Shown: piece after piece, positions 1 through 39,099 of the stretch
Position numbering within the stretch: position 1 is the first letter of the stretch
Layout: each line of letters starts with the position of its first letter
Virus record (IMG/VR): IMGVR_UViG_3300029489_000008
Coordinates: 1-39,099 of that record
Strand: one strand, 5' to 3'
Source of the DNA: a virus
Length of the DNA: 39,099 bases
Program-made: the position numbers and the translations under genes
Notes under the pieces: generated by a model
What the model was told of the DNA's origin: nothing
The model's database searches: none
The model's input: only the letters and a program-made list of their open reading frames with translations

Positions 1-123
1 GGAGGCTCACGCCGATTAAGGAGGATAAGGATGGAACGACTGACAAGCTGGAATGACGACTGCATGAAGATCAATGGGCACGTTCTGTACGATGTGACAT
101 GGGAGGACATCGACATGATGGCC
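1..123. repeat. Left copy of the 123-bp direct terminal overlap
   Basis: ggaggctcacgccgattaagg...gacatgatggcc is identical to 38977..39099 (offset 38976). Confidence 0.95.
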
Positions 124-378
124 GACCGCCTTGCACGCTATGAGGATGCGGATAGCCCGATGATGCGCATTCGACCGGGCGATACGGTCTGGCTGTCTCC
201 AATGCTTTACGAGCGCAGCAAAAAGCCGCGACCGTTTACGGTTGACGCCATACGGATTGATCGGGAGGGCGTGATGCTTATCACAGGGCGACGGAGATTT
301 TCGGCGGAAGCCATTGGAAAGAGCGTGTTTCTTTCCAAAGAGGAAGCGGAAAATGCTTTGCAGGGGATGGAGGAATGA
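31..378 (+). CDS. Hypothetical early protein, paralog 1 of the M-x-RLT / YED / EEAExAL family
   Basis: ATG preceded by AAGGAGG; ATGA overlap with the next gene. Motifs MERLT, RYEDA and a C-terminal EEAENALQGMEE are shared with the next two ORFs. Confidence 0.8.
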   Translation: MERLTSWNDDCMKINGHVLYDVTWEDIDMMADRLARYEDADSPMMRIRPGDTVWLSPMLYERSKKPRPFTVDAIRIDREGVMLITGRRRFSAEAIGKSVFLSKEEAENALQGMEE

Positions 379-878
379 CGATGAAACGTCTGACCTTTGA
401 GGGAAACTTCTGCGAGATTGCGCGGTGCGGGTATCCAACGTGCCCATACAAGGATGGTTGCAGCCAAAAGCAGGTCTGGGAGCAGCTCAAACGGTATGAG
501 GACACCAAACGGACACCGGAGCAGATCGAGGCATTGGAAGCGGCAATCATGGGCAAGGCAGTCGCACAGATTACGGAGTTCGAGGGCCTGCCGATTGCCC
601 GCCTGCGGGAACTGGCCGTGGCTGACAAAGAGGGCCGCGTGGTGGTGCTGCCGTGCAAAGTGGGGGAACGCTGGACAGATGAGGACGGTCGAGCGGTGCG
701 AATAACTTCAGTAATTGTCAGCATAGAGCCATTTGGGATGAACATCAACATCTACTTTGATTATGAGGACGCAACGCCGGACGATGCGGGAAGCGACTGC
801 GTGACAAATTGGGATTATTTCAGTCGCCACTATACCTGCATTAAGGCCGAGCGGGCGCTGGCGGAAATGGAGGAATGA
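375..878 (+). CDS. Hypothetical early protein, paralog 2
   Basis: Motifs MKRLT, KRYEDTKRTPEQIE, LRELAVADKEGRVVVLPCKVG and a C-terminal ERALAEMEE. Start and stop overlap both neighbouring genes. Confidence 0.8.
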   Translation: MTMKRLTFEGNFCEIARCGYPTCPYKDGCSQKQVWEQLKRYEDTKRTPEQIEALEAAIMGKAVAQITEFEGLPIARLRELAVADKEGRVVVLPCKVGERWTDEDGRAVRITSVIVSIEPFGMNINIYFDYEDATPDDAGSDCVTNWDYFSRHYTCIKAERALAEMEE

Positions 879-1582
879 TGATGAAACGACTGACAACCGA
901 TAACCCAACTGACAACATTGAAGCCTCACTGAATCTATTTTACGTCCGCGACGGTGATGCCTTCATTCGAGGAGGCGGAGATGCCCCGGACTATGCAGAT
1001 ATTTCGGTGACTGATTTCATACGCAAGACCGCAAGGACGCTTTGCCCGGATATGCTTTTGCCAGAATCGGCGGAAGAAATCAGTTTTGCAATGGCTGAGT
1101 ATTTGTTTGATGGGTACGAAGAACCAAGTGGTTTGATTGCGCTGCTCTATACTGCTGCATGGTCGTATGCGGAACTGCGCGAGCGGCTGAAAGCCTACGA
1201 GGACACGGGCCTGACGCCGGAGGAAATCAAGGCTCCGTTTACGGAGGACGCGATGATAAATCTGGCAGCGCAGGCGCTGGGAGTGGAACCTAGCCGCCTG
1301 CGGGAGCTGGCCGTGGCCGACAAGGACGGGCGGTGCGTCGTGCTGCCGTGTAAGGTGGGCGATATTTTGTGGATAACCGGAAGTATTCGGAGACTGTATT
1401 CCGCAAAAGTACGGACGTTTTTCATCGGGCATCCTTCAGGCGTGCGCGGGGGAGACAACGATGGTGGAACACAAATGATCCGCACAACAGAATGCGATGT
1501 GCCTATGCGTGACTTTGGCAAAACCGTATTCATGACGCGCGAAGAAGCTGAAAAGGCGCTGGCGGAAATGGAGGGAAAATGA
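875..1582 (+). CDS. Hypothetical early protein, paralog 3
   Basis: Motifs MKRLT, KAYEDTGLTPEEIK, LRELAVADKDGRCVVLPCKVG and a C-terminal REEAEKALAEMEGK. Confidence 0.85.
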   Translation: MMMKRLTTDNPTDNIEASLNLFYVRDGDAFIRGGGDAPDYADISVTDFIRKTARTLCPDMLLPESAEEISFAMAEYLFDGYEEPSGLIALLYTAAWSYAELRERLKAYEDTGLTPEEIKAPFTEDAMINLAAQALGVEPSRLRELAVADKDGRCVVLPCKVGDILWITGSIRRLYSAKVRTFFIGHPSGVRGGDNDGGTQMIRTTECDVPMRDFGKTVFMTREEAEKALAEMEGK

Positions 1583-1761
1583 TGGTAAAAAGAATCTGCG
1601 ACCGATGCGGAGCCGAAATAAACCCTACAAGTTCGGCAACGTATGTAAACGTAAGGGGCGCATATCGCGATCCAACGGGAGAAATCGAGCTTTGCTGTTC
1701 ATGCGGGATGCGAATTCGTGAATGGCTAAAACCGACCGAGGAGGGCAAGAAGAATGTTTGA
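1579..1761 (+). CDS. Small putative zinc-ribbon protein
   Basis: ATGA overlap with the upstream gene. The Cys pattern CDRC...CCSC fits a zinc ribbon. Confidence 0.65.
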   Translation: MMVKRICDRCGAEINPTSSATYVNVRGAYRDPTGEIELCCSCGMRIREWLKPTEEGKKNV

Positions 1762-1978
1762 AAATCGTGTGTGTTTCAGCGTCAGAGGCGAGTTTGGGGC
1801 AGAAATGAAATTCGATTCCGAGGCAGAGATTCCACGCGAAGAACTGGAACGTAGCATTGATAAGAATGTATTGCTCGAAATGATGTGTCTTGATCAGCTC
1901 GGCTATACAGGCGAGGACGTTACGTTTATTTCGCCAGAGGAATACGACAAACAGTATGGAGATGATGACGATGGCTGA
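1754..1978 (+). CDS. Small acidic hypothetical protein
   Basis: Overlaps both neighbours in operon fashion. The C-terminus is DDDDG. Confidence 0.6.
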   Translation: MFENRVCFSVRGEFGAEMKFDSEAEIPREELERSIDKNVLLEMMCLDQLGYTGEDVTFISPEEYDKQYGDDDDG

Positions 1979-2282
1979 CGAATATATCAGGCGCAGCGAT
2001 GCGCTAAATGGCGCCGAACTGTTTCAATGCGGCTGGGCAGAGATCGAAGCCGTACAGACGGATTATATTGAGCGATTGCCCGCCGCTGACGTTGCGCCGG
2101 TGCGGCATGGACACTGGATCGGAGAGGGCGACGGCTATGCCGATGGCGAGCTGGTTTTCGATGTGTGGTACTGCTCCGAGTGCGACTACTGCATCGACGA
2201 CGGGACGGATGATCCGGAGCGCCTGCCGAAATATTGCCCCGGATGCGGCGCTCTGATGGATGGAGGGAATGGCAATGGCTGA
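1971..2282 (+). CDS. MADEYI / AADVAPV / CPxCGAxMDGG small zinc-ribbon protein, array copy 1
   Basis: The internal ATG at 1971 gives MADEYIRRSDAL; the track ORF starts earlier, at 1890. Motifs AADVAPVRHGHW, CSEC and YCPGCGALMDGG. Confidence 0.8.
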   Translation: MADEYIRRSDALNGAELFQCGWAEIEAVQTDYIERLPAADVAPVRHGHWIGEGDGYADGELVFDVWYCSECDYCIDDGTDDPERLPKYCPGCGALMDGGNGNG

Positions 2283-2553
2283 CGAATATATCCTGAGAAG
2301 CATTGCGATTGCGAAGCTGACAGCACTGGAAGTTACTGACCCATTCGCCACGATTGCCGATGCAAAGCGGGTGCTTGCGGATATGGCTGCTGCAGACGTT
2401 GCGAAGGTTGTGCATGGGAAGTGGGGTGACAATGGGATCGCGGGTTCGATGCTGGTGAAATGCTCTTTATGTGGCTTTGACTGCGGAGCAAACAGCTTTT
2501 CTTACTGCCCGAACTGCGGGGCGCGGATGGATGGAGGGAAAGACAATGGCTGA
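2275..2553 (+). CDS. MADEYI-family protein, array copy 2
   Basis: ATGGCTGA overlap with copy 1. Motifs MADEYILRS, AADVAKVVHGKW, CSLCG and YCPNCGARMDGG. Confidence 0.8.
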   Translation: MADEYILRSIAIAKLTALEVTDPFATIADAKRVLADMAAADVAKVVHGKWGDNGIAGSMLVKCSLCGFDCGANSFSYCPNCGARMDGGKDNG

Positions 2554-2920
2554 CGAATATATCGGGCGCGAGGATGCGCTGCGCGCCGTGCAAAGGCAAA
2601 GAGGCGCGAACAGAAGCCCTGCGCAAAATGAAATGCTCAACAGAATTAAGACTGATATAATTCGTGCGCCAGCCGCCGACGTTGCGCCGGTGGTGCGTGG
2701 GAAGCCTATAACAAAAATTCGTGAGGTGACAATTACCGAATACCACGAAGCGCGCGGGGTATTTGCATCGGACGGTTCTAACGTTTATATCAAAAATATG
2801 GTATATGCGAAAGTTCCATATGACCATTGTCCGGTGTGCGGCGCTGTTCTCTGCTCCCGCTGGCACAATTACTGCGGCAAATGCGGGGCGAAGATGGATG
2901 GGGGGAACGAAGGTGAATGA
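2546..2920 (+). CDS. MADEYI-family protein, array copy 3
   Basis: ATGGCTGA overlap with copy 2. Motifs MADEYIGRE, AADVAPVVRGK, CPVCG and YCGKCGAKMDGG. Confidence 0.8.
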   Translation: MADEYIGREDALRAVQRQRGANRSPAQNEMLNRIKTDIIRAPAADVAPVVRGKPITKIREVTITEYHEARGVFASDGSNVYIKNMVYAKVPYDHCPVCGAVLCSRWHNYCGKCGAKMDGGNEGE

Positions 2921-3170
2921 AAGCGCCGCTGACTGGGGCCTTGTTTTCGATACGCTGCTGCTGATAGCGTTTCTTCGGTCAGATGCGGAAACGCCGGAGG
3001 CTGCGGCGGAGAAATTCGCGAAGAAACTCCTTTATATTCCGGAGAATGTGGCCATTTTCGCGGAAACGCCGGAAGAACGGCGCGCACGGAGTGACAAGTG
3101 GTATGCTCAAGAATGGGAGAAAATTAAGCAAGAAATTGAGGAAATGAAAATGTCGGAAGATACCACATGA
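2913..3170 (+). CDS. Hypothetical protein interrupting the array
   Basis: GTG at 2913 overlaps the stop of copy 3; the frame is that of track ORF 2763..3170. The start codon is uncertain. Confidence 0.5.
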   Translation: MNESAADWGLVFDTLLLIAFLRSDAETPEAAAEKFAKKLLYIPENVAIFAETPEERRARSDKWYAQEWEKIKQEIEEMKMSEDTT

Positions 3171-3185
3171 GGAGGGACTTCTTAA

Positions 3186-3509
3186 ATGACAGACGAATAT
3201 CTTGATAGGAGCAGTTTAGTTGCTCGTATGAAGTATTACGAGGAGCACACAACGGAAGGATCTGGTGAGCATTATGCGTATTCAGCTGCACTAAGAGAGA
3301 TAAGAAACGCTCCCGCCGCCGACGTTGCGCCGGTGGTGCATGGGAAGTGGGTGCATAGTCGGTACGATCGTTCTTCTGAGCAGTTCGATGTTGTGAAGTG
3401 CTCCCGCTGCGGCCTCGAGGCGTATGCAATGGCGTACCATGTTCGTGATGGCAACTACTGCCCCAGATGCGGGGCGCGCATGGATGGAGGGAATGAAAAT
3501 GATCCTTGA
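3186..3509 (+). CDS. MADEYI-family protein, array copy 4
   Basis: GAGGAGGGA RBS upstream. Motifs MTDEYLDRS, AADVAPVVHGKW, CSRCG and YCPRCGARMDGG. Confidence 0.85.
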   Translation: MTDEYLDRSSLVARMKYYEEHTTEGSGEHYAYSAALREIRNAPAADVAPVVHGKWVHSRYDRSSEQFDVVKCSRCGLEAYAMAYHVRDGNYCPRCGARMDGGNENDP

Positions 3510-3666
3510 TGTTTTGAATCTGCTGGCGCTGATCGAGTGGATCGCGCTGGGCGTTGTTGTCTGGCTCAAGGCGCGGAGCCTGTATCGCCGCTCGAAAGCG
3601 GTGCTGGACGCGCTGCAATCGGAAGAAATGGAGGACTGTGAAGATGACACGGAAGCGCTGCTGTAA
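3493..3666 (+). CDS. Small single-TM protein
   Basis: The ATG at 3493 overlaps the end of copy 4. Hydrophobic segment LNLLALIEWIALGVVVWL followed by an acidic tail. Confidence 0.55.
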   Translation: MKMILDVLNLLALIEWIALGVVVWLKARSLYRRSKAVLDALQSEEMEDCEDDTEALL

Positions 3667-3865
3667 ATTGCTGATGGCCTGCGGGGCTACCCGGAACGAA
3701 GCAAACCAAGCTATGCGCGTTGCGCACAAAGTGCACAATCTCACAAACTACGAATGTCTCTACCTCGCATTGCCGCCGCTGCTGTATCGGCAGATCCTTT
3801 GCAATCGACCGGGCATTCCTGACACAGTGCTTAAAGCATTTGGTATCAATCCGGACGAATTATAA
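3644..3865 (+). CDS. Hypothetical protein
   Basis: ATG at 3644 with GGAGGA 8 nt upstream. No family recognised. Confidence 0.55.
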   Translation: MTRKRCCKLLMACGATRNEANQAMRVAHKVHNLTNYECLYLALPPLLYRQILCNRPGIPDTVLKAFGINPDEL

Positions 3866-3931
3866 ATGATTTGGACTTTTGCCCGCGCGGGATGCCATTG
3901 CCGTGGCGGGGAGGATCAGCCGGATGATATA

Positions 3932-3955
3932 GCCAGCCCGGATTTCCGGGCTGGC
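3932..3955 (+). promoter_or_regulatory. Perfect 10-bp stem / 4-nt loop hairpin upstream of Rep; candidate double-strand origin
   Basis: gccagcccgg-attt-ccgggctggc with no trailing T-tract. A 10-bp palindrome cccgcgcggg lies at 3882..3891. Confidence 0.4.
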
Positions 3956-3986
3956 ACACAAAGAAAGGGATGATAACATCAGTCGA

Positions 3987-4697
3987 GTGATAGAGCTTCA
4001 GGCCGGGACGCGGTTCCGAGCCATTGAGCTGGCCGCGGCTCCGCAGCAAAAGCGGACGCGGGCGTCGCGGCAATTTGAGACAAGCCTTGTACGGGAGGCC
4101 GTGAACATCAAGACCGCCTGCATGCGGTTGGAGTTTCTGCTTTATGCAAACTTTGCACTGGATGATTGGTTCGTGACGCTGACCTATGACGAGGACTTCC
4201 TTCCACCGAACTATGAGACGGCTCGGAAGAATCAGCCGGCCTACTTCCGCAGGCTGCGGCAGGCGCGCCGGGCGGAGGACCTCCCGTTTGATTATGTGTA
4301 CGTCATGGAGGGTCTGCACGGAGATCATCGCATCCATCACCACTTCGTGACCAAGCGCGCGCCGGGCAACGACATCGCCCTATTCCGTGAACTGTGGGGC
4401 AAGGGCTTTGTCGATGTGCAGACCATTGAGGAGTTCGGCGGCTATCGCGCCGTCGCGCAGTACATGACCAAGGAGCCGCGCAAAACCGGCAAACTCCGGG
4501 TCGGCGCTCGGATGTGGACGCCAAGTATCGGGCTGGTACAGCCGGAGCGGCACGACATCGAGCTTGCACCGGGCGAGCACTACTCGCCGCCGCCAGGCGC
4601 TTCGGCCTTCGAAGGTGGAAAGTTCCCGGAACGTATCGAAAACTGTTACGGAACCTTTGTGACCTACGATTTCGAAATCCCGGCTTTACAAACTTAA
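3987..4697 (+). CDS. HUH-superfamily rolling-circle replication initiator (Rep)
   Basis: Motif 1 FVTLTYD, motif 2 HRIHHHFV (HUH), motif 3 AVAQYMTKE (YxxK), plus YFRRLR and LWGKGFVDV. The GTG start is uncertain. Confidence 0.7.
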   Translation: MIELQAGTRFRAIELAAAPQQKRTRASRQFETSLVREAVNIKTACMRLEFLLYANFALDDWFVTLTYDEDFLPPNYETARKNQPAYFRRLRQARRAEDLPFDYVYVMEGLHGDHRIHHHFVTKRAPGNDIALFRELWGKGFVDVQTIEEFGGYRAVAQYMTKEPRKTGKLRVGARMWTPSIGLVQPERHDIELAPGEHYSPPPGASAFEGGKFPERIENCYGTFVTYDFEIPALQT

Positions 4698-4754
4698 TAT
4701 CTATATTTTGACTTGAAACAATATATAAATACTGGGAAGGAGCGACAAAAGGAC

Positions 4755-4783
4755 TTGCAATCTGAGAAACGGCGTGATATACT
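4755..4783 (+). promoter_or_regulatory. Sigma-70-type promoter TTGCAA-N17-TATACT with a TG extended -10
   Basis: TTGCAA at 4755..4760, a 17-nt spacer ending in tga, and TATACT at 4778..4783. Confidence 0.55.
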
Positions 4784-4787
4784 GTTA

Positions 4788-4961
4788 GTGTCAGCAGACG
4801 GGAAGTTGATTTGCCCGTTGTGCGGGCGGCCGACGCAGCAGCGTGTGCGGCCGACGACCGTGCTGACAGACTTCCCGCTGTACTGCAAGCTGTGCAAGCG
4901 AGAGTCGATCGTGAATATGAGCCAGAGCCAAAACCATCGAGTTAGTGCCAGCGCCAAATGA
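4788..4961 (+). CDS. Cysteine-rich KTR-domain protein
   Basis: LICPLCGRPTQQRV...LTDFPLYCKLCKRESIV matches the CPxCG...FPLxCxxCK pattern of this family. GTG 4788 gives the usual family length of about 57 aa. Alternative starts are TTG 4755 and TTG 4713. Confidence 0.6.
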   Translation: MSADGKLICPLCGRPTQQRVRPTTVLTDFPLYCKLCKRESIVNMSQSQNHRVSASAK

Positions 4962-5030
4962 TTTGACCGTGAAAACGGAGAATCGTTTGGCGCTTTTGTT
5001 TTGCACCCGAGGTGATAGCCGGATGGCATG

Positions 5031-5068
5031 AGCGCCATGATCTCCGTCGTGAGGTCATGGCGCTTTTT
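5031..5068 (+). terminator. Intrinsic terminator 9 nt upstream of the HNH start
   Basis: agcgccatga...tcatggcgct forms a perfect 10-bp stem, extendable to about 14 bp, followed by TTTTT. Confidence 0.7.
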
Positions 5069-5076
5069 GTTTGTCC

Positions 5077-5370
5077 ATGGATTACAAAAGCAAACGCTGG
5101 CTGCACCTGCGCGACGCGGTGCTCCGGCGTGACAAGTACCGATGCCGAGAGGCCGCAAGGTTCGGCAGGAACGAGCTGGCGACCGTTGCCCATCACGTCT
5201 ACCCGGTGGAAGATTTCCCCGGCTGGCAATGGTGCGGCTGGAATCTGATCGCTGTGAGTCAGGCAGCGCACAACAGCTTCCACGACCGCGTGACCGGCAA
5301 GCTGACCGATCGCGGCCTCGCGTGGCAGCGGCGAGTGATCCCCCCTCCCGATGCGCCGCCGCCGTTCTGA
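5077..5370 (+). CDS. Phage HNH endonuclease (packaging-associated)
   Basis: MDYKSKRWLHLRDAVLRRDKYRC...VAHHVYP...NLIAVSQAAHNSFH. It sits directly upstream of the terminase, as in HK97-like cos phages. Confidence 0.85.
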   Translation: MDYKSKRWLHLRDAVLRRDKYRCREAARFGRNELATVAHHVYPVEDFPGWQWCGWNLIAVSQAAHNSFHDRVTGKLTDRGLAWQRRVIPPPDAPPPF

Positions 5371-5475
5371 CCAAAGCACCGGAGTGGGCCCCTTTTCCGA
5401 CGGCGGGAAAACGGGCGGAGGGGGTAAGCGAGGAGGCCCGAGGCGCGCGGGTGCGCGCGAAAAAAGAATCATGCG

Positions 5476-7761
5476 GTGCGGGCGCAAACGACGCGCCTGC
5501 GCGAAACGCCGGAGACTGTGCCAGGCAGCAGCGACATTGGGAACGCCGCCATTGCCTTCTCAGATCCTCCTAACTGGGCCCGGAGCCGCCGGGCCTGGCA
5601 GAGTCTCCGGCATGTGGGAGGTGAGCACTTGGCCAGAGAGGACATGATCCGAAAGGACATGGAACTGGTCGGAACCTACAACGAGATATTCGAGCCGACG
5701 ATCAAGCAGCTGGCCAAGACGGAACGCGAACTCTCCCGCGCAGAGAAAGAGTGGAAGAAGCAGGGCGGACAACGGATCTGCACCATGATCAACAAGACCG
5801 GTGCAGAGTACACGGCCAAAAGCCCATACTGGACGGCGGTCGAAGATCTGCGCGCGACGGTGCAGTCGCTCCGCAATCAGCTCGGCCTGACACCGACGGG
5901 CCTGAATAAGGCCAGGTCGAAGCTCCAGCCGGCCGCGGCCGGAAACAGCAAGATCGAGCAGCTGCTCGCGGCGGCACACGACCACGCCGTTCAGCAGGGC
6001 GCACAGTATCAGCGCGACGTCGACGCCTTTGTCGAGTCGGTGCTCTCTGGGGAGTCCGGGCTGTGCGAAGACGTTGTCCTGTCCTGCAAACGGTATGTCG
6101 CGGATCTTGGTTCCGGCAAGTGGGATTTCCGCGCGGATCCGGCCAACGACATCATCGCAATCATCGAGCAGATGTTCTGCCACCAGCAAGGCGAATTCCT
6201 CGATGCAACGCCGCTGCGCGGTACTCCCTTCCTTCTTCTCCCCTATCACAAGTTTATTGTCTACAACCTGATGGGTTTTTATCTGCCGGATACAAAGATC
6301 CGGCGCTTCAAGGAAGCTGTGGACTTTATCCCCCGCAAAAACGTCAAGACTACCTTCGCGGCCTCTCTGGCCGGAGCTCTAGCCATGTATGAGCGTGCCT
6401 CCGGCTCTAAAGTCTATGAGGTTGGAGGCGCTTTGAAACAGGCGCTTGAAGGTTTTGACTTTCTCAAATACAACTTCAACCGCCTCGGCGTAACAGTCCG
6501 AGACGATCCAAACCAGGGGCTGCGCATCATCGACAACAACATGGAGCGGTCTATTTCCGGAGACATCGGCGACGGCATGATCTCGATCAACGCCCTTGCC
6601 GCGAACCCTGACAAGCAGGATTCCTTTAACTGCAACATCGTCATCGCTGACGAGGCCCACACCTACAAAAGCCCGCAGCAATATCAGATCCTGAAGGACG
6701 CAACCAAGGCGTACACCAACAAATTGGTCATCATCATCTCCTCCAACGGCCCCAATGCCCGCGGCTTTTTGCTCGGCCACTTGGACTATTGCCGGAAGAT
6801 CCTGCGTGGGACCGTTACAGGTAACGCAGCGGACAGCATCTTCTGCTTCCTCTGCTCCGCGCCGACGATGGAAAACGGCGACGTTGACCTGCATGATCCA
6901 GCTGTGCTGAAAGCAGCCTCGCCTGGCTGGGGCTACTCCATCCGTCCGCAGGACATGATCAACGACGCGGCTATGGCCGCTGAAAACCCGGCGCTCCGGC
7001 CGGAGTTTCTCAATAAGTCACTGAACGTCACAACGAACGCGATCAAGGCATGGTTTGACATTCAAGAGTTCCGCAAGAGCGACGAACGATACAGTTGGAG
7101 CTATCGGCAGCTTGCGAAGCTGCCCATCCGCTGGTATGGCGGCACGGACCTCTCGAAACTGCATGACCTGACTGCCGGATGTCTCTTCGGCCACTACAAA
7201 GGCGTAGACATCATCATTCCGCACGCATGGTTCCCGCGGCCGGCCGCCATCGTCAAGGCGCAGCAGGACCAAATCCCGCTGTTCGGCTGGCAGGAGGACG
7301 GCTGGCTGGACATGACCAACGACAAGGTCACAAATCACCACGATGTGGTGCAATGGTACAAAAAACTGCGCGCCGATGGGTTTAAGATACGCCGCATCGG
7401 ACACGACCGAAAATTCTGCCGCGAATACTTCGTCGAGATGCAGAAGGAACGCTTCCCCATCAAGGATCAGCCGCAGCTGTTCACACGGAAATCCGAAGGT
7501 TTCCGCTACCTGGAGGCCAGCGCCAAGAAAGGAACGCTCTACTACATGCACGCCGAACCCTATGAGTACTGCGTGCAGAATGTCGCCGGCATCGAGAAAG
7601 CCGACGACATGGTCATGTATCAAAAAATCGAGCCAAACCTACGCATCGACCTTTTTGATGCCTCGGTGTTTGCGGTTTGCGCTTATCTCGAAGATCTGAC
7701 CGCCAGCAATAAGGCGGCAGGCTGGTATGACAAGAAAGACAAGGACGGTGATGCAGATTGA
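5476..7761 (+). CDS. Terminase with a P27-type small-subunit-like region (aa 1 to about 167) in frame with a Terminase_1-type large subunit
   Basis: The N-terminal part has PPNW..AW..L and NQLGLTPTGLNKARSKL. From about aa 175 the sequence reads YQRDVDAFVESVLSGE...CKRYVADL...FRADPAN...IPRKNVKTT (Walker A-like). No stop codon and no ATG lie between the two parts. Confidence 0.8.
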   Translation: MRAQTTRLRETPETVPGSSDIGNAAIAFSDPPNWARSRRAWQSLRHVGGEHLAREDMIRKDMELVGTYNEIFEPTIKQLAKTERELSRAEKEWKKQGGQRICTMINKTGAEYTAKSPYWTAVEDLRATVQSLRNQLGLTPTGLNKARSKLQPAAAGNSKIEQLLAAAHDHAVQQGAQYQRDVDAFVESVLSGESGLCEDVVLSCKRYVADLGSGKWDFRADPANDIIAIIEQMFCHQQGEFLDATPLRGTPFLLLPYHKFIVYNLMGFYLPDTKIRRFKEAVDFIPRKNVKTTFAASLAGALAMYERASGSKVYEVGGALKQALEGFDFLKYNFNRLGVTVRDDPNQGLRIIDNNMERSISGDIGDGMISINALAANPDKQDSFNCNIVIADEAHTYKSPQQYQILKDATKAYTNKLVIIISSNGPNARGFLLGHLDYCRKILRGTVTGNAADSIFCFLCSAPTMENGDVDLHDPAVLKAASPGWGYSIRPQDMINDAAMAAENPALRPEFLNKSLNVTTNAIKAWFDIQEFRKSDERYSWSYRQLAKLPIRWYGGTDLSKLHDLTAGCLFGHYKGVDIIIPHAWFPRPAAIVKAQQDQIPLFGWQEDGWLDMTNDKVTNHHDVVQWYKKLRADGFKIRRIGHDRKFCREYFVEMQKERFPIKDQPQLFTRKSEGFRYLEASAKKGTLYYMHAEPYEYCVQNVAGIEKADDMVMYQKIEPNLRIDLFDASVFAVCAYLEDLTASNKAAGWYDKKDKDGDAD

Positions 7762-8939
7762 GAGTGAAGCCGCAGCGCAGAGGGACGGACCCGGCGCTGC
7801 AAAAATGGATGATCGGCGCAATCGACGCTGATACGTTGGCCGTTCCCGGTTATACCCGGTTAATTGACAGCCCGGATGTGCTTGCCGCCATCGGCGGCCT
7901 CGCTGATATCATCTCGAACGCTACGATACAGCTCATGCGGAACACCGATGACGGCGACGTCCGCGTTCGCAATCAGCTGGCGCGCTTCATGGACATTTCC
8001 CCGTGGCGGCACGGGACGCGCAAGGATCTGATCTCCTGGATCGTCTGGACGATGCTGACGACCTCGACCGGAAGTGCCTTCCTCCTGCCGCACACGGAGC
8101 GTGGCCTCCTGAGCGAGCTGGAGCCGATGCCAGGCGCGTATGCGCTGAGCGACGATAACGGCCTGACCTACTATGTCATGTGGCAGGGACGGCGCTATGC
8201 GGCCGACAGCGTACTCCATTTCAAACGCTGGCCCGACCCGGCACAGCCCTGGCAGGGAATCGGCCTGCGGATCAGTCTCCGGGATGTGACCGCGAATCTC
8301 CGGCAGGCGGCCGCCACGAAAAAGGGCTTTATGTCCGACAAGTGGAAGCCGAGCGTGATCGTCAAGGTGGATGCGCTGGCCGATGAATTTGCCGATGAGG
8401 CGGGACGCAAGCGGCTGGTCGATCAGTATATGTCCGGCAGCTCCGCAGGCGAGCCGTGGGTGATCCCGGCAGAGCTGATGGAGGTGCAGCAGGTCAAGCC
8501 CCTGAGCTTGACGGATCTCGCCATCAAGGACAGCGTGGAACTGGACAAACGCGAGGTTGCTTCCTTGGTCGGTGTGACGCCGTACATGGTCGGCGTCGGC
8601 AGTTATTCCGATGCGGAGCACAACCACATGATCCGCACCACGGCGGTCACAATCTCCAACATCATCTGCCAGGAGCTGACGCGGAAGCTGCTGATCTCCG
8701 AGGAGATGTATTTCCAGATGTCAACACGCCGGCTTTACAGCTACACGCTGCAGGAGCTGGCCAGCGTGGCCGACGATCAGTACATCCGCGGCCTGATGGA
8801 CGGCAACGAGGCCCGCGATTGGCTCGGCCTCAGCCCGCGCAAGGGCCTGAACGAGCTGGTCATCCTCGAAAACTACATCCCTCGCGGTATGATCGGCAAC
8901 CAGAAAAAACTAGAAGGAGGCGACGGCAATGCCGAATGA
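7758..8939 (+). CDS. Portal protein (HK97 family)
   Basis: Size and position directly after terminase; N-terminal SPDVLAAIGGLADIISNA. The start is uncertain (TTG 7758 or ATG 7809). Confidence 0.85.
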   Translation: MRVKPQRRGTDPALQKWMIGAIDADTLAVPGYTRLIDSPDVLAAIGGLADIISNATIQLMRNTDDGDVRVRNQLARFMDISPWRHGTRKDLISWIVWTMLTTSTGSAFLLPHTERGLLSELEPMPGAYALSDDNGLTYYVMWQGRRYAADSVLHFKRWPDPAQPWQGIGLRISLRDVTANLRQAAATKKGFMSDKWKPSVIVKVDALADEFADEAGRKRLVDQYMSGSSAGEPWVIPAELMEVQQVKPLSLTDLAIKDSVELDKREVASLVGVTPYMVGVGSYSDAEHNHMIRTTAVTISNIICQELTRKLLISEEMYFQMSTRRLYSYTLQELASVADDQYIRGLMDGNEARDWLGLSPRKGLNELVILENYIPRGMIGNQKKLEGGDGNAE

Positions 8940-9513
8940 ACGCCAGCAGCGGCAGGTGCGCTGCGTAGCCCAGCAGTTCCAGACGCGCTCGGCCAACGAT
9001 GATTTGTTCATCGAAGGTTATTTCTCCGTCTTCAACAGCGAATACCCGCTTTGGGAAGGCGCGAGCGAGATCGTAAAGCCGGGTGCTTTTACCAATTCCG
9101 TCTCCGGAGATGTCCGGGCGCTCATCAACCACGATTCCAGTCTTGTGCTCGGCCGGACGAAGGCCGGAACGCTGACGCTGCGGCAGGATGAGCGGGGCCT
9201 CTGGGGCAGCATCAGAATCAATCGGGACGACGTTGACGCCATGAACCTCTACGCCCGCGTCCAGCGGGGTGACGTTGACCAGTGCTCGTTTGGATTTGAC
9301 ATCAAACGCGAAACCTTTGTGGATCTCGGCGACGGAAAATGCCGCTGGGAAATCGAAGAGGTCGATCCTCTCTACGAGGTGTCTGTCTGTACGTTTCCGG
9401 CCTACACGGAAACGTCCGTCAGCGCCCGCAAGCAGGATCTGGCCGAAATTGAAAAACGCCGCGCCGAGGCCTGGCGCAGCAACATGAAAAAGAAACTGGG
9501 AGGTACACAGTAA
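8929..9513 (+). CDS. Prohead maturation protease (HK97 family)
   Basis: GAAGGAGG RBS upstream. Motifs FIEGYFSVFN, LINHDSSLVLGRT and QCSFGF. Confidence 0.85.
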   Translation: MPNERQQRQVRCVAQQFQTRSANDDLFIEGYFSVFNSEYPLWEGASEIVKPGAFTNSVSGDVRALINHDSSLVLGRTKAGTLTLRQDERGLWGSIRINRDDVDAMNLYARVQRGDVDQCSFGFDIKRETFVDLGDGKCRWEIEEVDPLYEVSVCTFPAYTETSVSARKQDLAEIEKRRAEAWRSNMKKKLGGTQ

Positions 9514-11202
9514 ATGGCATTAAAAGTTTTGCTGCTGCGGAGCCGTCTTGCACCGCTGCAGACTGAGCTTCAGACGCTCGAAACCACGCGAGACGGCTTT
9601 GCGGCCCGCGAAGCGGAACTGGAACATGACATCGCCGAGGCGCAGACCGATGAGGAGCGCAGCGTCGTTGAGGCCGCTGTGAATGCTTTTGAGCAGGAGC
9701 GCAGCGCGAACGCCGCGGACATCACCCGTGTGCAGGAACGGATCAACGAGATCAACGAAGAAATCCGCAGTCTGGAAGAAGCGCAGACGCCGCCCGCATC
9801 TGATCCCCCGGCGGCAGAGCCGACCGGAACCACCAACACCGAAAGGAGTAATCATTCCATGCCTATCAACAACCCGGAGCGCCGCTGGTTCGGCCTCACC
9901 TATCAGGAGCGCGACGCGCTGCTGGCGCAGCCCGCCGTCAAAGAATTCCTGCAGCGCGTCCGCGAGGCGCGCAGTCAGCAGCGCAGCGTAAACGGCGGCG
10001 AACTTGGCATCCCTGATGGTTTCCTGCCGATCCTGCGCGATCTGACCTATCAGGAATCCAAGTTCCTGCGCTACTGCTTTACCACGAGCTTCCGCGGCAC
10101 CACGCGCCAGAACGTTGCCGGTGTTGCACCGGAGGCCATCTGGACCGAAATGACCGACGCGCTCAACGAGCTCGACATTGACTTCTGGCAGCTGACGATG
10201 GACGGCTACATGGTCGGCGGCTATATGGCTGTCCCGAACTCCCTGCTGATGGATGACAGTGACCTGCAGCTTGCATCGACTATCCTTCAGGCACTCGCAT
10301 CCTCGCTCGCAAAAGCGATCGATAAGTCCATCTGGTTCGGCACCGGCGAAAAGATGCCCGTTGGCATCCTGACCCGTCTGGCCGCAACCGCGAAGCCCGC
10401 ATGGTGGGGCGCGCAGCAAGGCGATTTTACCGACTTGCATACCAGCCACATTCTGAAGCTCGACCTCTCCGCCAAGACCGGCGTCGAGTTCTTCCAGCCG
10501 CTGGTCTTGGCGCTGGCTTTGGCCAAGCCGGACTACTCCAACGGAACGGTCGTCTGGACAATGAACCGCAAAACCCATCTTGATCTGATGTCCCGTGCGC
10601 TGGCCTACAACTCCGCTGCGGCCATGGTTGCAGGAGTCAACAACACCATGCCTGTCGTCGGTGGTGAGATTGTTGAATGGGAAGTCATGCCGGACAACGA
10701 GATCGCAGGCGGCTTTATGAGCCTTTATCGCTCGGTCGAGCGCGAGGGCACGCTGATCGAATCCAATACAAATGTGCGGTGGCTTCAGAACCAGACCTGT
10801 TTTAAGGGTCTCCAGCGCCGCGACGGCAAGCCTGCCATCGGCGAAGCGTTTGTGGTTGTAAACTACGGTAACGCAACCCCGGCCACGACTACGACTTTTG
10901 GCAAGGACCTTGCCAACACTGCGATCGGCACTCTGATCGTGACGACGGCGGCCGGTAGCGGCGCGTCCGGCGACAGCACCGTGACGGTGGCTGGCAACGG
11001 CTCCGGCACGCTGAAGTATCAGGTCGGCGGTCAGGCCGTGCCTGTAGCGAACGGCGAGACCGTCGATAATAGCTGGACAGAGCTGCCCGCAAATAAGACC
11101 ATCAAGAGCGCCACGACCGGCGCGACCGTCACCGTCGTTGAGGTCAACGCGGACGGCAAGGCCGTGGCCGTTGGCTCCGGCAGCGTGACCGCCAAGGCGT
11201 AA
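9514..11202 (+). CDS. Major capsid protein (HK97 fold) with an N-terminal coiled-coil delta region and a C-terminal Ig-like extension
   Basis: Follows the protease. The N-terminus is coiled-coil, and the Thr/Gly/Val-rich tail of about 100 aa is TLIVTTAAGSGASGDSTVTV...VVEVNADGKAV. Confidence 0.85.
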   Translation: MALKVLLLRSRLAPLQTELQTLETTRDGFAAREAELEHDIAEAQTDEERSVVEAAVNAFEQERSANAADITRVQERINEINEEIRSLEEAQTPPASDPPAAEPTGTTNTERSNHSMPINNPERRWFGLTYQERDALLAQPAVKEFLQRVREARSQQRSVNGGELGIPDGFLPILRDLTYQESKFLRYCFTTSFRGTTRQNVAGVAPEAIWTEMTDALNELDIDFWQLTMDGYMVGGYMAVPNSLLMDDSDLQLASTILQALASSLAKAIDKSIWFGTGEKMPVGILTRLAATAKPAWWGAQQGDFTDLHTSHILKLDLSAKTGVEFFQPLVLALALAKPDYSNGTVVWTMNRKTHLDLMSRALAYNSAAAMVAGVNNTMPVVGGEIVEWEVMPDNEIAGGFMSLYRSVEREGTLIESNTNVRWLQNQTCFKGLQRRDGKPAIGEAFVVVNYGNATPATTTTFGKDLANTAIGTLIVTTAAGSGASGDSTVTVAGNGSGTLKYQVGGQAVPVANGETVDNSWTELPANKTIKSATTGATVTVVEVNADGKAVAVGSGSVTAKA

Positions 11203-11218
11203 GAGAGGGGGCTGTGGA

Positions 11219-11509
11219 ATGTCAGCAGACCTGCGTCTGACTTACATGAAGGTTGATCTTGGCATTTTGTCGTGCGCTGATCAACAGGATCTTTATATGC
11301 GCGGTCTGCTGACCACAGCCGAATCCTTTGTCCGCCGGCGCGGCATCACGCTGGCGGATGACAGCGACGAGGATGACATGCTGGTCGGCTCCGTGGCCGC
11401 GTGGATGTATCGTGCCCGCGGCAACACCGAGCGGGCGGCACTCCCCCGGAATCTTGACATCATGATCAAGGATCGGCTGTGCCACGAGAAAATGAGGGAC
11501 GGCGGATGA
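11219..11509 (+). CDS. Head-tail connector (gp6-like)
   Basis: Position and size fit; purine-rich RBS upstream. Confidence 0.65.
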   Translation: MSADLRLTYMKVDLGILSCADQQDLYMRGLLTTAESFVRRRGITLADDSDEDDMLVGSVAAWMYRARGNTERAALPRNLDIMIKDRLCHEKMRDGG

Positions 11510-11847
11510 TCTACGACAAGATTTTGACGATCTACACGCTCCTCCCTGGTCGGTCTCCTGCCGTGCGCAAGCTCAAGGCCGTCAGCCAGCACTTTTACTG
11601 CGAGCGCACGGTGTACGCCTCCCGGTTTTACGCCGGGAAGCAGGCCGGGCAGAAGCTCGTGCGCATGGTGTCCATGCCGCGCAGCGTATTCGACGCGCCG
11701 ATCGAGGCTGACCAATACTGCACACTGGAGGACGGCCACGTCTATCGCATTGACCAGGCGCAGCGCGAACAGGACGCCGACGGCCTAGACATCAACACGT
11801 TAAGCCTTGCGGAACCGGAGGGGAAATATGAGCTATTCCAAAATTGA
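11506..11847 (+). CDS. Head closure / head-tail adaptor protein
   Basis: ATGA overlap at 11506. Position and size are typical for this role. Confidence 0.65.
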   Translation: MIYDKILTIYTLLPGRSPAVRKLKAVSQHFYCERTVYASRFYAGKQAGQKLVRMVSMPRSVFDAPIEADQYCTLEDGHVYRIDQAQREQDADGLDINTLSLAEPEGKYELFQN

Positions 11848-12163
11848 AAACGCGCTCAAGACCGTCCTGCCGGATGCGATCTACAAGGTACAGGCCCCAG
11901 AGACAACGGACGATGGTGCGCAGCTGCTCCGCTATCTGGTCTGGACGCCGACCGGCGAGCGCTACGCCTACGCCAACGGCCGCCCCTTCGCCACGATCTA
12001 TCAGGCCGTCGTGACCGTGGCAACGCAAACCGAAGATGATACGCTCCCCGCCGAAGTCTCAAAGGCTTTGGCGGATGCGCATATCGCGATGCAGATGCCG
12101 GAGCACTCCTACGACGTCGAGACAGCCACCTACTACACGGACATTCCATGTGAGGTGATCTGA
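11828..12163 (+). CDS. Neck-module hypothetical protein
   Basis: ATG 11828 follows GGAGGGGAAAT. The role is assigned from position only. Confidence 0.6.
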   Translation: MSYSKIENALKTVLPDAIYKVQAPETTDDGAQLLRYLVWTPTGERYAYANGRPFATIYQAVVTVATQTEDDTLPAEVSKALADAHIAMQMPEHSYDVETATYYTDIPCEVI

Positions 12164-12603
12164 TGGCGCAGATGGAGACCGACGGCATCGAAGAGGCCAT
12201 CCGGCAGCTGAATAAGGCCGATCTGTTTACCGACGAGAACGTGAAGCGGATGCTGACAGCCGGTTCCGAGGTCATGCTGACCTCTGTAAAATCCGCCTTC
12301 GTGGAGTCCGGACATAACAACCCCGGCCGACAGCGGCGTACTGGCGAGACGCTGCGGCATATCACAAAGGCTCGTGTCGTCCGGAAGGACAAAAACGGCG
12401 TCCCGTATATGTTCGTTACGATCCACGGGAAGGACAGCCGCGGGCAGCGGTACGGCACGAAAGGCTTTGTGCTGAACTACGGCCGGCGAACCGGCGGCAA
12501 GATTCCGGCAGACTATTACTGGTCGACCGCGGTACACAACACCTGGCAGCAGGCCAACGACAAGATGTCCGACGTCGCTGCCGACATTCTGAAAGGAGAA
12601 TGA
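12163..12603 (+). CDS. HK97 gp10-like tail-completion protein
   Basis: TGATG overlap with the upstream gene. The N-terminal LNKADLF...AGSEVMLTSVKSAF pattern matches the family. Confidence 0.7.
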   Translation: MAQMETDGIEEAIRQLNKADLFTDENVKRMLTAGSEVMLTSVKSAFVESGHNNPGRQRRTGETLRHITKARVVRKDKNGVPYMFVTIHGKDSRGQRYGTKGFVLNYGRRTGGKIPADYYWSTAVHNTWQQANDKMSDVAADILKGE

Positions 12604-12604
12604 C

Positions 12605-13216
12605 ATGCCTGAATTTGATCTTCGCGGCATGAAGGTCGCGAAATACAATTACGACAAAACGCAGAAGAAAATCAGTTATGACACGCCGATGTCCATGGGC
12701 GACGCAATGACGGCCAACCTCGAACTCAAGTTCGCGGAGGGGCGTCTCTATGCCGAGTCCGCGCTGGCCGAGTACATGAAGAAGGTCACGGGCCTGACGG
12801 TCAGCCAGGGCGTGAAGTACATCCCGGACGAGACGCAGAAGCTGCTTTTCAAAGCGTATGAGCTGAGCCGTTCGGTCGGTTCCGGCTCGCCCAAGACCGT
12901 GAAGAGCATGGCCTACGGCAAGACCTCGACCGGTCAGTACGTCGGCAGCGGATTCTATGCGCCGGATATGATCGACGGCGTGGAGAAGTTCACGGCCATC
13001 TTCGTCCACAAGACGCTGTTCGGCCCGCCCAGCAAGACGCTCCAGACCATGGGCGAGCAGATCAACTTCCAGACGCCGACGACCTCCGGCGAAGCCCTAG
13101 TCGATGACGCAGGCCACTTGATGGAGTGGAAATCGTTTGACACCGAGGCCGAAGCCATCGCCTGGCTCGACGCCTGCTTCACGACGGATCCGACTGTCGT
13201 CACCGAGGGAGGCTAA
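12605..13216 (+). CDS. Major tail protein (phi13-like)
   Basis: About 200 aa, sitting before the chaperone pair and the tape measure. It contains the LYAESALAEY motif. Confidence 0.8.
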   Translation: MPEFDLRGMKVAKYNYDKTQKKISYDTPMSMGDAMTANLELKFAEGRLYAESALAEYMKKVTGLTVSQGVKYIPDETQKLLFKAYELSRSVGSGSPKTVKSMAYGKTSTGQYVGSGFYAPDMIDGVEKFTAIFVHKTLFGPPSKTLQTMGEQINFQTPTTSGEALVDDAGHLMEWKSFDTEAEAIAWLDACFTTDPTVVTEGG

Positions 13217-13219
13217 GCC

Positions 13220-13597
13220 ATGGATCTCCGTTTGAAAACGCTGCCGTTTGAATACGGCGGCCAAAAGCTCCAGCTCTGCTGCAATTTCAACGTGCTGGCA
13301 GATCTTCAGGCGGCCGGCGAACTGGATGAGATGCTTGATGAGAAGCGTTCCTTCCGGAATTTCACGCGGCTGCTCGCGGCGCTGGTCAACGAGGCCGCAA
13401 ACGCTGCCGGGCTGGATCTCTCCGTCACGGATCGCGAGATCGGCCGCGCGGTGAGCTGGAAGGAGTTCCGCCGCATCCAGGGCGATGTGTTCGGTCTGCT
13501 GTTCGCAGCGGTCATGGCTCCGGACGATGACGAGGCGGAGTCGACCGAAGAAGAAACAAAAAACGTGGAGACCAAGGAAGCGGCAGCGACGGCCTGA
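13220..13597 (+). CDS. Tail assembly chaperone (gpG analogue)
   Basis: Sits between major tail and tape measure, has an acidic C-terminus, and carries a slippery heptamer near its end. Confidence 0.8.
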   Translation: MDLRLKTLPFEYGGQKLQLCCNFNVLADLQAAGELDEMLDEKRSFRNFTRLLAALVNEAANAAGLDLSVTDREIGRAVSWKEFRRIQGDVFGLLFAAVMAPDDDEAESTEEETKNVETKEAAATA

Positions 13598-13815
13598 ACT
13601 TCGCTTGGTATCTGAATATCTGGATCAATGTCCTTCATAACGACGAGGCCGTTTTCTGGCGGACAATGACGCCGGCGCGGTGCGTAGCGCTTTACCGTGA
13701 GTTTTTCAAGCTCATGGGCGCACCGGGCCGGCGTGTCGTTTCTGAGTCTCCTGCGGAGACGGAGAAGCCCGCCCGCTTGTCGTTGTCGGCATATCTGATG
13801 GGAGGTGGCGGTTGA
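13220..13815 (+). CDS. Frameshifted tail assembly chaperone (gpGT analogue), -1 slip at A_AAA_AAC 13558..13564
   Basis: In the G frame the codons read aca aaa aac. The -1 frame continues KKRGDQGSGSDGLNFAWYLN...VFWRTMTPARCVALYREF and stops at TGA 13813..13815, overlapping the tape measure ATG. Confidence 0.75.
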
Positions 13816-15755
13816 TGGCTGCCCCGAGTATCAACTCAAAAATCAAACTGGACGGCGAGCGGGAATACAAGGCTGCGCTGGCCGAGATCAAGAGCGGACT
13901 GAACGTTCTGAAATCCGAGCTAAATCTCGCGTCCGAGCAGTTTCGGGATAACGCGGACAGCGTCGAAGCGCTGACAAAGAAAAATGATATTCTCGACCGC
14001 ACGATCCTGACGCAGAAGGAAAAAATCGAGCAGATCGAAAAGGCGCTCCAGTCATCGGCCTCCGCCTACGGCGAAGCCGATGAGCGCACCAATCGCTGGA
14101 AAACGCAGCTCAACAACGCACAGGCCGAATTGGTCAAGATGGAGCGTGCATTGAAGGACAACGAGGGCGCTCTCCAAAAAGCACAGAGAGAGGCAGACGG
14201 CACGACGACCGCCTTTGGCAAGCTGAAAAAGGCACTGTCCGACACCAAGGAGCAGGGCGGCGGCCTCAAGGGTCTGTTCGCCAATCTCAAGGAGGAGTTC
14301 TCCGGCAACGACGAGGTCATGCGCGGCCTTGGCGACGCGCTGACGGATGTGGCCGGGAAGTTCGGCATCCAGCTTCCGGAGGGCGCACAGAAGGCCGTGG
14401 AATCTCTCAACGGCATCCATGCAGGTGCGGCTTTGGCTGTGACCGGCCTTGGCCTTGTGGTCGCTGCGGTGGTCAAGACCGAAAAGGCCCTAATTTCCAT
14501 GACGAAGGAATCTGCCGCCTATGTTGACAACATTCTTACGATGTCGCAGACGACGGGCCAGTCCGCAGAACAGCTGCAGGAGTTTTCCTACGCAACGGAG
14601 CTTATGGACGTGTCCATGGACACGCTGCAAGGCTCGCTGACCAAGCTGACCAACAATATGCAAAATGCCATCAACGGAACCGGGGATGCAAAATCCGCTT
14701 TTGAGCAACTAGGTATTTCTCTGACAAATGATGTCGATGGTAGTATGCGCAGCGCAAACGACGTCTTTTACGACACGATTGATGCGCTCGGCGAGGTGCA
14801 GAACGCGACGGAACGTGACGCGCTCTCCATGGACATCTTTGGGCGGTCTGCGCAGGATCTCAACCCGCTGATCATCCAGGGCAGCGAGACCCTGAAAGAT
14901 TATGCGAAGGAAGCGCATGACGTTGGCTATGTTCTCGACAACGAAGCGTTAGAAGCACTCGGCGCTGTCGACGACGGGTTCCAGCGGTTGCAAAAAACAC
15001 AGGAATCTGTCAAGAACCAGATGGCTGCGGAGTTTGCTCCGTATCTGACCAAGGCGCTGGAGGACATCCGAGAGCTGATCCAGAAGGTCGGTAAAGCGCT
15101 GGTCGAGTCCGGCGCGGTCGATGCCTTCGGCAGTATCCTCGAATCGTCCGTTGCCCTGCTGGAGCCGCTCGGTTCGCTGATCTCCGCTGTTCTTCCGGCT
15201 TTGACCGCAGCATTGAAACCGATCGCAGAAACGGTTGCCCTGATTGCAGACACAGCCAACGTTATTGTCGGCCTGTTTACGTTCAACGGCGATAAGATCA
15301 GAACTGCGCTCGGCCTGAACGCCAGCTCCGGACAGCTCAGCAATATGCAGCGTGCCAGCGGTGCCTATAACGGCTACCGCTATTCGCAGTCTGCGGGCTG
15401 GATCACCGAGGGCACCTACACGGACGCGGAGCTGCGGTCGATGTACAACAGTGAGGTTTCCGCTGGGACGGCGCAAGGGACCTTTGAGGCGTGGAAAAAT
15501 GCCGGGTCGTGGCGCAGGAACGCCAGCGGCACAGACTGGTTTCCCGGCGGGCGGACGCTGCTGAGCGAGCACGGCGCGGAGACCGCGATCTTGCCGCAGG
15601 GCACACGCATCCTGACCGCGCAGGAAACGCGCCAGTCCGGCGGCGATACTTACAACATCACGATCGACGCCCATACGGTGCGGGAGTTTGAGGACATTCT
15701 CCGCATTGTGCAGGAGCGCCGCAGAGTGGTTCGGATGGGAGGGACAGCAACGTGA
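13815..15755 (+). CDS. Tail tape measure protein
   Basis: Coiled-coil N-terminus, a TP901-type core (LTMSQTTGQSAEQLQEF...IFGRSAQDLNPLI), and the expected position. Confidence 0.9.
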   Translation: MAAPSINSKIKLDGEREYKAALAEIKSGLNVLKSELNLASEQFRDNADSVEALTKKNDILDRTILTQKEKIEQIEKALQSSASAYGEADERTNRWKTQLNNAQAELVKMERALKDNEGALQKAQREADGTTTAFGKLKKALSDTKEQGGGLKGLFANLKEEFSGNDEVMRGLGDALTDVAGKFGIQLPEGAQKAVESLNGIHAGAALAVTGLGLVVAAVVKTEKALISMTKESAAYVDNILTMSQTTGQSAEQLQEFSYATELMDVSMDTLQGSLTKLTNNMQNAINGTGDAKSAFEQLGISLTNDVDGSMRSANDVFYDTIDALGEVQNATERDALSMDIFGRSAQDLNPLIIQGSETLKDYAKEAHDVGYVLDNEALEALGAVDDGFQRLQKTQESVKNQMAAEFAPYLTKALEDIRELIQKVGKALVESGAVDAFGSILESSVALLEPLGSLISAVLPALTAALKPIAETVALIADTANVIVGLFTFNGDKIRTALGLNASSGQLSNMQRASGAYNGYRYSQSAGWITEGTYTDAELRSMYNSEVSAGTAQGTFEAWKNAGSWRRNASGTDWFPGGRTLLSEHGAETAILPQGTRILTAQETRQSGGDTYNITIDAHTVREFEDILRIVQERRRVVRMGGTAT

Positions 15756-18055
15756 GCACCTACACATTGACCGCCAACAAATCGGGCGGCTACGGTTATA
15801 GCACCCCGGACTCAAACTTCCAGGCACCAACTGTGCAGTATGGCGCGGGCGACAATCTGGCAATGACGTTTCCAGCACTCCCCGCAGCTTATCAGTACAA
15901 AAAAATCAACAGCGTTATCCCATACGTCTACGCCAGCTGGCTTAGCTCCGTAGGCGGTTCGGCCACCATCTACTTTTCCGACTTTACAGCGGCTGCCGAC
16001 CCAGAAAAAATCACCTACTCAAACAGCACGCCAACGTCGAGCTATACTGTCAGCCGTGCGACTGCATCGTCCCATGCGTTGCCGGGCTGGGTTTATGGCA
16101 CCGCCGCGGACGGCTCCCTTGTGCTTAGCAACATCCGGAATTTGCTTAAATATGGCATGTCGGTCACATTTAGTCTCGTTGCGCTTTACACCACACTCAG
16201 CTCATACAAGCCATATCTTTTGATTGACTTTGATGCTGCCGACGTCGGTATCTCAATCGAAAGCGTTTCATACATCAACAATTCTGCCGCTGGCCGCGGC
16301 ATTGTTAACAAATTTGCGTGGTACGCAAAGCCAGCAACCACAGCAACCTATCTCCCAGTCAAACAGGCATCCGCTCAATTCCAGTGGCGCGTTGGCAGCT
16401 CCGGCACGGTTCACACGATCTCTTGCGGCGCTGCGGACTCGTCCAACCGATATGAACTCTCTGTCCAAGCTGGAACATTCCCCGCTGGGGAAATCCAGTG
16501 GCGCGTTGTCGTAACTGGCAACAACGGAGCAACCGCTACCTCTGACTGGTTTTCTCGAACTGTTTACGATGCTGTCATCCGGAATCCAAGCCCTGCAGGC
16601 GGCACAGTCCCGAAAGCGCTGCCCGCTACCTTCTCCTGGAAGCTCTCACAGAAGATGTCAGAGCATAGCACAACAAGCGATGTGAATCTGGCACAGAAAA
16701 CTGCGACATTCCGCTGGCGCACGGCTGCCGGAGCTGCGGCAACGGAGATCTCCTGTGGAACAGCGTCGTCCGTCACAATCCCAGCCGGCACATTTACCAC
16801 GAACACCATCCAGTGGCAGGTGACAGCCGCAACCGCCGAGGGCGTTTCCGCTACCTCGGACTGGATGACGATCTCCACGCTTGAGCAGGCTGGAACAGCC
16901 GAGACCGTGGCCCCGAGCGGTATCGTCATCGACGCCAGTGCCAGCAATGTATTCAAGTGGCAGCACGTCATTTCGACCGGCACGGCGCAGACAAAAGCGG
17001 AGCTGCAAATCTCCCCGGACAACAGCACATGGTCAGCGCTGGCTACGGTCACAGGGACTTCCGACACATACACCGTCCCCGCGAACACGATCAGCAGCGG
17101 TACAAAATACTGGCGCGTCCGGACATATAACTCGGATGGCGTCGCGAGCGAGTGGAGCGCAGCTGCGCAGTTCGTCGCAGTCGGCGCGCCGGATGCTCCG
17201 GTCGTCGTAATCGGAACAACCTCGCCGCGACCTGCGATCAGCTGGCAGGTAGAGGGGCAGCAAGCCTATCAGGTGGAGATCGACGGTGTCTACACCTCCG
17301 GCACGCGATTCGGAACCGGGAAGACGTGGACGGCACCGTTTTATCTGGAAGATGGCAGCTACACGGTGCGCGTCCGTGTGCAGAACGAATACGGCTTCTG
17401 GTCGCCGTGGGGCACGGCGGCGCTCCCGGTCACAAACGTACCGGGCGGCGCGATCACGCTGACCGCCGAGGGCGGCATCGAGGCGGCACTCAGCTGGACA
17501 CCGGGCAGCTTTGACTACTATCTGGTCTACCGGGATGGCGTAGCCATTGCGAAGGTCACGGAACCGGGCTACACCGACGCAGCCAGCATCGGTGTTGTGC
17601 GCTATCAGGTGCGCGGCTGCTACGACAACAGCGACAATTACAGCCTGTCCGAAGCCGTGGATGTCACAGTCAGCACAGACAAAGTCCGACTCTACGACAT
17701 GGAGCGCGGCGAGTGGCTGCATTTCCTCTATGATTCTTCGGCACACCGCAGCACGGGGCTAAGCCTGTCCCAGGATATCCAATATGTCCAGCTCTCCGGG
17801 CACACCTACCCGGTCGCCGAGCGGAGCGAATTTAAGTCCCGCGCGCTGCGGATCACCTGCGTCTGCGCGGATGACGCGGAGCGGCAGTCTCTCCGGGCAC
17901 TGCTCGGACACATGACCTGCTGCAAGACGCCGGAGGGCAGCATGAGCATCGGCTACCCGGCCAGCATCTCGGAAAGCTCCGATGATTTCTTCAGCACCTA
18001 TTCTTTCACCATCGAGCAGATCGACCGAAAGGAGGAGATCGACCTTGATTCGTGA
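15752..18055 (+). CDS. Tail protein in the distal-tail (Dit) position with about five FN3-like repeats
   Basis: GTGA overlap with the tape measure. Modules recur with the patterns F/I-x-W-(R/K/Q) and ATSDW, SEWS or SPWG. Confidence 0.75.
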   Translation: MSTYTLTANKSGGYGYSTPDSNFQAPTVQYGAGDNLAMTFPALPAAYQYKKINSVIPYVYASWLSSVGGSATIYFSDFTAAADPEKITYSNSTPTSSYTVSRATASSHALPGWVYGTAADGSLVLSNIRNLLKYGMSVTFSLVALYTTLSSYKPYLLIDFDAADVGISIESVSYINNSAAGRGIVNKFAWYAKPATTATYLPVKQASAQFQWRVGSSGTVHTISCGAADSSNRYELSVQAGTFPAGEIQWRVVVTGNNGATATSDWFSRTVYDAVIRNPSPAGGTVPKALPATFSWKLSQKMSEHSTTSDVNLAQKTATFRWRTAAGAAATEISCGTASSVTIPAGTFTTNTIQWQVTAATAEGVSATSDWMTISTLEQAGTAETVAPSGIVIDASASNVFKWQHVISTGTAQTKAELQISPDNSTWSALATVTGTSDTYTVPANTISSGTKYWRVRTYNSDGVASEWSAAAQFVAVGAPDAPVVVIGTTSPRPAISWQVEGQQAYQVEIDGVYTSGTRFGTGKTWTAPFYLEDGSYTVRVRVQNEYGFWSPWGTAALPVTNVPGGAITLTAEGGIEAALSWTPGSFDYYLVYRDGVAIAKVTEPGYTDAASIGVVRYQVRGCYDNSDNYSLSEAVDVTVSTDKVRLYDMERGEWLHFLYDSSAHRSTGLSLSQDIQYVQLSGHTYPVAERSEFKSRALRITCVCADDAERQSLRALLGHMTCCKTPEGSMSIGYPASISESSDDFFSTYSFTIEQIDRKEEIDLDS

Positions 18056-19088
18056 CGTTTCCTATCACGTCAACGTTCTGCGCAACGGAGCCGAGTTTGC
18101 CCGGCTCCATTGGCGCAGCGGCGACAATCCCAATATCATGGTCAACAAGGACGCCGAGATCAAAGGCAGCTTCTCCGGGCGGTTCTACGTCCCCGACACG
18201 GTCGATCTGCTGTCAGACGAGCTGCAGCCCGTCATGCGGCTGAACGGCGTGGAGACGCCGCTGGGCGTCTTCCAGACGGCCACTCCGAGCCGCGCGACCG
18301 ACCGCTACAACACGGTCGTCCAGATCGAGGCATACGACCGCTGCTGGCGGCTGCAAAACCAGCGTACGGAGAACATCCTGCACATCGCCGCCGGTACGTC
18401 CTACATTACAAAGATCCGCCAGATGCTCACGGAGGCCGGGATCGGGCTGGTCATTGCGGCTCCGTCCATAGCCACGCTCCAGACAGACCGCGAGGATTGG
18501 GAGATCGGCACGACCTACCTCGCTATTATCAATCAGCTGCTGGCCGAGATCAATTACAGCGATGTGTGGTTCGACGGCAGCGGCATCGCGCATTTGGAGC
18601 CGTATGAACAGCCCAGCGCCGACCGCATCGATCATGCCTATTCCGATACCGATGTCGTCCACGCGCAGCCGATCGGGCCGGATCACAACGACGAGACGGA
18701 CATTTTCAACGCGCCGAACGTCTTTGTCCGAATCTGCAGCAATCCGGATCTCGATGCCGACATGGTGGCCACGGCGGTCAACGAGTCTCCGACGTCCAGC
18801 ACATCCACGTTCAAGCGCAAAATGCGCATCGTGGATGTGCAGCGTGTGGACAACATTGCGAGCCAAGATGAGCTTCAGGCCGCCGCAGACCGCGCCCGGA
18901 ACGAGTCCATGCTGGCCGCGCGAACCATCACATTTCAGACACTCAACGAGCCGGGGCACGGCGTCGGGGACATCATCTCCATCGACGACCCGGAACTGGC
19001 CGGGATCTACGAGGAGACCGGCTGGTCGCTGACCATGGCCTCCGGCCAGATGATGCAGCACACAGCAAAAAGGACGGTGATCGCATGA
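18045..19088 (+). CDS. Tail tip / baseplate protein (Tal position)
   Basis: TTG 18045 lies 8 nt after AAAGGAGGA and overlaps the upstream stop. The function is assigned from position only. Confidence 0.6.
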   Translation: MIRDVSYHVNVLRNGAEFARLHWRSGDNPNIMVNKDAEIKGSFSGRFYVPDTVDLLSDELQPVMRLNGVETPLGVFQTATPSRATDRYNTVVQIEAYDRCWRLQNQRTENILHIAAGTSYITKIRQMLTEAGIGLVIAAPSIATLQTDREDWEIGTTYLAIINQLLAEINYSDVWFDGSGIAHLEPYEQPSADRIDHAYSDTDVVHAQPIGPDHNDETDIFNAPNVFVRICSNPDLDADMVATAVNESPTSSTSTFKRKMRIVDVQRVDNIASQDELQAAADRARNESMLAARTITFQTLNEPGHGVGDIISIDDPELAGIYEETGWSLTMASGQMMQHTAKRTVIA

Positions 19089-19324
19089 TGGATCTGTTTA
19101 CGGCCACGCTGGAGAGTCCGCAGGAATCGCCGCTGCTCTCGCTGGCGACGATCGGCGCGAAGTACACGGACGGCGTCTCGCTGATCTTCCCCGGCCAGAC
19201 CAAGGCAACGGCCAAGCACTACCGCTGCAATCCGGACGTCACCTTCGCTGCGGGCAATCGCGTCCTGATTGCCCGCGTCAGCGGCAGCTATGTGGTGCTG
19301 TGCAAGGTCGGCAAGCCAAAGTAA
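19085..19324 (+). CDS. Small tail-module protein
   Basis: ATGA overlap with the upstream gene. No family recognised. Confidence 0.55.
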   Translation: MMDLFTATLESPQESPLLSLATIGAKYTDGVSLIFPGQTKATAKHYRCNPDVTFAAGNRVLIARVSGSYVVLCKVGKPK

Positions 19325-19334
19325 GGAGGTAGCT

Positions 19335-19652
19335 ATGAGCCTAAAAATCATGCAAGGCGACCAGTACGCCATTGTATTTACTGGGACGCAGAACGGCGCG
19401 CCGCTCGACCTATCCAAGATTGAGATGATCGAGTTCATCGTTGGGAAGCTGCGAAAAATCTACCCCGGTGAGGTCACGGCGAACGACGGGAAGTTTTACT
19501 TTCCGCTGACACAGGAAGAGACGCTGAACTTCAAATCGGCGATGCAGTCGGTGCAGATCCGGGTGAAGTTTCTCGGCGCGGAGCCTGTTGTGGTCGGCGT
19601 TCCTCTCGGGGGCATCCGCGTTACAGACGCGATCAGTAAGGTGGTGCTGTGA
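19335..19652 (+). CDS. Tail-module hypothetical protein
   Basis: ATG 19335 preceded by TAAGGAGG. Confidence 0.65.
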   Translation: MSLKIMQGDQYAIVFTGTQNGAPLDLSKIEMIEFIVGKLRKIYPGEVTANDGKFYFPLTQEETLNFKSAMQSVQIRVKFLGAEPVVVGVPLGGIRVTDAISKVVL

Positions 19653-19843
19653 TGGCGATTCCATTCAACATCAGCGAGAGGCCGGAGATCGCCTTTTCCA
19701 TTGAAAATGTCAAGGCTGGTCTTGGCGGCGGCTCCGGCAACGTCTCATCTGCGCAGATCAACACCATTGTAGTCCTCGACCGGGCAGAATATGACGCACT
19801 GGCCGTCAAGGATGCAAAGACACTGTATCTGATTCGGGGGTGA
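19649..19843 (+). CDS. Small fibre-associated protein
   Basis: VVLDRAEYDALAVKDAKTLYLI resembles the AEYDAL..KD..TLY motif found at the N-termini of phage fibre proteins. Confidence 0.55.
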   Translation: MMAIPFNISERPEIAFSIENVKAGLGGGSGNVSSAQINTIVVLDRAEYDALAVKDAKTLYLIRG

Positions 19844-19847
19844 CGGA

Positions 19848-19991
19848 ATGATCACAGTCGGAGAAGAACAGCTAAAGGAGTTGTTTGTCGGTGAGATGGG
19901 CATCAAGAATGCCTGCATCGGCGAAGAACCCATCTATACCCGCCAGGGCGGATATTTATACATCGAACTGAACGAAAAGAAAGGGGCATAA
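19848..19991 (+). CDS. Small ORF (47 aa), absent from the ORF track
   Basis: ATG 19848 to TAA 19991 exactly fills the gap between neighbouring genes: MITVGEEQLKELFVGEMGIKNACIGEEPIYTRQGGYLYIELNEKKGA. Confidence 0.4.
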   Translation: MITVGEEQLKELFVGEMGIKNACIGEEPIYTRQGGYLYIELNEKKGA

Positions 19992-19994
19992 CCT

Positions 19995-20657
19995 ATGGCA
20001 AGTTTTTTCAATCTAATTCTTGATACGCTTGCACCGTCTGGGCTGACGCTGAAGCTCAACGGCGGCGCGACGTATGCAACAAGCAACACCGTAGCCGCAA
20101 CGATCACGCTGACGGATGAAACCAAGACCGGCTACCAGATGAAGCTCTGGGGCATCAAGGCGGCTGCAACGGAAGCGGACGCATCGTGGGAGACCTTCGC
20201 GGCCAGCAAGTCCATCATCCTGACGGAAGGCGATGGACTGAAAACCGTACATATCAAGGTGCGGGATGACGTCGGCAACGAAACGGCTGCGGTCACAGCG
20301 TCTATCACGGTCAACACTGCGGTTCCGGTGGTCACGATCACTGGCCCCGACAAGACCAGAATCTCCAAAGTCTCCGGCTTCGACACCTGCGCGTTCTCCT
20401 TCACCTGCGACGTGGACTTCGAGGAATACACGGTGCGTGTCGTGCCGAGCACCAGCAGTCTCCACGACGCCGGTACGCAGATCCCGACCACTGGCGGTTC
20501 CAGCAACACCAGCGGCACGGCTGGCGGCTACAAGAAGGCCACGGCGATTGATGTCACCATCAAGGGCGCTGACCTTGCGACGGCATCCTCCGGCGACGGT
20601 ACGAAGATCATCAAGGTCTTTGTCAAGAACGCCGCCGGGACTTGGAGCGTGGCATAA
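19995..20657 (+). CDS. Tail fibre / decoration protein with Ig-like modules
   Basis: Thr/Val/Ala-rich beta-type sequence. The C-terminal half (TITGPDKTRISKVSGFD...) is paralogous to the next ORF. Confidence 0.7.
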   Translation: MASFFNLILDTLAPSGLTLKLNGGATYATSNTVAATITLTDETKTGYQMKLWGIKAAATEADASWETFAASKSIILTEGDGLKTVHIKVRDDVGNETAAVTASITVNTAVPVVTITGPDKTRISKVSGFDTCAFSFTCDVDFEEYTVRVVPSTSSLHDAGTQIPTTGGSSNTSGTAGGYKKATAIDVTIKGADLATASSGDGTKIIKVFVKNAAGTWSVA

Positions 20658-21034
20658 TGGCCGCGCCGGGACTGACGTTCACCATCACGGGGAATAAAAT
20701 CTCGGCAGTCTCGGGTTTCGATTCCATCACCGTCAAATTCTCATCGGACATCGCATATCAGGCATTCGAGTGCCGCGCGACGAAGACCGGCGAGGACTGG
20801 GGGCGAGGGAAAGGGGCGCTCATTGCGTCCTTTTCCCAGACCCCTGCGGGGACGGAGCGAACCTTTGAGGTCTACGACGATTTTCTCCTGAGTGGTGACG
20901 GAGAATATAGAATCTCCCTCTACGCACAGGGGGCGGACGGAAGCTGGAATGATAACTATGGTTTTGTGCCGTCTGGCACGACAAAGACCATGCTGACGGC
21001 AGACGGCAAGGAATTTCTCTGCATGAAGGAGTGA
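20657..21034 (+). CDS. Paralogous Ig-like tail-module protein
   Basis: TAATG overlap with the upstream gene. FTITGNKISAVSGFDSITVKF parallels the preceding ORF. Confidence 0.7.
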   Translation: MAAPGLTFTITGNKISAVSGFDSITVKFSSDIAYQAFECRATKTGEDWGRGKGALIASFSQTPAGTERTFEVYDDFLLSGDGEYRISLYAQGADGSWNDNYGFVPSGTTKTMLTADGKEFLCMKE

Positions 21035-21038
21035 TTTT

Positions 21039-21236
21039 ATGGCAGACCAATACAATAGCGCGCACACCGGCGCAGAGATCGATCAGGCGGTGTCTGACGT
21101 CCAGAACAACAAGGCCGCATGGAGCGCGAAGGAGCTGCCCGCGGTCACTGCTTCGGACAATGGAAAGTTCCTGCGTGTTGTGTCTGGTGCATGGGCGGCT
21201 GCGGAGATTGCAAACGCGAATGGAGGTAGCTTCTGA
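21039..21236 (+). CDS. Small fibre-associated protein
   Basis: GAAGGAG RBS upstream. Contains an HTGAEIDQAV motif. Confidence 0.6.
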   Translation: MADQYNSAHTGAEIDQAVSDVQNNKAAWSAKELPAVTASDNGKFLRVVSGAWAAAEIANANGGSF

Positions 21237-22348
21237 TGGCTGAATATTTGACAAATACAACTGACCTGACAAAGGTTGCCGCAGCTATCCGGGAGAAGGG
21301 CGGCACATCTGACCCACTGGTCTACCCGGACGGATTTGTGACAGCGATTCAGGCCATTCAGACCGGCACGGAATTGAAGATCGTCGTGTCTGTGACATCT
21401 GGTGCAACTGTTACCGCCACGAAAGGAAGCAAGGCCGTGAGCGGTACATCCGTCAACGGAACGTGTACACTTGTTGTTCCGGAGGCCGGTACATGGAGCG
21501 TCAAGGCGACGCACAATGGGCAAACGTCCGGTACGAAAAGCGTCACTTTTACGGATCGTTACGCGGTTACGCTCTCTTTTGTTTCGGCTGTGCTGAATGA
21601 TAACGACTGGGCGACCATCAAAAAAATATCCGACAAGGGTGAGGGCGCGAACTATTGGAGTATCGGCGACCGAAAGGCGGTCACGCTGAACGGCACAGTT
21701 GGCACGTTGACGCTGTCAAACTATACGATCTACGCATTCATTCTGGGGTTTAATCACAATGCCGAGCTTGAAGGCCAAAACCGCATTCACTTCCAGCTGG
21801 GCAAAACCGCACTGTCCGGTGGTACGGATGTTGCCCTCTGTGACTACGCCTATAATAACATGGGCGGCGGATTCAGAATGAACACCAGCAACACGAACAA
21901 TGGCGGGTGGGAAAGCTCGCAAATGCGTACTGCGATTTGCGGTACAAGCCTGACAAGCTATTCCGGCACGATTCTTGCTGTCATCCCGGCAGCACTCCGC
22001 GCCGTTCTGAAATCCGTCACGAAGTACACGAATAACATAGGTAATAGCTACGCCGAGACTGCGGTAACGGCAACGACAGATTACTTTTTCCTCCTGTCTG
22101 AATATGAAGTATTCGGGGCAAAAAAATACAGTAACGTGGATGAGAAAAACAAACAAGCTCAATACGCATATTACAGCGCGGGCAACAGCAAAATCAAGTA
22201 CAATCACGGTGCGACAAGCACAGCCGTCATTGTGTGGTTGCGCTCTTCCGCGTACCAAGCCTATTTCGTAAGTGTGAAGGTTGATGGGACGGTTGATACT
22301 CAATTCGCAGGCTACTCGGAAGGTTTTGCCCCAGGTTTTTGTGTATAG
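21236..22348 (+). CDS. Tail fibre / receptor-binding-like protein
   Basis: N-terminal LTKVAAAIREKGGTSDPLVYPDGFVTAIQAI pattern. The C-terminal region carries DYFFLLSEYEVFG and WLRS motifs. Confidence 0.7.
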   Translation: MAEYLTNTTDLTKVAAAIREKGGTSDPLVYPDGFVTAIQAIQTGTELKIVVSVTSGATVTATKGSKAVSGTSVNGTCTLVVPEAGTWSVKATHNGQTSGTKSVTFTDRYAVTLSFVSAVLNDNDWATIKKISDKGEGANYWSIGDRKAVTLNGTVGTLTLSNYTIYAFILGFNHNAELEGQNRIHFQLGKTALSGGTDVALCDYAYNNMGGGFRMNTSNTNNGGWESSQMRTAICGTSLTSYSGTILAVIPAALRAVLKSVTKYTNNIGNSYAETAVTATTDYFFLLSEYEVFGAKKYSNVDEKNKQAQYAYYSAGNSKIKYNHGATSTAVIVWLRSSAYQAYFVSVKVDGTVDTQFAGYSEGFAPGFCV

Positions 22349-22357
22349 GGAGGCATT

Positions 22358-22726
22358 ATGGACTACATCACATACAAACGGTTCAAAGGAAAAAGCATTT
22401 CCGGGGAGATCAATATTCCGTTCGGCACGATTTTGCAGGAGCGTGAAAAATTCCTCTATCTGGACGGAAAGCCGATCTGCTGCGTGACGAGTGAAAACGG
22501 CTGGAATCATTTTCGACCACTGACTGATGAGGGCAAATACCGGCAGGATATGTTGGAAAAGCTCTACAGCTGGTATACAAAGCACGGATGCGGTGAGGAT
22601 TTCACCGATGAGAACTGGCCGGGACAGGAGAACGGCTATTGGAAGAACCGGTTGAGAACAGCCAGCACGGAACGGTTGAAACAGATCTATTTTGAGAAAT
22701 TCGGGGTGATGCCATGTATGCAGTAA
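22358..22726 (+). CDS. Hypothetical protein
   Basis: GGGAGG RBS upstream; otherwise coding context only. Confidence 0.6.
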   Translation: MDYITYKRFKGKSISGEINIPFGTILQEREKFLYLDGKPICCVTSENGWNHFRPLTDEGKYRQDMLEKLYSWYTKHGCGEDFTDENWPGQENGYWKNRLRTASTERLKQIYFEKFGVMPCMQ

Positions 22727-23025
22727 AAAAAGAGGGTGCGTTTGCCGGGTATGCGGACAGCATTATGCTCATCCGGCTGCATAGCAACGGCTGCTATGTA
22801 CCGTGCAAGGAGGCCGAGGCCGAGGGCTTTTGTGCGAAGATGGCCGTGACGCTGACCGACGAGGACGGTAAGGAGTATCAGGCACTTTCTGACACGGTGT
22901 TCCGGCTGGCGGGCAAGCTGTTGAAGGGCACAGAGCCGGAGGGCAGCTATGAGGAAATGGGTGCGGCATTGCCACTCACGGATGCAGAGACAGCGGCGAA
23001 AATTTTACTTGGGGAGGCAGAATGA
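22714..23025 (+). CDS. Hypothetical protein
   Basis: Overlapping operon arrangement with its neighbours. Confidence 0.6.
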   Translation: MYAVKKEGAFAGYADSIMLIRLHSNGCYVPCKEAEAEGFCAKMAVTLTDEDGKEYQALSDTVFRLAGKLLKGTEPEGSYEEMGAALPLTDAETAAKILLGEAE

Positions 23026-23426
23026 TGATGACCTATACAGAAAGGGCCAGAGCACTACGGCCCTATATTGAAAAAGCATCTGTGAGCCTAGCTGATGAAG
23101 ATGCGCTGCAAGCAGTAGAGCTGTTTCCCCAGTGGGTGATAGGCCATTCTTATGCGGTCGATGAGCGGTTGCAATATAAGAATGTGCTGTATCGCGTGGT
23201 GCAGGCGCATACCTCCCAGGCAGATTGGCCGCCGGATAAGACACCGGCGCTGTTTGTGACCGTTTCACTGGACGAATGGCCTGAATTCGTACAGCCGACC
23301 GGGGCGCACGACGCCTACAAGAAGGGCGACAAGGTGACGTTTGAGGGCAAGCATTATATTAGCCTGATTGACGCGAACGTGTATTCACCCACAGCATATC
23401 CGGCTGGTTGGCAGGAACAGACATAA
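23022..23426 (+). CDS. Carbohydrate-binding (CBM5/12-like) protein
   Basis: Two repeats of the Y-x-x-GD-V-x-Y-x-G-x-x-Y type: YAVDERLQYKNVLYRVVQAH and YKKGDKVTFEGKHYISLIDAN. Confidence 0.6.
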   Translation: MMMTYTERARALRPYIEKASVSLADEDALQAVELFPQWVIGHSYAVDERLQYKNVLYRVVQAHTSQADWPPDKTPALFVTVSLDEWPEFVQPTGAHDAYKKGDKVTFEGKHYISLIDANVYSPTAYPAGWQEQT

Positions 23427-23450
23427 AAATACCGGGAAAGGAAGTAAGAG

Positions 23451-23747
23451 ATGGACGATGGAATTCAGGCAAAGATCGCCGAAATCGAGGCCCGCAGCAA
23501 GAGCAACACGCACCGCATCAACGACTTAGAGGAGGACAACCGGGCGCTGCACGCGCTGGCGACGTCGGTCGAAGTCCTCGCCACGAAGCAGGATACCATT
23601 GAGAGCACCGTGCAGGAGATCAAGACGGACGTCAAGGAATTAAAGGCCGTGCCGGGAAGCAAATGGGAGGCGCTGGTCAAGGCGGCCCTCACGGCCATTG
23701 TGGGGGCGCTGGTCGGCTTCGCGCTGGCTCATGCGGGGATCGTGTGA
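23451..23747 (+). CDS. xhlA: XhlA-family protein (coiled coil plus C-terminal TM), lysis-associated
   Basis: N-terminal coiled coil and C-terminal TM AALTAIVGALVGFALAHAGIV. It heads the lysis cassette. Confidence 0.7.
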   Translation: MDDGIQAKIAEIEARSKSNTHRINDLEEDNRALHALATSVEVLATKQDTIESTVQEIKTDVKELKAVPGSKWEALVKAALTAIVGALVGFALAHAGIV

Positions 23748-24004
23748 TGGAGACTTCGAAGAAGCTGCTGATTGGCAGCGCGGCGGCGAGCGTCGTTTGC
23801 ATTATCCTGAATGTGCTCGGCGTGCTGAGCGTGGAGGTCACGCTGGCAGTCATCGGATTTGCGACGGCGATTGGGATGTTTTACCTCTGGAAAGCCAAGA
23901 ACGAGAACCGCAGCAAATACGCAATAAAGTACATCAAGAGTTTACCGGAAACGTATACGGCAGAGGAAAAGGCACGGTTTTTGGAGATCGTGCTAAAGGA
24001 TTGA
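23747..24004 (+). CDS. Small 2-TM protein, holin candidate
   Basis: TGATG overlap with the upstream gene. Two hydrophobic helices are followed by a charged tail. Confidence 0.6.
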   Translation: METSKKLLIGSAAASVVCIILNVLGVLSVEVTLAVIGFATAIGMFYLWKAKNENRSKYAIKYIKSLPETYTAEEKARFLEIVLKD

Positions 24005-24016
24005 AAGGAGTTACTT

Positions 24017-24316
24017 ATGAAAAAACTGTTTATCTCTCAGCCTATGAAGGGCAAGACCAACGAGGAAATTCGGAAAGAGCGTGAAGAAGCGATCATCTGC
24101 GCAAAGGAACTGACGGGCAATGAAATCGAAGTGATTGATAGCTTCTTTGAAAACGCTCCGGCTGATGCAAGGCCACTGTGGTATCTTGGCGAATCACTGA
24201 AACTGCTGTCTACGGCTGACGTTGCGTACTTTGCCCCCGGTTGGAAGAACGCCCGCGGTTGCAAGATTGAGCATATCTGCGCGGAGCAGTACGGTATCAA
24301 CATCGTGGAAGCGTAA
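24017..24316 (+). CDS. DUF4406-like (nucleoside deoxyribosyltransferase-fold) protein
   Basis: MKKLFISQPMKGKT...PLWYLGESLKLLSTADVAYFAPGWKNARGCKIEH matches the family pattern. The RBS context is AAAGGAGTTACTTATG. Confidence 0.65.
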   Translation: MKKLFISQPMKGKTNEEIRKEREEAIICAKELTGNEIEVIDSFFENAPADARPLWYLGESLKLLSTADVAYFAPGWKNARGCKIEHICAEQYGINIVEA

Positions 24317-24328
24317 AAGGAGTTACGT

Positions 24329-24514
24329 ATGAGAGAACTGAACGCCTGCCCGTTATGTGGGTATTTCCCAGTGCTGAAACAAGTCGGAGACGATAAAAAT
24401 CTCTTGGTGTACCAATGCGCACATTGTGGCTACATTGCCGCGAAAAACCATGAGGCAAAATACACAAAATCCGGCGCCATGAAAGTTTGGAACAAAGGGA
24501 CGGAAAAAGCATAA
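24329..24514 (+). CDS. Lar-family restriction-alleviation-like zinc-ribbon protein
   Basis: LNACPLCG...YQCAHCGY...AMKVWNKG fits the CPxCG...CxxCG...A..WN pattern. The RBS context is AAAGGAGTTACGTATG. Confidence 0.6.
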   Translation: MRELNACPLCGYFPVLKQVGDDKNLLVYQCAHCGYIAAKNHEAKYTKSGAMKVWNKGTEKA

Positions 24515-24531
24515 TGAAGGGAGTACATAAC

Positions 24532-24756
24532 ATGGACAAAATTATGAAACGGCTTTCGAATCTGCTGAGCGCGAAGTCGCTGGTGACGCTGCTGCTGACG
24601 GTGGTGTTTACGGTGCTGGCGCTGCGGGGTGATATCACAGGGAAAGACTTCTTGACGATCTTCCTGATGGTAATCACGTTCTATTTCGGCACGCAGTCGC
24701 AGAAGGCACAGGACGCGATGGATGCGAAGGGTGACGACAATGGCACTGAAAATTAA
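24532..24756 (+). CDS. Holin (2 TM)
   Basis: GAAGGGAG RBS upstream and two TM helices. Its end overlaps the endolysin start. Confidence 0.7.
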   Translation: MDKIMKRLSNLLSAKSLVTLLLTVVFTVLALRGDITGKDFLTIFLMVITFYFGTQSQKAQDAMDAKGDDNGTEN

Positions 24757-25420
24757 CGATACCATCCGGGCAACGAGAGTGGGCGGCAGACGTCCGCTCT
24801 CGGCCATCCGGGCCATCGTGTTCCACTACACTGCAAACACTGGCCTGCACGCGACGGCGCTCGGCAATGCCCGGTATTTTGCAAACGGCTCCGAGGGACG
24901 CACTGCTTCGGCACATTTCGTGGTAGACGAGGGCGATACCGTTTATCAGTGTGTGCCGCTGGACGTGGTCGCATGGGCCGTGGGCGACGGCAGGAGCGGC
25001 AAATTCGGCAAGGTGTACGGCAACTACAACACCGTCAGTATCGAGATGGTGAGCCATACGGACGCTTCCGGCAAGTACTACATCCCGGAGGCGACGATGC
25101 GCAACGCTGCGCGTCTGTATCAAATGCTGCTGAAGCAGCTTCCGAACGTGCAGGCCGCGATCCGGCACTATGACATTTCGATGAAACTGTGTCCGCTGCC
25201 GCTGATTGACGAAACGAAGTGGGCGGACTTTAAGAAGCTCTTGGAGGAGGTGGACGAAGTGGTCACGAAAGCAAAGATGATCGTCGACGGCAAGGAGATC
25301 GAGGTCGAACGCATTTTGAAGGACGGCACGAATTACATTAAAATTCGCGACATCGCAAAGGCGCTGGATCTTGAAGTGTCGAACAAGGGCAATGTCCCGA
25401 TCCTGAATCATAAGCAGTAA
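24740..25420 (+). CDS. Endolysin: N-acetylmuramoyl-L-alanine amidase (Amidase_2/PGRP) with a C-terminal Cu-amine-oxidase-N-like wall-binding domain
   Basis: IVFHYTAN...ASAHFVVD...AWAVGD...SIEMVSH...IRHYDISMKLCP, then VDGKEIEVERILKDGTNYIKIRDIAKALDLEV. Confidence 0.85.
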   Translation: MALKINDTIRATRVGGRRPLSAIRAIVFHYTANTGLHATALGNARYFANGSEGRTASAHFVVDEGDTVYQCVPLDVVAWAVGDGRSGKFGKVYGNYNTVSIEMVSHTDASGKYYIPEATMRNAARLYQMLLKQLPNVQAAIRHYDISMKLCPLPLIDETKWADFKKLLEEVDEVVTKAKMIVDGKEIEVERILKDGTNYIKIRDIAKALDLEVSNKGNVPILNHKQ

Positions 25421-25445
25421 AGCCCCGTGTGCCGCGCCACCCGGA

Positions 25446-25712
25446 TTGGAGGTGGTGACGATCAGCGCGAGGGTGCGGATTCCGGAAGACTTGACCGGCC
25501 TGCTGCAAGGCGAGTGGGAGCAGATCATAGCACAGGCAGGTTACAGTGAGCAGGATGCGGAGATCGTCCGGCGTTATATCATGAATAAGACACCGCAGAT
25601 TGACATAGCGGTGGAGCTGGACATGGCGCGGAGCACGATCACCCGCAGACTGCCGCAGATCTACGCACGAGCGCGGCACACGGCAGCAAAGCTGCAAATG
25701 ATAAACGAGTAA
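25446..25712 (+). CDS. Sigma-70 region-4-like HTH regulator
   Basis: EQDAEIVRRYIMNKTPQIDIAVELDMARSTITRRL. The start is uncertain (TTG 25446 or GTG 25452). Confidence 0.6.
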   Translation: MEVVTISARVRIPEDLTGLLQGEWEQIIAQAGYSEQDAEIVRRYIMNKTPQIDIAVELDMARSTITRRLPQIYARARHTAAKLQMINE

Positions 25713-25736
25713 CAGATACAAGATATTGTGACGGTA

Positions 25737-25775
25737 CAAAAGCCCCCGGCAGGAGTGATCCTGTCGGGGGCTTTT
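25737..25775. terminator. Bidirectional intrinsic terminator between convergent genes
   Basis: aaaa-gcccccggcagg-agtgat-cctgtcgggggc-tttt forms a 12-bp stem with A and T tracts on the two sides. Confidence 0.8.
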
Positions 25776-25776
25776 C

Positions 25777-26589
25777 CTATTTTACGAGCAGAAAAACGAG
25801 AAGTGCCGCAATAAACACGACGATTGTAGGTAACCAAACAAAGAATCCTTTGACTGGTTTCTTTCTGGAAAGGTCATTCAAAATTGTGGTGCGAAGCAAT
25901 GTCAGGAGGAAACTGATTCCACCAACGGTTATGAGGTTATAGCCGATGAAACTTCGCAAAGTGGATTCATCTTCAAGAAGCTTTACGTTGGTAGAAATCA
26001 AGCTGAAGATTGCAACAAAGACAGCAAGAATCGCCAGAACGTTTGCATAAATAGATTTTTCGATTTCTTTTACATCGCCTGCCTTTTTATCAAGCTGATT
26101 GATTTGTTTTTCATAAGCCTTTTTGTATCCGCTTAGACCTGTGTAACCGCCGATTTCATCCTTAAACTTCCCACTGTAAGGTTTGTCTGCTGAGCCAGAT
26201 AGTTTTTCAAAAACGATCATGGCATAGCTGTCTTCTACATTTAGGCGGATCTCATTCTCGGAAATATTAGTAAGCCGGAAAAACACCCGTGTCTTATGCC
26301 CTGGTTGATAAATTGGAGCAGAGACAGACAATCCTTGACGGATGCGACTATTACGGTCATGCACGATAGCCGCCATATCGACGGGCATATTGATAATTTC
26401 TTCTGTTGAAACCATTACGGATTCACCAGGAGCGAGGGGCTTTGACGTGTGTTCCCCATCGTCATCATAAAAAGCCTTTGTGCGAAGATCGTACCCGATG
26501 TTTGTAATGCAGTCAGGAGAGAACGTGTCTTCTTGAATGATTCCTGAATCAGCAATCAGTTTTGAAAGATCGTGGTCAACCAAAATCAT
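25777..26589 (-). CDS. dCTP-deaminase/dUTPase-fold domain (probably non-catalytic) fused to a coiled-coil linker and three C-terminal TM helices
   Basis: GGAGGT RBS 6 nt upstream. LAPGESVMVSTEEIINMP, DRNSRIRQGL, QPGH, VFFRLTN and FEKLSG..KPYSGKF line up with Dcd motifs. TM helices are IYANVLAILAVFVAIFSLI, FIGYNLITVGGISFLLTLL and FFVWLPTIVVFIAALLVFLLV. Confidence 0.85.
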   Translation of the reverse strand: MILVDHDLSKLIADSGIIQEDTFSPDCITNIGYDLRTKAFYDDDGEHTSKPLAPGESVMVSTEEIINMPVDMAAIVHDRNSRIRQGLSVSAPIYQPGHKTRVFFRLTNISENEIRLNVEDSYAMIVFEKLSGSADKPYSGKFKDEIGGYTGLSGYKKAYEKQINQLDKKAGDVKEIEKSIYANVLAILAVFVAIFSLISTNVKLLEDESTLRSFIGYNLITVGGISFLLTLLRTTILNDLSRKKPVKGFFVWLPTIVVFIAALLVFLLVK

Positions 26590-26618
26590 ATCCTTACCTC
26601 CGTTCTTTCTTTGCCTAA

Positions 26619-26646
26619 ATTATAGCGCGACTGCGAGAATTTGCAA
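26619..26646 (-). promoter_or_regulatory. Near-consensus sigma-70 promoter for the Dcd-like-TM gene (TTGCAA-N16-TATAAT on the minus strand)
   Basis: The plus strand reads attata at 26619..26624 and ttgcaa at 26641..26646. The inverted repeat aatttgc(26638..26644)/gcaaatt(26656..26662) overlaps the -35. Confidence 0.6.
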
Positions 26647-26692
26647 TAGATTTTCGCAAATTTCCGAGAATTTAATATGTAGCATCGAACTT

Positions 26693-26767
26693 ATGCGCCG
26701 ATGCGTCAGAAATGCTACACAAATGCGTCACTCATGCGTCCCAAGGAATCCGGAAAACTGTCATACT
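26693..26767 (+). promoter_or_regulatory. Phased ATGCG(T/C)C repeats followed by a TGtCATACT extended -10; putative regulated promoter of the cargo operon
   Basis: atgcgcc at 26693; atgcgtc at 26701, 26723 and 26734 (spacings 22 and 11 nt); catact at 26762..26767. The -35 position is a poor match. Confidence 0.4.
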
Positions 26768-26789
26768 GGAATCAGAAAGCGGAGGTGAT

Positions 26790-27125
26790 ATGATGTATGA
26801 TTTCGGCCAGATGAGCGCGCAGCGCATGAGCATCACTCAGGTAAATGGCTGGGGCGGCGCGGATGCGTTCCGCATGGGGCCGAACAGCTCGATCCTGCTG
26901 CTCGATCAGGAACAGCCAGTGGTCTACATGAAAACAACGGACGGCGGCGGATTCCCCAGCGTGGCGGCGTATGAGCTTCGCCCGCTGCAACGGCCTAAAC
27001 CGCTGGATGCGAACGAGCTTGAAGAACGATTGAACAGATTGGAGGCGTTGATCCGTGAATCCGTTACTAAACAAGATGCTGACCCAAAGTCCAAGCGGAA
27101 GCCAGAGCCCGCAAATGCCGAGTAA
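26790..27125 (+). CDS. Cargo operon gene A, hypothetical (111 aa)
   Basis: GGAGGTG RBS, then ATG 26790. MMYDFGQMS...ITQVNGWGGADAFRMGPNSS...KTTDGGGFP, with a charged C-terminus. Confidence 0.7.
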   Translation: MMYDFGQMSAQRMSITQVNGWGGADAFRMGPNSSILLLDQEQPVVYMKTTDGGGFPSVAAYELRPLQRPKPLDANELEERLNRLEALIRESVTKQDADPKSKRKPEPANAE

Positions 27126-27288
27126 CCCGCTTGCAATGCTGCAAGAGTTCAACAAATTCCGCCGCTCCATCACGCCGGAGGGCGCGAAGCAACGGGTGCA
27201 GGAGCTTTTGCAGAGCGGACGGATGAGCCAGCAGCAATTCGAGCAGCTCCAGCAGCAGGCACAGGCGTTTGCTCAATTTCTGAAATAA
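27055..27288 (+). CDS. Cargo operon gene B, small Gln-rich protein
   Basis: GTG 27055 lies 9 nt after GGAGG and overlaps gene A by 71 nt. Internal ATGs at 27076, 27115 and 27136 are alternative starts. Confidence 0.5.
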   Translation: MNPLLNKMLTQSPSGSQSPQMPSNPLAMLQEFNKFRRSITPEGAKQRVQELLQSGRMSQQQFEQLQQQAQAFAQFLK

Positions 27289-27332
27289 GCCGGGTGCGCA
27301 ACGGTTTATGATAAAAAATTACGAAGGGAGAT

Positions 27333-27941
27333 ATGACAATGATGGAAAACATGAGTCCTGCCGACATCAAGGCCGTTACTGGCTCTGATGGTGACGGCTG
27401 GGGTGGCGGCGCGTGGTGGATCATCATCCTGTTCCTGTTCGTCTTCATGGGCGGCGGCTGGGGCATGAACCGCCAGAGCGACTTCGGCCAGTACGCCACG
27501 GCAGCCAGCCAGCAAGAGATCCTGTTCGGGCAGCAGTTCGGGCAGATCAACGACCGGCTCACGAACATCGGCAACGGCATTTGTAACCTCGGCTATGATG
27601 TACAGGGCAACATCGGCCAGCTCGGCAAGGAGGTCGCCCTTGCGCAGAACGGCACCAACATGACCGTGATGCAGACCGGCAATGACATCCAGCGTCAGCT
27701 TGCGGAGTGCTGCTGCACAACGCAGCGAGCCATCGACGGCGTGAACGCGAACATTGACGCCAAGTTCGCAGCCCTCGAAAAAGGCCGTCTGGAAGAGCGC
27801 ATCTCGCAGCTGGAGCAGGCAAACAACCAGCTCTATATCAAGGAACAGCTCAACGGCGTTGTGCGGTATCCGACCGGCTACTCCTACAACGCGGGGCCGT
27901 CTCCGTTCTGCAACGGCAACAGCGGCTGCGGCTGCATGTGA
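27333..27941 (+). CDS. Cargo operon gene C: Gly/Trp-flanked TM anchor, coiled coil and Cys clusters
   Basis: GWGGGAWWIIILFLFVFMGGGWG, AECCCTTQ, and C-terminal FCNGNSGCGCM. ATGs at 27333, 27339 and 27342 are all possible starts after AAGGGAG. Confidence 0.75.
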   Translation: MTMMENMSPADIKAVTGSDGDGWGGGAWWIIILFLFVFMGGGWGMNRQSDFGQYATAASQQEILFGQQFGQINDRLTNIGNGICNLGYDVQGNIGQLGKEVALAQNGTNMTVMQTGNDIQRQLAECCCTTQRAIDGVNANIDAKFAALEKGRLEERISQLEQANNQLYIKEQLNGVVRYPTGYSYNAGPSPFCNGNSGCGCM

Positions 27942-28011
27942 TTCCGGCTTGACCGTGAGAAATCGGAGGGCGGGAAACCGCCCTCTTGGACTATGAAAAG
28001 GAGAAATGATT

Positions 28012-28398
28012 ATGGCTTGTAAACCGATCTGCAAACTCTGCCCGCATCTTGTGATTTCCACCGCTGTGACATACGCGAGCGGTGTACTGACGGTCAACCT
28101 CCCGGCGGGAAGCTATAACAACGGCGAGAAATACTGCATCGTGATCGCACAGAATATCCCGACAACGGCCATCATCGGGGCGCCGGTCGTCGTGACTATC
28201 GGCACTGGAACCGTGCAATATCCGCTGACGCGCTGCAACTGCAAGCAGCTGACGGCCTGCGGCCTGCGGACACGGACACGGTATTCCGCTGTGGTGGAGA
28301 CCACGCCAACAGACGGTGTGTTCCGCCTGCTGGGGAAGCCGTGCTGCACGCCGAACAACGATCTGGACAGCATCAACGGCACGTCGCCGACGGCGTAG
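28012..28398 (+). CDS. Cargo operon gene D: Cys-rich beta-type protein (9 Cys in 128 aa)
   Basis: AAGGAG lies 8 nt upstream of ATG 28012. MACKPICKLCPHLVIS...RCNCKQLTACG...GKPCCTPNN. Confidence 0.75.
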   Translation: MACKPICKLCPHLVISTAVTYASGVLTVNLPAGSYNNGEKYCIVIAQNIPTTAIIGAPVVVTIGTGTVQYPLTRCNCKQLTACGLRTRTRYSAVVETTPTDGVFRLLGKPCCTPNNDLDSINGTSPTA

Positions 28399-28408
28399 GA
28401 GGCGGACA

Positions 28409-28873
28409 ATGGGACTGCAAAGCTATCGGCAGAAGCTCCATGACGCGCTCCACGAGATGGAGCACTGCCCGGTAAACATGAACACAGTGGCACAGGCAAC
28501 GGCGCTTGCTGAGCTGTGCTGCAAGCTGCGAGAGATCGACGGACACGAAACTTCCAAGGAATTCTCGGCAACTGACGCCAAGCGCTGGACTGCAAAGATG
28601 GAAAATGAGGACGGCACGACCGGCGCGCACTGGACAATGGAGCAGACGGACGCCGTGGCCAATATCACAGGCGTCAATGTGAAGCCTTACACCTGGTGGG
28701 CGGCAATGAACATGATGTACTCGGACTATTACGGCGTAGCTGCCAAGTACGGCCTAGACCGGCCGGAATTCTATGCCGACCTCGCCAAAGCGTTCCTCAT
28801 GGATAAGGACGCCGGAGGAGCGGAGGAGAAGATAGCCGGGTATTATCATGGGATTGTGCTGAGAGAAAAATGA
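28409..28873 (+). CDS. Cargo operon gene E, hypothetical (154 aa)
   Basis: GGAGGCGG RBS, then ATG 28409. ...MENEDGTTGAHWTMEQT...AMNMMYSDYYGVAAKYG...FYADLAKAFLMDKDA. Confidence 0.75.
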   Translation: MGLQSYRQKLHDALHEMEHCPVNMNTVAQATALAELCCKLREIDGHETSKEFSATDAKRWTAKMENEDGTTGAHWTMEQTDAVANITGVNVKPYTWWAAMNMMYSDYYGVAAKYGLDRPEFYADLAKAFLMDKDAGGAEEKIAGYYHGIVLREK

Positions 28874-28900
28874 CATTTCGCATTATAATATTTTGGTTTA

Positions 28901-28922
28901 TGCGCAACATATTGCGCAACAA
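28901..28922 (+). repeat. Two direct TGCGCAACA repeats 12 bp apart; candidate integrase arm-type sites (left arm)
   Basis: tgcgcaacat at 28901 and tgcgcaacaa at 28913. Confidence 0.45.
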
Positions 28923-28959
28923 AACTCAAAAATATACTGACTTTCAATTATAAATTACA

Positions 28960-29022
28960 CCCCTGCTAAGGGAGTAGAGGTGTAAAAAGCCTGCGAGAGT
29001 TCGAATCTCTCCTTCCGCGCCA
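28960..29022 (+). other. attP core: 3' portion of a class II tRNA-Ser(GCU), from the anticodon loop to CCA
   Basis: Anticodon loop CTGCTAA, 3' anticodon stem GGGAG, a long variable arm, T arm GAGAG-TTCGAAT-CTCTC, 3' acceptor CTTCCGC, discriminator G and CCA. No matching 5' acceptor or D arm lies upstream. Confidence 0.75.
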
Positions 29023-29023
29023 A

Positions 29024-29068
29024 AGTACCCAGAAACAGCGTAAAAACGTTGTTTCTGGGTACTTTTTT
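29024..29068 (+). terminator. Strong intrinsic terminator immediately after the tRNA-derived segment
   Basis: agtacccagaaac...gtttctgggtact forms a perfect 13-bp stem followed by TTTTTT. Confidence 0.8.
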
Positions 29069-29119
29069 GCTTTTATAGTTTGAAATGCGGCTCTGTACAA
29101 AATGGAGCAAAAGTGGCGC

Positions 29120-30295
29120 CTAATCGTGCTCTGAGGCATCAACACTTGCCCCGTGTGTAACATTATGTGCAACATCATTTTTCCCTGTACTTGGTGCGCC
29201 GGGCATTTGATTCACGGCAGCGGCCATGCTGGACATATCCGGGTGGATATAGCGCTGCGTCGTGGTATACTTGCTGTGCCGCATGATCTCCTGAATCACG
29301 GACGGTGCGATATTTTGCAGTGCCAGCGCCGTGGCCGTCGTGTGGCGGCAGGAATACGGGACAAGCCGCCGCACCCCCGCTTGCTCAAGGGCCTCATAAT
29401 AGCGCGTGTAAAATGTCTGCTCCATCATAGGACAAAAATTCCCGACGCGAGATTTATTCTCCTCGCAGAGCTGCCGGATGACCGGCGCGAGAAAGTCCGG
29501 AAATACCATGGGTGTCTCTTTGCGCTTTTTTGTTTTGATGCCGCTTTTGACGATCTCGTTGCGTTCAAAGTCGATGCAGGCTTTTTTGAGCCCGCGCAGC
29601 TCCCCGGGCATCATGCCTGTGTAGATCATGGTGAGGATATAGCCGACAAAGTGATTTGTGAGATACGCCTCCCATAGTTTTTTGACCTCGTCGTCTGTAA
29701 ACGGCTCCGGCTGGGTCTCGATCAGCTCCGGGAGCGTGATGTATTTTGAGAGGTTGACCGTCACAGCTTTCTCAGCCAGAGCCAGATTAAAGCAATGCGA
29801 GAGCAGCGTCTTCATGTCCTTCCGCGTATAGTATGTGCTGGCCTCGCGGTCAACGACTTCCTGGATCTGATGGATGGTCAGGTTGTCCATCTCAATATCT
29901 GCCAGGGAGGACAGGCGCTCATAGGCTTTTCGCATGGCGGCCTGTTTGTCGCGGGACAGTTTTTTGTATTTGCCTGCCTTGTAAGTCACCCAGTATTCCC
30001 GCAGCGTGGGTGCGGCCGGCGTTGGCTTCGGTGGGTCTGACGCATAAGCGAGGGCGGCCCGTTTGGTCTTGAAGCCGCCCTTCGTCTTTACGGTCCGCCG
30101 CAGTTTTCCGTCCTCATCCAGATAGGAGCCTGTGCTCCACTTGGCTGTCCATGTGGCGCCGCGCTTGTAGGCGGTGCCCTGTCCATTGCCGCGAGAGCGT
30201 ATCCCGCCGCGCATGGCCGCGGTCTCCTGCTTCGCGCCGCACTGGGCGCAGAATGGGCCGTCCGGAACGGCCTGCTTGCATTTGCGGCAGATCAT
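29120..30295 (-). CDS. int: Tyrosine integrase with an N-terminal zinc ribbon
   Basis: MICRKCKQAVPDGPFCAQCG at the N-terminus. Catalytic region ...YSCRHTTATALA...IMRHSKYTTTQRYIH. It lies adjacent to attP. Confidence 0.9.
   Translation of the reverse strand: MICRKCKQAVPDGPFCAQCGAKQETAAMRGGIRSRGNGQGTAYKRGATWTAKWSTGSYLDEDGKLRRTVKTKGGFKTKRAALAYASDPPKPTPAAPTLREYWVTYKAGKYKKLSRDKQAAMRKAYERLSSLADIEMDNLTIHQIQEVVDREASTYYTRKDMKTLLSHCFNLALAEKAVTVNLSKYITLPELIETQPEPFTDDEVKKLWEAYLTNHFVGYILTMIYTGMMPGELRGLKKACIDFERNEIVKSGIKTKKRKETPMVFPDFLAPVIRQLCEENKSRVGNFCPMMEQTFYTRYYEALEQAGVRRLVPYSCRHTTATALALQNIAPSVIQEIMRHSKYTTTQRYIHPDMSSMAAAVNQMPGAPSTGKNDVAHNVTHGASVDASEHD
29154..29175 (+). repeat. Two direct TGTG(T/C)AACAT repeats 12 bp apart inside the 3' end of int; candidate right-arm integrase sites
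   Basis: tgtgtaacat at 29154 and tgtgcaacat at 29166. Orientation and spacing match the left-arm pair. Confidence 0.4.
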
Positions 30296-30768
30296 AGCAG
30301 TGCCCTCGTCAACTGCTGCGTCGCCTTGCAGTCCGAGGCCGTGTCTCTGATCCAGCCAATGGTCGGACTTGCGATGTCGATAATCAGGGCAGCCATTGCA
30401 GCCAGCACGATCAGGAGCAGGACCATGATCAGCGCGTCTTTCTTCTGGATTGATTTTACATAAATGCTGTTCAAGTTTTCGGCCGCGTCCAATTTGTCTG
30501 ACAGGTGCGTTTCTATTTCCGTTGAGCGAGCAATCCCGAGATATTCATCCACGGACACACCGAGCATCCGGCAGATTGGCCCGAAGGTCGCGAGCGGTGC
30601 ATTTTTCGTCTCACCTCGCAAATACTGGCTGACAGTATTCACGGATAGTCCCGTATCCTCGGCGATCTGCTGATTTGTGATGCGCGGTGTCATGGCATCT
30701 TTTTTGTCGCGGCAGACTTCCCATAGTTGCTTTTCCAATGTTTCCCCTTCTTTTCCGATTTTACCCAC
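30292..30768 (-). CDS. XRE-family HTH protein with a C-terminal TM anchor
   Basis: ITNQQIAEDTGLSVNTVSQYLRGE (HTH) and LIMVLLLIVLAAMAALIIDI (TM). There is a 4-bp overlap with the int start. Confidence 0.8.
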   Translation of the reverse strand: MGKIGKEGETLEKQLWEVCRDKKDAMTPRITNQQIAEDTGLSVNTVSQYLRGETKNAPLATFGPICRMLGVSVDEYLGIARSTEIETHLSDKLDAAENLNSIYVKSIQKKDALIMVLLLIVLAAMAALIIDIASPTIGWIRDTASDCKATQQLTRALL

Positions 30769-30911
30769 GATTGTGCGTCTTAAAACCCATGGTCACGGCT
30801 CGACAAACCCATAGACATTCTGATAACCTAATATTTGCAAGCAGCTCCCACTCGCTTGCAGCGGTCAAAATCCCCGCCGCCGATGGGATGATCGACGACG
30901 GGGTGATCCCA

Positions 30912-31790
30912 TCACAACTGTATTGTCCACTCACCAACAGCTTTAACTACCAAAAGTGTTGGTGCCCCAGAAATCGAGACGGTTCCGTTGTAAACCTCGG
31001 TTGTATTAACCAGCAAATCGCCACCAACGCCATACGTCCACACCGCGAAGTGATGCTCGCCAGCATTGCCGGAGATATGTGCTGTTGTCCCATGACTTTT
31101 GATCAAGAGAACAGCGTCTCCATAACCGGAATAGTTGGTGTCTGCACTGATGCTGCCTGTATCGTAAATAGATCGCAGTTCGATTTTCCATGCTCCGCTG
31201 GCTTTTACCTCTATCGACGCTACATCGTAGCTCGGGTCTATTGTAAACCCGCTATACGATTCTGTGGTGTTGACCAGCAACTCTCCATATTCCCCCGCTG
31301 AATTGTATGTAGTCACTGAAAAGTGTTTCGCATCACTATTCCCTGTAATGTAAAATGCAAACGGATAATCAGGGGTAACGATGGATAGTACATCGTCTCC
31401 ATAACCTTCAAGGATTCGCGGCTTTGGTATATCTACTGGAATCTGCATATCATTTTGCACGGTCTGTGGCTGCTGCTGATATTCGCCCTGTATGGTCGGC
31501 GTAGTCATCGCTGTATCTGGCTCATTCGTTTTTGCGTTTAACCGTATTGTCCCAATTATACTGCCACCGATTGGAACTGCGGCAAGCACTGCCACAACCA
31601 AAAACAACGGTATTTGATACAGTTTTCGAGCCGACACGGCTTTGCAGTATTTGGCAGTCCGCACAACGCCAATCAGCGGAAGGACGATACCGAGCAGATA
31701 CACATGACACACAAGCATGAAAAGGCCCAAAATGATTAGTATTACATACAGATACACGTTTTTCCCATTGCTATTATCTTTTGCGCTCAT
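30912..31790 (-). CDS. Membrane protein: two N-terminal TM helices, a Gln-rich linker and two tandem beta-rich repeats of about 85 aa
   Basis: GGAGGAG RBS upstream. The repeats are GYGDDVLSIV...LLVNTTESYSG...VKASGAWKIEL and GYGDAVLLIK...LLVNTTEVYNG...VKAVGEWTIQL. Confidence 0.8.
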   Translation of the reverse strand: MSAKDNSNGKNVYLYVILIILGLFMLVCHVYLLGIVLPLIGVVRTAKYCKAVSARKLYQIPLFLVVAVLAAVPIGGSIIGTIRLNAKTNEPDTAMTTPTIQGEYQQQPQTVQNDMQIPVDIPKPRILEGYGDDVLSIVTPDYPFAFYITGNSDAKHFSVTTYNSAGEYGELLVNTTESYSGFTIDPSYDVASIEVKASGAWKIELRSIYDTGSISADTNYSGYGDAVLLIKSHGTTAHISGNAGEHHFAVWTYGVGGDLLVNTTEVYNGTVSISGAPTLLVVKAVGEWTIQL

Positions 31791-31960
31791 CCGTTTCTCC
31801 TCCAGTTGAAAACTATTGTGTGCAAAGTCTCAAACCTTGCGCTATAATAAATCCATCTCCGAGCAAAACAAATTACGAAAGGATGGCTGCACCATGGAAG
31901 AAGTCAGAGCCGAATTGAAAGAGATGATCTTGCAAATGGCCCCTGAACAGTTTGAATGGT

Positions 31961-32275
31961 TTACAGCGCAAGTGCAGCTTTTGCTATTTCGAAAAGACGA
32001 CTGACTTGTTCGTCAGGTAGGTTGTCGATCAAAGAATACATATTGTTCTTTGCCTCGCTGAGTTCTTTCAGCGAGGTGATTTTTTTTGAATCAGATAAGC
32101 CGAGCAAATAGTCAGCGGAGCATCCAAAGAATAGTGCAATTTTGCAAATTGTTTGGTCGTCCAGCCGTCGTGTCCCGGTTTCCCATTGTGACACAGTATT
32201 CTGCGCCGCACCGATTGCGTTGGCAAATTCCTTTTGCGACAACCCTGCCTCGGCGCGTAATTCTTTCAGTCTCAT
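31961..32275 (-). CDS. CI-like XRE-family repressor
   Basis: MRLKELRAEAGLSQKEFANAIGAAQNTVSQWETG. The track ORF extends to GTG 32284, so the start is uncertain. Confidence 0.8.
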   Translation of the reverse strand: MRLKELRAEAGLSQKEFANAIGAAQNTVSQWETGTRRLDDQTICKIALFFGCSADYLLGLSDSKKITSLKELSEAKNNMYSLIDNLPDEQVSRLFEIAKAALAL

Positions 32276-32292
32276 CGGCATCACCTGTTTGT

Positions 32293-32321
32293 ATTATCAC
32301 TCGCGGAGATAAAAATGTAAA
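32293..32321 (-). promoter_or_regulatory. Candidate repressor promoter (minus strand TTTACA-N17-GATAAT)
   Basis: The plus strand reads attatc at 32293..32298 and tgtaaa at 32316..32321. The predicted TSS falls next to the GTG/ATG cluster at 32275..32284. Confidence 0.35.
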
Positions 32322-32337
32322 ATATTTTTTTGAAAAA

Positions 32338-32352
32338 ATCTCAAAAAGAGAT
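32338..32352. promoter_or_regulatory. Operator palindrome ATCTCAAAAAGAGAT
   Basis: A 15-bp inverted repeat abutting the -35 of the rightward promoter. Confidence 0.55.
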
Positions 32353-32380
32353 TGACAAAATTTTAATGCTGTGCTAGTAT
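32352..32380 (+). promoter_or_regulatory. Early rightward promoter TTGACA-N17-TAGTAT with a TG extended -10
   Basis: ttgaca at 32352..32357 and tagtat at 32375..32380, preceded by tgc. Confidence 0.65.
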
Positions 32381-32393
32381 CTCAAATAGAGAT
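32379..32393. promoter_or_regulatory. Operator palindrome ATCTCAAATAGAGAT
   Basis: A second 15-bp inverted repeat, 41 bp from the first, covering the end of the -10 and the TSS region. Confidence 0.55.
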
Positions 32394-32405
32394 ATTCAGC
32401 AGGAG

Positions 32406-32618
32406 GTGAGCACAACGAAAGGCTTAAAATCTCGGAGAATTGCCCTTGGTTTATCGCAAGCAGAGCTTGCAGGCAAACTTGGCATCGTGCAGTCTGCAAT
32501 TTCAGCATGGGAGTCCGGCGAAAAGATGCCGCGCGCCTCGCAGCTCCCGGCGCTGGCCGAGGCGCTGAACTGCACCATCGACGATCTTTACAACGGCGGA
32601 AAGGAGGCGGGCGGATGA
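32406..32618 (+). CDS. Cro-like XRE-family HTH protein
   Basis: LKSRRIALGLSQAELAGKLGIVQSAISAWESGE. The GTG start follows AGGAGG directly, so the spacing is atypical. Confidence 0.7.
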   Translation: MSTTKGLKSRRIALGLSQAELAGKLGIVQSAISAWESGEKMPRASQLPALAEALNCTIDDLYNGGKEAGG

Positions 32619-32818
32619 CGGACGCAAGATTGCGGCGCAAGGTCATGAGCCTAGAGCGGCAGGTCGCCGAACTGACGGAGCGGCTGAACGCGCAGCGCGG
32701 GCCTTGCAGGGTGAACATCTCCGCCAGTTCGGTTGACCTCGACGAAATCATTCAGGTTGTTGCTCGAAATAATCGGCGAGCCACTGATGATAGGACGCCA
32801 GATACCCCAGCGCCATAA
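32615..32818 (+). CDS. Small coiled-coil hypothetical protein
   Basis: AAGGAGG RBS and ATGA overlap with cro. Its 3' end overlaps the convergent minus-strand ORF. Confidence 0.5.
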   Translation: MTDARLRRKVMSLERQVAELTERLNAQRGPCRVNISASSVDLDEIIQVVARNNRRATDDRTPDTPAP

Positions 32819-32987
32819 CATTTGCGGCATGGAGTGTGTCCTCCGCAATCGAGGACGCAAACGCCGAAACGTTCTCAGGTGACATTTGGTCGATCTGATA
32901 CAGATGCTTAATTGATGCAAGTTTTTTCAGGTCTGGTTCAGTTGCCCTGAGATGCGCTTGAAATTCTGCAAAGTCTGGAAAAGTCAT
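32748..32987 (-). CDS. Hypothetical protein (79 aa) on the minus strand within the early region
   Basis: On the minus strand AGGAGG lies 8 nt upstream of the ATG (caggaggtgaaaaacaATG). Confidence 0.6.
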   Translation of the reverse strand: MTFPDFAEFQAHLRATEPDLKKLASIKHLYQIDQMSPENVSAFASSIAEDTLHAANVMALGYLASYHQWLADYFEQQPE

Positions 32988-33051
32988 TGTTTTTCACCTC
33001 CTGCACCTAACGGTAACACGAGTGGTGGAAAACATCAAGAAGGAGAAGAAC

Positions 33052-33171
33052 ATGAACGAGCGAGAGAAAGAGGAACGTCAATACCATGTCGGCGTGGCGA
33101 TCAAGCTGGTTTTGCTGGCGCTTGCGCTGCTTGGGTGGATCATTGAGCTGAAAAAGCTCGGCGCATTTTGA
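33052..33171 (+). CDS. Small single-TM ORF (39 aa), absent from the ORF track
   Basis: AAGGAGAAG RBS upstream. MNEREKEERQYHVGVAIKLVLLALALLGWIIELKKLGAF. Confidence 0.45.
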   Translation: MNEREKEERQYHVGVAIKLVLLALALLGWIIELKKLGAF

Positions 33172-33187
33172 GAAAGGAGCGAACGAT

Positions 33188-33388
33188 ATGTCATTGGAAG
33201 ACCTGAAGCAAATGAATTGCATGACGATCACCCCGGCCATTGCGGCGACCTGCCTCGGCTGCGATCCGCAGTGGATCAGACTGGCGGCGCGCCAGCGGCC
33301 GGAGCTGCTCGGCTTCCCGGTCTGCTGTGTCGGGAGCCGCGTGAAGATTCCGCGCCTGCCGTTCATCCGGTTTTTGGAGGGCACATGA
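33188..33388 (+). CDS. Excisionase-type / MerR-like small DNA-binding protein
   Basis: AAAGGAG RBS upstream. MTITPAIAATCLGCDPQWIR...GSRVKIPRLPFIRFLEG. Confidence 0.55.
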   Translation: MSLEDLKQMNCMTITPAIAATCLGCDPQWIRLAARQRPELLGFPVCCVGSRVKIPRLPFIRFLEGT

Positions 33389-33430
33389 TCTCCACCACTG
33401 ATATTATCCCACCAAAGGAGTGAGAAATCC

Positions 33431-33877
33431 ATGCAGGAAGCATACATCAATATCTGCGCGGGGTGTCGAAAAAAGGCACATAAGACGCAGGAGCAGTGGG
33501 CAGAAGTGCTGCGCGTGTCGGTCGAGACGGTCAAGGCCTGGGAAGGTAATCACCGTATCCCGGACAACTATCATGTCTGCCTGATGGTCAATGCCTGCGG
33601 CGATACCTGGTTCGCGTACAAGCACCTTTTGCAGACCTCGGACAGCCTGAACGTGCTGCCGGACATGAAGCGTCAGCCGCTTCCGCTGGCCGTGATCCAG
33701 CTGGTCAACCGCATCATCGGCTTTGCCGACCGGAACCGCGACAAGGAGCTGCTGCGCATCGCCGAGGACGGCGTGATCGACACCGCCGAGCGGCCGGCCT
33801 ATGACCAGATCGTGAACGAGCTGAACGACATCATCGCGGCGGCCTACACGCTGCGCTATGCGGAGGATTCGGAATGA
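33431..33877 (+). CDS. HTH-containing early regulator
   Basis: KAHKTQEQWAEVLRVSVETVKAWEGNHRIP is an XRE-like HTH. Confidence 0.6.
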   Translation: MQEAYINICAGCRKKAHKTQEQWAEVLRVSVETVKAWEGNHRIPDNYHVCLMVNACGDTWFAYKHLLQTSDSLNVLPDMKRQPLPLAVIQLVNRIIGFADRNRDKELLRIAEDGVIDTAERPAYDQIVNELNDIIAAAYTLRYAEDSE

Positions 33878-33977
33878 AAAGGGCAGAAAAAAAGAGCCGC
33901 CCGGCTGCTGCGAACAACCGAGCGACTGCGTATCCCGTGAACGAGACACTTGAAAGCATCTTCAGTATATCATCAGA

Positions 33978-34781
33978 ATGTTTGTTTTGCAAGGGGGTGA
34001 ATCGATTTTGAGCAAAGATTTTCGCGCCTTCTGGTCGGTCATCCCGGCCACGGTGCTGGATGATATGTCCATCCCGGCCAATGCGAAGATCCTCTATGGG
34101 GTACTGTCGTCGCTGATGCGGCGCGAGGGTTATTGCTGGCCGAGCAATGCGCAGCTTGCCGAGGCGATGCACTGCTCCGAGGACGTGGTCAAACGATGGG
34201 TGTCGGCGCTGGCCGAGGCCGGACACATCCGCGTCCGCATCGAGCCGAACCGCAAGGTCGGCGGAAAGATCCGCTACATCTCGCCAGTGCTGGCAGAGCC
34301 GTCCATCACGCCCTCGCAGGATGGGTACGGGGACGAATGTCCCGGTACGTACGGGGATAAACTTCCCCGGGTAGGGGGACAAACTTCCCCGTCTATATAT
34401 AAGGATGGATATAAAAAAGAGAATAAAAAGAAAAAGGAAAAAGAAAAGCCGCAATCGGCTGACGCCGTTGCGTCCGCGCTTCTGTACAAATGCGAGCTGA
34501 ACGGTCAGCCGCTGGTGGATGCCATGCAGCGGTTTTTGCAGATGCGCGTTGAGATCAAAAAGCCAGTCAAGTCCATGCAGGCTGCTGCCATGCTTTGGAA
34601 CAAGCTCGTCAAGCTGTCAGCCGGAGACCCGGACTACATGGTTGCCCTGCTGGATAAGGCGACCGAGCGGCAATGGCTGAGTCTGTTCCCGCTGAAGGAT
34701 GACGAGCTGCCGCAGAGCAGACAGGCCGCACCAGCCGACAATGCCGGGCGTGTGGATCTCAGCGGCGTGGAGTTCGTGTGA
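33978..34781 (+). CDS. Replication organiser (winged-helix/HTH N-terminus, DnaD-like role)
   Basis: AKILYGVLSSLMRREGYCWPSNAQLAEAMHCSEDVVKRWVSALAEAGHI. It lies immediately upstream of DnaB and overlaps it. An alternative start is TTG 34008. Confidence 0.7.
   Translation: MFVLQGGESILSKDFRAFWSVIPATVLDDMSIPANAKILYGVLSSLMRREGYCWPSNAQLAEAMHCSEDVVKRWVSALAEAGHIRVRIEPNRKVGGKIRYISPVLAEPSITPSQDGYGDECPGTYGDKLPRVGGQTSPSIYKDGYKKENKKKKEKEKPQSADAVASALLYKCELNGQPLVDAMQRFLQMRVEIKKPVKSMQAAAMLWNKLVKLSAGDPDYMVALLDKATERQWLSLFPLKDDELPQSRQAAPADNAGRVDLSGVEFV
34329..34448. promoter_or_regulatory. Candidate origin of replication inside the organiser gene: three GGGGA-N6-TCCCC-type palindromes plus an A-rich tract
   Basis: gggacgaatgtccc at 34330..34343, ggggataaacttcccc at 34353..34368 and ggggacaaacttcccc at 34375..34390 (22-bp spacing). 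These are followed by tatatataaggatggatataaaaaagagaataaaaagaaaaaggaaaaagaaaag. Confidence 0.5.
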
Positions 34782-36148
34782 TGGCCAGCAAACAAGATGC
34801 GCTGATCAGCGCACAGACCTCCGTCCTCGGCTCGATGATCATCGATTCGCGCTGCGTCCCCGTCGTGATGGAGACGATCAAAGAGGACTATTTCACGGTC
34901 GGCCAGTATCGGACGATCTTCAATGCGATCCGTGCGCTGGCTGGCGAGGGACGTCCGATCGATGCCGTGACGGTGCTCGACCGGGCCGGAAAAGCCTACA
35001 CCGACCTGATCGGCCAGATCATCACGGTCACGCCGACCGCCGCCAATGTCCGCGAGTATTGCCGTATTCTGCGGAGCGAGGCCCGCTTGCAGCTGCTCAA
35101 GGACGCAGCCGGAGCAATGCTCGACGCGGAGGACGAAGACGAGATCCGCACGGCGCTGGATCAGGTCAACCGCATCATGGTCGACAAGCCTGGCATCCGA
35201 GCCATGAATATGGCGCAGGCGCTGGAAGATTTCTACCGGCGCCACGATCCATCCGTCAAGCCGGACTTTCTCCCGTGGAAGTTTGCCAAGCTCAACAAAT
35301 ACCTCCGGACGGAGCCGGGAGACCTCATCTACATCGGCGGCTATCCATCGGACGGCAAGACCACGCTTGCACTGCACACGGCCAGAGAGCAGGCAAAAAC
35401 CAAAAAGGTCGGGTTCTTCAGCTATGAAACAAACTGTGGGAAGCTGGCAGACGCGATGGTCTGCGCCGCCGCTCAGATCGGCCTGCCAACCATCCAACTC
35501 AACAAACTCGGCGAAAACGAGTGGGACGAACTGGCCTACATTTCCACAGATTTCACGGGGCGCAACCTCGACATCATTGAGGCTGCCGGCATGACGGTCA
35601 CGGACATCCGCCTCTACACGATGGCGCACCACTACGACGTGATCTACATCGACTATGTCCAGCTCATCCCGGCCAGCGGAAAAAGCCGCTGGGAACAGGA
35701 GGATTTCCAGCGGGTCAGCGCGAACAGCCGCGCGCTCAAGCTCTTCGGCCTCCAGTGCGGTGTGACGATCGTGGCCCTCAGCCAGATGACGAGGCCGCAG
35801 CGCAACAAGGACGGCATGATCCCGCCGCCGACAATGTCCAGCCTCCGCAGCACCGGCCAGATTGAGCAGGATGCGGACGCCGTTCTGCTGATGTTCCGCG
35901 AGGATCAAAAGGCAAAGGACGCCGACCGCATCATCACCTTCGGCAAGATCAAGACCGGCGCGGCCGGCGGCTCTTTCAAGCTCCACTTTGACGGTGAGAT
36001 GCAGACGTTCAGCGACAAGCCGAACGAGCGCAAGCAGCGCCGCGAGGAAGTGCAGCAACAGACGAAAATGCAGGAATTCCGGGAACTTCCAAAAAGCGAA
36101 CCACTCCCGGATGATTTCCCGTTTGAACGAAAGGAAGATAACACATGA
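34778..36148 (+). CDS. dnaB: Replicative DNA helicase (DnaB family)
   Basis: The N-terminal domain reads SAQTSVLGSMIID...YRTIFNAIRAL. The Walker A motif is GGYPSDGKTTLAL. Confidence 0.9.
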   Translation: MMASKQDALISAQTSVLGSMIIDSRCVPVVMETIKEDYFTVGQYRTIFNAIRALAGEGRPIDAVTVLDRAGKAYTDLIGQIITVTPTAANVREYCRILRSEARLQLLKDAAGAMLDAEDEDEIRTALDQVNRIMVDKPGIRAMNMAQALEDFYRRHDPSVKPDFLPWKFAKLNKYLRTEPGDLIYIGGYPSDGKTTLALHTAREQAKTKKVGFFSYETNCGKLADAMVCAAAQIGLPTIQLNKLGENEWDELAYISTDFTGRNLDIIEAAGMTVTDIRLYTMAHHYDVIYIDYVQLIPASGKSRWEQEDFQRVSANSRALKLFGLQCGVTIVALSQMTRPQRNKDGMIPPPTMSSLRSTGQIEQDADAVLLMFREDQKAKDADRIITFGKIKTGAAGGSFKLHFDGEMQTFSDKPNERKQRREEVQQQTKMQEFRELPKSEPLPDDFPFERKEDNT

Positions 36149-36960
36149 AAGCAATCGCAATTCTAAATTTGAAAGGCGGTGTCGGAAAGACCGTCACTGC
36201 CGTCAACATGGCCCACATCCTGGCCGCCGATCACAAACAGCGTGTGCTCCTGGTTGACTGCGACAGCCAGTGCAACGCGACGGAGTTCTTCGGTGTGCGG
36301 CCCGGCATGGGAACGGTCACGCTGGCCGACATTCTGCGCGGTGACTTCGAGCCGTACGTCTCGGAGCTGGTCGCCGGCACGGATTATCCCGGCGTCGACG
36401 TGATCCCCGGCTCCGATGAGCTGATGGACATGGATATGTCCCAAATCACCAGCCAACACGTCAACGGCCGTGTCCTTGCGGATCTATGCTGCACGATCGG
36501 TGAGGATGACGAGTACGACTACGTCCTGTTCGACTGCCCGCCGGCCTTTAATGCAGCGAGCGCCGCGGCGCTGCTGGCTGCGGATGAGGTCATCATCCCG
36601 ATCAAGCTCGACGCCTTTTCCATCCGAGGGCTGGCCAATGTCAGCCGCCAGATCGACAATATGCAGCGCATCAACCCAAAGATCCGCGTTGCCGGGGCGC
36701 TCATCACGATGTGGCGCAATGTGCCGGTCGTGCTGGAGGCCGAGGGCAGTCTCCGCGACTGCGGCCTGCTGCCGGTATTCCAGACGGTCATTCGCCGCAC
36801 CGACAAGGTCGACGAAATGACCTTCGAGCGCAAGCCCATCGCCATCTATTCCCCGCGCAGCGCCGCCGGCTATGATTACCGCAGCTTTGTGCAGGAGTAT
36901 TTGGAGCCGCCCGTCACAATGGACGATATGCTGAGAGGAGGCGTTGACCGTGCCGTTTGA
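36145..36960 (+). CDS. parA: ParA-family partition ATPase
   Basis: MKAIAILNLKGGVGKTVTAVNMAHILA...VLLVDCDSQCNAT is a deviant Walker A. ATGA overlap with dnaB. Confidence 0.9.
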   Translation: MKAIAILNLKGGVGKTVTAVNMAHILAADHKQRVLLVDCDSQCNATEFFGVRPGMGTVTLADILRGDFEPYVSELVAGTDYPGVDVIPGSDELMDMDMSQITSQHVNGRVLADLCCTIGEDDEYDYVLFDCPPAFNAASAAALLAADEVIIPIKLDAFSIRGLANVSRQIDNMQRINPKIRVAGALITMWRNVPVVLEAEGSLRDCGLLPVFQTVIRRTDKVDEMTFERKPIAIYSPRSAAGYDYRSFVQEYLEPPVTMDDMLRGGVDRAV

Positions 36961-38032
36961 TGTAAGCCGCATTTTGCAGGACGCCGCACCTGCACCGAAA
37001 GATATGACGCTGCCGGAAACCGGGCCGCGGACGGCGAAGACGATCGGCAGCGAGATCCGCTATCTGTCCCATCAGGCCAAGTGCATGACGGTCTGGTTCG
37101 GCGTGGAGATCGGCAAGCGGCTGGCCGAGGCAAAGGCTATGGTTGGCCACGGCGGATGGCTCGATTTTCTGAAAAACGAAACGGAGTTTTCAAAATCTTC
37201 CGCTGCGAGATTTATGCAGATTGCCAAGGAATACGGCAACAATTCAAATTTCCCAACGTTGGGAAATTTGAGCGTATCGAACGCTTTACAGCTGCTCGCG
37301 GTGCCCGCCGAAGAGCGCGAAGAGTTCGCCGAGGCGGTCGATGCGGAGAATCTTTCCGCCCGCGAGTTGGAACAGGCCATTCGGGAGCGCGACGAGGCGC
37401 GGAAGCAGCTGGAGGCCGAGCGCGCGGCCAGCGAGGGCGCGGCGCTGAAGCTGGCCGACATCACCTCCGCCCTCGATGCGGAGAAGGAAAAGACGGCAGC
37501 ACTTCGGGAGCGCACCGACGCGCAGGCCGCGAAGATCACGGAACTGGAAAACCGACCGGTAGAGGTCGCCGTGCAGGCGGCAGACCCGGCGGAGATCGAA
37601 AAGGCTGTTGCGGATGCGCTGGCCGAGGCGGAGAAAAAGCACAAGGCCGACGTCGCTGCGCTGGAAAAGCGCCGCAGGGAGGCCGAGAAGAAGCAGTCAG
37701 AGCTTCAGGCCGAGGCTGCAAAGGCTATGGATGATCTGAAAAACAGCACGGGCCGCGCCGATGAGCTGAAGCACCGCGTCGAGACGCTTCAGTCCGAACT
37801 TGAAGCCGCAAAGGCAAACGCCGAGAAGCTTCAGAAGGCAGGGGCGATCCAGTCGGACGCGGACATTGCCGTCTTTCAGAGCTTCTTTCAGGCGGTGCAG
37901 GAAAACTTCAACCGTGCCTGCGGCCTGATGCAGAAGGTCAAGACTCGCGACGCGGAGAAGGCCGCGAAGCTGGCCCGGTTCAGCCGGGACGCGCTGGCCA
38001 AGATGGCGGCGCTGGTCGAAAAGGAGGCATGA
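36950..38032 (+). CDS. DUF3102-domain protein with a long coiled coil (ParB-position partner of ParA)
   Basis: IGSEIRYLSHQAKCMTVWFGVEIGKRLAEAKAMVGHGGWLDFLKNETEFSKSSAARFMQIAKEYG. GTG 36950 lies 8 nt after GAGAGGAGG. Confidence 0.75.
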   Translation: MPFDVSRILQDAAPAPKDMTLPETGPRTAKTIGSEIRYLSHQAKCMTVWFGVEIGKRLAEAKAMVGHGGWLDFLKNETEFSKSSAARFMQIAKEYGNNSNFPTLGNLSVSNALQLLAVPAEEREEFAEAVDAENLSARELEQAIRERDEARKQLEAERAASEGAALKLADITSALDAEKEKTAALRERTDAQAAKITELENRPVEVAVQAADPAEIEKAVADALAEAEKKHKADVAALEKRRREAEKKQSELQAEAAKAMDDLKNSTGRADELKHRVETLQSELEAAKANAEKLQKAGAIQSDADIAVFQSFFQAVQENFNRACGLMQKVKTRDAEKAAKLARFSRDALAKMAALVEKEA

Positions 38033-38205
38033 TGGCAAAAAAGAAGCGGCAGACACTCCCGCCGCCATCTCCTGGGACGGAATGTTATAACCTTCTGTGC
38101 CCGTATCGGCACAACAGCACACAGGCGGTTTACAGCTGCGCGATGGTTCGCCTCTGCGCGGCCCGGAAACTGGAAAGGAGCAGAAAACATGAACCTGACA
38201 CCTGA
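38029..38205 (+). CDS. Small basic Cys-containing ORF (58 aa), absent from the ORF track
   Basis: AAGGAGG RBS and ATGATG at the upstream stop codon. Its end overlaps the next gene. Confidence 0.4.
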   Translation: MMAKKKRQTLPPPSPGTECYNLLCPYRHNSTQAVYSCAMVRLCAARKLERSRKHEPDT

Positions 38206-38578
38206 CAAACTTATCAAGTCACTACGAAGCTGTTCGGATTTGCCAACTGGCAATAGCGGATGTGCCTGGTGCATGTTTGCATCTCTGTACGAACCAGCAT
38301 GTACCGATCTTCTTCTGCGTCACGCCGCCGACCAGAAGGAGATTGCCGAGCTGCGGGAGAAATTACCGAAGTGGATCAGTGTGAAGGAAAGACTGCCAAT
38401 AGACCGTCTCAAAAAATATCTCGTTGCTTTTCGGGATGTGGGCGGCTCGATTGTAGATATGGCCAGATACTTCCCGAGCGACGGATGGACGTGCGATAAC
38501 TGGGACGTACCGCAGAACTTGATTACCCACTGGATGCCGCTTCCGGAACCGCCGAAGGAGGACAATCATGATGCCTGA
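38189..38578 (+). CDS. DUF551-domain protein
   Basis: KWISVKERLP...ITHWMPLPEPP is the characteristic DUF551 C-terminus. Confidence 0.75.
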   Translation: MNLTPDKLIKSLRSCSDLPTGNSGCAWCMFASLYEPACTDLLLRHAADQKEIAELREKLPKWISVKERLPIDRLKKYLVAFRDVGGSIVDMARYFPSDGWTCDNWDVPQNLITHWMPLPEPPKEDNHDA

Positions 38579-39032
38579 ACTTTTGAGGTCCGAAATACGG
38601 ACGGCCCGGAAGCCGCACACATGCTCTCTGTGCGGAGCGGAGATCAAAACGGGTGAACAATACGGGTATGATACCTACAAATTCAACGGTGAAGTGTACA
38701 ACTGGAAGACGCACATGGAGTGCGACGCAGTTTCCACGTTTTTATGGGACTACGTTGACCCCGATGAAGGCATGACATCGGATGACTTTCTGGATGCTTG
38801 CGCCGACGTGTGCCGCACCTTCGTCTGCCCGGACTGTGAACATTTTGATCCCGAACATGCGGAGGACGGCGATTACTGCCAGAAGAATGACTCCTACTGC
38901 ATCCATAAGCTCTATGAGCTGTCGAAGAAGTATTATCTGAGCTGCCAGCGGGACACGCAGCACGGATGGCTGAAATGGAGGCTCACGCCGATTAAGGAGG
39001 ATAAGGATGGAACGACTGACAAGCTGGAATGA
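38568..39032 (+). CDS. Cys-rich hypothetical protein spanning the circular junction
   Basis: GAAGGAGG RBS upstream. HTCSLCG...CPDCEH. Its stop corresponds to bases 54..56 of the left repeat copy. Confidence 0.7.
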   Translation: MMPELLRSEIRTARKPHTCSLCGAEIKTGEQYGYDTYKFNGEVYNWKTHMECDAVSTFLWDYVDPDEGMTSDDFLDACADVCRTFVCPDCEHFDPEHAEDGDYCQKNDSYCIHKLYELSKKYYLSCQRDTQHGWLKWRLTPIKEDKDGTTDKLE

Positions 39033-39099
39033 CGACTGCATGAAGATCAATGGGCACGTTCTGTACGATGTGACATGGGAGGACATCGACATGATGGCC
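38977..39099. repeat. Right copy of the 123-bp direct terminal overlap
   Basis: Identical to 1..123. It contains the end of ORF 38568..39032 and the start of the ORF that begins at base 31. Confidence 0.95.

Follow-up and report, generated by a model that had tools for sequence, protein, structure and literature searches.

A lone minus-strand gene of a gut phage encodes a Dcd/dUTPase-fold head with replaced catalytic residues and a membrane module: a candidate single-gene anti-phage protein

The window analysed in this study, which is the whole 39,099-nucleotide stretch of the viral record IMGVR_UViG_3300029489_000008, carries a sole minus-strand gene between the endolysin gene (24722-25420) and a block of plus-strand genes (26712-28873). 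Its product resembles a dCTP deaminase (Dcd) or dUTPase in the N-terminal part and a membrane protein in the C-terminal part, and the question is what such a protein does for the phage or the cell that carries it. A preliminary description had proposed that this lone reverse-strand gene of 270 codons encodes a probably inactive enzyme domain, possibly a nucleotide sensor, that gates a membrane effector in defence. The translation obtained here agrees with that description, and the features are as follows.

25777-26589, minus strand: coding sequence from the open reading frame list, ATG start, 270 codons plus stop (non-catalytic Dcd-fold head, linker and three transmembrane helices)
26140-26589, minus strand: Dcd/dUTPase-fold head, residues 1-150 (family scans, profile alignment to PDB sequences, Foldseek, residue conservation)
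26059-26139, minus strand: linker, residues 151-177, a G151/Y155 turn followed by a charged helix that runs into the first transmembrane helix (model and conservation)
25780-26058, minus strand: transmembrane module, residues 178-270 (hydropathy and charge analysis)
26619-26646, minus strand: sigma-70-type promoter, −35 TTGCAA (26646-26641), 16-nt spacer, −10 TATAAT (26624-26619) (consensus scan, 10 of 12 positions)
26596-26601, minus strand: ribosome-binding site GGAGGT, six bases 5′ of the ATG (read from the sequence)
25738-25775, no strand assigned: GC-rich hairpin between an A-run and a T-run, intrinsic terminator (terminator scan and RNA fold)

The gene as a mobile cassette

The gene had been judged by eye to be AT-richer than its flanks, and computation bore this out: the GC content was 0.418 in the coding sequence versus 0.566 in the rest of the window, and GC3 was 0.417 as compared with 0.70-0.82 in the neighbouring genes. 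When the whole window was scanned in 766 segments of 813 bp, the GC content of the coding sequence ranked second lowest.

The near-consensus promoter, the GGAGGT ribosome-binding site and the bidirectional terminator had also been pointed out in the preliminary description. The scan returned four promoter-like matches against 2.4 expected, a yield at which any single match lies within chance. However, five of six close homologs retain the leader together with −35 TTGCA[AT] and −10 TATAAT, and what precedes the −35 box in these homologs is unrelated DNA; we consider the promoter to stand above chance level because it is conserved with the gene across unrelated flanks. The leader, GGCAAAGAAAGAACGGAGG, is almost unchanged among the homologs, and at the 3′ side the homology between relatives ends at the stop codon. 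Promoter, leader and ribosome-binding site thus move with the gene between unrelated flanks, which reinforces the view that its expression is autonomous. The gene is probably transcribed from its own promoter in the lysogen, against the flow of late-gene transcription. The terminator hairpin is stable (dG −29.1 kcal/mol, z = −5.75) and is shared with a converging 88-residue open reading frame on the plus strand (25446-25712). It is plausibly bidirectional, given the A-run and the T-run on either side. Because the hairpin is common only to the window and a homolog of 93% identity, it belongs to the phage backbone and not to the cassette. The best explanation of the locus as a whole, to which we give slightly better than even credence, is that the cassette from promoter to stop codon was acquired from a lower-GC donor by a temperate gut siphovirus.

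A Dcd/dUTPase-fold head without the catalytic residues

The first 150 residues had been assigned by eye to the Dcd/dUTPase fold, and family and structure searches corroborate the assignment. The Pfam family DCD (PF22769), which denotes a fold and not an enzyme class, matched at E=1.3e-12 with 48.5 bits against a gathering threshold of 27, and phrog_1663, labelled ‘dCTP deaminase’, matched across residues 1-148 (E=9e-19). The score against TIGR02274 (dCTP_deam) was 65.2 bits, under the curated equivalog cut-off of 92.8, and the protein scores under the NCBIfam equivalog cut-offs for Dcd and for dUTPases alike. An AlphaFold2 model of the monomer had a mean pLDDT of 81.7, with about 90 in the head. 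Its best Foldseek matches in the PDB were the Thermococcus Dcd-family dUTPases 9ln0 and 8y1w (TM-target 0.78-0.80), followed by the Dcd enzymes of M. tuberculosis, B. halodurans, E. coli and M. jannaschii; across Dcd-family structures the TM-target ranged from 0.61 to 0.80.

To assign the catalytic columns, we used a family-profile alignment to the M. tuberculosis Dcd:dUTPase (2qxx/4a6a), with the numbering anchored by the A115V entry. Residue N80 falls in the column of M. tuberculosis Ser102 (E. coli S111), so that the catalytic Ser of the R-S-S motif is absent. Residue Q95 occupies the column of Asp119 (E. coli D128), the catalytic Asp of motif III; in 8y1w and 2qxx the corresponding Asp is that of ‘VDPGW’ and ‘IDPGF’, respectively. 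Residue R105 stands in place of the catalytic Glu129 (E. coli E138). The base-contacting Arg106 (E. coli R115) is kept as R84. The preliminary description had read the Glu-to-Arg and Asp-to-Gln changes correctly and had overlooked the change of Ser to Asn.

The head motifs are thus a KNS-type phosphate motif (R79-N80-S81, with K or R at position 79), R84, Y94-Q95-P96-G97-H98, the R105/N108 pair and a lid-like P137-Y138-x-G140. The residues needed for deamination (Glu, now R105, and Ser, now N80) and the residue needed for dUTP hydrolysis (Asp, now Q95) are lost, and the phosphate- and base-contacting elements, that is, K/R79-N80-S81, R84 and the C-terminal ‘PY-G-F’ lid, are kept. The protein therefore shares with the Dcd enzymes, the Dcd:dUTPase and the archaeal Dcd-type dUTPase (1xs1, 2qxx, 1ogh, 8y1w/9ln0) the fold over residues 1-150, the equivalent of Arg115, the ‘PG’ turn of the I-D-P-G motif and the ‘PY-G’ lid. 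It differs from them in having Asn, Gln and Arg for Ser, Asp and Glu, and in its coiled-coil linker and three transmembrane helices, which are found in no solved member.

These replacements might be expected of a gene in decay, a possibility that is ruled out by the homologs, in which the ‘wrong’ residues hold down to about 30% identity. We collected 396 full-length homologs, all of which carry PF22769, whereas homologs of the head number about 960; the exact protein was present on at least 69 contigs. Residues N80, R82, R84, Q95, H98, R105 and N108 show no variation among 37 sequences with identities as low as 42%, and each of N80, R84, H98, R105 and N108 is present in nearly all of the 150 nearest 50%-identity representatives. 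Position 95 is never Asp in the latter set and is Q, F, Y, H, R, L or I according to subclade. The replacement residues are fixed and under purifying selection, and Ser, Asp and Glu are missing from their columns family-wide.

The fold suggests that the head forms a homotrimer, as do the trimeric dUTPases with their active sites at the subunit interfaces, and that it binds a nucleotide. One caveat is that Gln (Phe, Tyr or His in sister clades) in place of the sugar-contacting Asp, together with the Arg that now lies in the base pocket, could eliminate nucleotide binding instead of adjusting it. There are precedents for a virus-borne dUTPase fold that is reused for signalling or binding and not for metabolism. 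Staphylococcal phage dUTPases, which are still active enzymes, derepress the SaPI repressor Stl, and herpesviruses have non-catalytic dUTPase-fold proteins that act through binding. In contrast to the protein studied here, these are soluble, belong to the classical Dut branch and not to Dcd, and none is known to be fused to a membrane module.

The membrane module and its replacement by other tails

A charged linker followed by three hydrophobic helices had been proposed, and on this point hydropathy and the structural model agree. Kyte-Doolittle analysis located hydrophobic segments at about 178-201 (TM1), 214-236 (TM2) and 250-268 (TM3), and the helices of the model span 153-206, 211-240 and 249-268, the first of which is one continuous helix, so that the heptad helix of the linker is continuous with TM1. 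The linker has a hydrophobic seam with a 3.5-residue spacing (Y159, I163, L166, A170, V173, E177; the seam residues read YILAVEIVIFI), and its residues Y155, Y159, Q162, K169 and E177 are conserved in the family. The loop between TM1 and TM2 is acidic or neutral and is assigned to the outside, and that between TM2 and TM3 (237-249) is basic and is assigned to the inside. This basic second loop has a net charge of +2.2 when averaged over the family, which fits an N-in topology.

TM1 is the most conserved of the helices and includes N183 and N201. Its entropy (1.69 bits) is close to that of the head core (1.74 bits), and the loops reach 3.0-3.3 bits. TM2, with N218 and G223, TM3 and the loops show only moderate conservation. 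That TM1 is conserved like the head core and the loops are variable fits a functional membrane module and not a mere anchor.

The same head also carries alternative effector tails. In one sister protein, a TIR/NDT-like domain takes the place of the transmembrane tail, and the gene of this protein has SLATT and DUF4062 genes as neighbours on an element that carries a relaxase. In another sister protein, the fusion partner is a HicB-like antitoxin domain. The transmembrane tail is missing from about half of the nearest representatives; some of these are probably fragments at contig ends and others look like genuine head-only proteins, from which it follows that the head may have a function independent of the membrane. 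In one head-only member (P0159), which lies on a contig of 960 bp, the downstream frame has no transmembrane continuation.

When the linker and the three-helix module alone (residues 149-270) were searched against an index of 5.8 billion proteins, only five matches came back: four partial sequences from the family itself and a weak match to an unrelated protein. This search also failed to recover the full-length relatives already known. In a tblastn search of 50,697 records of isolated phages the fusion was absent, the matches being ordinary soluble Dcd/dUTPase genes at no more than 67% query coverage, and a BFVD fold search returned viral Dcd and dUTPase models only, all of them soluble. Members of the family are common among temperate phages that infect Oscillospiraceae and Lachnospiraceae of the human gut and in islands of Collinsella and Bifidobacterium. 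Because of this abundance and the recurrence of the exact protein, the family may influence how gut phages interact with one another and with their hosts. With the right two-thirds of the window as the query, megablast found only one unannotated phage of human faeces that has structural genes in common with it.

Gene neighbourhood and possible function

In the window, the gene is situated between the endolysin of the lysis genes and the integrase/repressor module. The identical protein is found in the same slot in mosaic phages that have either tyrosine or serine recombinases, and the relatives in Firmicutes lie within prophages, either 14-1200 bp from recombinases of one or the other type or beside the Ltp or PD-Lambda-1/SNIPE genes named below. 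In some other clades the gene is placed between the integrase and a cI-type repressor. Some prophage relatives adjoin PD-Lambda-1/SNIPE (E=2.5e-154) and some adjoin an Ltp exclusion lipoprotein. The Collinsella relatives reside in a chromosomal variable island together with AbiLi/AbiLii, AbiD, Fic/Doc, an MNT-type NTase, a YobI-like NTPase and DUF3990; an LPxTG-type surface protein, a neighbour throughout Collinsella, marks the boundary of the island. A distant homolog on a Rhizobium plasmid directly follows an AAA-ATPase and UvrD-helicase gene pair. Proximity to a recombinase is not a universal rule, for it fails at about 55 Collinsella loci and holds for the prophage members in Firmicutes. 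The cassette is mobile and occurs in prophages and defence islands, and its relatives are not housekeeping genes. Of the outcomes that the preliminary description had named as refuting it, two could be checked by computation, intact catalytic residues and housekeeping homologs, and neither applied; all other parts of its interpretation that were open to computation likewise held. Association with defence genes is equally true of toxin-antitoxin, anti-defence and other accessory cargo.

The preliminary description had considered the position, strand, composition and expression signals to be typical of prophage morons. The traits of the moron, exclusion and abortive-infection class, namely an accessory position, own expression signals, atypical composition and a patchy distribution, are indeed all present. 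Clustering of the neighbours over 78 loci revealed no partner gene common across clades, which fits a single-gene system, and no adjoining signal-producing enzyme (cyclase, TIR or Cas10), of the kind that serves the signal-gated effectors of CBASS, Pycsar, type III CRISPR or Thoeris, was shared across clades in the same set.

It is this genomic association that suggests a function in defence or exclusion. Because the relatives occupy prophage accessory slots and defence islands, we regard the protein as a credible candidate for a new single-gene anti-phage protein. Our preferred hypothesis, which we hold with a little more confidence than doubt, is that the prophage expresses a single-gene exclusion or abortive-infection protein in which a non-catalytic, ligand-binding head controls a membrane effector. 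Such a protein would protect the lysogen, or the cell bearing the island, against other phages. The cytoplasmic, trimeric head would serve as a sensor, the ligand of which would most plausibly be a deoxynucleotide or an infection-specific nucleotide. The lid runs directly into the heptad helix that continues as TM1, and movement of the lid would be relayed by the stalk to a TM1 bundle. The bundle would then perturb the membrane, and abortive infection or exclusion would ensue. If confirmed, a fixed, catalytically dead Dcd/dUTPase barrel would be a new sensor fold among bacterial immune receptors, and the 270-residue protein would be a compact one-gene model for the conversion of a nucleotide-enzyme scaffold into a membrane-effector switch. 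A more specific version, which we consider unlikely as it stands, is that the head is the direct receptor for the deoxynucleotide state or for a modified or non-canonical dNTP made by the phage, and that closure of the lid opens a trimeric pore lined by TM1. Were this true, a one-protein immune switch would read nucleotide metabolism without a signalling enzyme, and the pseudo-Dcd head of the R105 type would be a general, unrecognised immune sensor module, reused with transmembrane, TIR/NDT-like and other effectors.

Of the alternatives, the one that survives best is superinfection exclusion at the membrane without ligand gating. According to this scenario, which we doubt but take seriously, the three-helix module disturbs the injection machinery of the incoming phage, and the head is an oligomerisation scaffold or a surface that binds a phage protein, as in the staphylococcal dUTPase-Stl pair. 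The location of the gene is that of classical prophage exclusion genes, the Ltp lipoprotein and the membrane-associated PD-Lambda-1/SNIPE that adjoin it in some relatives point in the same direction, and the dUTPase fold can act as a protein-binding module, as known from the dUTPase-Stl complexes 7pwx and 8p8o, which are among the PDB entries listed by Foldseek. However, the fixed residues cluster in the nucleotide-pocket motifs (N80/S81, R84, Y94-H98, R105, N108, Y138), where a pure scaffold would not need them, and the pairing of the same head with a soluble TIR/NDT-like tail is easier to reconcile with a sensor than with a plug in the membrane.

We give little credence to a membrane-tethered enzyme in which the Asn, Gln, Arg and His of the pocket carry out an altered chemistry, for example hydrolysis of a modified dNTP, and the membrane region merely localises it. 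The pocket is under strong purifying selection, including His98 and Arg105, which in principle could be catalytic, and the phosphate-binding and lid motifs are retained. Yet all three residues that define Dcd/dUTPase catalysis are replaced, the equivalog cut-offs for both enzymes are missed, variation of position 95 among subclades is unusual for a catalytic residue, and a simple anchor would not require a TM1 as conserved as the head core.

Equally improbable, in our opinion, is a phage-internal protein that controls lysis or the choice between lysis and lysogeny, for example one that is antiholin-like or a nucleotide-pool sensor feeding induction. This would account for a small multi-TM protein whose gene, in the window and in close relatives, adjoins the holin/endolysin cassette and has a terminator in common with it. 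The gene, nevertheless, has a promoter of its own on the other strand, lies beside integrases and far from lysis genes in other clades, occurs in Collinsella and on the Rhizobium plasmid without a surrounding phage, and has a foreign GC content and a cassette-like mobility that are unlike a core phage function. The least probable scenario is cargo unrelated to phages, such as a channel that responds to stress or nucleotides and helps the host, or a toxin that maintains the element by addiction, as might be suspected from the toxin-antitoxin genes (Fic/Doc, MNT-type NTase, DUF3990) of the Collinsella island and from the HicB-like fusion, but no antitoxin-like partner is conserved next to the gene across clades, and genes with validated anti-phage activity (PD-Lambda-1, AbiL, AbiD) are among the recurring neighbours.

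How does the preferred hypothesis, a ligand-binding head that controls a membrane effector, compare with known systems? The protein had been said to correspond to no named defence system, and this still holds: PADLOC-DB v2.0.0, a 2023 release that a newer catalogue could extend to this family, gave zero families at E≤10, and in the literature searched we found no description of a family with a dead Dcd head and a transmembrane tail. In its overall plan, a cytoplasmic ligand-binding domain followed by a helix and a small transmembrane module, the protein is similar to the transmembrane effectors of CBASS, Pycsar and type III CRISPR, CARF-TM and SLATT proteins, which are associated with defence islands and whose membrane module is thought to disrupt the membrane. 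These effectors need a partner enzyme that makes the signal, unlike the present protein with no conserved partner, and their sensor folds differ from its head. The preliminary description had set the protein apart from the known defensive dCTP deaminases as soluble and catalytic proteins, which is true of them; the comparison is beside the point, however, as the folds are unrelated. The defensive deaminase that acts by nucleotide depletion is a 576-residue protein composed of a kinase and a zinc-dependent cytosine deaminase (bioRxiv 10.1101/2021.04.26.441389), and it is alike only in its anti-phage setting and in the substrate family after which it is named. Neither a zinc-dependent cytosine-deaminase domain nor an N-terminal kinase domain was found in Pfam and PADLOC scans of the 270-residue protein.

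Membrane proteins that are encoded by prophages, expressed from the lysogen and act in exclusion or abortive infection include P22 SieA, lambda RexB, TP-J34 Ltp and S. aureus PdpSau (see PMC10883804 and PMC10127798). They resemble the present protein in their accessory slot by the lysogeny or lysis modules, autonomous expression, membrane location and organisation as single genes or small operons. They differ in having no kinship with it in sequence or fold, and none of the four has a cytoplasmic domain derived from a nucleotide enzyme.

One public source annotates a member of the cluster as a dCTP deaminase (‘deoxycytidine triphosphate deaminase’), which could be cited in favour of the altered enzyme considered above. 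We think that this label is almost certainly wrong and that it would distort metabolic reconstructions of phage and metagenome-assembled (MAG) genomes.

A Dcd-type head lacking the catalytic residues

The minus-strand ORF at 25777..26589 starts with ATG and encodes a 270-aa protein whose translation is identical to that quoted in the preliminary description, in which residues 1 to about 150 (the head) had been likened by eye to Dcd/dUTPase-fold enzymes. Profile and structural comparisons support this assignment. The head matched Pfam DCD (PF22769) with E=1.3e-12 and 48.5 bits, where the gathering score is 27, and residues 1-148 matched PHROG 1663 ('dCTP deaminase') with E=9e-19. The score for NCBIfam TIGR02274 was 65.2 bits, well below the equivalog cut-off of 92.8, and the NCBIfam dUTPase equivalogs scored far lower still. 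An AlphaFold2 model, generated from a 37-sequence family alignment, had a mean pLDDT of 81.7, with about 90 in the head. Its nearest PDB structures were the Thermococcus Dcd-type dUTPases 9ln0 and 8y1w (target-normalised TM-score 0.78-0.80), followed by Dcd and Dcd:dUTPase enzymes of M. tuberculosis, B. halodurans, E. coli and M. jannaschii.

To assign the catalytic positions, the family profile was aligned by HMMER with the M. tuberculosis Dcd:dUTPase (2qxx/4a6a), the numbering being anchored on the A115V entry. In this alignment, residues N80, R84, Q95 and R105 correspond, in that order, to Ser102, Arg106, Asp119 and Glu129 of the M. tuberculosis enzyme and to S111, R115, D128 and E138 of the E. 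coli enzyme; the E138 numbering is supported by the E. coli PDB entries named E138A and E138D, with which the alignment offset agrees. The replacements of Glu by Arg and of Asp by Gln noticed at the outset were thus correct, and a third, of Ser by Asn (N80), had been overlooked. Intact catalytic residues would have spoken against an inactive head, and we found that both deaminase residues (Glu and Ser) are replaced, as is the Asp of the dUTPases. The Thermococcus dUTPase, which is the nearest solved relative, has Met in the Glu column and keeps the Asp of its 'VDPGW' motif, whereas the phage protein has Arg and Gln. The head does conserve what remains of the phosphate motif (K/R-N-S), together with the Arg that contacts the base and the 'PY-G-F' lid. 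In one public source, a 270-aa protein from the query's 90% cluster (P0274; window 25780-26589) bears the name 'deoxycytidine triphosphate deaminase'. With none of the three catalytic residues (Ser, Asp, Glu) present, this label is very likely a propagating mis-annotation.

Conservation, membrane helices and alternative tails

A search of an index of 5.8 billion proteins returned 396 homologs, nearly all of 256-274 aa, with at least 99% query coverage and unnamed; the exact query protein is present on at least 69 contigs. Residues N80, R82, R84, G86, Q95, P96, G97, H98, T100, R105 and N108 are invariant in 37 homologs, down to 42% identity. An exhaustive phmmer search with the head only, against 1.84 billion 50%-identity representatives, gave 961 proteins at E<=1e-3, of which 184 reached E<=1e-10. 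Among the best 150 of these 961 matches, N80, R84, H98, R105 and N108 are near-universal, and position 95 is never Asp, being occupied by Q, F, Y, H, R, L or I. The residue patterns set these non-catalytic Dcd-fold domains apart as a clade of their own, subject to purifying selection, which we call R105-type for the Arg at the position of the catalytic Glu. We reject the decay of an enzyme as an explanation, since the substituted residues are fixed across homologs.

The three hydrophobic helices originally noted after the head were recovered by hydropathy as TM segments at about 178-201, 214-236 and 250-268. In the AlphaFold2 model, one long helix spans residues 153-206 and is followed by helices 211-240 and 249-268, so that the lid leads to the most conserved TM helix (TM1) through one continuous helix. 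The linker bears a hydrophobic seam with 3.5-residue spacing (Y159, I163, L166, A170, V173, E177, I180, V184 and onward) which continues into TM1, and we infer that it resembles a stalk extending a three-fold head into a helical bundle. Across the family, loop 237-249 has a mean net charge of +2.2 and loop 202-213 is neutral to acidic, which fits a predicted cytoplasmic head with N-in, C-out topology. Among 62 full-length members (median 35% identity to the query), mean column entropy was 1.69 bits in TM1, 1.74 in the head core, 2.4-2.7 in TM2 and TM3, and 3.0-3.3 in the loops; E177, Y181 and F191 were each at least 85% conserved. Such a distribution would be unexpected if the TM region were a passive anchor.

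About half of the nearest head representatives carry the 3-TM tail, many are proteins of about 145-200 aa lacking TM segments, some of which are probably contig-end fragments, and a few carry other tails. P0132 (309 aa) has a soluble domain in place of the TM module. A PADLOC TIR-effector model recognised this domain with E=2e-5, and there was a weak match to the Rcl/DNPH1 N-hydrolases (E about 0.1-0.3); such evidence, from single representatives, hints weakly at a TIR/NDT-like tail. The P0132 gene lies on a relaxase-bearing element (L104:711-6930; also L105 and L106) in a same-strand cluster with SLATT and DUF4062 proteins, which looks like an undescribed multi-gene conflict system using the same head. 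A 1,205-aa protein without an assigned family is also encoded in this cluster. P0269 combines the head and TM segments with an extra C-terminal domain, P0259 has a weak PG_binding-like domain after three TM helices, and P0201 has a HicB-like domain. By analogy, one conserved head with interchangeable effector-like tails is the pattern of sensor-effector immune proteins.

Genomic settings and proposed function

In Firmicutes prophages, relatives of the gene lie among integration, regulatory and defence functions. P0035 is flanked by an HTH-regulator region and a tyrosine integrase, P0022 lies 182 bp from an integrase with a cI-type repressor on its other side, and P0091 and P0106 lie 72-90 bp from a divergent serine recombinase. 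P0008 adjoins a Lipoprotein_Ltp protein, a family that includes the superinfection-exclusion lipoprotein of TP-J34. P0015 directly follows a SNIPE/T5orf172 protein (PADLOC PD-Lambda-1, E=2.5e-154), and P0001 adjoins a 3,439-aa ART-PolyVal protein.

A one-genome-per-species scan gave 80 loci in Oscillospiraceae, Lachnospiraceae, Collinsella (the majority), other Coriobacteriia and Bifidobacterium. The Collinsella loci have no recombinase within 10 kb. Immediately upstream of them is a conserved gene for an LPxTG-type surface protein, and the small genes of the region differ between species. This variable region holds AbiLi and AbiLii (AAA_21 and RloB), AbiD/Abi_2, Fic/Doc, an MNT-type nucleotidyltransferase, DUF3990, DUF3825 and a YobI-like NTPase. 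In one Collinsella subgroup, a gene pair recurs directly upstream of the gene (L066:8751-9341 and about 19 other loci; cluster c4, with cluster c3 adjoining). One member, of 196 aa, has two N-terminal TM segments and a C-terminal region without a Pfam or PADLOC match, and the other, of 174 aa, has a weak Bles03-like match.

A distant homolog (25% identity) with the same head-linker-TM layout is encoded on the conjugative megaplasmid pRlX2 of Rhizobium beringeri (L113:1292-8091), directly after an AAA-ATPase and UvrD-helicase pair, by annotation a putative Gabija arrangement, and before two hypothetical genes. The Rhizobium branch keeps the Asp and has Val in the R105 column; the architecture therefore extends to Proteobacteria in a branch with a different pocket. 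No neighbour gene recurs across clades; the unit is the single gene. The homologs are not housekeeping genes outside mobile elements, given these prophage and defence-island settings.

That the protein is not a recognised named defence system was borne out: no PADLOC-DB v2 model matches it, and full-text searches of a paper library turned up no account of a fusion between a Dcd- or dUTPase-like domain and TM helices in connection with defence or exclusion. The known 'defensive dCTP deaminase' combines a kinase with a zinc-dependent cytosine deaminase, differs in fold from the Dcd-type head and is not a relative. We regard the family, un-named and fairly widespread, as a candidate for single-gene defence that is built on a new sensor fold; it falls within two established kinds, 'sensor plus membrane effector' and 'prophage exclusion gene', and is not categorically new. 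Many candidate defence genes of like evidential grade already exist.

On balance, we think it slightly more likely than not that the gene serves defence or exclusion by means of a non-catalytic sensor head that controls a membrane effector, an interpretation that came through each computational test run, including two on which its refutation had been staked. The head would trimerise as its relatives do and bind a nucleotide-like ligand without turnover; binding would order the lid, the signal would pass through the three-helix stalk to the TM1 bundle, and membrane perturbation would then abort or exclude infection. The specific version, in which the head is itself the sensor of the nucleotide pool and controls the opening of a pore, seems unlikely to us. 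The main rival is an ungated injection blocker whose head serves only as a scaffold or protein-binding surface. An enzyme of altered chemistry, a regulator of lysis or lysogeny, and non-phage cargo all rank below the injection blocker.

The cassette and its phage

The AT-richness first judged by eye is now computed. The gene has a GC content of 0.418, compared with 0.566 in the remainder of the window, and ranks second lowest of 766 sliding windows; its GC3 is 0.417, compared with 0.70-0.82 in the endolysin, the integrase, the major head protein and a neighbouring ORF, a composition that marks the cassette as foreign. The following features accompany it.

26646..26619, minus: promoter TTGCAA-16-TATAAT, located by promoter scan
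Six bases 5' of the ATG, minus: ribosome-binding site GGAGGT
25738-25775, both strands possible: terminator hairpin (-29.1 kcal/mol, z=-5.75)
25446-25712, plus: 88-aa ORF converging on the gene, the terminator being common to both

Taken by itself, the promoter match does not exceed chance (4 sites found, 2.4 expected). Five of six homologs (75-93% protein identity) share both promoter boxes, -35 and -10, and the entire leader, with unrelated DNA 5' of the -35, and 3' similarity ends at the stop codon in all homologs except the 93% one. The mobile unit therefore consists of promoter, leader and coding sequence, which reinforces the proposed autonomous expression. The hairpin, part of the local phage backbone, could plausibly end both converging transcripts, in keeping with the bidirectional terminator described earlier. 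The 88-aa ORF has no Pfam or PHROG family and gives marginal PADLOC CARF-model matches (E about 0.005); each of the six sister phages examined has an 86-aa counterpart at this position.

The genome in the window is that of a temperate phage of siphovirus type. Its gene order starts with terminase, portal, major head protein, tape measure and tail genes, which are followed by a holin-like ORF, an Amidase_2 endolysin, the 88-aa ORF, the gene on the opposite strand and small plus-strand genes, the last encoding a DUF7841 protein; a tyrosine integrase, an HTH repressor, a replication initiator and a DnaB-like helicase complete the order. Wherever the identical protein is recorded, its gene lies in this slot; the phages concerned are mosaic, about 39-41 kb long, and vary in recombinase (tyrosine or serine) and tail genes. 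In some sister phages a giant ART-PolyVal/MuF_C polyvalent protein (about 2,700-3,400 aa) is encoded a few genes from the cassette (L091:2502-12098, L107:13938-14813), at a site where the window's phage has ordinary tail genes.

What looks like a second variable accessory slot, also of low GC, adjoins the repressor (30912-32284, minus). It comprises a 292-aa ORF (30912-31790, minus; GC 0.46, GC3 0.46) without a Pfam, PHROG or PADLOC match and a 107-aa HTH protein (31961-32284, minus), and sister phages hold unrelated genes of 104, 275, 339 or 314 aa there, the last with an FtsK_gamma domain. A 761-aa ORF (5476-7761, plus) matches a small-terminase PHROG at residues 57-156 and large-terminase PHROGs at residues 169-751; either small and large terminase are fused here, or two genes have been called as one ORF. 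For window 15700-25400, the only near-identical public phage record is MT835551.1 ('Bacteriophage sp.', 33.7 kb), which is unannotated and comes from human faeces. At 89% identity, the match extends over about 15% of the region queried and points to a human-gut origin of the window.

Follow-up and report, generated by a model that had tools for sequence, protein, structure and literature searches.

What would a phage use five genes for that lie packed together between its lysis genes and its attachment site? This question is raised by the 39,099-nucleotide stretch of DNA analysed here (hereafter the window; positions 1 to 39,099 of the IMG/VR virus record IMGVR_UViG_3300029489_000008), in which an initial annotation had described a block of plus-strand genes, A to E, as lysogenic-conversion cargo made of unrecognised proteins.

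Organization of the cassette

All five open reading frames were confirmed on the plus strand at the coordinates first annotated, tightly packed and each with its own SD sequence (GGAGGTG at 26781-87 for A, GGAGG at 27041-45 for B, AAGGGAG at 27322-28 for C, AAAGGAG at 27997-28003 for D and AGGAGG at 28397-402 for E), and at E<=1e-3 the homologues of C and D are counted in thousands (4958 and 2701, respectively). As first described, B overlaps A by 71 nt and is rich in Gln, or more precisely in Gln and Met. The open reading frame of C does span 27333..27941, but its start is more likely at 27339, since the homologues with 100% identity are 200 aa long. The description of a five-gene unit holds for A to E but lacked a sixth, upstream member, an HTH gene at 25446-25712, so that the cassette is made of six members, the HTH gene plus A to E. 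In the same way, the terminator placed at the end of the block is present, but 150 nt beyond E and after the attP core. The features are the following:

25446..25712, plus strand: HTH gene, 88 aa, sigma-70 region 4 / LuxR-GerE-like
25738..25775, plus strand: intrinsic terminator hairpin, 17-bp stem followed by a T-run
26701..26741, plus strand: four operator-like boxes in 11-nt phase, as read from the sequence
26759..26767, plus strand: extended -10-like element TGT-CATACT, without a -35 element
26790..27125, plus strand: gene A, 111 aa
27055..27288, plus strand: gene B, 77 aa, GTG start
27339..27941, plus strand: gene C, 200 aa (202 aa if the start is 27333)
27966..27985, plus strand: GC-rich hairpin between C and D, GAGGGCGG-GAAA-CCGCCCTC, without a T-run, as read from the sequence
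28012..28398, plus strand: gene D, 128 aa, 9 Cys
28409..28873, plus strand: gene E, 154 aa
28995-29022, plus strand: attP core, similar to a tRNA 3' end
29022-29065, plus strand: terminator that would end the cassette transcript
29120-30295, minus strand: integrase gene

The predicted order of the cassette is thus HTH gene, terminator, operator boxes, promoter without a -35 element and genes A-B-C-D-(E). The hairpin between C and D may be a processing or stability element. At attP, neither ARAGORN nor Rfam detected a complete tRNA. In the window, a dCTP-deaminase-like (DCD-like) minus-strand gene is inserted between the HTH gene and A, and the terminator at 25738..25775, which would end the late/HTH transcript, is now also at the 3' end of this inserted gene.

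Scans of A to E against Pfam, NCBIfam and PADLOC gave no enzyme, toxin or defence match, and those of A to D against Pfam, NCBIfam, PADLOC and PHROGs gave no informative match; PADLOC-DB v2 returned no match for A, B, D and E, and profile searches with A, D and E against PDB sequences returned none either. The proteins can therefore still be called unrecognised as far as enzymatic, toxin or defence domains are concerned, but E, the only one of the five with a Pfam family match, belongs to DUF7841. Signal peptides are absent from all five proteins.

Distribution and genomic contexts

In a synteny survey of 128 distinct loci with enough flanking sequence, A was found in 122, C in 126 and D in 123, and E in 85 of the 118 loci in which it was counted, whilst 111 of the 128 have an HTH gene upstream of A and the gap between A and C holds a Met/Gln-rich open reading frame of 70-85 aa in nearly all of them. 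These counts bear out the initial description of a plus-strand operon of accessory genes, conserved together, that lies between the lysis module and attP/int. The alignment of C has no stretch conserved enough to seed a locus search. Across Oscillospiraceae, Lachnospiraceae and Clostridium (gut and rumen Clostridia), hundreds of phage and prophage loci carry the cassette, which is found on more than 550 IMG/VR contigs, with ~350 clusters of D at 50% identity and thousands of clusters of cassette proteins at 90% identity. It occurs in sipho-, myo- and podo-type genomes, as indicated by sipho- and myo-type neighbours at its loci and by BFVD homologues labelled Myo-, Podo- and Siphoviridae.

The insertion contexts are diverse. 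An integrase gene lies within 3 kb of the cassette in at least 54 of 118 loci, and the module is also found 10 nt past the receptor-binding-protein gene of Dulem virus 36, between the portal and capsid genes of bajarodcaudo virus 2, where it sits in the head module beside a YadA-like fibre gene, and after tail genes in locus L005. Its carriers include plaque-forming C. perfringens phages, cultured lysogens such as Anaerotruncus colihominis DSM 17241, and Butyrivibrio virus Ceridwen, for which only lytic growth has been observed and whose host, Butyrivibrio fibrisolvens, presumably forms no spores. A literature search found no usable virion proteomics for the C. perfringens phages that carry the module. 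In XP41-N3 and Dulem virus 36, D is followed by a gene whose small product has a TM segment and a coiled coil; the assignment of this product as a BhlA/UviB holin-like or ferritin-like protein had no Pfam support and was rejected. An upstream gene ('Z') was likewise dropped as a papain/C39-like peptidase, given that Pfam returned no match. In locus L173, a DUF3800 gene occupies the same hotspot where the window has the DCD-like gene.

Morons are defined by their own promoter and terminator, by presence or absence between syntenic genomes and by variable insertion sites. With its promoter predicted, the cassette is a moron in this sense, on the evidence of a promoter-like element, terminators, a swap of cargo behind the same HTH gene and differing insertion contexts. 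Genes A to E could tentatively be seen, from their arrangement, as the cargo of a mobile, self-regulated phage cassette.

A candidate regulator upstream of gene A

The HTH gene starts 25 nt past the stop codon of the endolysin gene, and across the 128 loci its median gap to the preceding gene is 16 nt. Such tight coupling to the endolysin gene suggests late lytic expression of the cassette, a timing drawn from gene arrangement alone, and the HTH gene would be the final gene of the lysis/late transcript. Family membership was taken as a match to Pfam GerE or Sigma70_r4 at or above the gathering score: the window copy gives a weak Pfam match only (HTH_28, E 0.019), and its counterpart in locus L001 is above the gathering score of GerE (24.8 vs 23.5) and just short of Sigma70_r4_2. 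The iterated profile of the HTH family also recruits genuine bacterial sigma-70 proteins. At this level, the GerE and sigma-70 region 4 folds are indistinguishable.

The operator-like boxes at 26701..26741 read, in order, ATGCGTCA, ATGCTACA, ATGCGTCA and ATGCGTCC, and they lie at about -30 to -55, which is an activator-type position. Locus L089 has the same boxes as the window, and L173 has the same boxes and a near-identical HTH gene, yet a different cargo. The HTH gene, the ATGCGTCA boxes and the CATACT element are common to the window, L089 and L173, and the terminator hairpin is also 3' of the HTH gene in the latter two. The same HTH gene and boxes are evidently reused before different cargoes in sibling phages, and the HTH protein would be the dedicated activator of the cassette. 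Phased triple repeats occur in 21 of 125 upstream regions, compared with 2.5% of random windows, and 11-nt-phased repeats show a 7- to 20-fold enrichment over controls, the repeat sequence being lineage-specific.

The CATACT element is the putative promoter of A to E. A TG(n)-nAnAAT element and a leader of the type 'TTAGGCAGAAA'/'AATCAGAAA' recur upstream of A in many loci. Most of the -10 elements are of the TGn-nAnAAT type (sigma-A extended -10), on which ground a sigma-E/K-type promoter was rejected. In ~30 loci, the extended -10 element comes directly after the T-run of the terminator, which leaves no room for direct-repeat boxes, so that these promoters could be constitutive and therefore active in the lysogen.

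Gene C: a predicted membrane anchor with a coiled coil

C is the only one of the five proteins with a strongly hydrophobic segment. The initial description of its architecture was confirmed: a TM segment precedes a coiled coil, and both the CCC cluster and the GCGC at the C-terminus are present. The complete order is an acidic N-tail, a hydrophobic anchor, a linker rich in Gly, a coiled coil in which the CCC is invariant, and a Cys-rich C-terminus (…GCGCM). The hydrophobic core, at about residues 31-44 in the family, is kept in all homologues, which have a median of 11 Cys and a median length of 261 aa (stated range 200-300 aa). C appears, from its sequence, to be a single-pass membrane anchor, with a predicted topology that follows from the flanking charges alone, a weak signal. 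The suggested likeness to YjcZ-type proteins did not hold: that family is recognized by a match to its model and consists of peptides of ~30-50 aa that are essentially a Gly-flanked TM segment, whereas C has no NCBIfam or Pfam match (TIGR01732) and is a protein of 200-300 aa with a coiled coil.

Further comparisons of C gave matches of low information. Those to BstA and ZorA in PADLOC-DB v2 are noise-level coiled-coil matches (E 0.005-0.02), and the C profile against PDB sequences yielded coiled-coil or compositional matches only, among them HR1 of the coronavirus spike S2 (E 0.0013) and influenza HA2 (E 0.07-0.6, starting at the fusion peptide). The S2 and HA2 matches fall on regions of C that are Gly-rich or made of N/Q heptads, and they may be due to composition. 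No homology is detectable between C and C', its alternative in other cargoes, and near-identical C proteins are paired with unrelated D-slot proteins in the window and in L001.

Gene D: a conserved domain with a predicted fibre-like fold

D has 9 Cys in 128 aa, as initially counted, in a pattern that starts C3-x3-C7-x2-C10 (an N-terminal CX3CX2C motif). It is the most conserved member of the cassette, with a median pairwise identity of 71% as compared to 21-48% for the others, a level that suggests a target common to many hosts or phages. An AF2 run on 28 close homologues (pLDDT 47) was discarded in favour of one with a diverse alignment, which gave a confident model (pLDDT 81.5, pTM 0.71). 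The modelled fold resembles the beta-domains of beads and tips of phage tail fibres, and the early label of 'beta-type' was correct. Foldseek against BFVD listed homologues of D first and then many tail-fibre proteins (E 1e-5 to 1e-3, probability 1.0), with TM scores of only about 0.45-0.55 and no sequence similarity; the best PDB match was the Pa193 tail fibre gp47 (E 0.03, TMq 0.45). A tail-fibre bead or tip in the strict sense would combine a significant superposition on a fibre domain with a trimeric intertwined assembly.

The slot of D can be filled by other proteins, some of them without the N-terminal Cys. The D-slot proteins of L001 and L204, non-homologous to D, match BclA_C, the C1q-like head of the collagen-like BclA, twice independently at E 3e-4, but below threshold (21 bits vs a cut-off of 38). 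A C1q-like fold for D itself was rejected, as hhalign against one of these BclA_C-like proteins gave a probability of 0.2% and the fold search returned fibre-bead or OB-like matches and not jelly rolls. D and 34 of its diverse homologues gave no match at E<=1 to Ena DUF3992, F-ENA DUF4183, BclA_C or CotY/ExsY. F-ENA is defined by DUF4183 (PMC12357932), and D was rejected as an Ena or F-ENA subunit for want of a DUF3992 or DUF4183 signal.

Genes A, B and E

A combines a conserved core of ~50 aa with a short coiled coil and a charged tail, to which most homologues add a P/Q/Y-rich disordered N-terminus; it matches phrog_21718, with no assigned function, and has no Pfam or PDB match. B is a small Gln/Met-rich helical protein that matches phrog_22984. 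E is made of a helical N-terminal part and a DUF7841 domain (93.2 bits vs a gathering score of 25.2, E 1.6e-26), also recovered in a long-form homologue at 97 bits; the long homologues carry an R/D/Y/G/M-rich disordered N-terminus. DUF7841 is an uncharacterised family, and a literature search found no paper naming it. In sibling phages, E also partners different cargo, and a crAss-like virus protein has a D-like domain fused to DUF7841 (Foldseek/BFVD, rank 27).

Possible functions

The cassette probably has its function late in the lytic cycle and is less likely to be a trait of the spore surface or of lysogenic conversion. As a tentative explanation, we favour an activator-driven, very late, membrane-anchored stalk-and-knob complex that would act at the host envelope at about the time of lysis. 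Produced from the late (lysis) transcript, the HTH protein would activate the cassette, so that A to E would not appear until the lytic cycle is almost over. C would be placed in the cytoplasmic membrane, with the acidic N-tail facing outwards and the coiled-coil stalk facing inwards. D, presumably as a trimer, would cap the Cys-rich end of this stalk, and its CX3CX2C motif may be linked to the GCGC tail of C by a metal-thiolate or a disulfide. A, B and E, disordered or Met/Gln-rich and without export signals, would be assembly or adaptor factors. Finally, the finished stalk and knob would act on the inner side of the host envelope, in a step connected with lysis, release or exclusion. Against this proposal, a layout of promoter plus terminator is the classical signature of a moron, the slot beside attP is typical of lysogenic-conversion or defence genes, and we know of no need for an extra lysis step in monoderm hosts. 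On the other hand, the initial reading as lysogenic-conversion cargo is weakened by the coupling of the HTH gene to the endolysin gene, by the insertions in Dulem virus 36 and bajarodcaudo virus 2 described above, and by the presence of the cassette in Ceridwen and in C. perfringens phages, known from lytic growth alone, which speaks against both spore remodelling and lysogenic conversion as a sole role.

A somewhat unlikely but live alternative, which takes up the membrane-anchored exclusion complex of the initial annotation, is an envelope complex expressed by the prophage, that is, a moron transcribed in the lysogen in which C anchors an exclusion or novel defence system and the HTH protein is a local regulator. 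The own promoter and terminator, the position between the lysis genes and attP/int with its frequent nearby integrase, the defence-like inserts gathered at the hotspot (DCD-like gene in the window, DUF3800 gene in L173), the interchangeable cargoes behind one regulator, as in defence islands, and the weak matches of C to the coiled-coil tail of ZorA are consistent with this idea. However, no PADLOC match rises above noise, an enzymatic effector is lacking, and the HTH gene is linked to that of the endolysin; moreover, the boxes are in an activator-type position, and the module is found in lytic-only phages and inside late structural operons.

The fibre-like fold of D, comparable to tail-fibre beads and tips, would fit an accessory fibre of the virion, with C as a trimeric shaft, D as the tip and A, B and E as adaptor or chaperone, which would decorate the particle in the manner of lambda Stf/Tfa side fibres or of head and neck fibres and bind a conserved gut ligand. 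The sub-threshold BclA_C/C1q-like matches of alternative D-slot proteins (a fibre-tip fold in BclA), the proximity to the receptor-binding-protein gene in Dulem virus 36 and to the YadA-like fibre gene in bajarodcaudo virus 2, and the presumed late synthesis of five proteins without signal peptides point in the same direction. Nevertheless, C has a TM-grade hydrophobic segment in all homologues, the cassette inhabits three morphotypes without a common fibre docking site, it has its own regulator and terminator at varying insertion sites, and D is far more conserved than usual receptor-binding tips, all of which makes such a fibre unlikely.

There is a small chance that the cassette encodes a factor released after lysis, either a bacteriocin-like, membrane-active C targeted by the knob of D or an adhesive or protective matrix for the progeny, in parallel to the sigma-factor-driven, holin-released clostridial toxins and bacteriocins. 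The activator gene beside the lysis genes, the cargo devoid of signal peptides, the Gly-rich hydrophobic N-termini of C and C', which recall GxxxG-rich membrane-active peptides, and the small TM and coiled-coil proteins of XP41-N3 and Dulem virus 36 could be read in this way. But no immunity gene is present, those small proteins do not match Pfam BhlA/UviB, a phage has no obvious gain from killing potential hosts, and all the resemblances are architectural only.

Equally improbable is a reading of C and D as a two-part membrane-remodelling machine of monoderm bacteria, analogous to spanins or class I fusion proteins and activated just before lysis. C would be fusogen-like, with its Gly-rich hydrophobic peptide, heptad-repeat coiled coil and CCC, D a conserved fibre-knob cap held through a Cys/metal link, and the private activator would set off membrane fragmentation, vesiculation or progeny release. 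As in Rz/Rz1 spanins and class I fusion proteins, C has an N-terminal hydrophobic segment, heptad coiled coils and conserved Cys, and as in spanins, the cassette lies beside lysis genes with a small Cys-rich partner. Two-component spanins consist, in a diderm host, of a type II membrane protein whose coiled coil is periplasmic, an architecture that C fits loosely, and of an outer-membrane lipoprotein bearing a signal peptide and a lipobox. In this comparison D failed, having neither a hydrophobic leader nor a lipobox, and the hosts are Oscillospiraceae, Lachnospiraceae and Clostridium. Unlike spanins, the cassette has monoderm hosts and no embedded or overlapped gene pair, and homology is not demonstrable. 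Class I fusion, in turn, is defined by a fusion peptide plus an HR1 and HR2 six-helix bundle, with a homology or fold match.

Remodelling of the spore surface, suggested initially, in which mother-cell proteins under a GerE-like regulator would form a Cys-cross-linked, knob-tipped layer on the forespore, is scarcely probable: Cys-rich proteins without export signals, a P/Q/Y-rich A, an L001 HTH protein above the GerE threshold, weak BclA_C matches of alternative D-slot proteins and many hosts from families that include spore-formers would agree with it, but D matches no spore-appendage or coat family (DUF3992, DUF4183, CotY/ExsY-type or BclA_C), most promoters are of the sigma-A extended -10 and not the sigma-E/K type, GerE cannot be told from sigma-70 region 4, the HTH gene is coupled to the endolysin gene, and Ceridwen, a lytic phage of a host taken to be non-sporulating, carries the module.

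Relationship to known phage systems

Accessory genes under activated late promoters are known from phage Mu, where mom is controlled by the C protein, and from TP901-1, whose late promoter is served by the Alt activator and upstream direct repeats, whereas lambda stf/tfa lie at the end of the late region beside attP. Like morons and late accessory genes, the cassette would be an autonomous unit of promoter, genes and terminator at variable late-gene sites, often in the distal late region beside attP/int, and it is exchanged between morphotypes; like activated late promoters, it has a small HTH gene, phased repeats and a promoter-like element without a -35. It differs from the known cases in its cargo, five proteins of uncharacterised families instead of one enzyme or fibre gene, and in the regulator that travels with this cargo.

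As in trimeric knob fibres, to whose beads, such as that of Pa193 gp47, the model of D was matched, C would supply a long coiled-coil stalk, but stalk and knob are separate polypeptides, the base of the stalk is a membrane-type anchor, and D is highly conserved, not hypervariable, and reaches TM scores of about 0.5 with fibre-bead domains without sequence similarity.

In any case, the cassette is among the commoner unannotated gene sets in phages of gut Clostridia. Its regulatory unit, in which a small HTH gene is combined with 11-bp-phased boxes and a promoter without a -35 element, is compact, testable and reused for different cargoes, and D would represent a new, confidently modelled small Cys-rich fibre-like domain, unusually conserved across hosts. 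Since the cassette is carried by plaque-forming phages of C. perfringens and Butyrivibrio and by cultured lysogens, a role in lysis, release, exclusion or the particle is directly testable.

The five genes and their setting

The five plus-strand ORFs, A to E, that the initial annotation had described are all present in the window, each with a Shine-Dalgarno sequence ahead of it, and A and B overlap by the reported 71 nt. The cysteine patterns described for two of the products were also found, as D has 9 Cys in 128 aa and starts with C3-x3-C7-x2-C10, and C carries a CCC cluster and ends in …GCGCM. The start of C most likely lies at 27339 (27333 in the initial annotation), since the homologues with 100% identity to it have a length of 200 aa. 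The description of the five proteins as unrecognised holds for A to D and fails for E, a member of Pfam DUF7841 (93 bits) and the only one of the five that belongs to a named family. Pfam, NCBIfam and PADLOC scans of A to E found no enzyme, toxin or defence domains, in agreement with the first reading, and the PHROGs matches for A, B and C are groups of unknown function. Homologues at E<=1e-3 fall into 2701 clusters of 90% identity for D and 4958 for C, all of them without names, and an exhaustive profile search gave a D family of 352 clusters at 50% identity, nearly all of them stand-alone proteins of 120-140 aa. Such homologue numbers exclude that the predicted genes are chance ORFs.

The window is a temperate phage genome, with structural genes followed by the holin, the endolysin, the A-E block, attP and the integrase.

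Features of the window from the end of the tail genes to the integrase
24017-24316, 99-aa ORF between the tail genes and the holin
24329-24514, 61-aa ORF between the tail genes and the holin, CxxC…CxxC zinc-ribbon-like
24487-24756, holin
24722-25420, Amidase_2 endolysin
25446-25712, plus, small sigma-70 region 4/GerE-like gene (HTH gene)
25777-26589, minus, dCTP-deaminase-like (DCD-like) gene
26701-26741, operator-like boxes ATGCGTCA, read from the window sequence
26759-67, TGT-CATACT element (-10-like)
26781-87, Shine-Dalgarno sequence of A
26790-27125, plus, gene A
27055-27288, plus, gene B
27339-27941, plus, gene C
28012-28398, plus, gene D
28409-28873, plus, gene E
28995-29022, attP core downstream of E, tRNA-3′-end-like (T-arm GAGAG-TTCGAAT-CTCTC, then CTTCCGCG-CCA)
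29022-29065, plus, strong terminator with a 20-bp stem, directly after the attP core
29120-30295, minus, tyrosine integrase

No complete tRNA was called in the window at the attP core, and integration presumably takes place into a tRNA gene whose 3′ end is restored by the phage.

Conservation and distribution of the cassette

Iterated HMMs were run on the ORFs of 80 loci from genomes, 160 from viruses and several phage records with annotation. Co-occurrence as a block, which the initial annotation had proposed to check, was borne out by a recurring order of HTH gene, A, B, C and D, with E in some loci (hereafter, the cassette). Among distinct loci with enough flank, A was present in 122, C in 126 and D in 123 of 128, and the HTH gene preceded A in 111 of 128; E was found in 85 of 118, and at least 54 of 118 had a tyrosine integrase gene no more than 3 kb away on the opposite strand. 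B, overlooked by the first HMM, corresponds to a Met/Gln-rich ORF of 70-85 aa that occupies the A-C gap almost everywhere. The profile of the HTH family recruits genuine sigma-70 proteins, and the counterpart at locus L001 scores above the Pfam GerE threshold. Most hosts in the genome records belong to Oscillospiraceae or Lachnospiraceae, with Anaerotruncus colihominis, Flintibacter muris, Agathobaculum desmolans and Acutalibacter among the cultured strains. In A. colihominis DSM 17241, the prophage is located at about 1.672-1.685 Mb of NZ_CP102255. The cassette is a mobile, co-conserved unit with its own putative regulator gene.

The cassette occurs beside both myovirus-type and siphovirus-type tail modules, as well as in contigs labelled Podoviridae. 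In Dulem virus 36, a receptor-binding-protein gene is followed after a 10-nt gap by A-B-C-D, without the HTH gene or E. The portal and major-capsid genes of bajarodcaudo virus 2 flank the HTH gene, A, C and D, each confirmed by HMM, along with B- and E-like ORFs assigned by position; the cassette of an AT-rich phage that has a PolIII-alpha gene lies downstream of the tail genes. Cultured carriers are the C. perfringens phages XP41-N3, CPD1, CPQ4, HMD-PC1, PMQ04 and 17DYC, and Butyrivibrio virus Ceridwen, for which only a lytic cycle has been observed (PMC7372960).

Additional genes accompany the cassette in some lineages. An extra gene of 125 aa immediately upstream of A (L013, L019, L034-36, L044, L050, L059, L068, L079, L082, L118, L121 and others; L170 4623-5000) marks a sub-lineage that includes Ceridwen. 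Its product has no Pfam match and shows the conserved motifs GDC..RA and GHVV.V.DG.YYD.WDSG, reminiscent of a papain-like Cys/His pair. Behind D, phage XP41-N3 (L169 7085-7285) and Dulem virus 36 (L087 7351-7584) encode a small protein (66-77 aa) in which a single, weakly hydrophobic segment at the N-terminus is combined with a charged coiled coil, a BhlA/UviB-like layout for which no Pfam support was found.

Regulation and exchangeable cargo

The HTH gene starts a median of 16 nt behind the gene before it, often the endolysin, and is therefore predicted to be part of the late/lysis transcript. An intrinsic terminator lies downstream of it, and ahead of A there is an extended -10-like element (TG(n)-nAnAAT type), without a -35 element, which in ~30 loci directly follows the terminator T-run. 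Many lineages also show three or four direct repeats (boxes) in an 11-nt phase upstream of A, detected in 21 of 125 upstream regions versus 2.5% of random windows and 0.8% of shuffles. Their sequence varies by lineage (TGATAG, ATGATAAA, TGACGTAAAA, TGATACGAAAA, or ATGCGTCA in the window), and their position at ~-30 to -55 suggests activation. The sibling locus L173 combines an HTH gene almost identical to that of the window, the same boxes and the same CATACT element with a different cargo. At the sequence level, the HTH gene, the boxes and the promoter are well supported as a single regulatory unit driving exchangeable cargo.

Siblings of the window (L173, 5013-5804; L173, L181, L199 and L243, ~5950-7315), whose holin and HTH genes are near-identical to those of the window, have the different cargo behind the same boxes. 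This cargo consists of a protein of 165-283 aa (C′), a 112-aa protein and a DUF7841 protein, in this order. C′ is Gly-rich and hydrophobic at its N-terminus, contains a coiled coil and has Cys residues at its C-terminus, and no homology between C′ and C was detectable.

In the closest relative, L089 (D 97% identical), the terminator runs directly into the boxes, so the DCD-like gene of the window, which sits between these two elements and is absent from L089, is an insertion of ~0.9 kb. Its 270-aa product starts with a dCTP-deaminase/dUTPase-like domain (Pfam DCD, E 1.3e-12; TIGR02274, 65 bits, under the cut-off), fused to a multi-TM region at the C-terminus, and gave no match in PADLOC. Homologues occur downstream of D in L036, L042 and L072, and the insertion point is occupied in L173 by a DUF3800 gene. 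The DCD-like gene is possibly a defence moron acting by nucleotide depletion.

A further small ORF of ~45-60 aa (e.g. MTPVERLIAAGIRPDCARETIMWFRAQGDDYGLEKYL…), without a Pfam match and preceded by a conserved AAGGACGTGT motif, lies between the HTH gene and A in L009-L011, L014, L017, L026, L027 and L049. Between C and D, the window has a GC-rich hairpin with a GAAA loop and no T-run (27966-27985), which may set the C:D ratio as an element of mRNA processing, stability or attenuation.

The encoded proteins

D is the most conserved member, with a median pairwise identity across 71 loci of 71%, versus 48% for E, 41% for C, 36% for A and 21% for the HTH protein. AlphaFold modelling of D gave a pLDDT of 81.5 and a pTM of 0.71 from a diverse alignment that included a divergent homologue branch; a shallow alignment gave a useless model. 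The D model had no significant match in the PDB, the best being gp47, the tail fibre of Pa193 (E 0.03), of which three trimeric beta 'beads' are visible. In BFVD, D homologues came first, followed by many tail-fibre, collagen-repeat and T7-fibre-type proteins (E 1e-5 to 1e-3) and a crAss-like protein labelled 'DUF7841 domain-containing protein' that includes a D-like domain. The model of this highly conserved protein points to a fibre-like beta-domain. The position of D in the cassette is taken in L001-L004, L204-type loci and Ceridwen by proteins of 130-150 aa unrelated to D (hhalign probability 0.2%); those of the L001 and L204 types twice gave BclA_C/C1q matches, both sub-threshold.

C is the one membrane-type protein among A to E, and it alone has a hydrophobic segment (core ~residues 31-44), with an acidic N-flank (2.05 Asp/Glu versus 0.53 Lys/Arg), and no export signals were found on A, B, D or E. 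Past this anchor, C continues with a linker rich in Gly and aromatic residues, a long heptad-repeat coiled coil that holds the invariant CCC, a stretch rich in Pro and a tail of the GCGC type. The only PDB matches of its profile were weak and are probably compositional: HR1 of coronavirus S2 (E 0.0013) and influenza HA2 from the fusion peptide onwards (E about 0.1). A has a ~50-aa core, a short coiled coil, a charged tail and a disordered P/Q/Y-rich N-terminus that the window copy lacks. Long forms of E carry a disordered R/D/Y/G/M-rich region ahead of the DUF7841 domain, an uncharacterised family of which no mention was found in the papers searched.

Possible role of the cassette

We tentatively favour a complex that acts very late at the host envelope, around lysis or release, and is built as a membrane-anchored stalk with a knob. 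A to E would be expressed late and in an HTH-dependent manner, C would adopt an N-out/C-in topology, D would cap the Cys-rich end of C, and A, B and E would have helper roles. A complex expressed from the prophage for exclusion, as the initial annotation had also considered, or for defence is possible but rather unlikely. The block had been placed in a lysogenic-conversion slot, and pure lysogenic conversion fits poorly with an HTH gene coupled to the endolysin gene and with the presence of the cassette in lytic phages. The cargo is similar in shape to knob-tipped fibres. An accessory fibre of the virion seems unlikely, since the cassette is independent of morphotype and C has a TM-grade segment. 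A factor released after lysis is improbable. Less probable still is the remodelling of the spore surface first proposed, which is weakened because the cassette is carried by a phage of Butyrivibrio fibrisolvens, to our knowledge a non-spore-former, because the predicted promoter is of the sigma-A type, and because no match to spore-appendage or coat families was found.

As for known systems, the layout of C recalls spanins and class I fusion proteins, and membership of the cassette was demonstrated for none of the systems compared (fibres, spanins or class I fusion proteins). In its architecture, the cassette is a moron-like late accessory unit with a putative private activator, in a logic comparable to that of Mu mom under the C protein or of the TP901-1 late promoter with its Alt activator.
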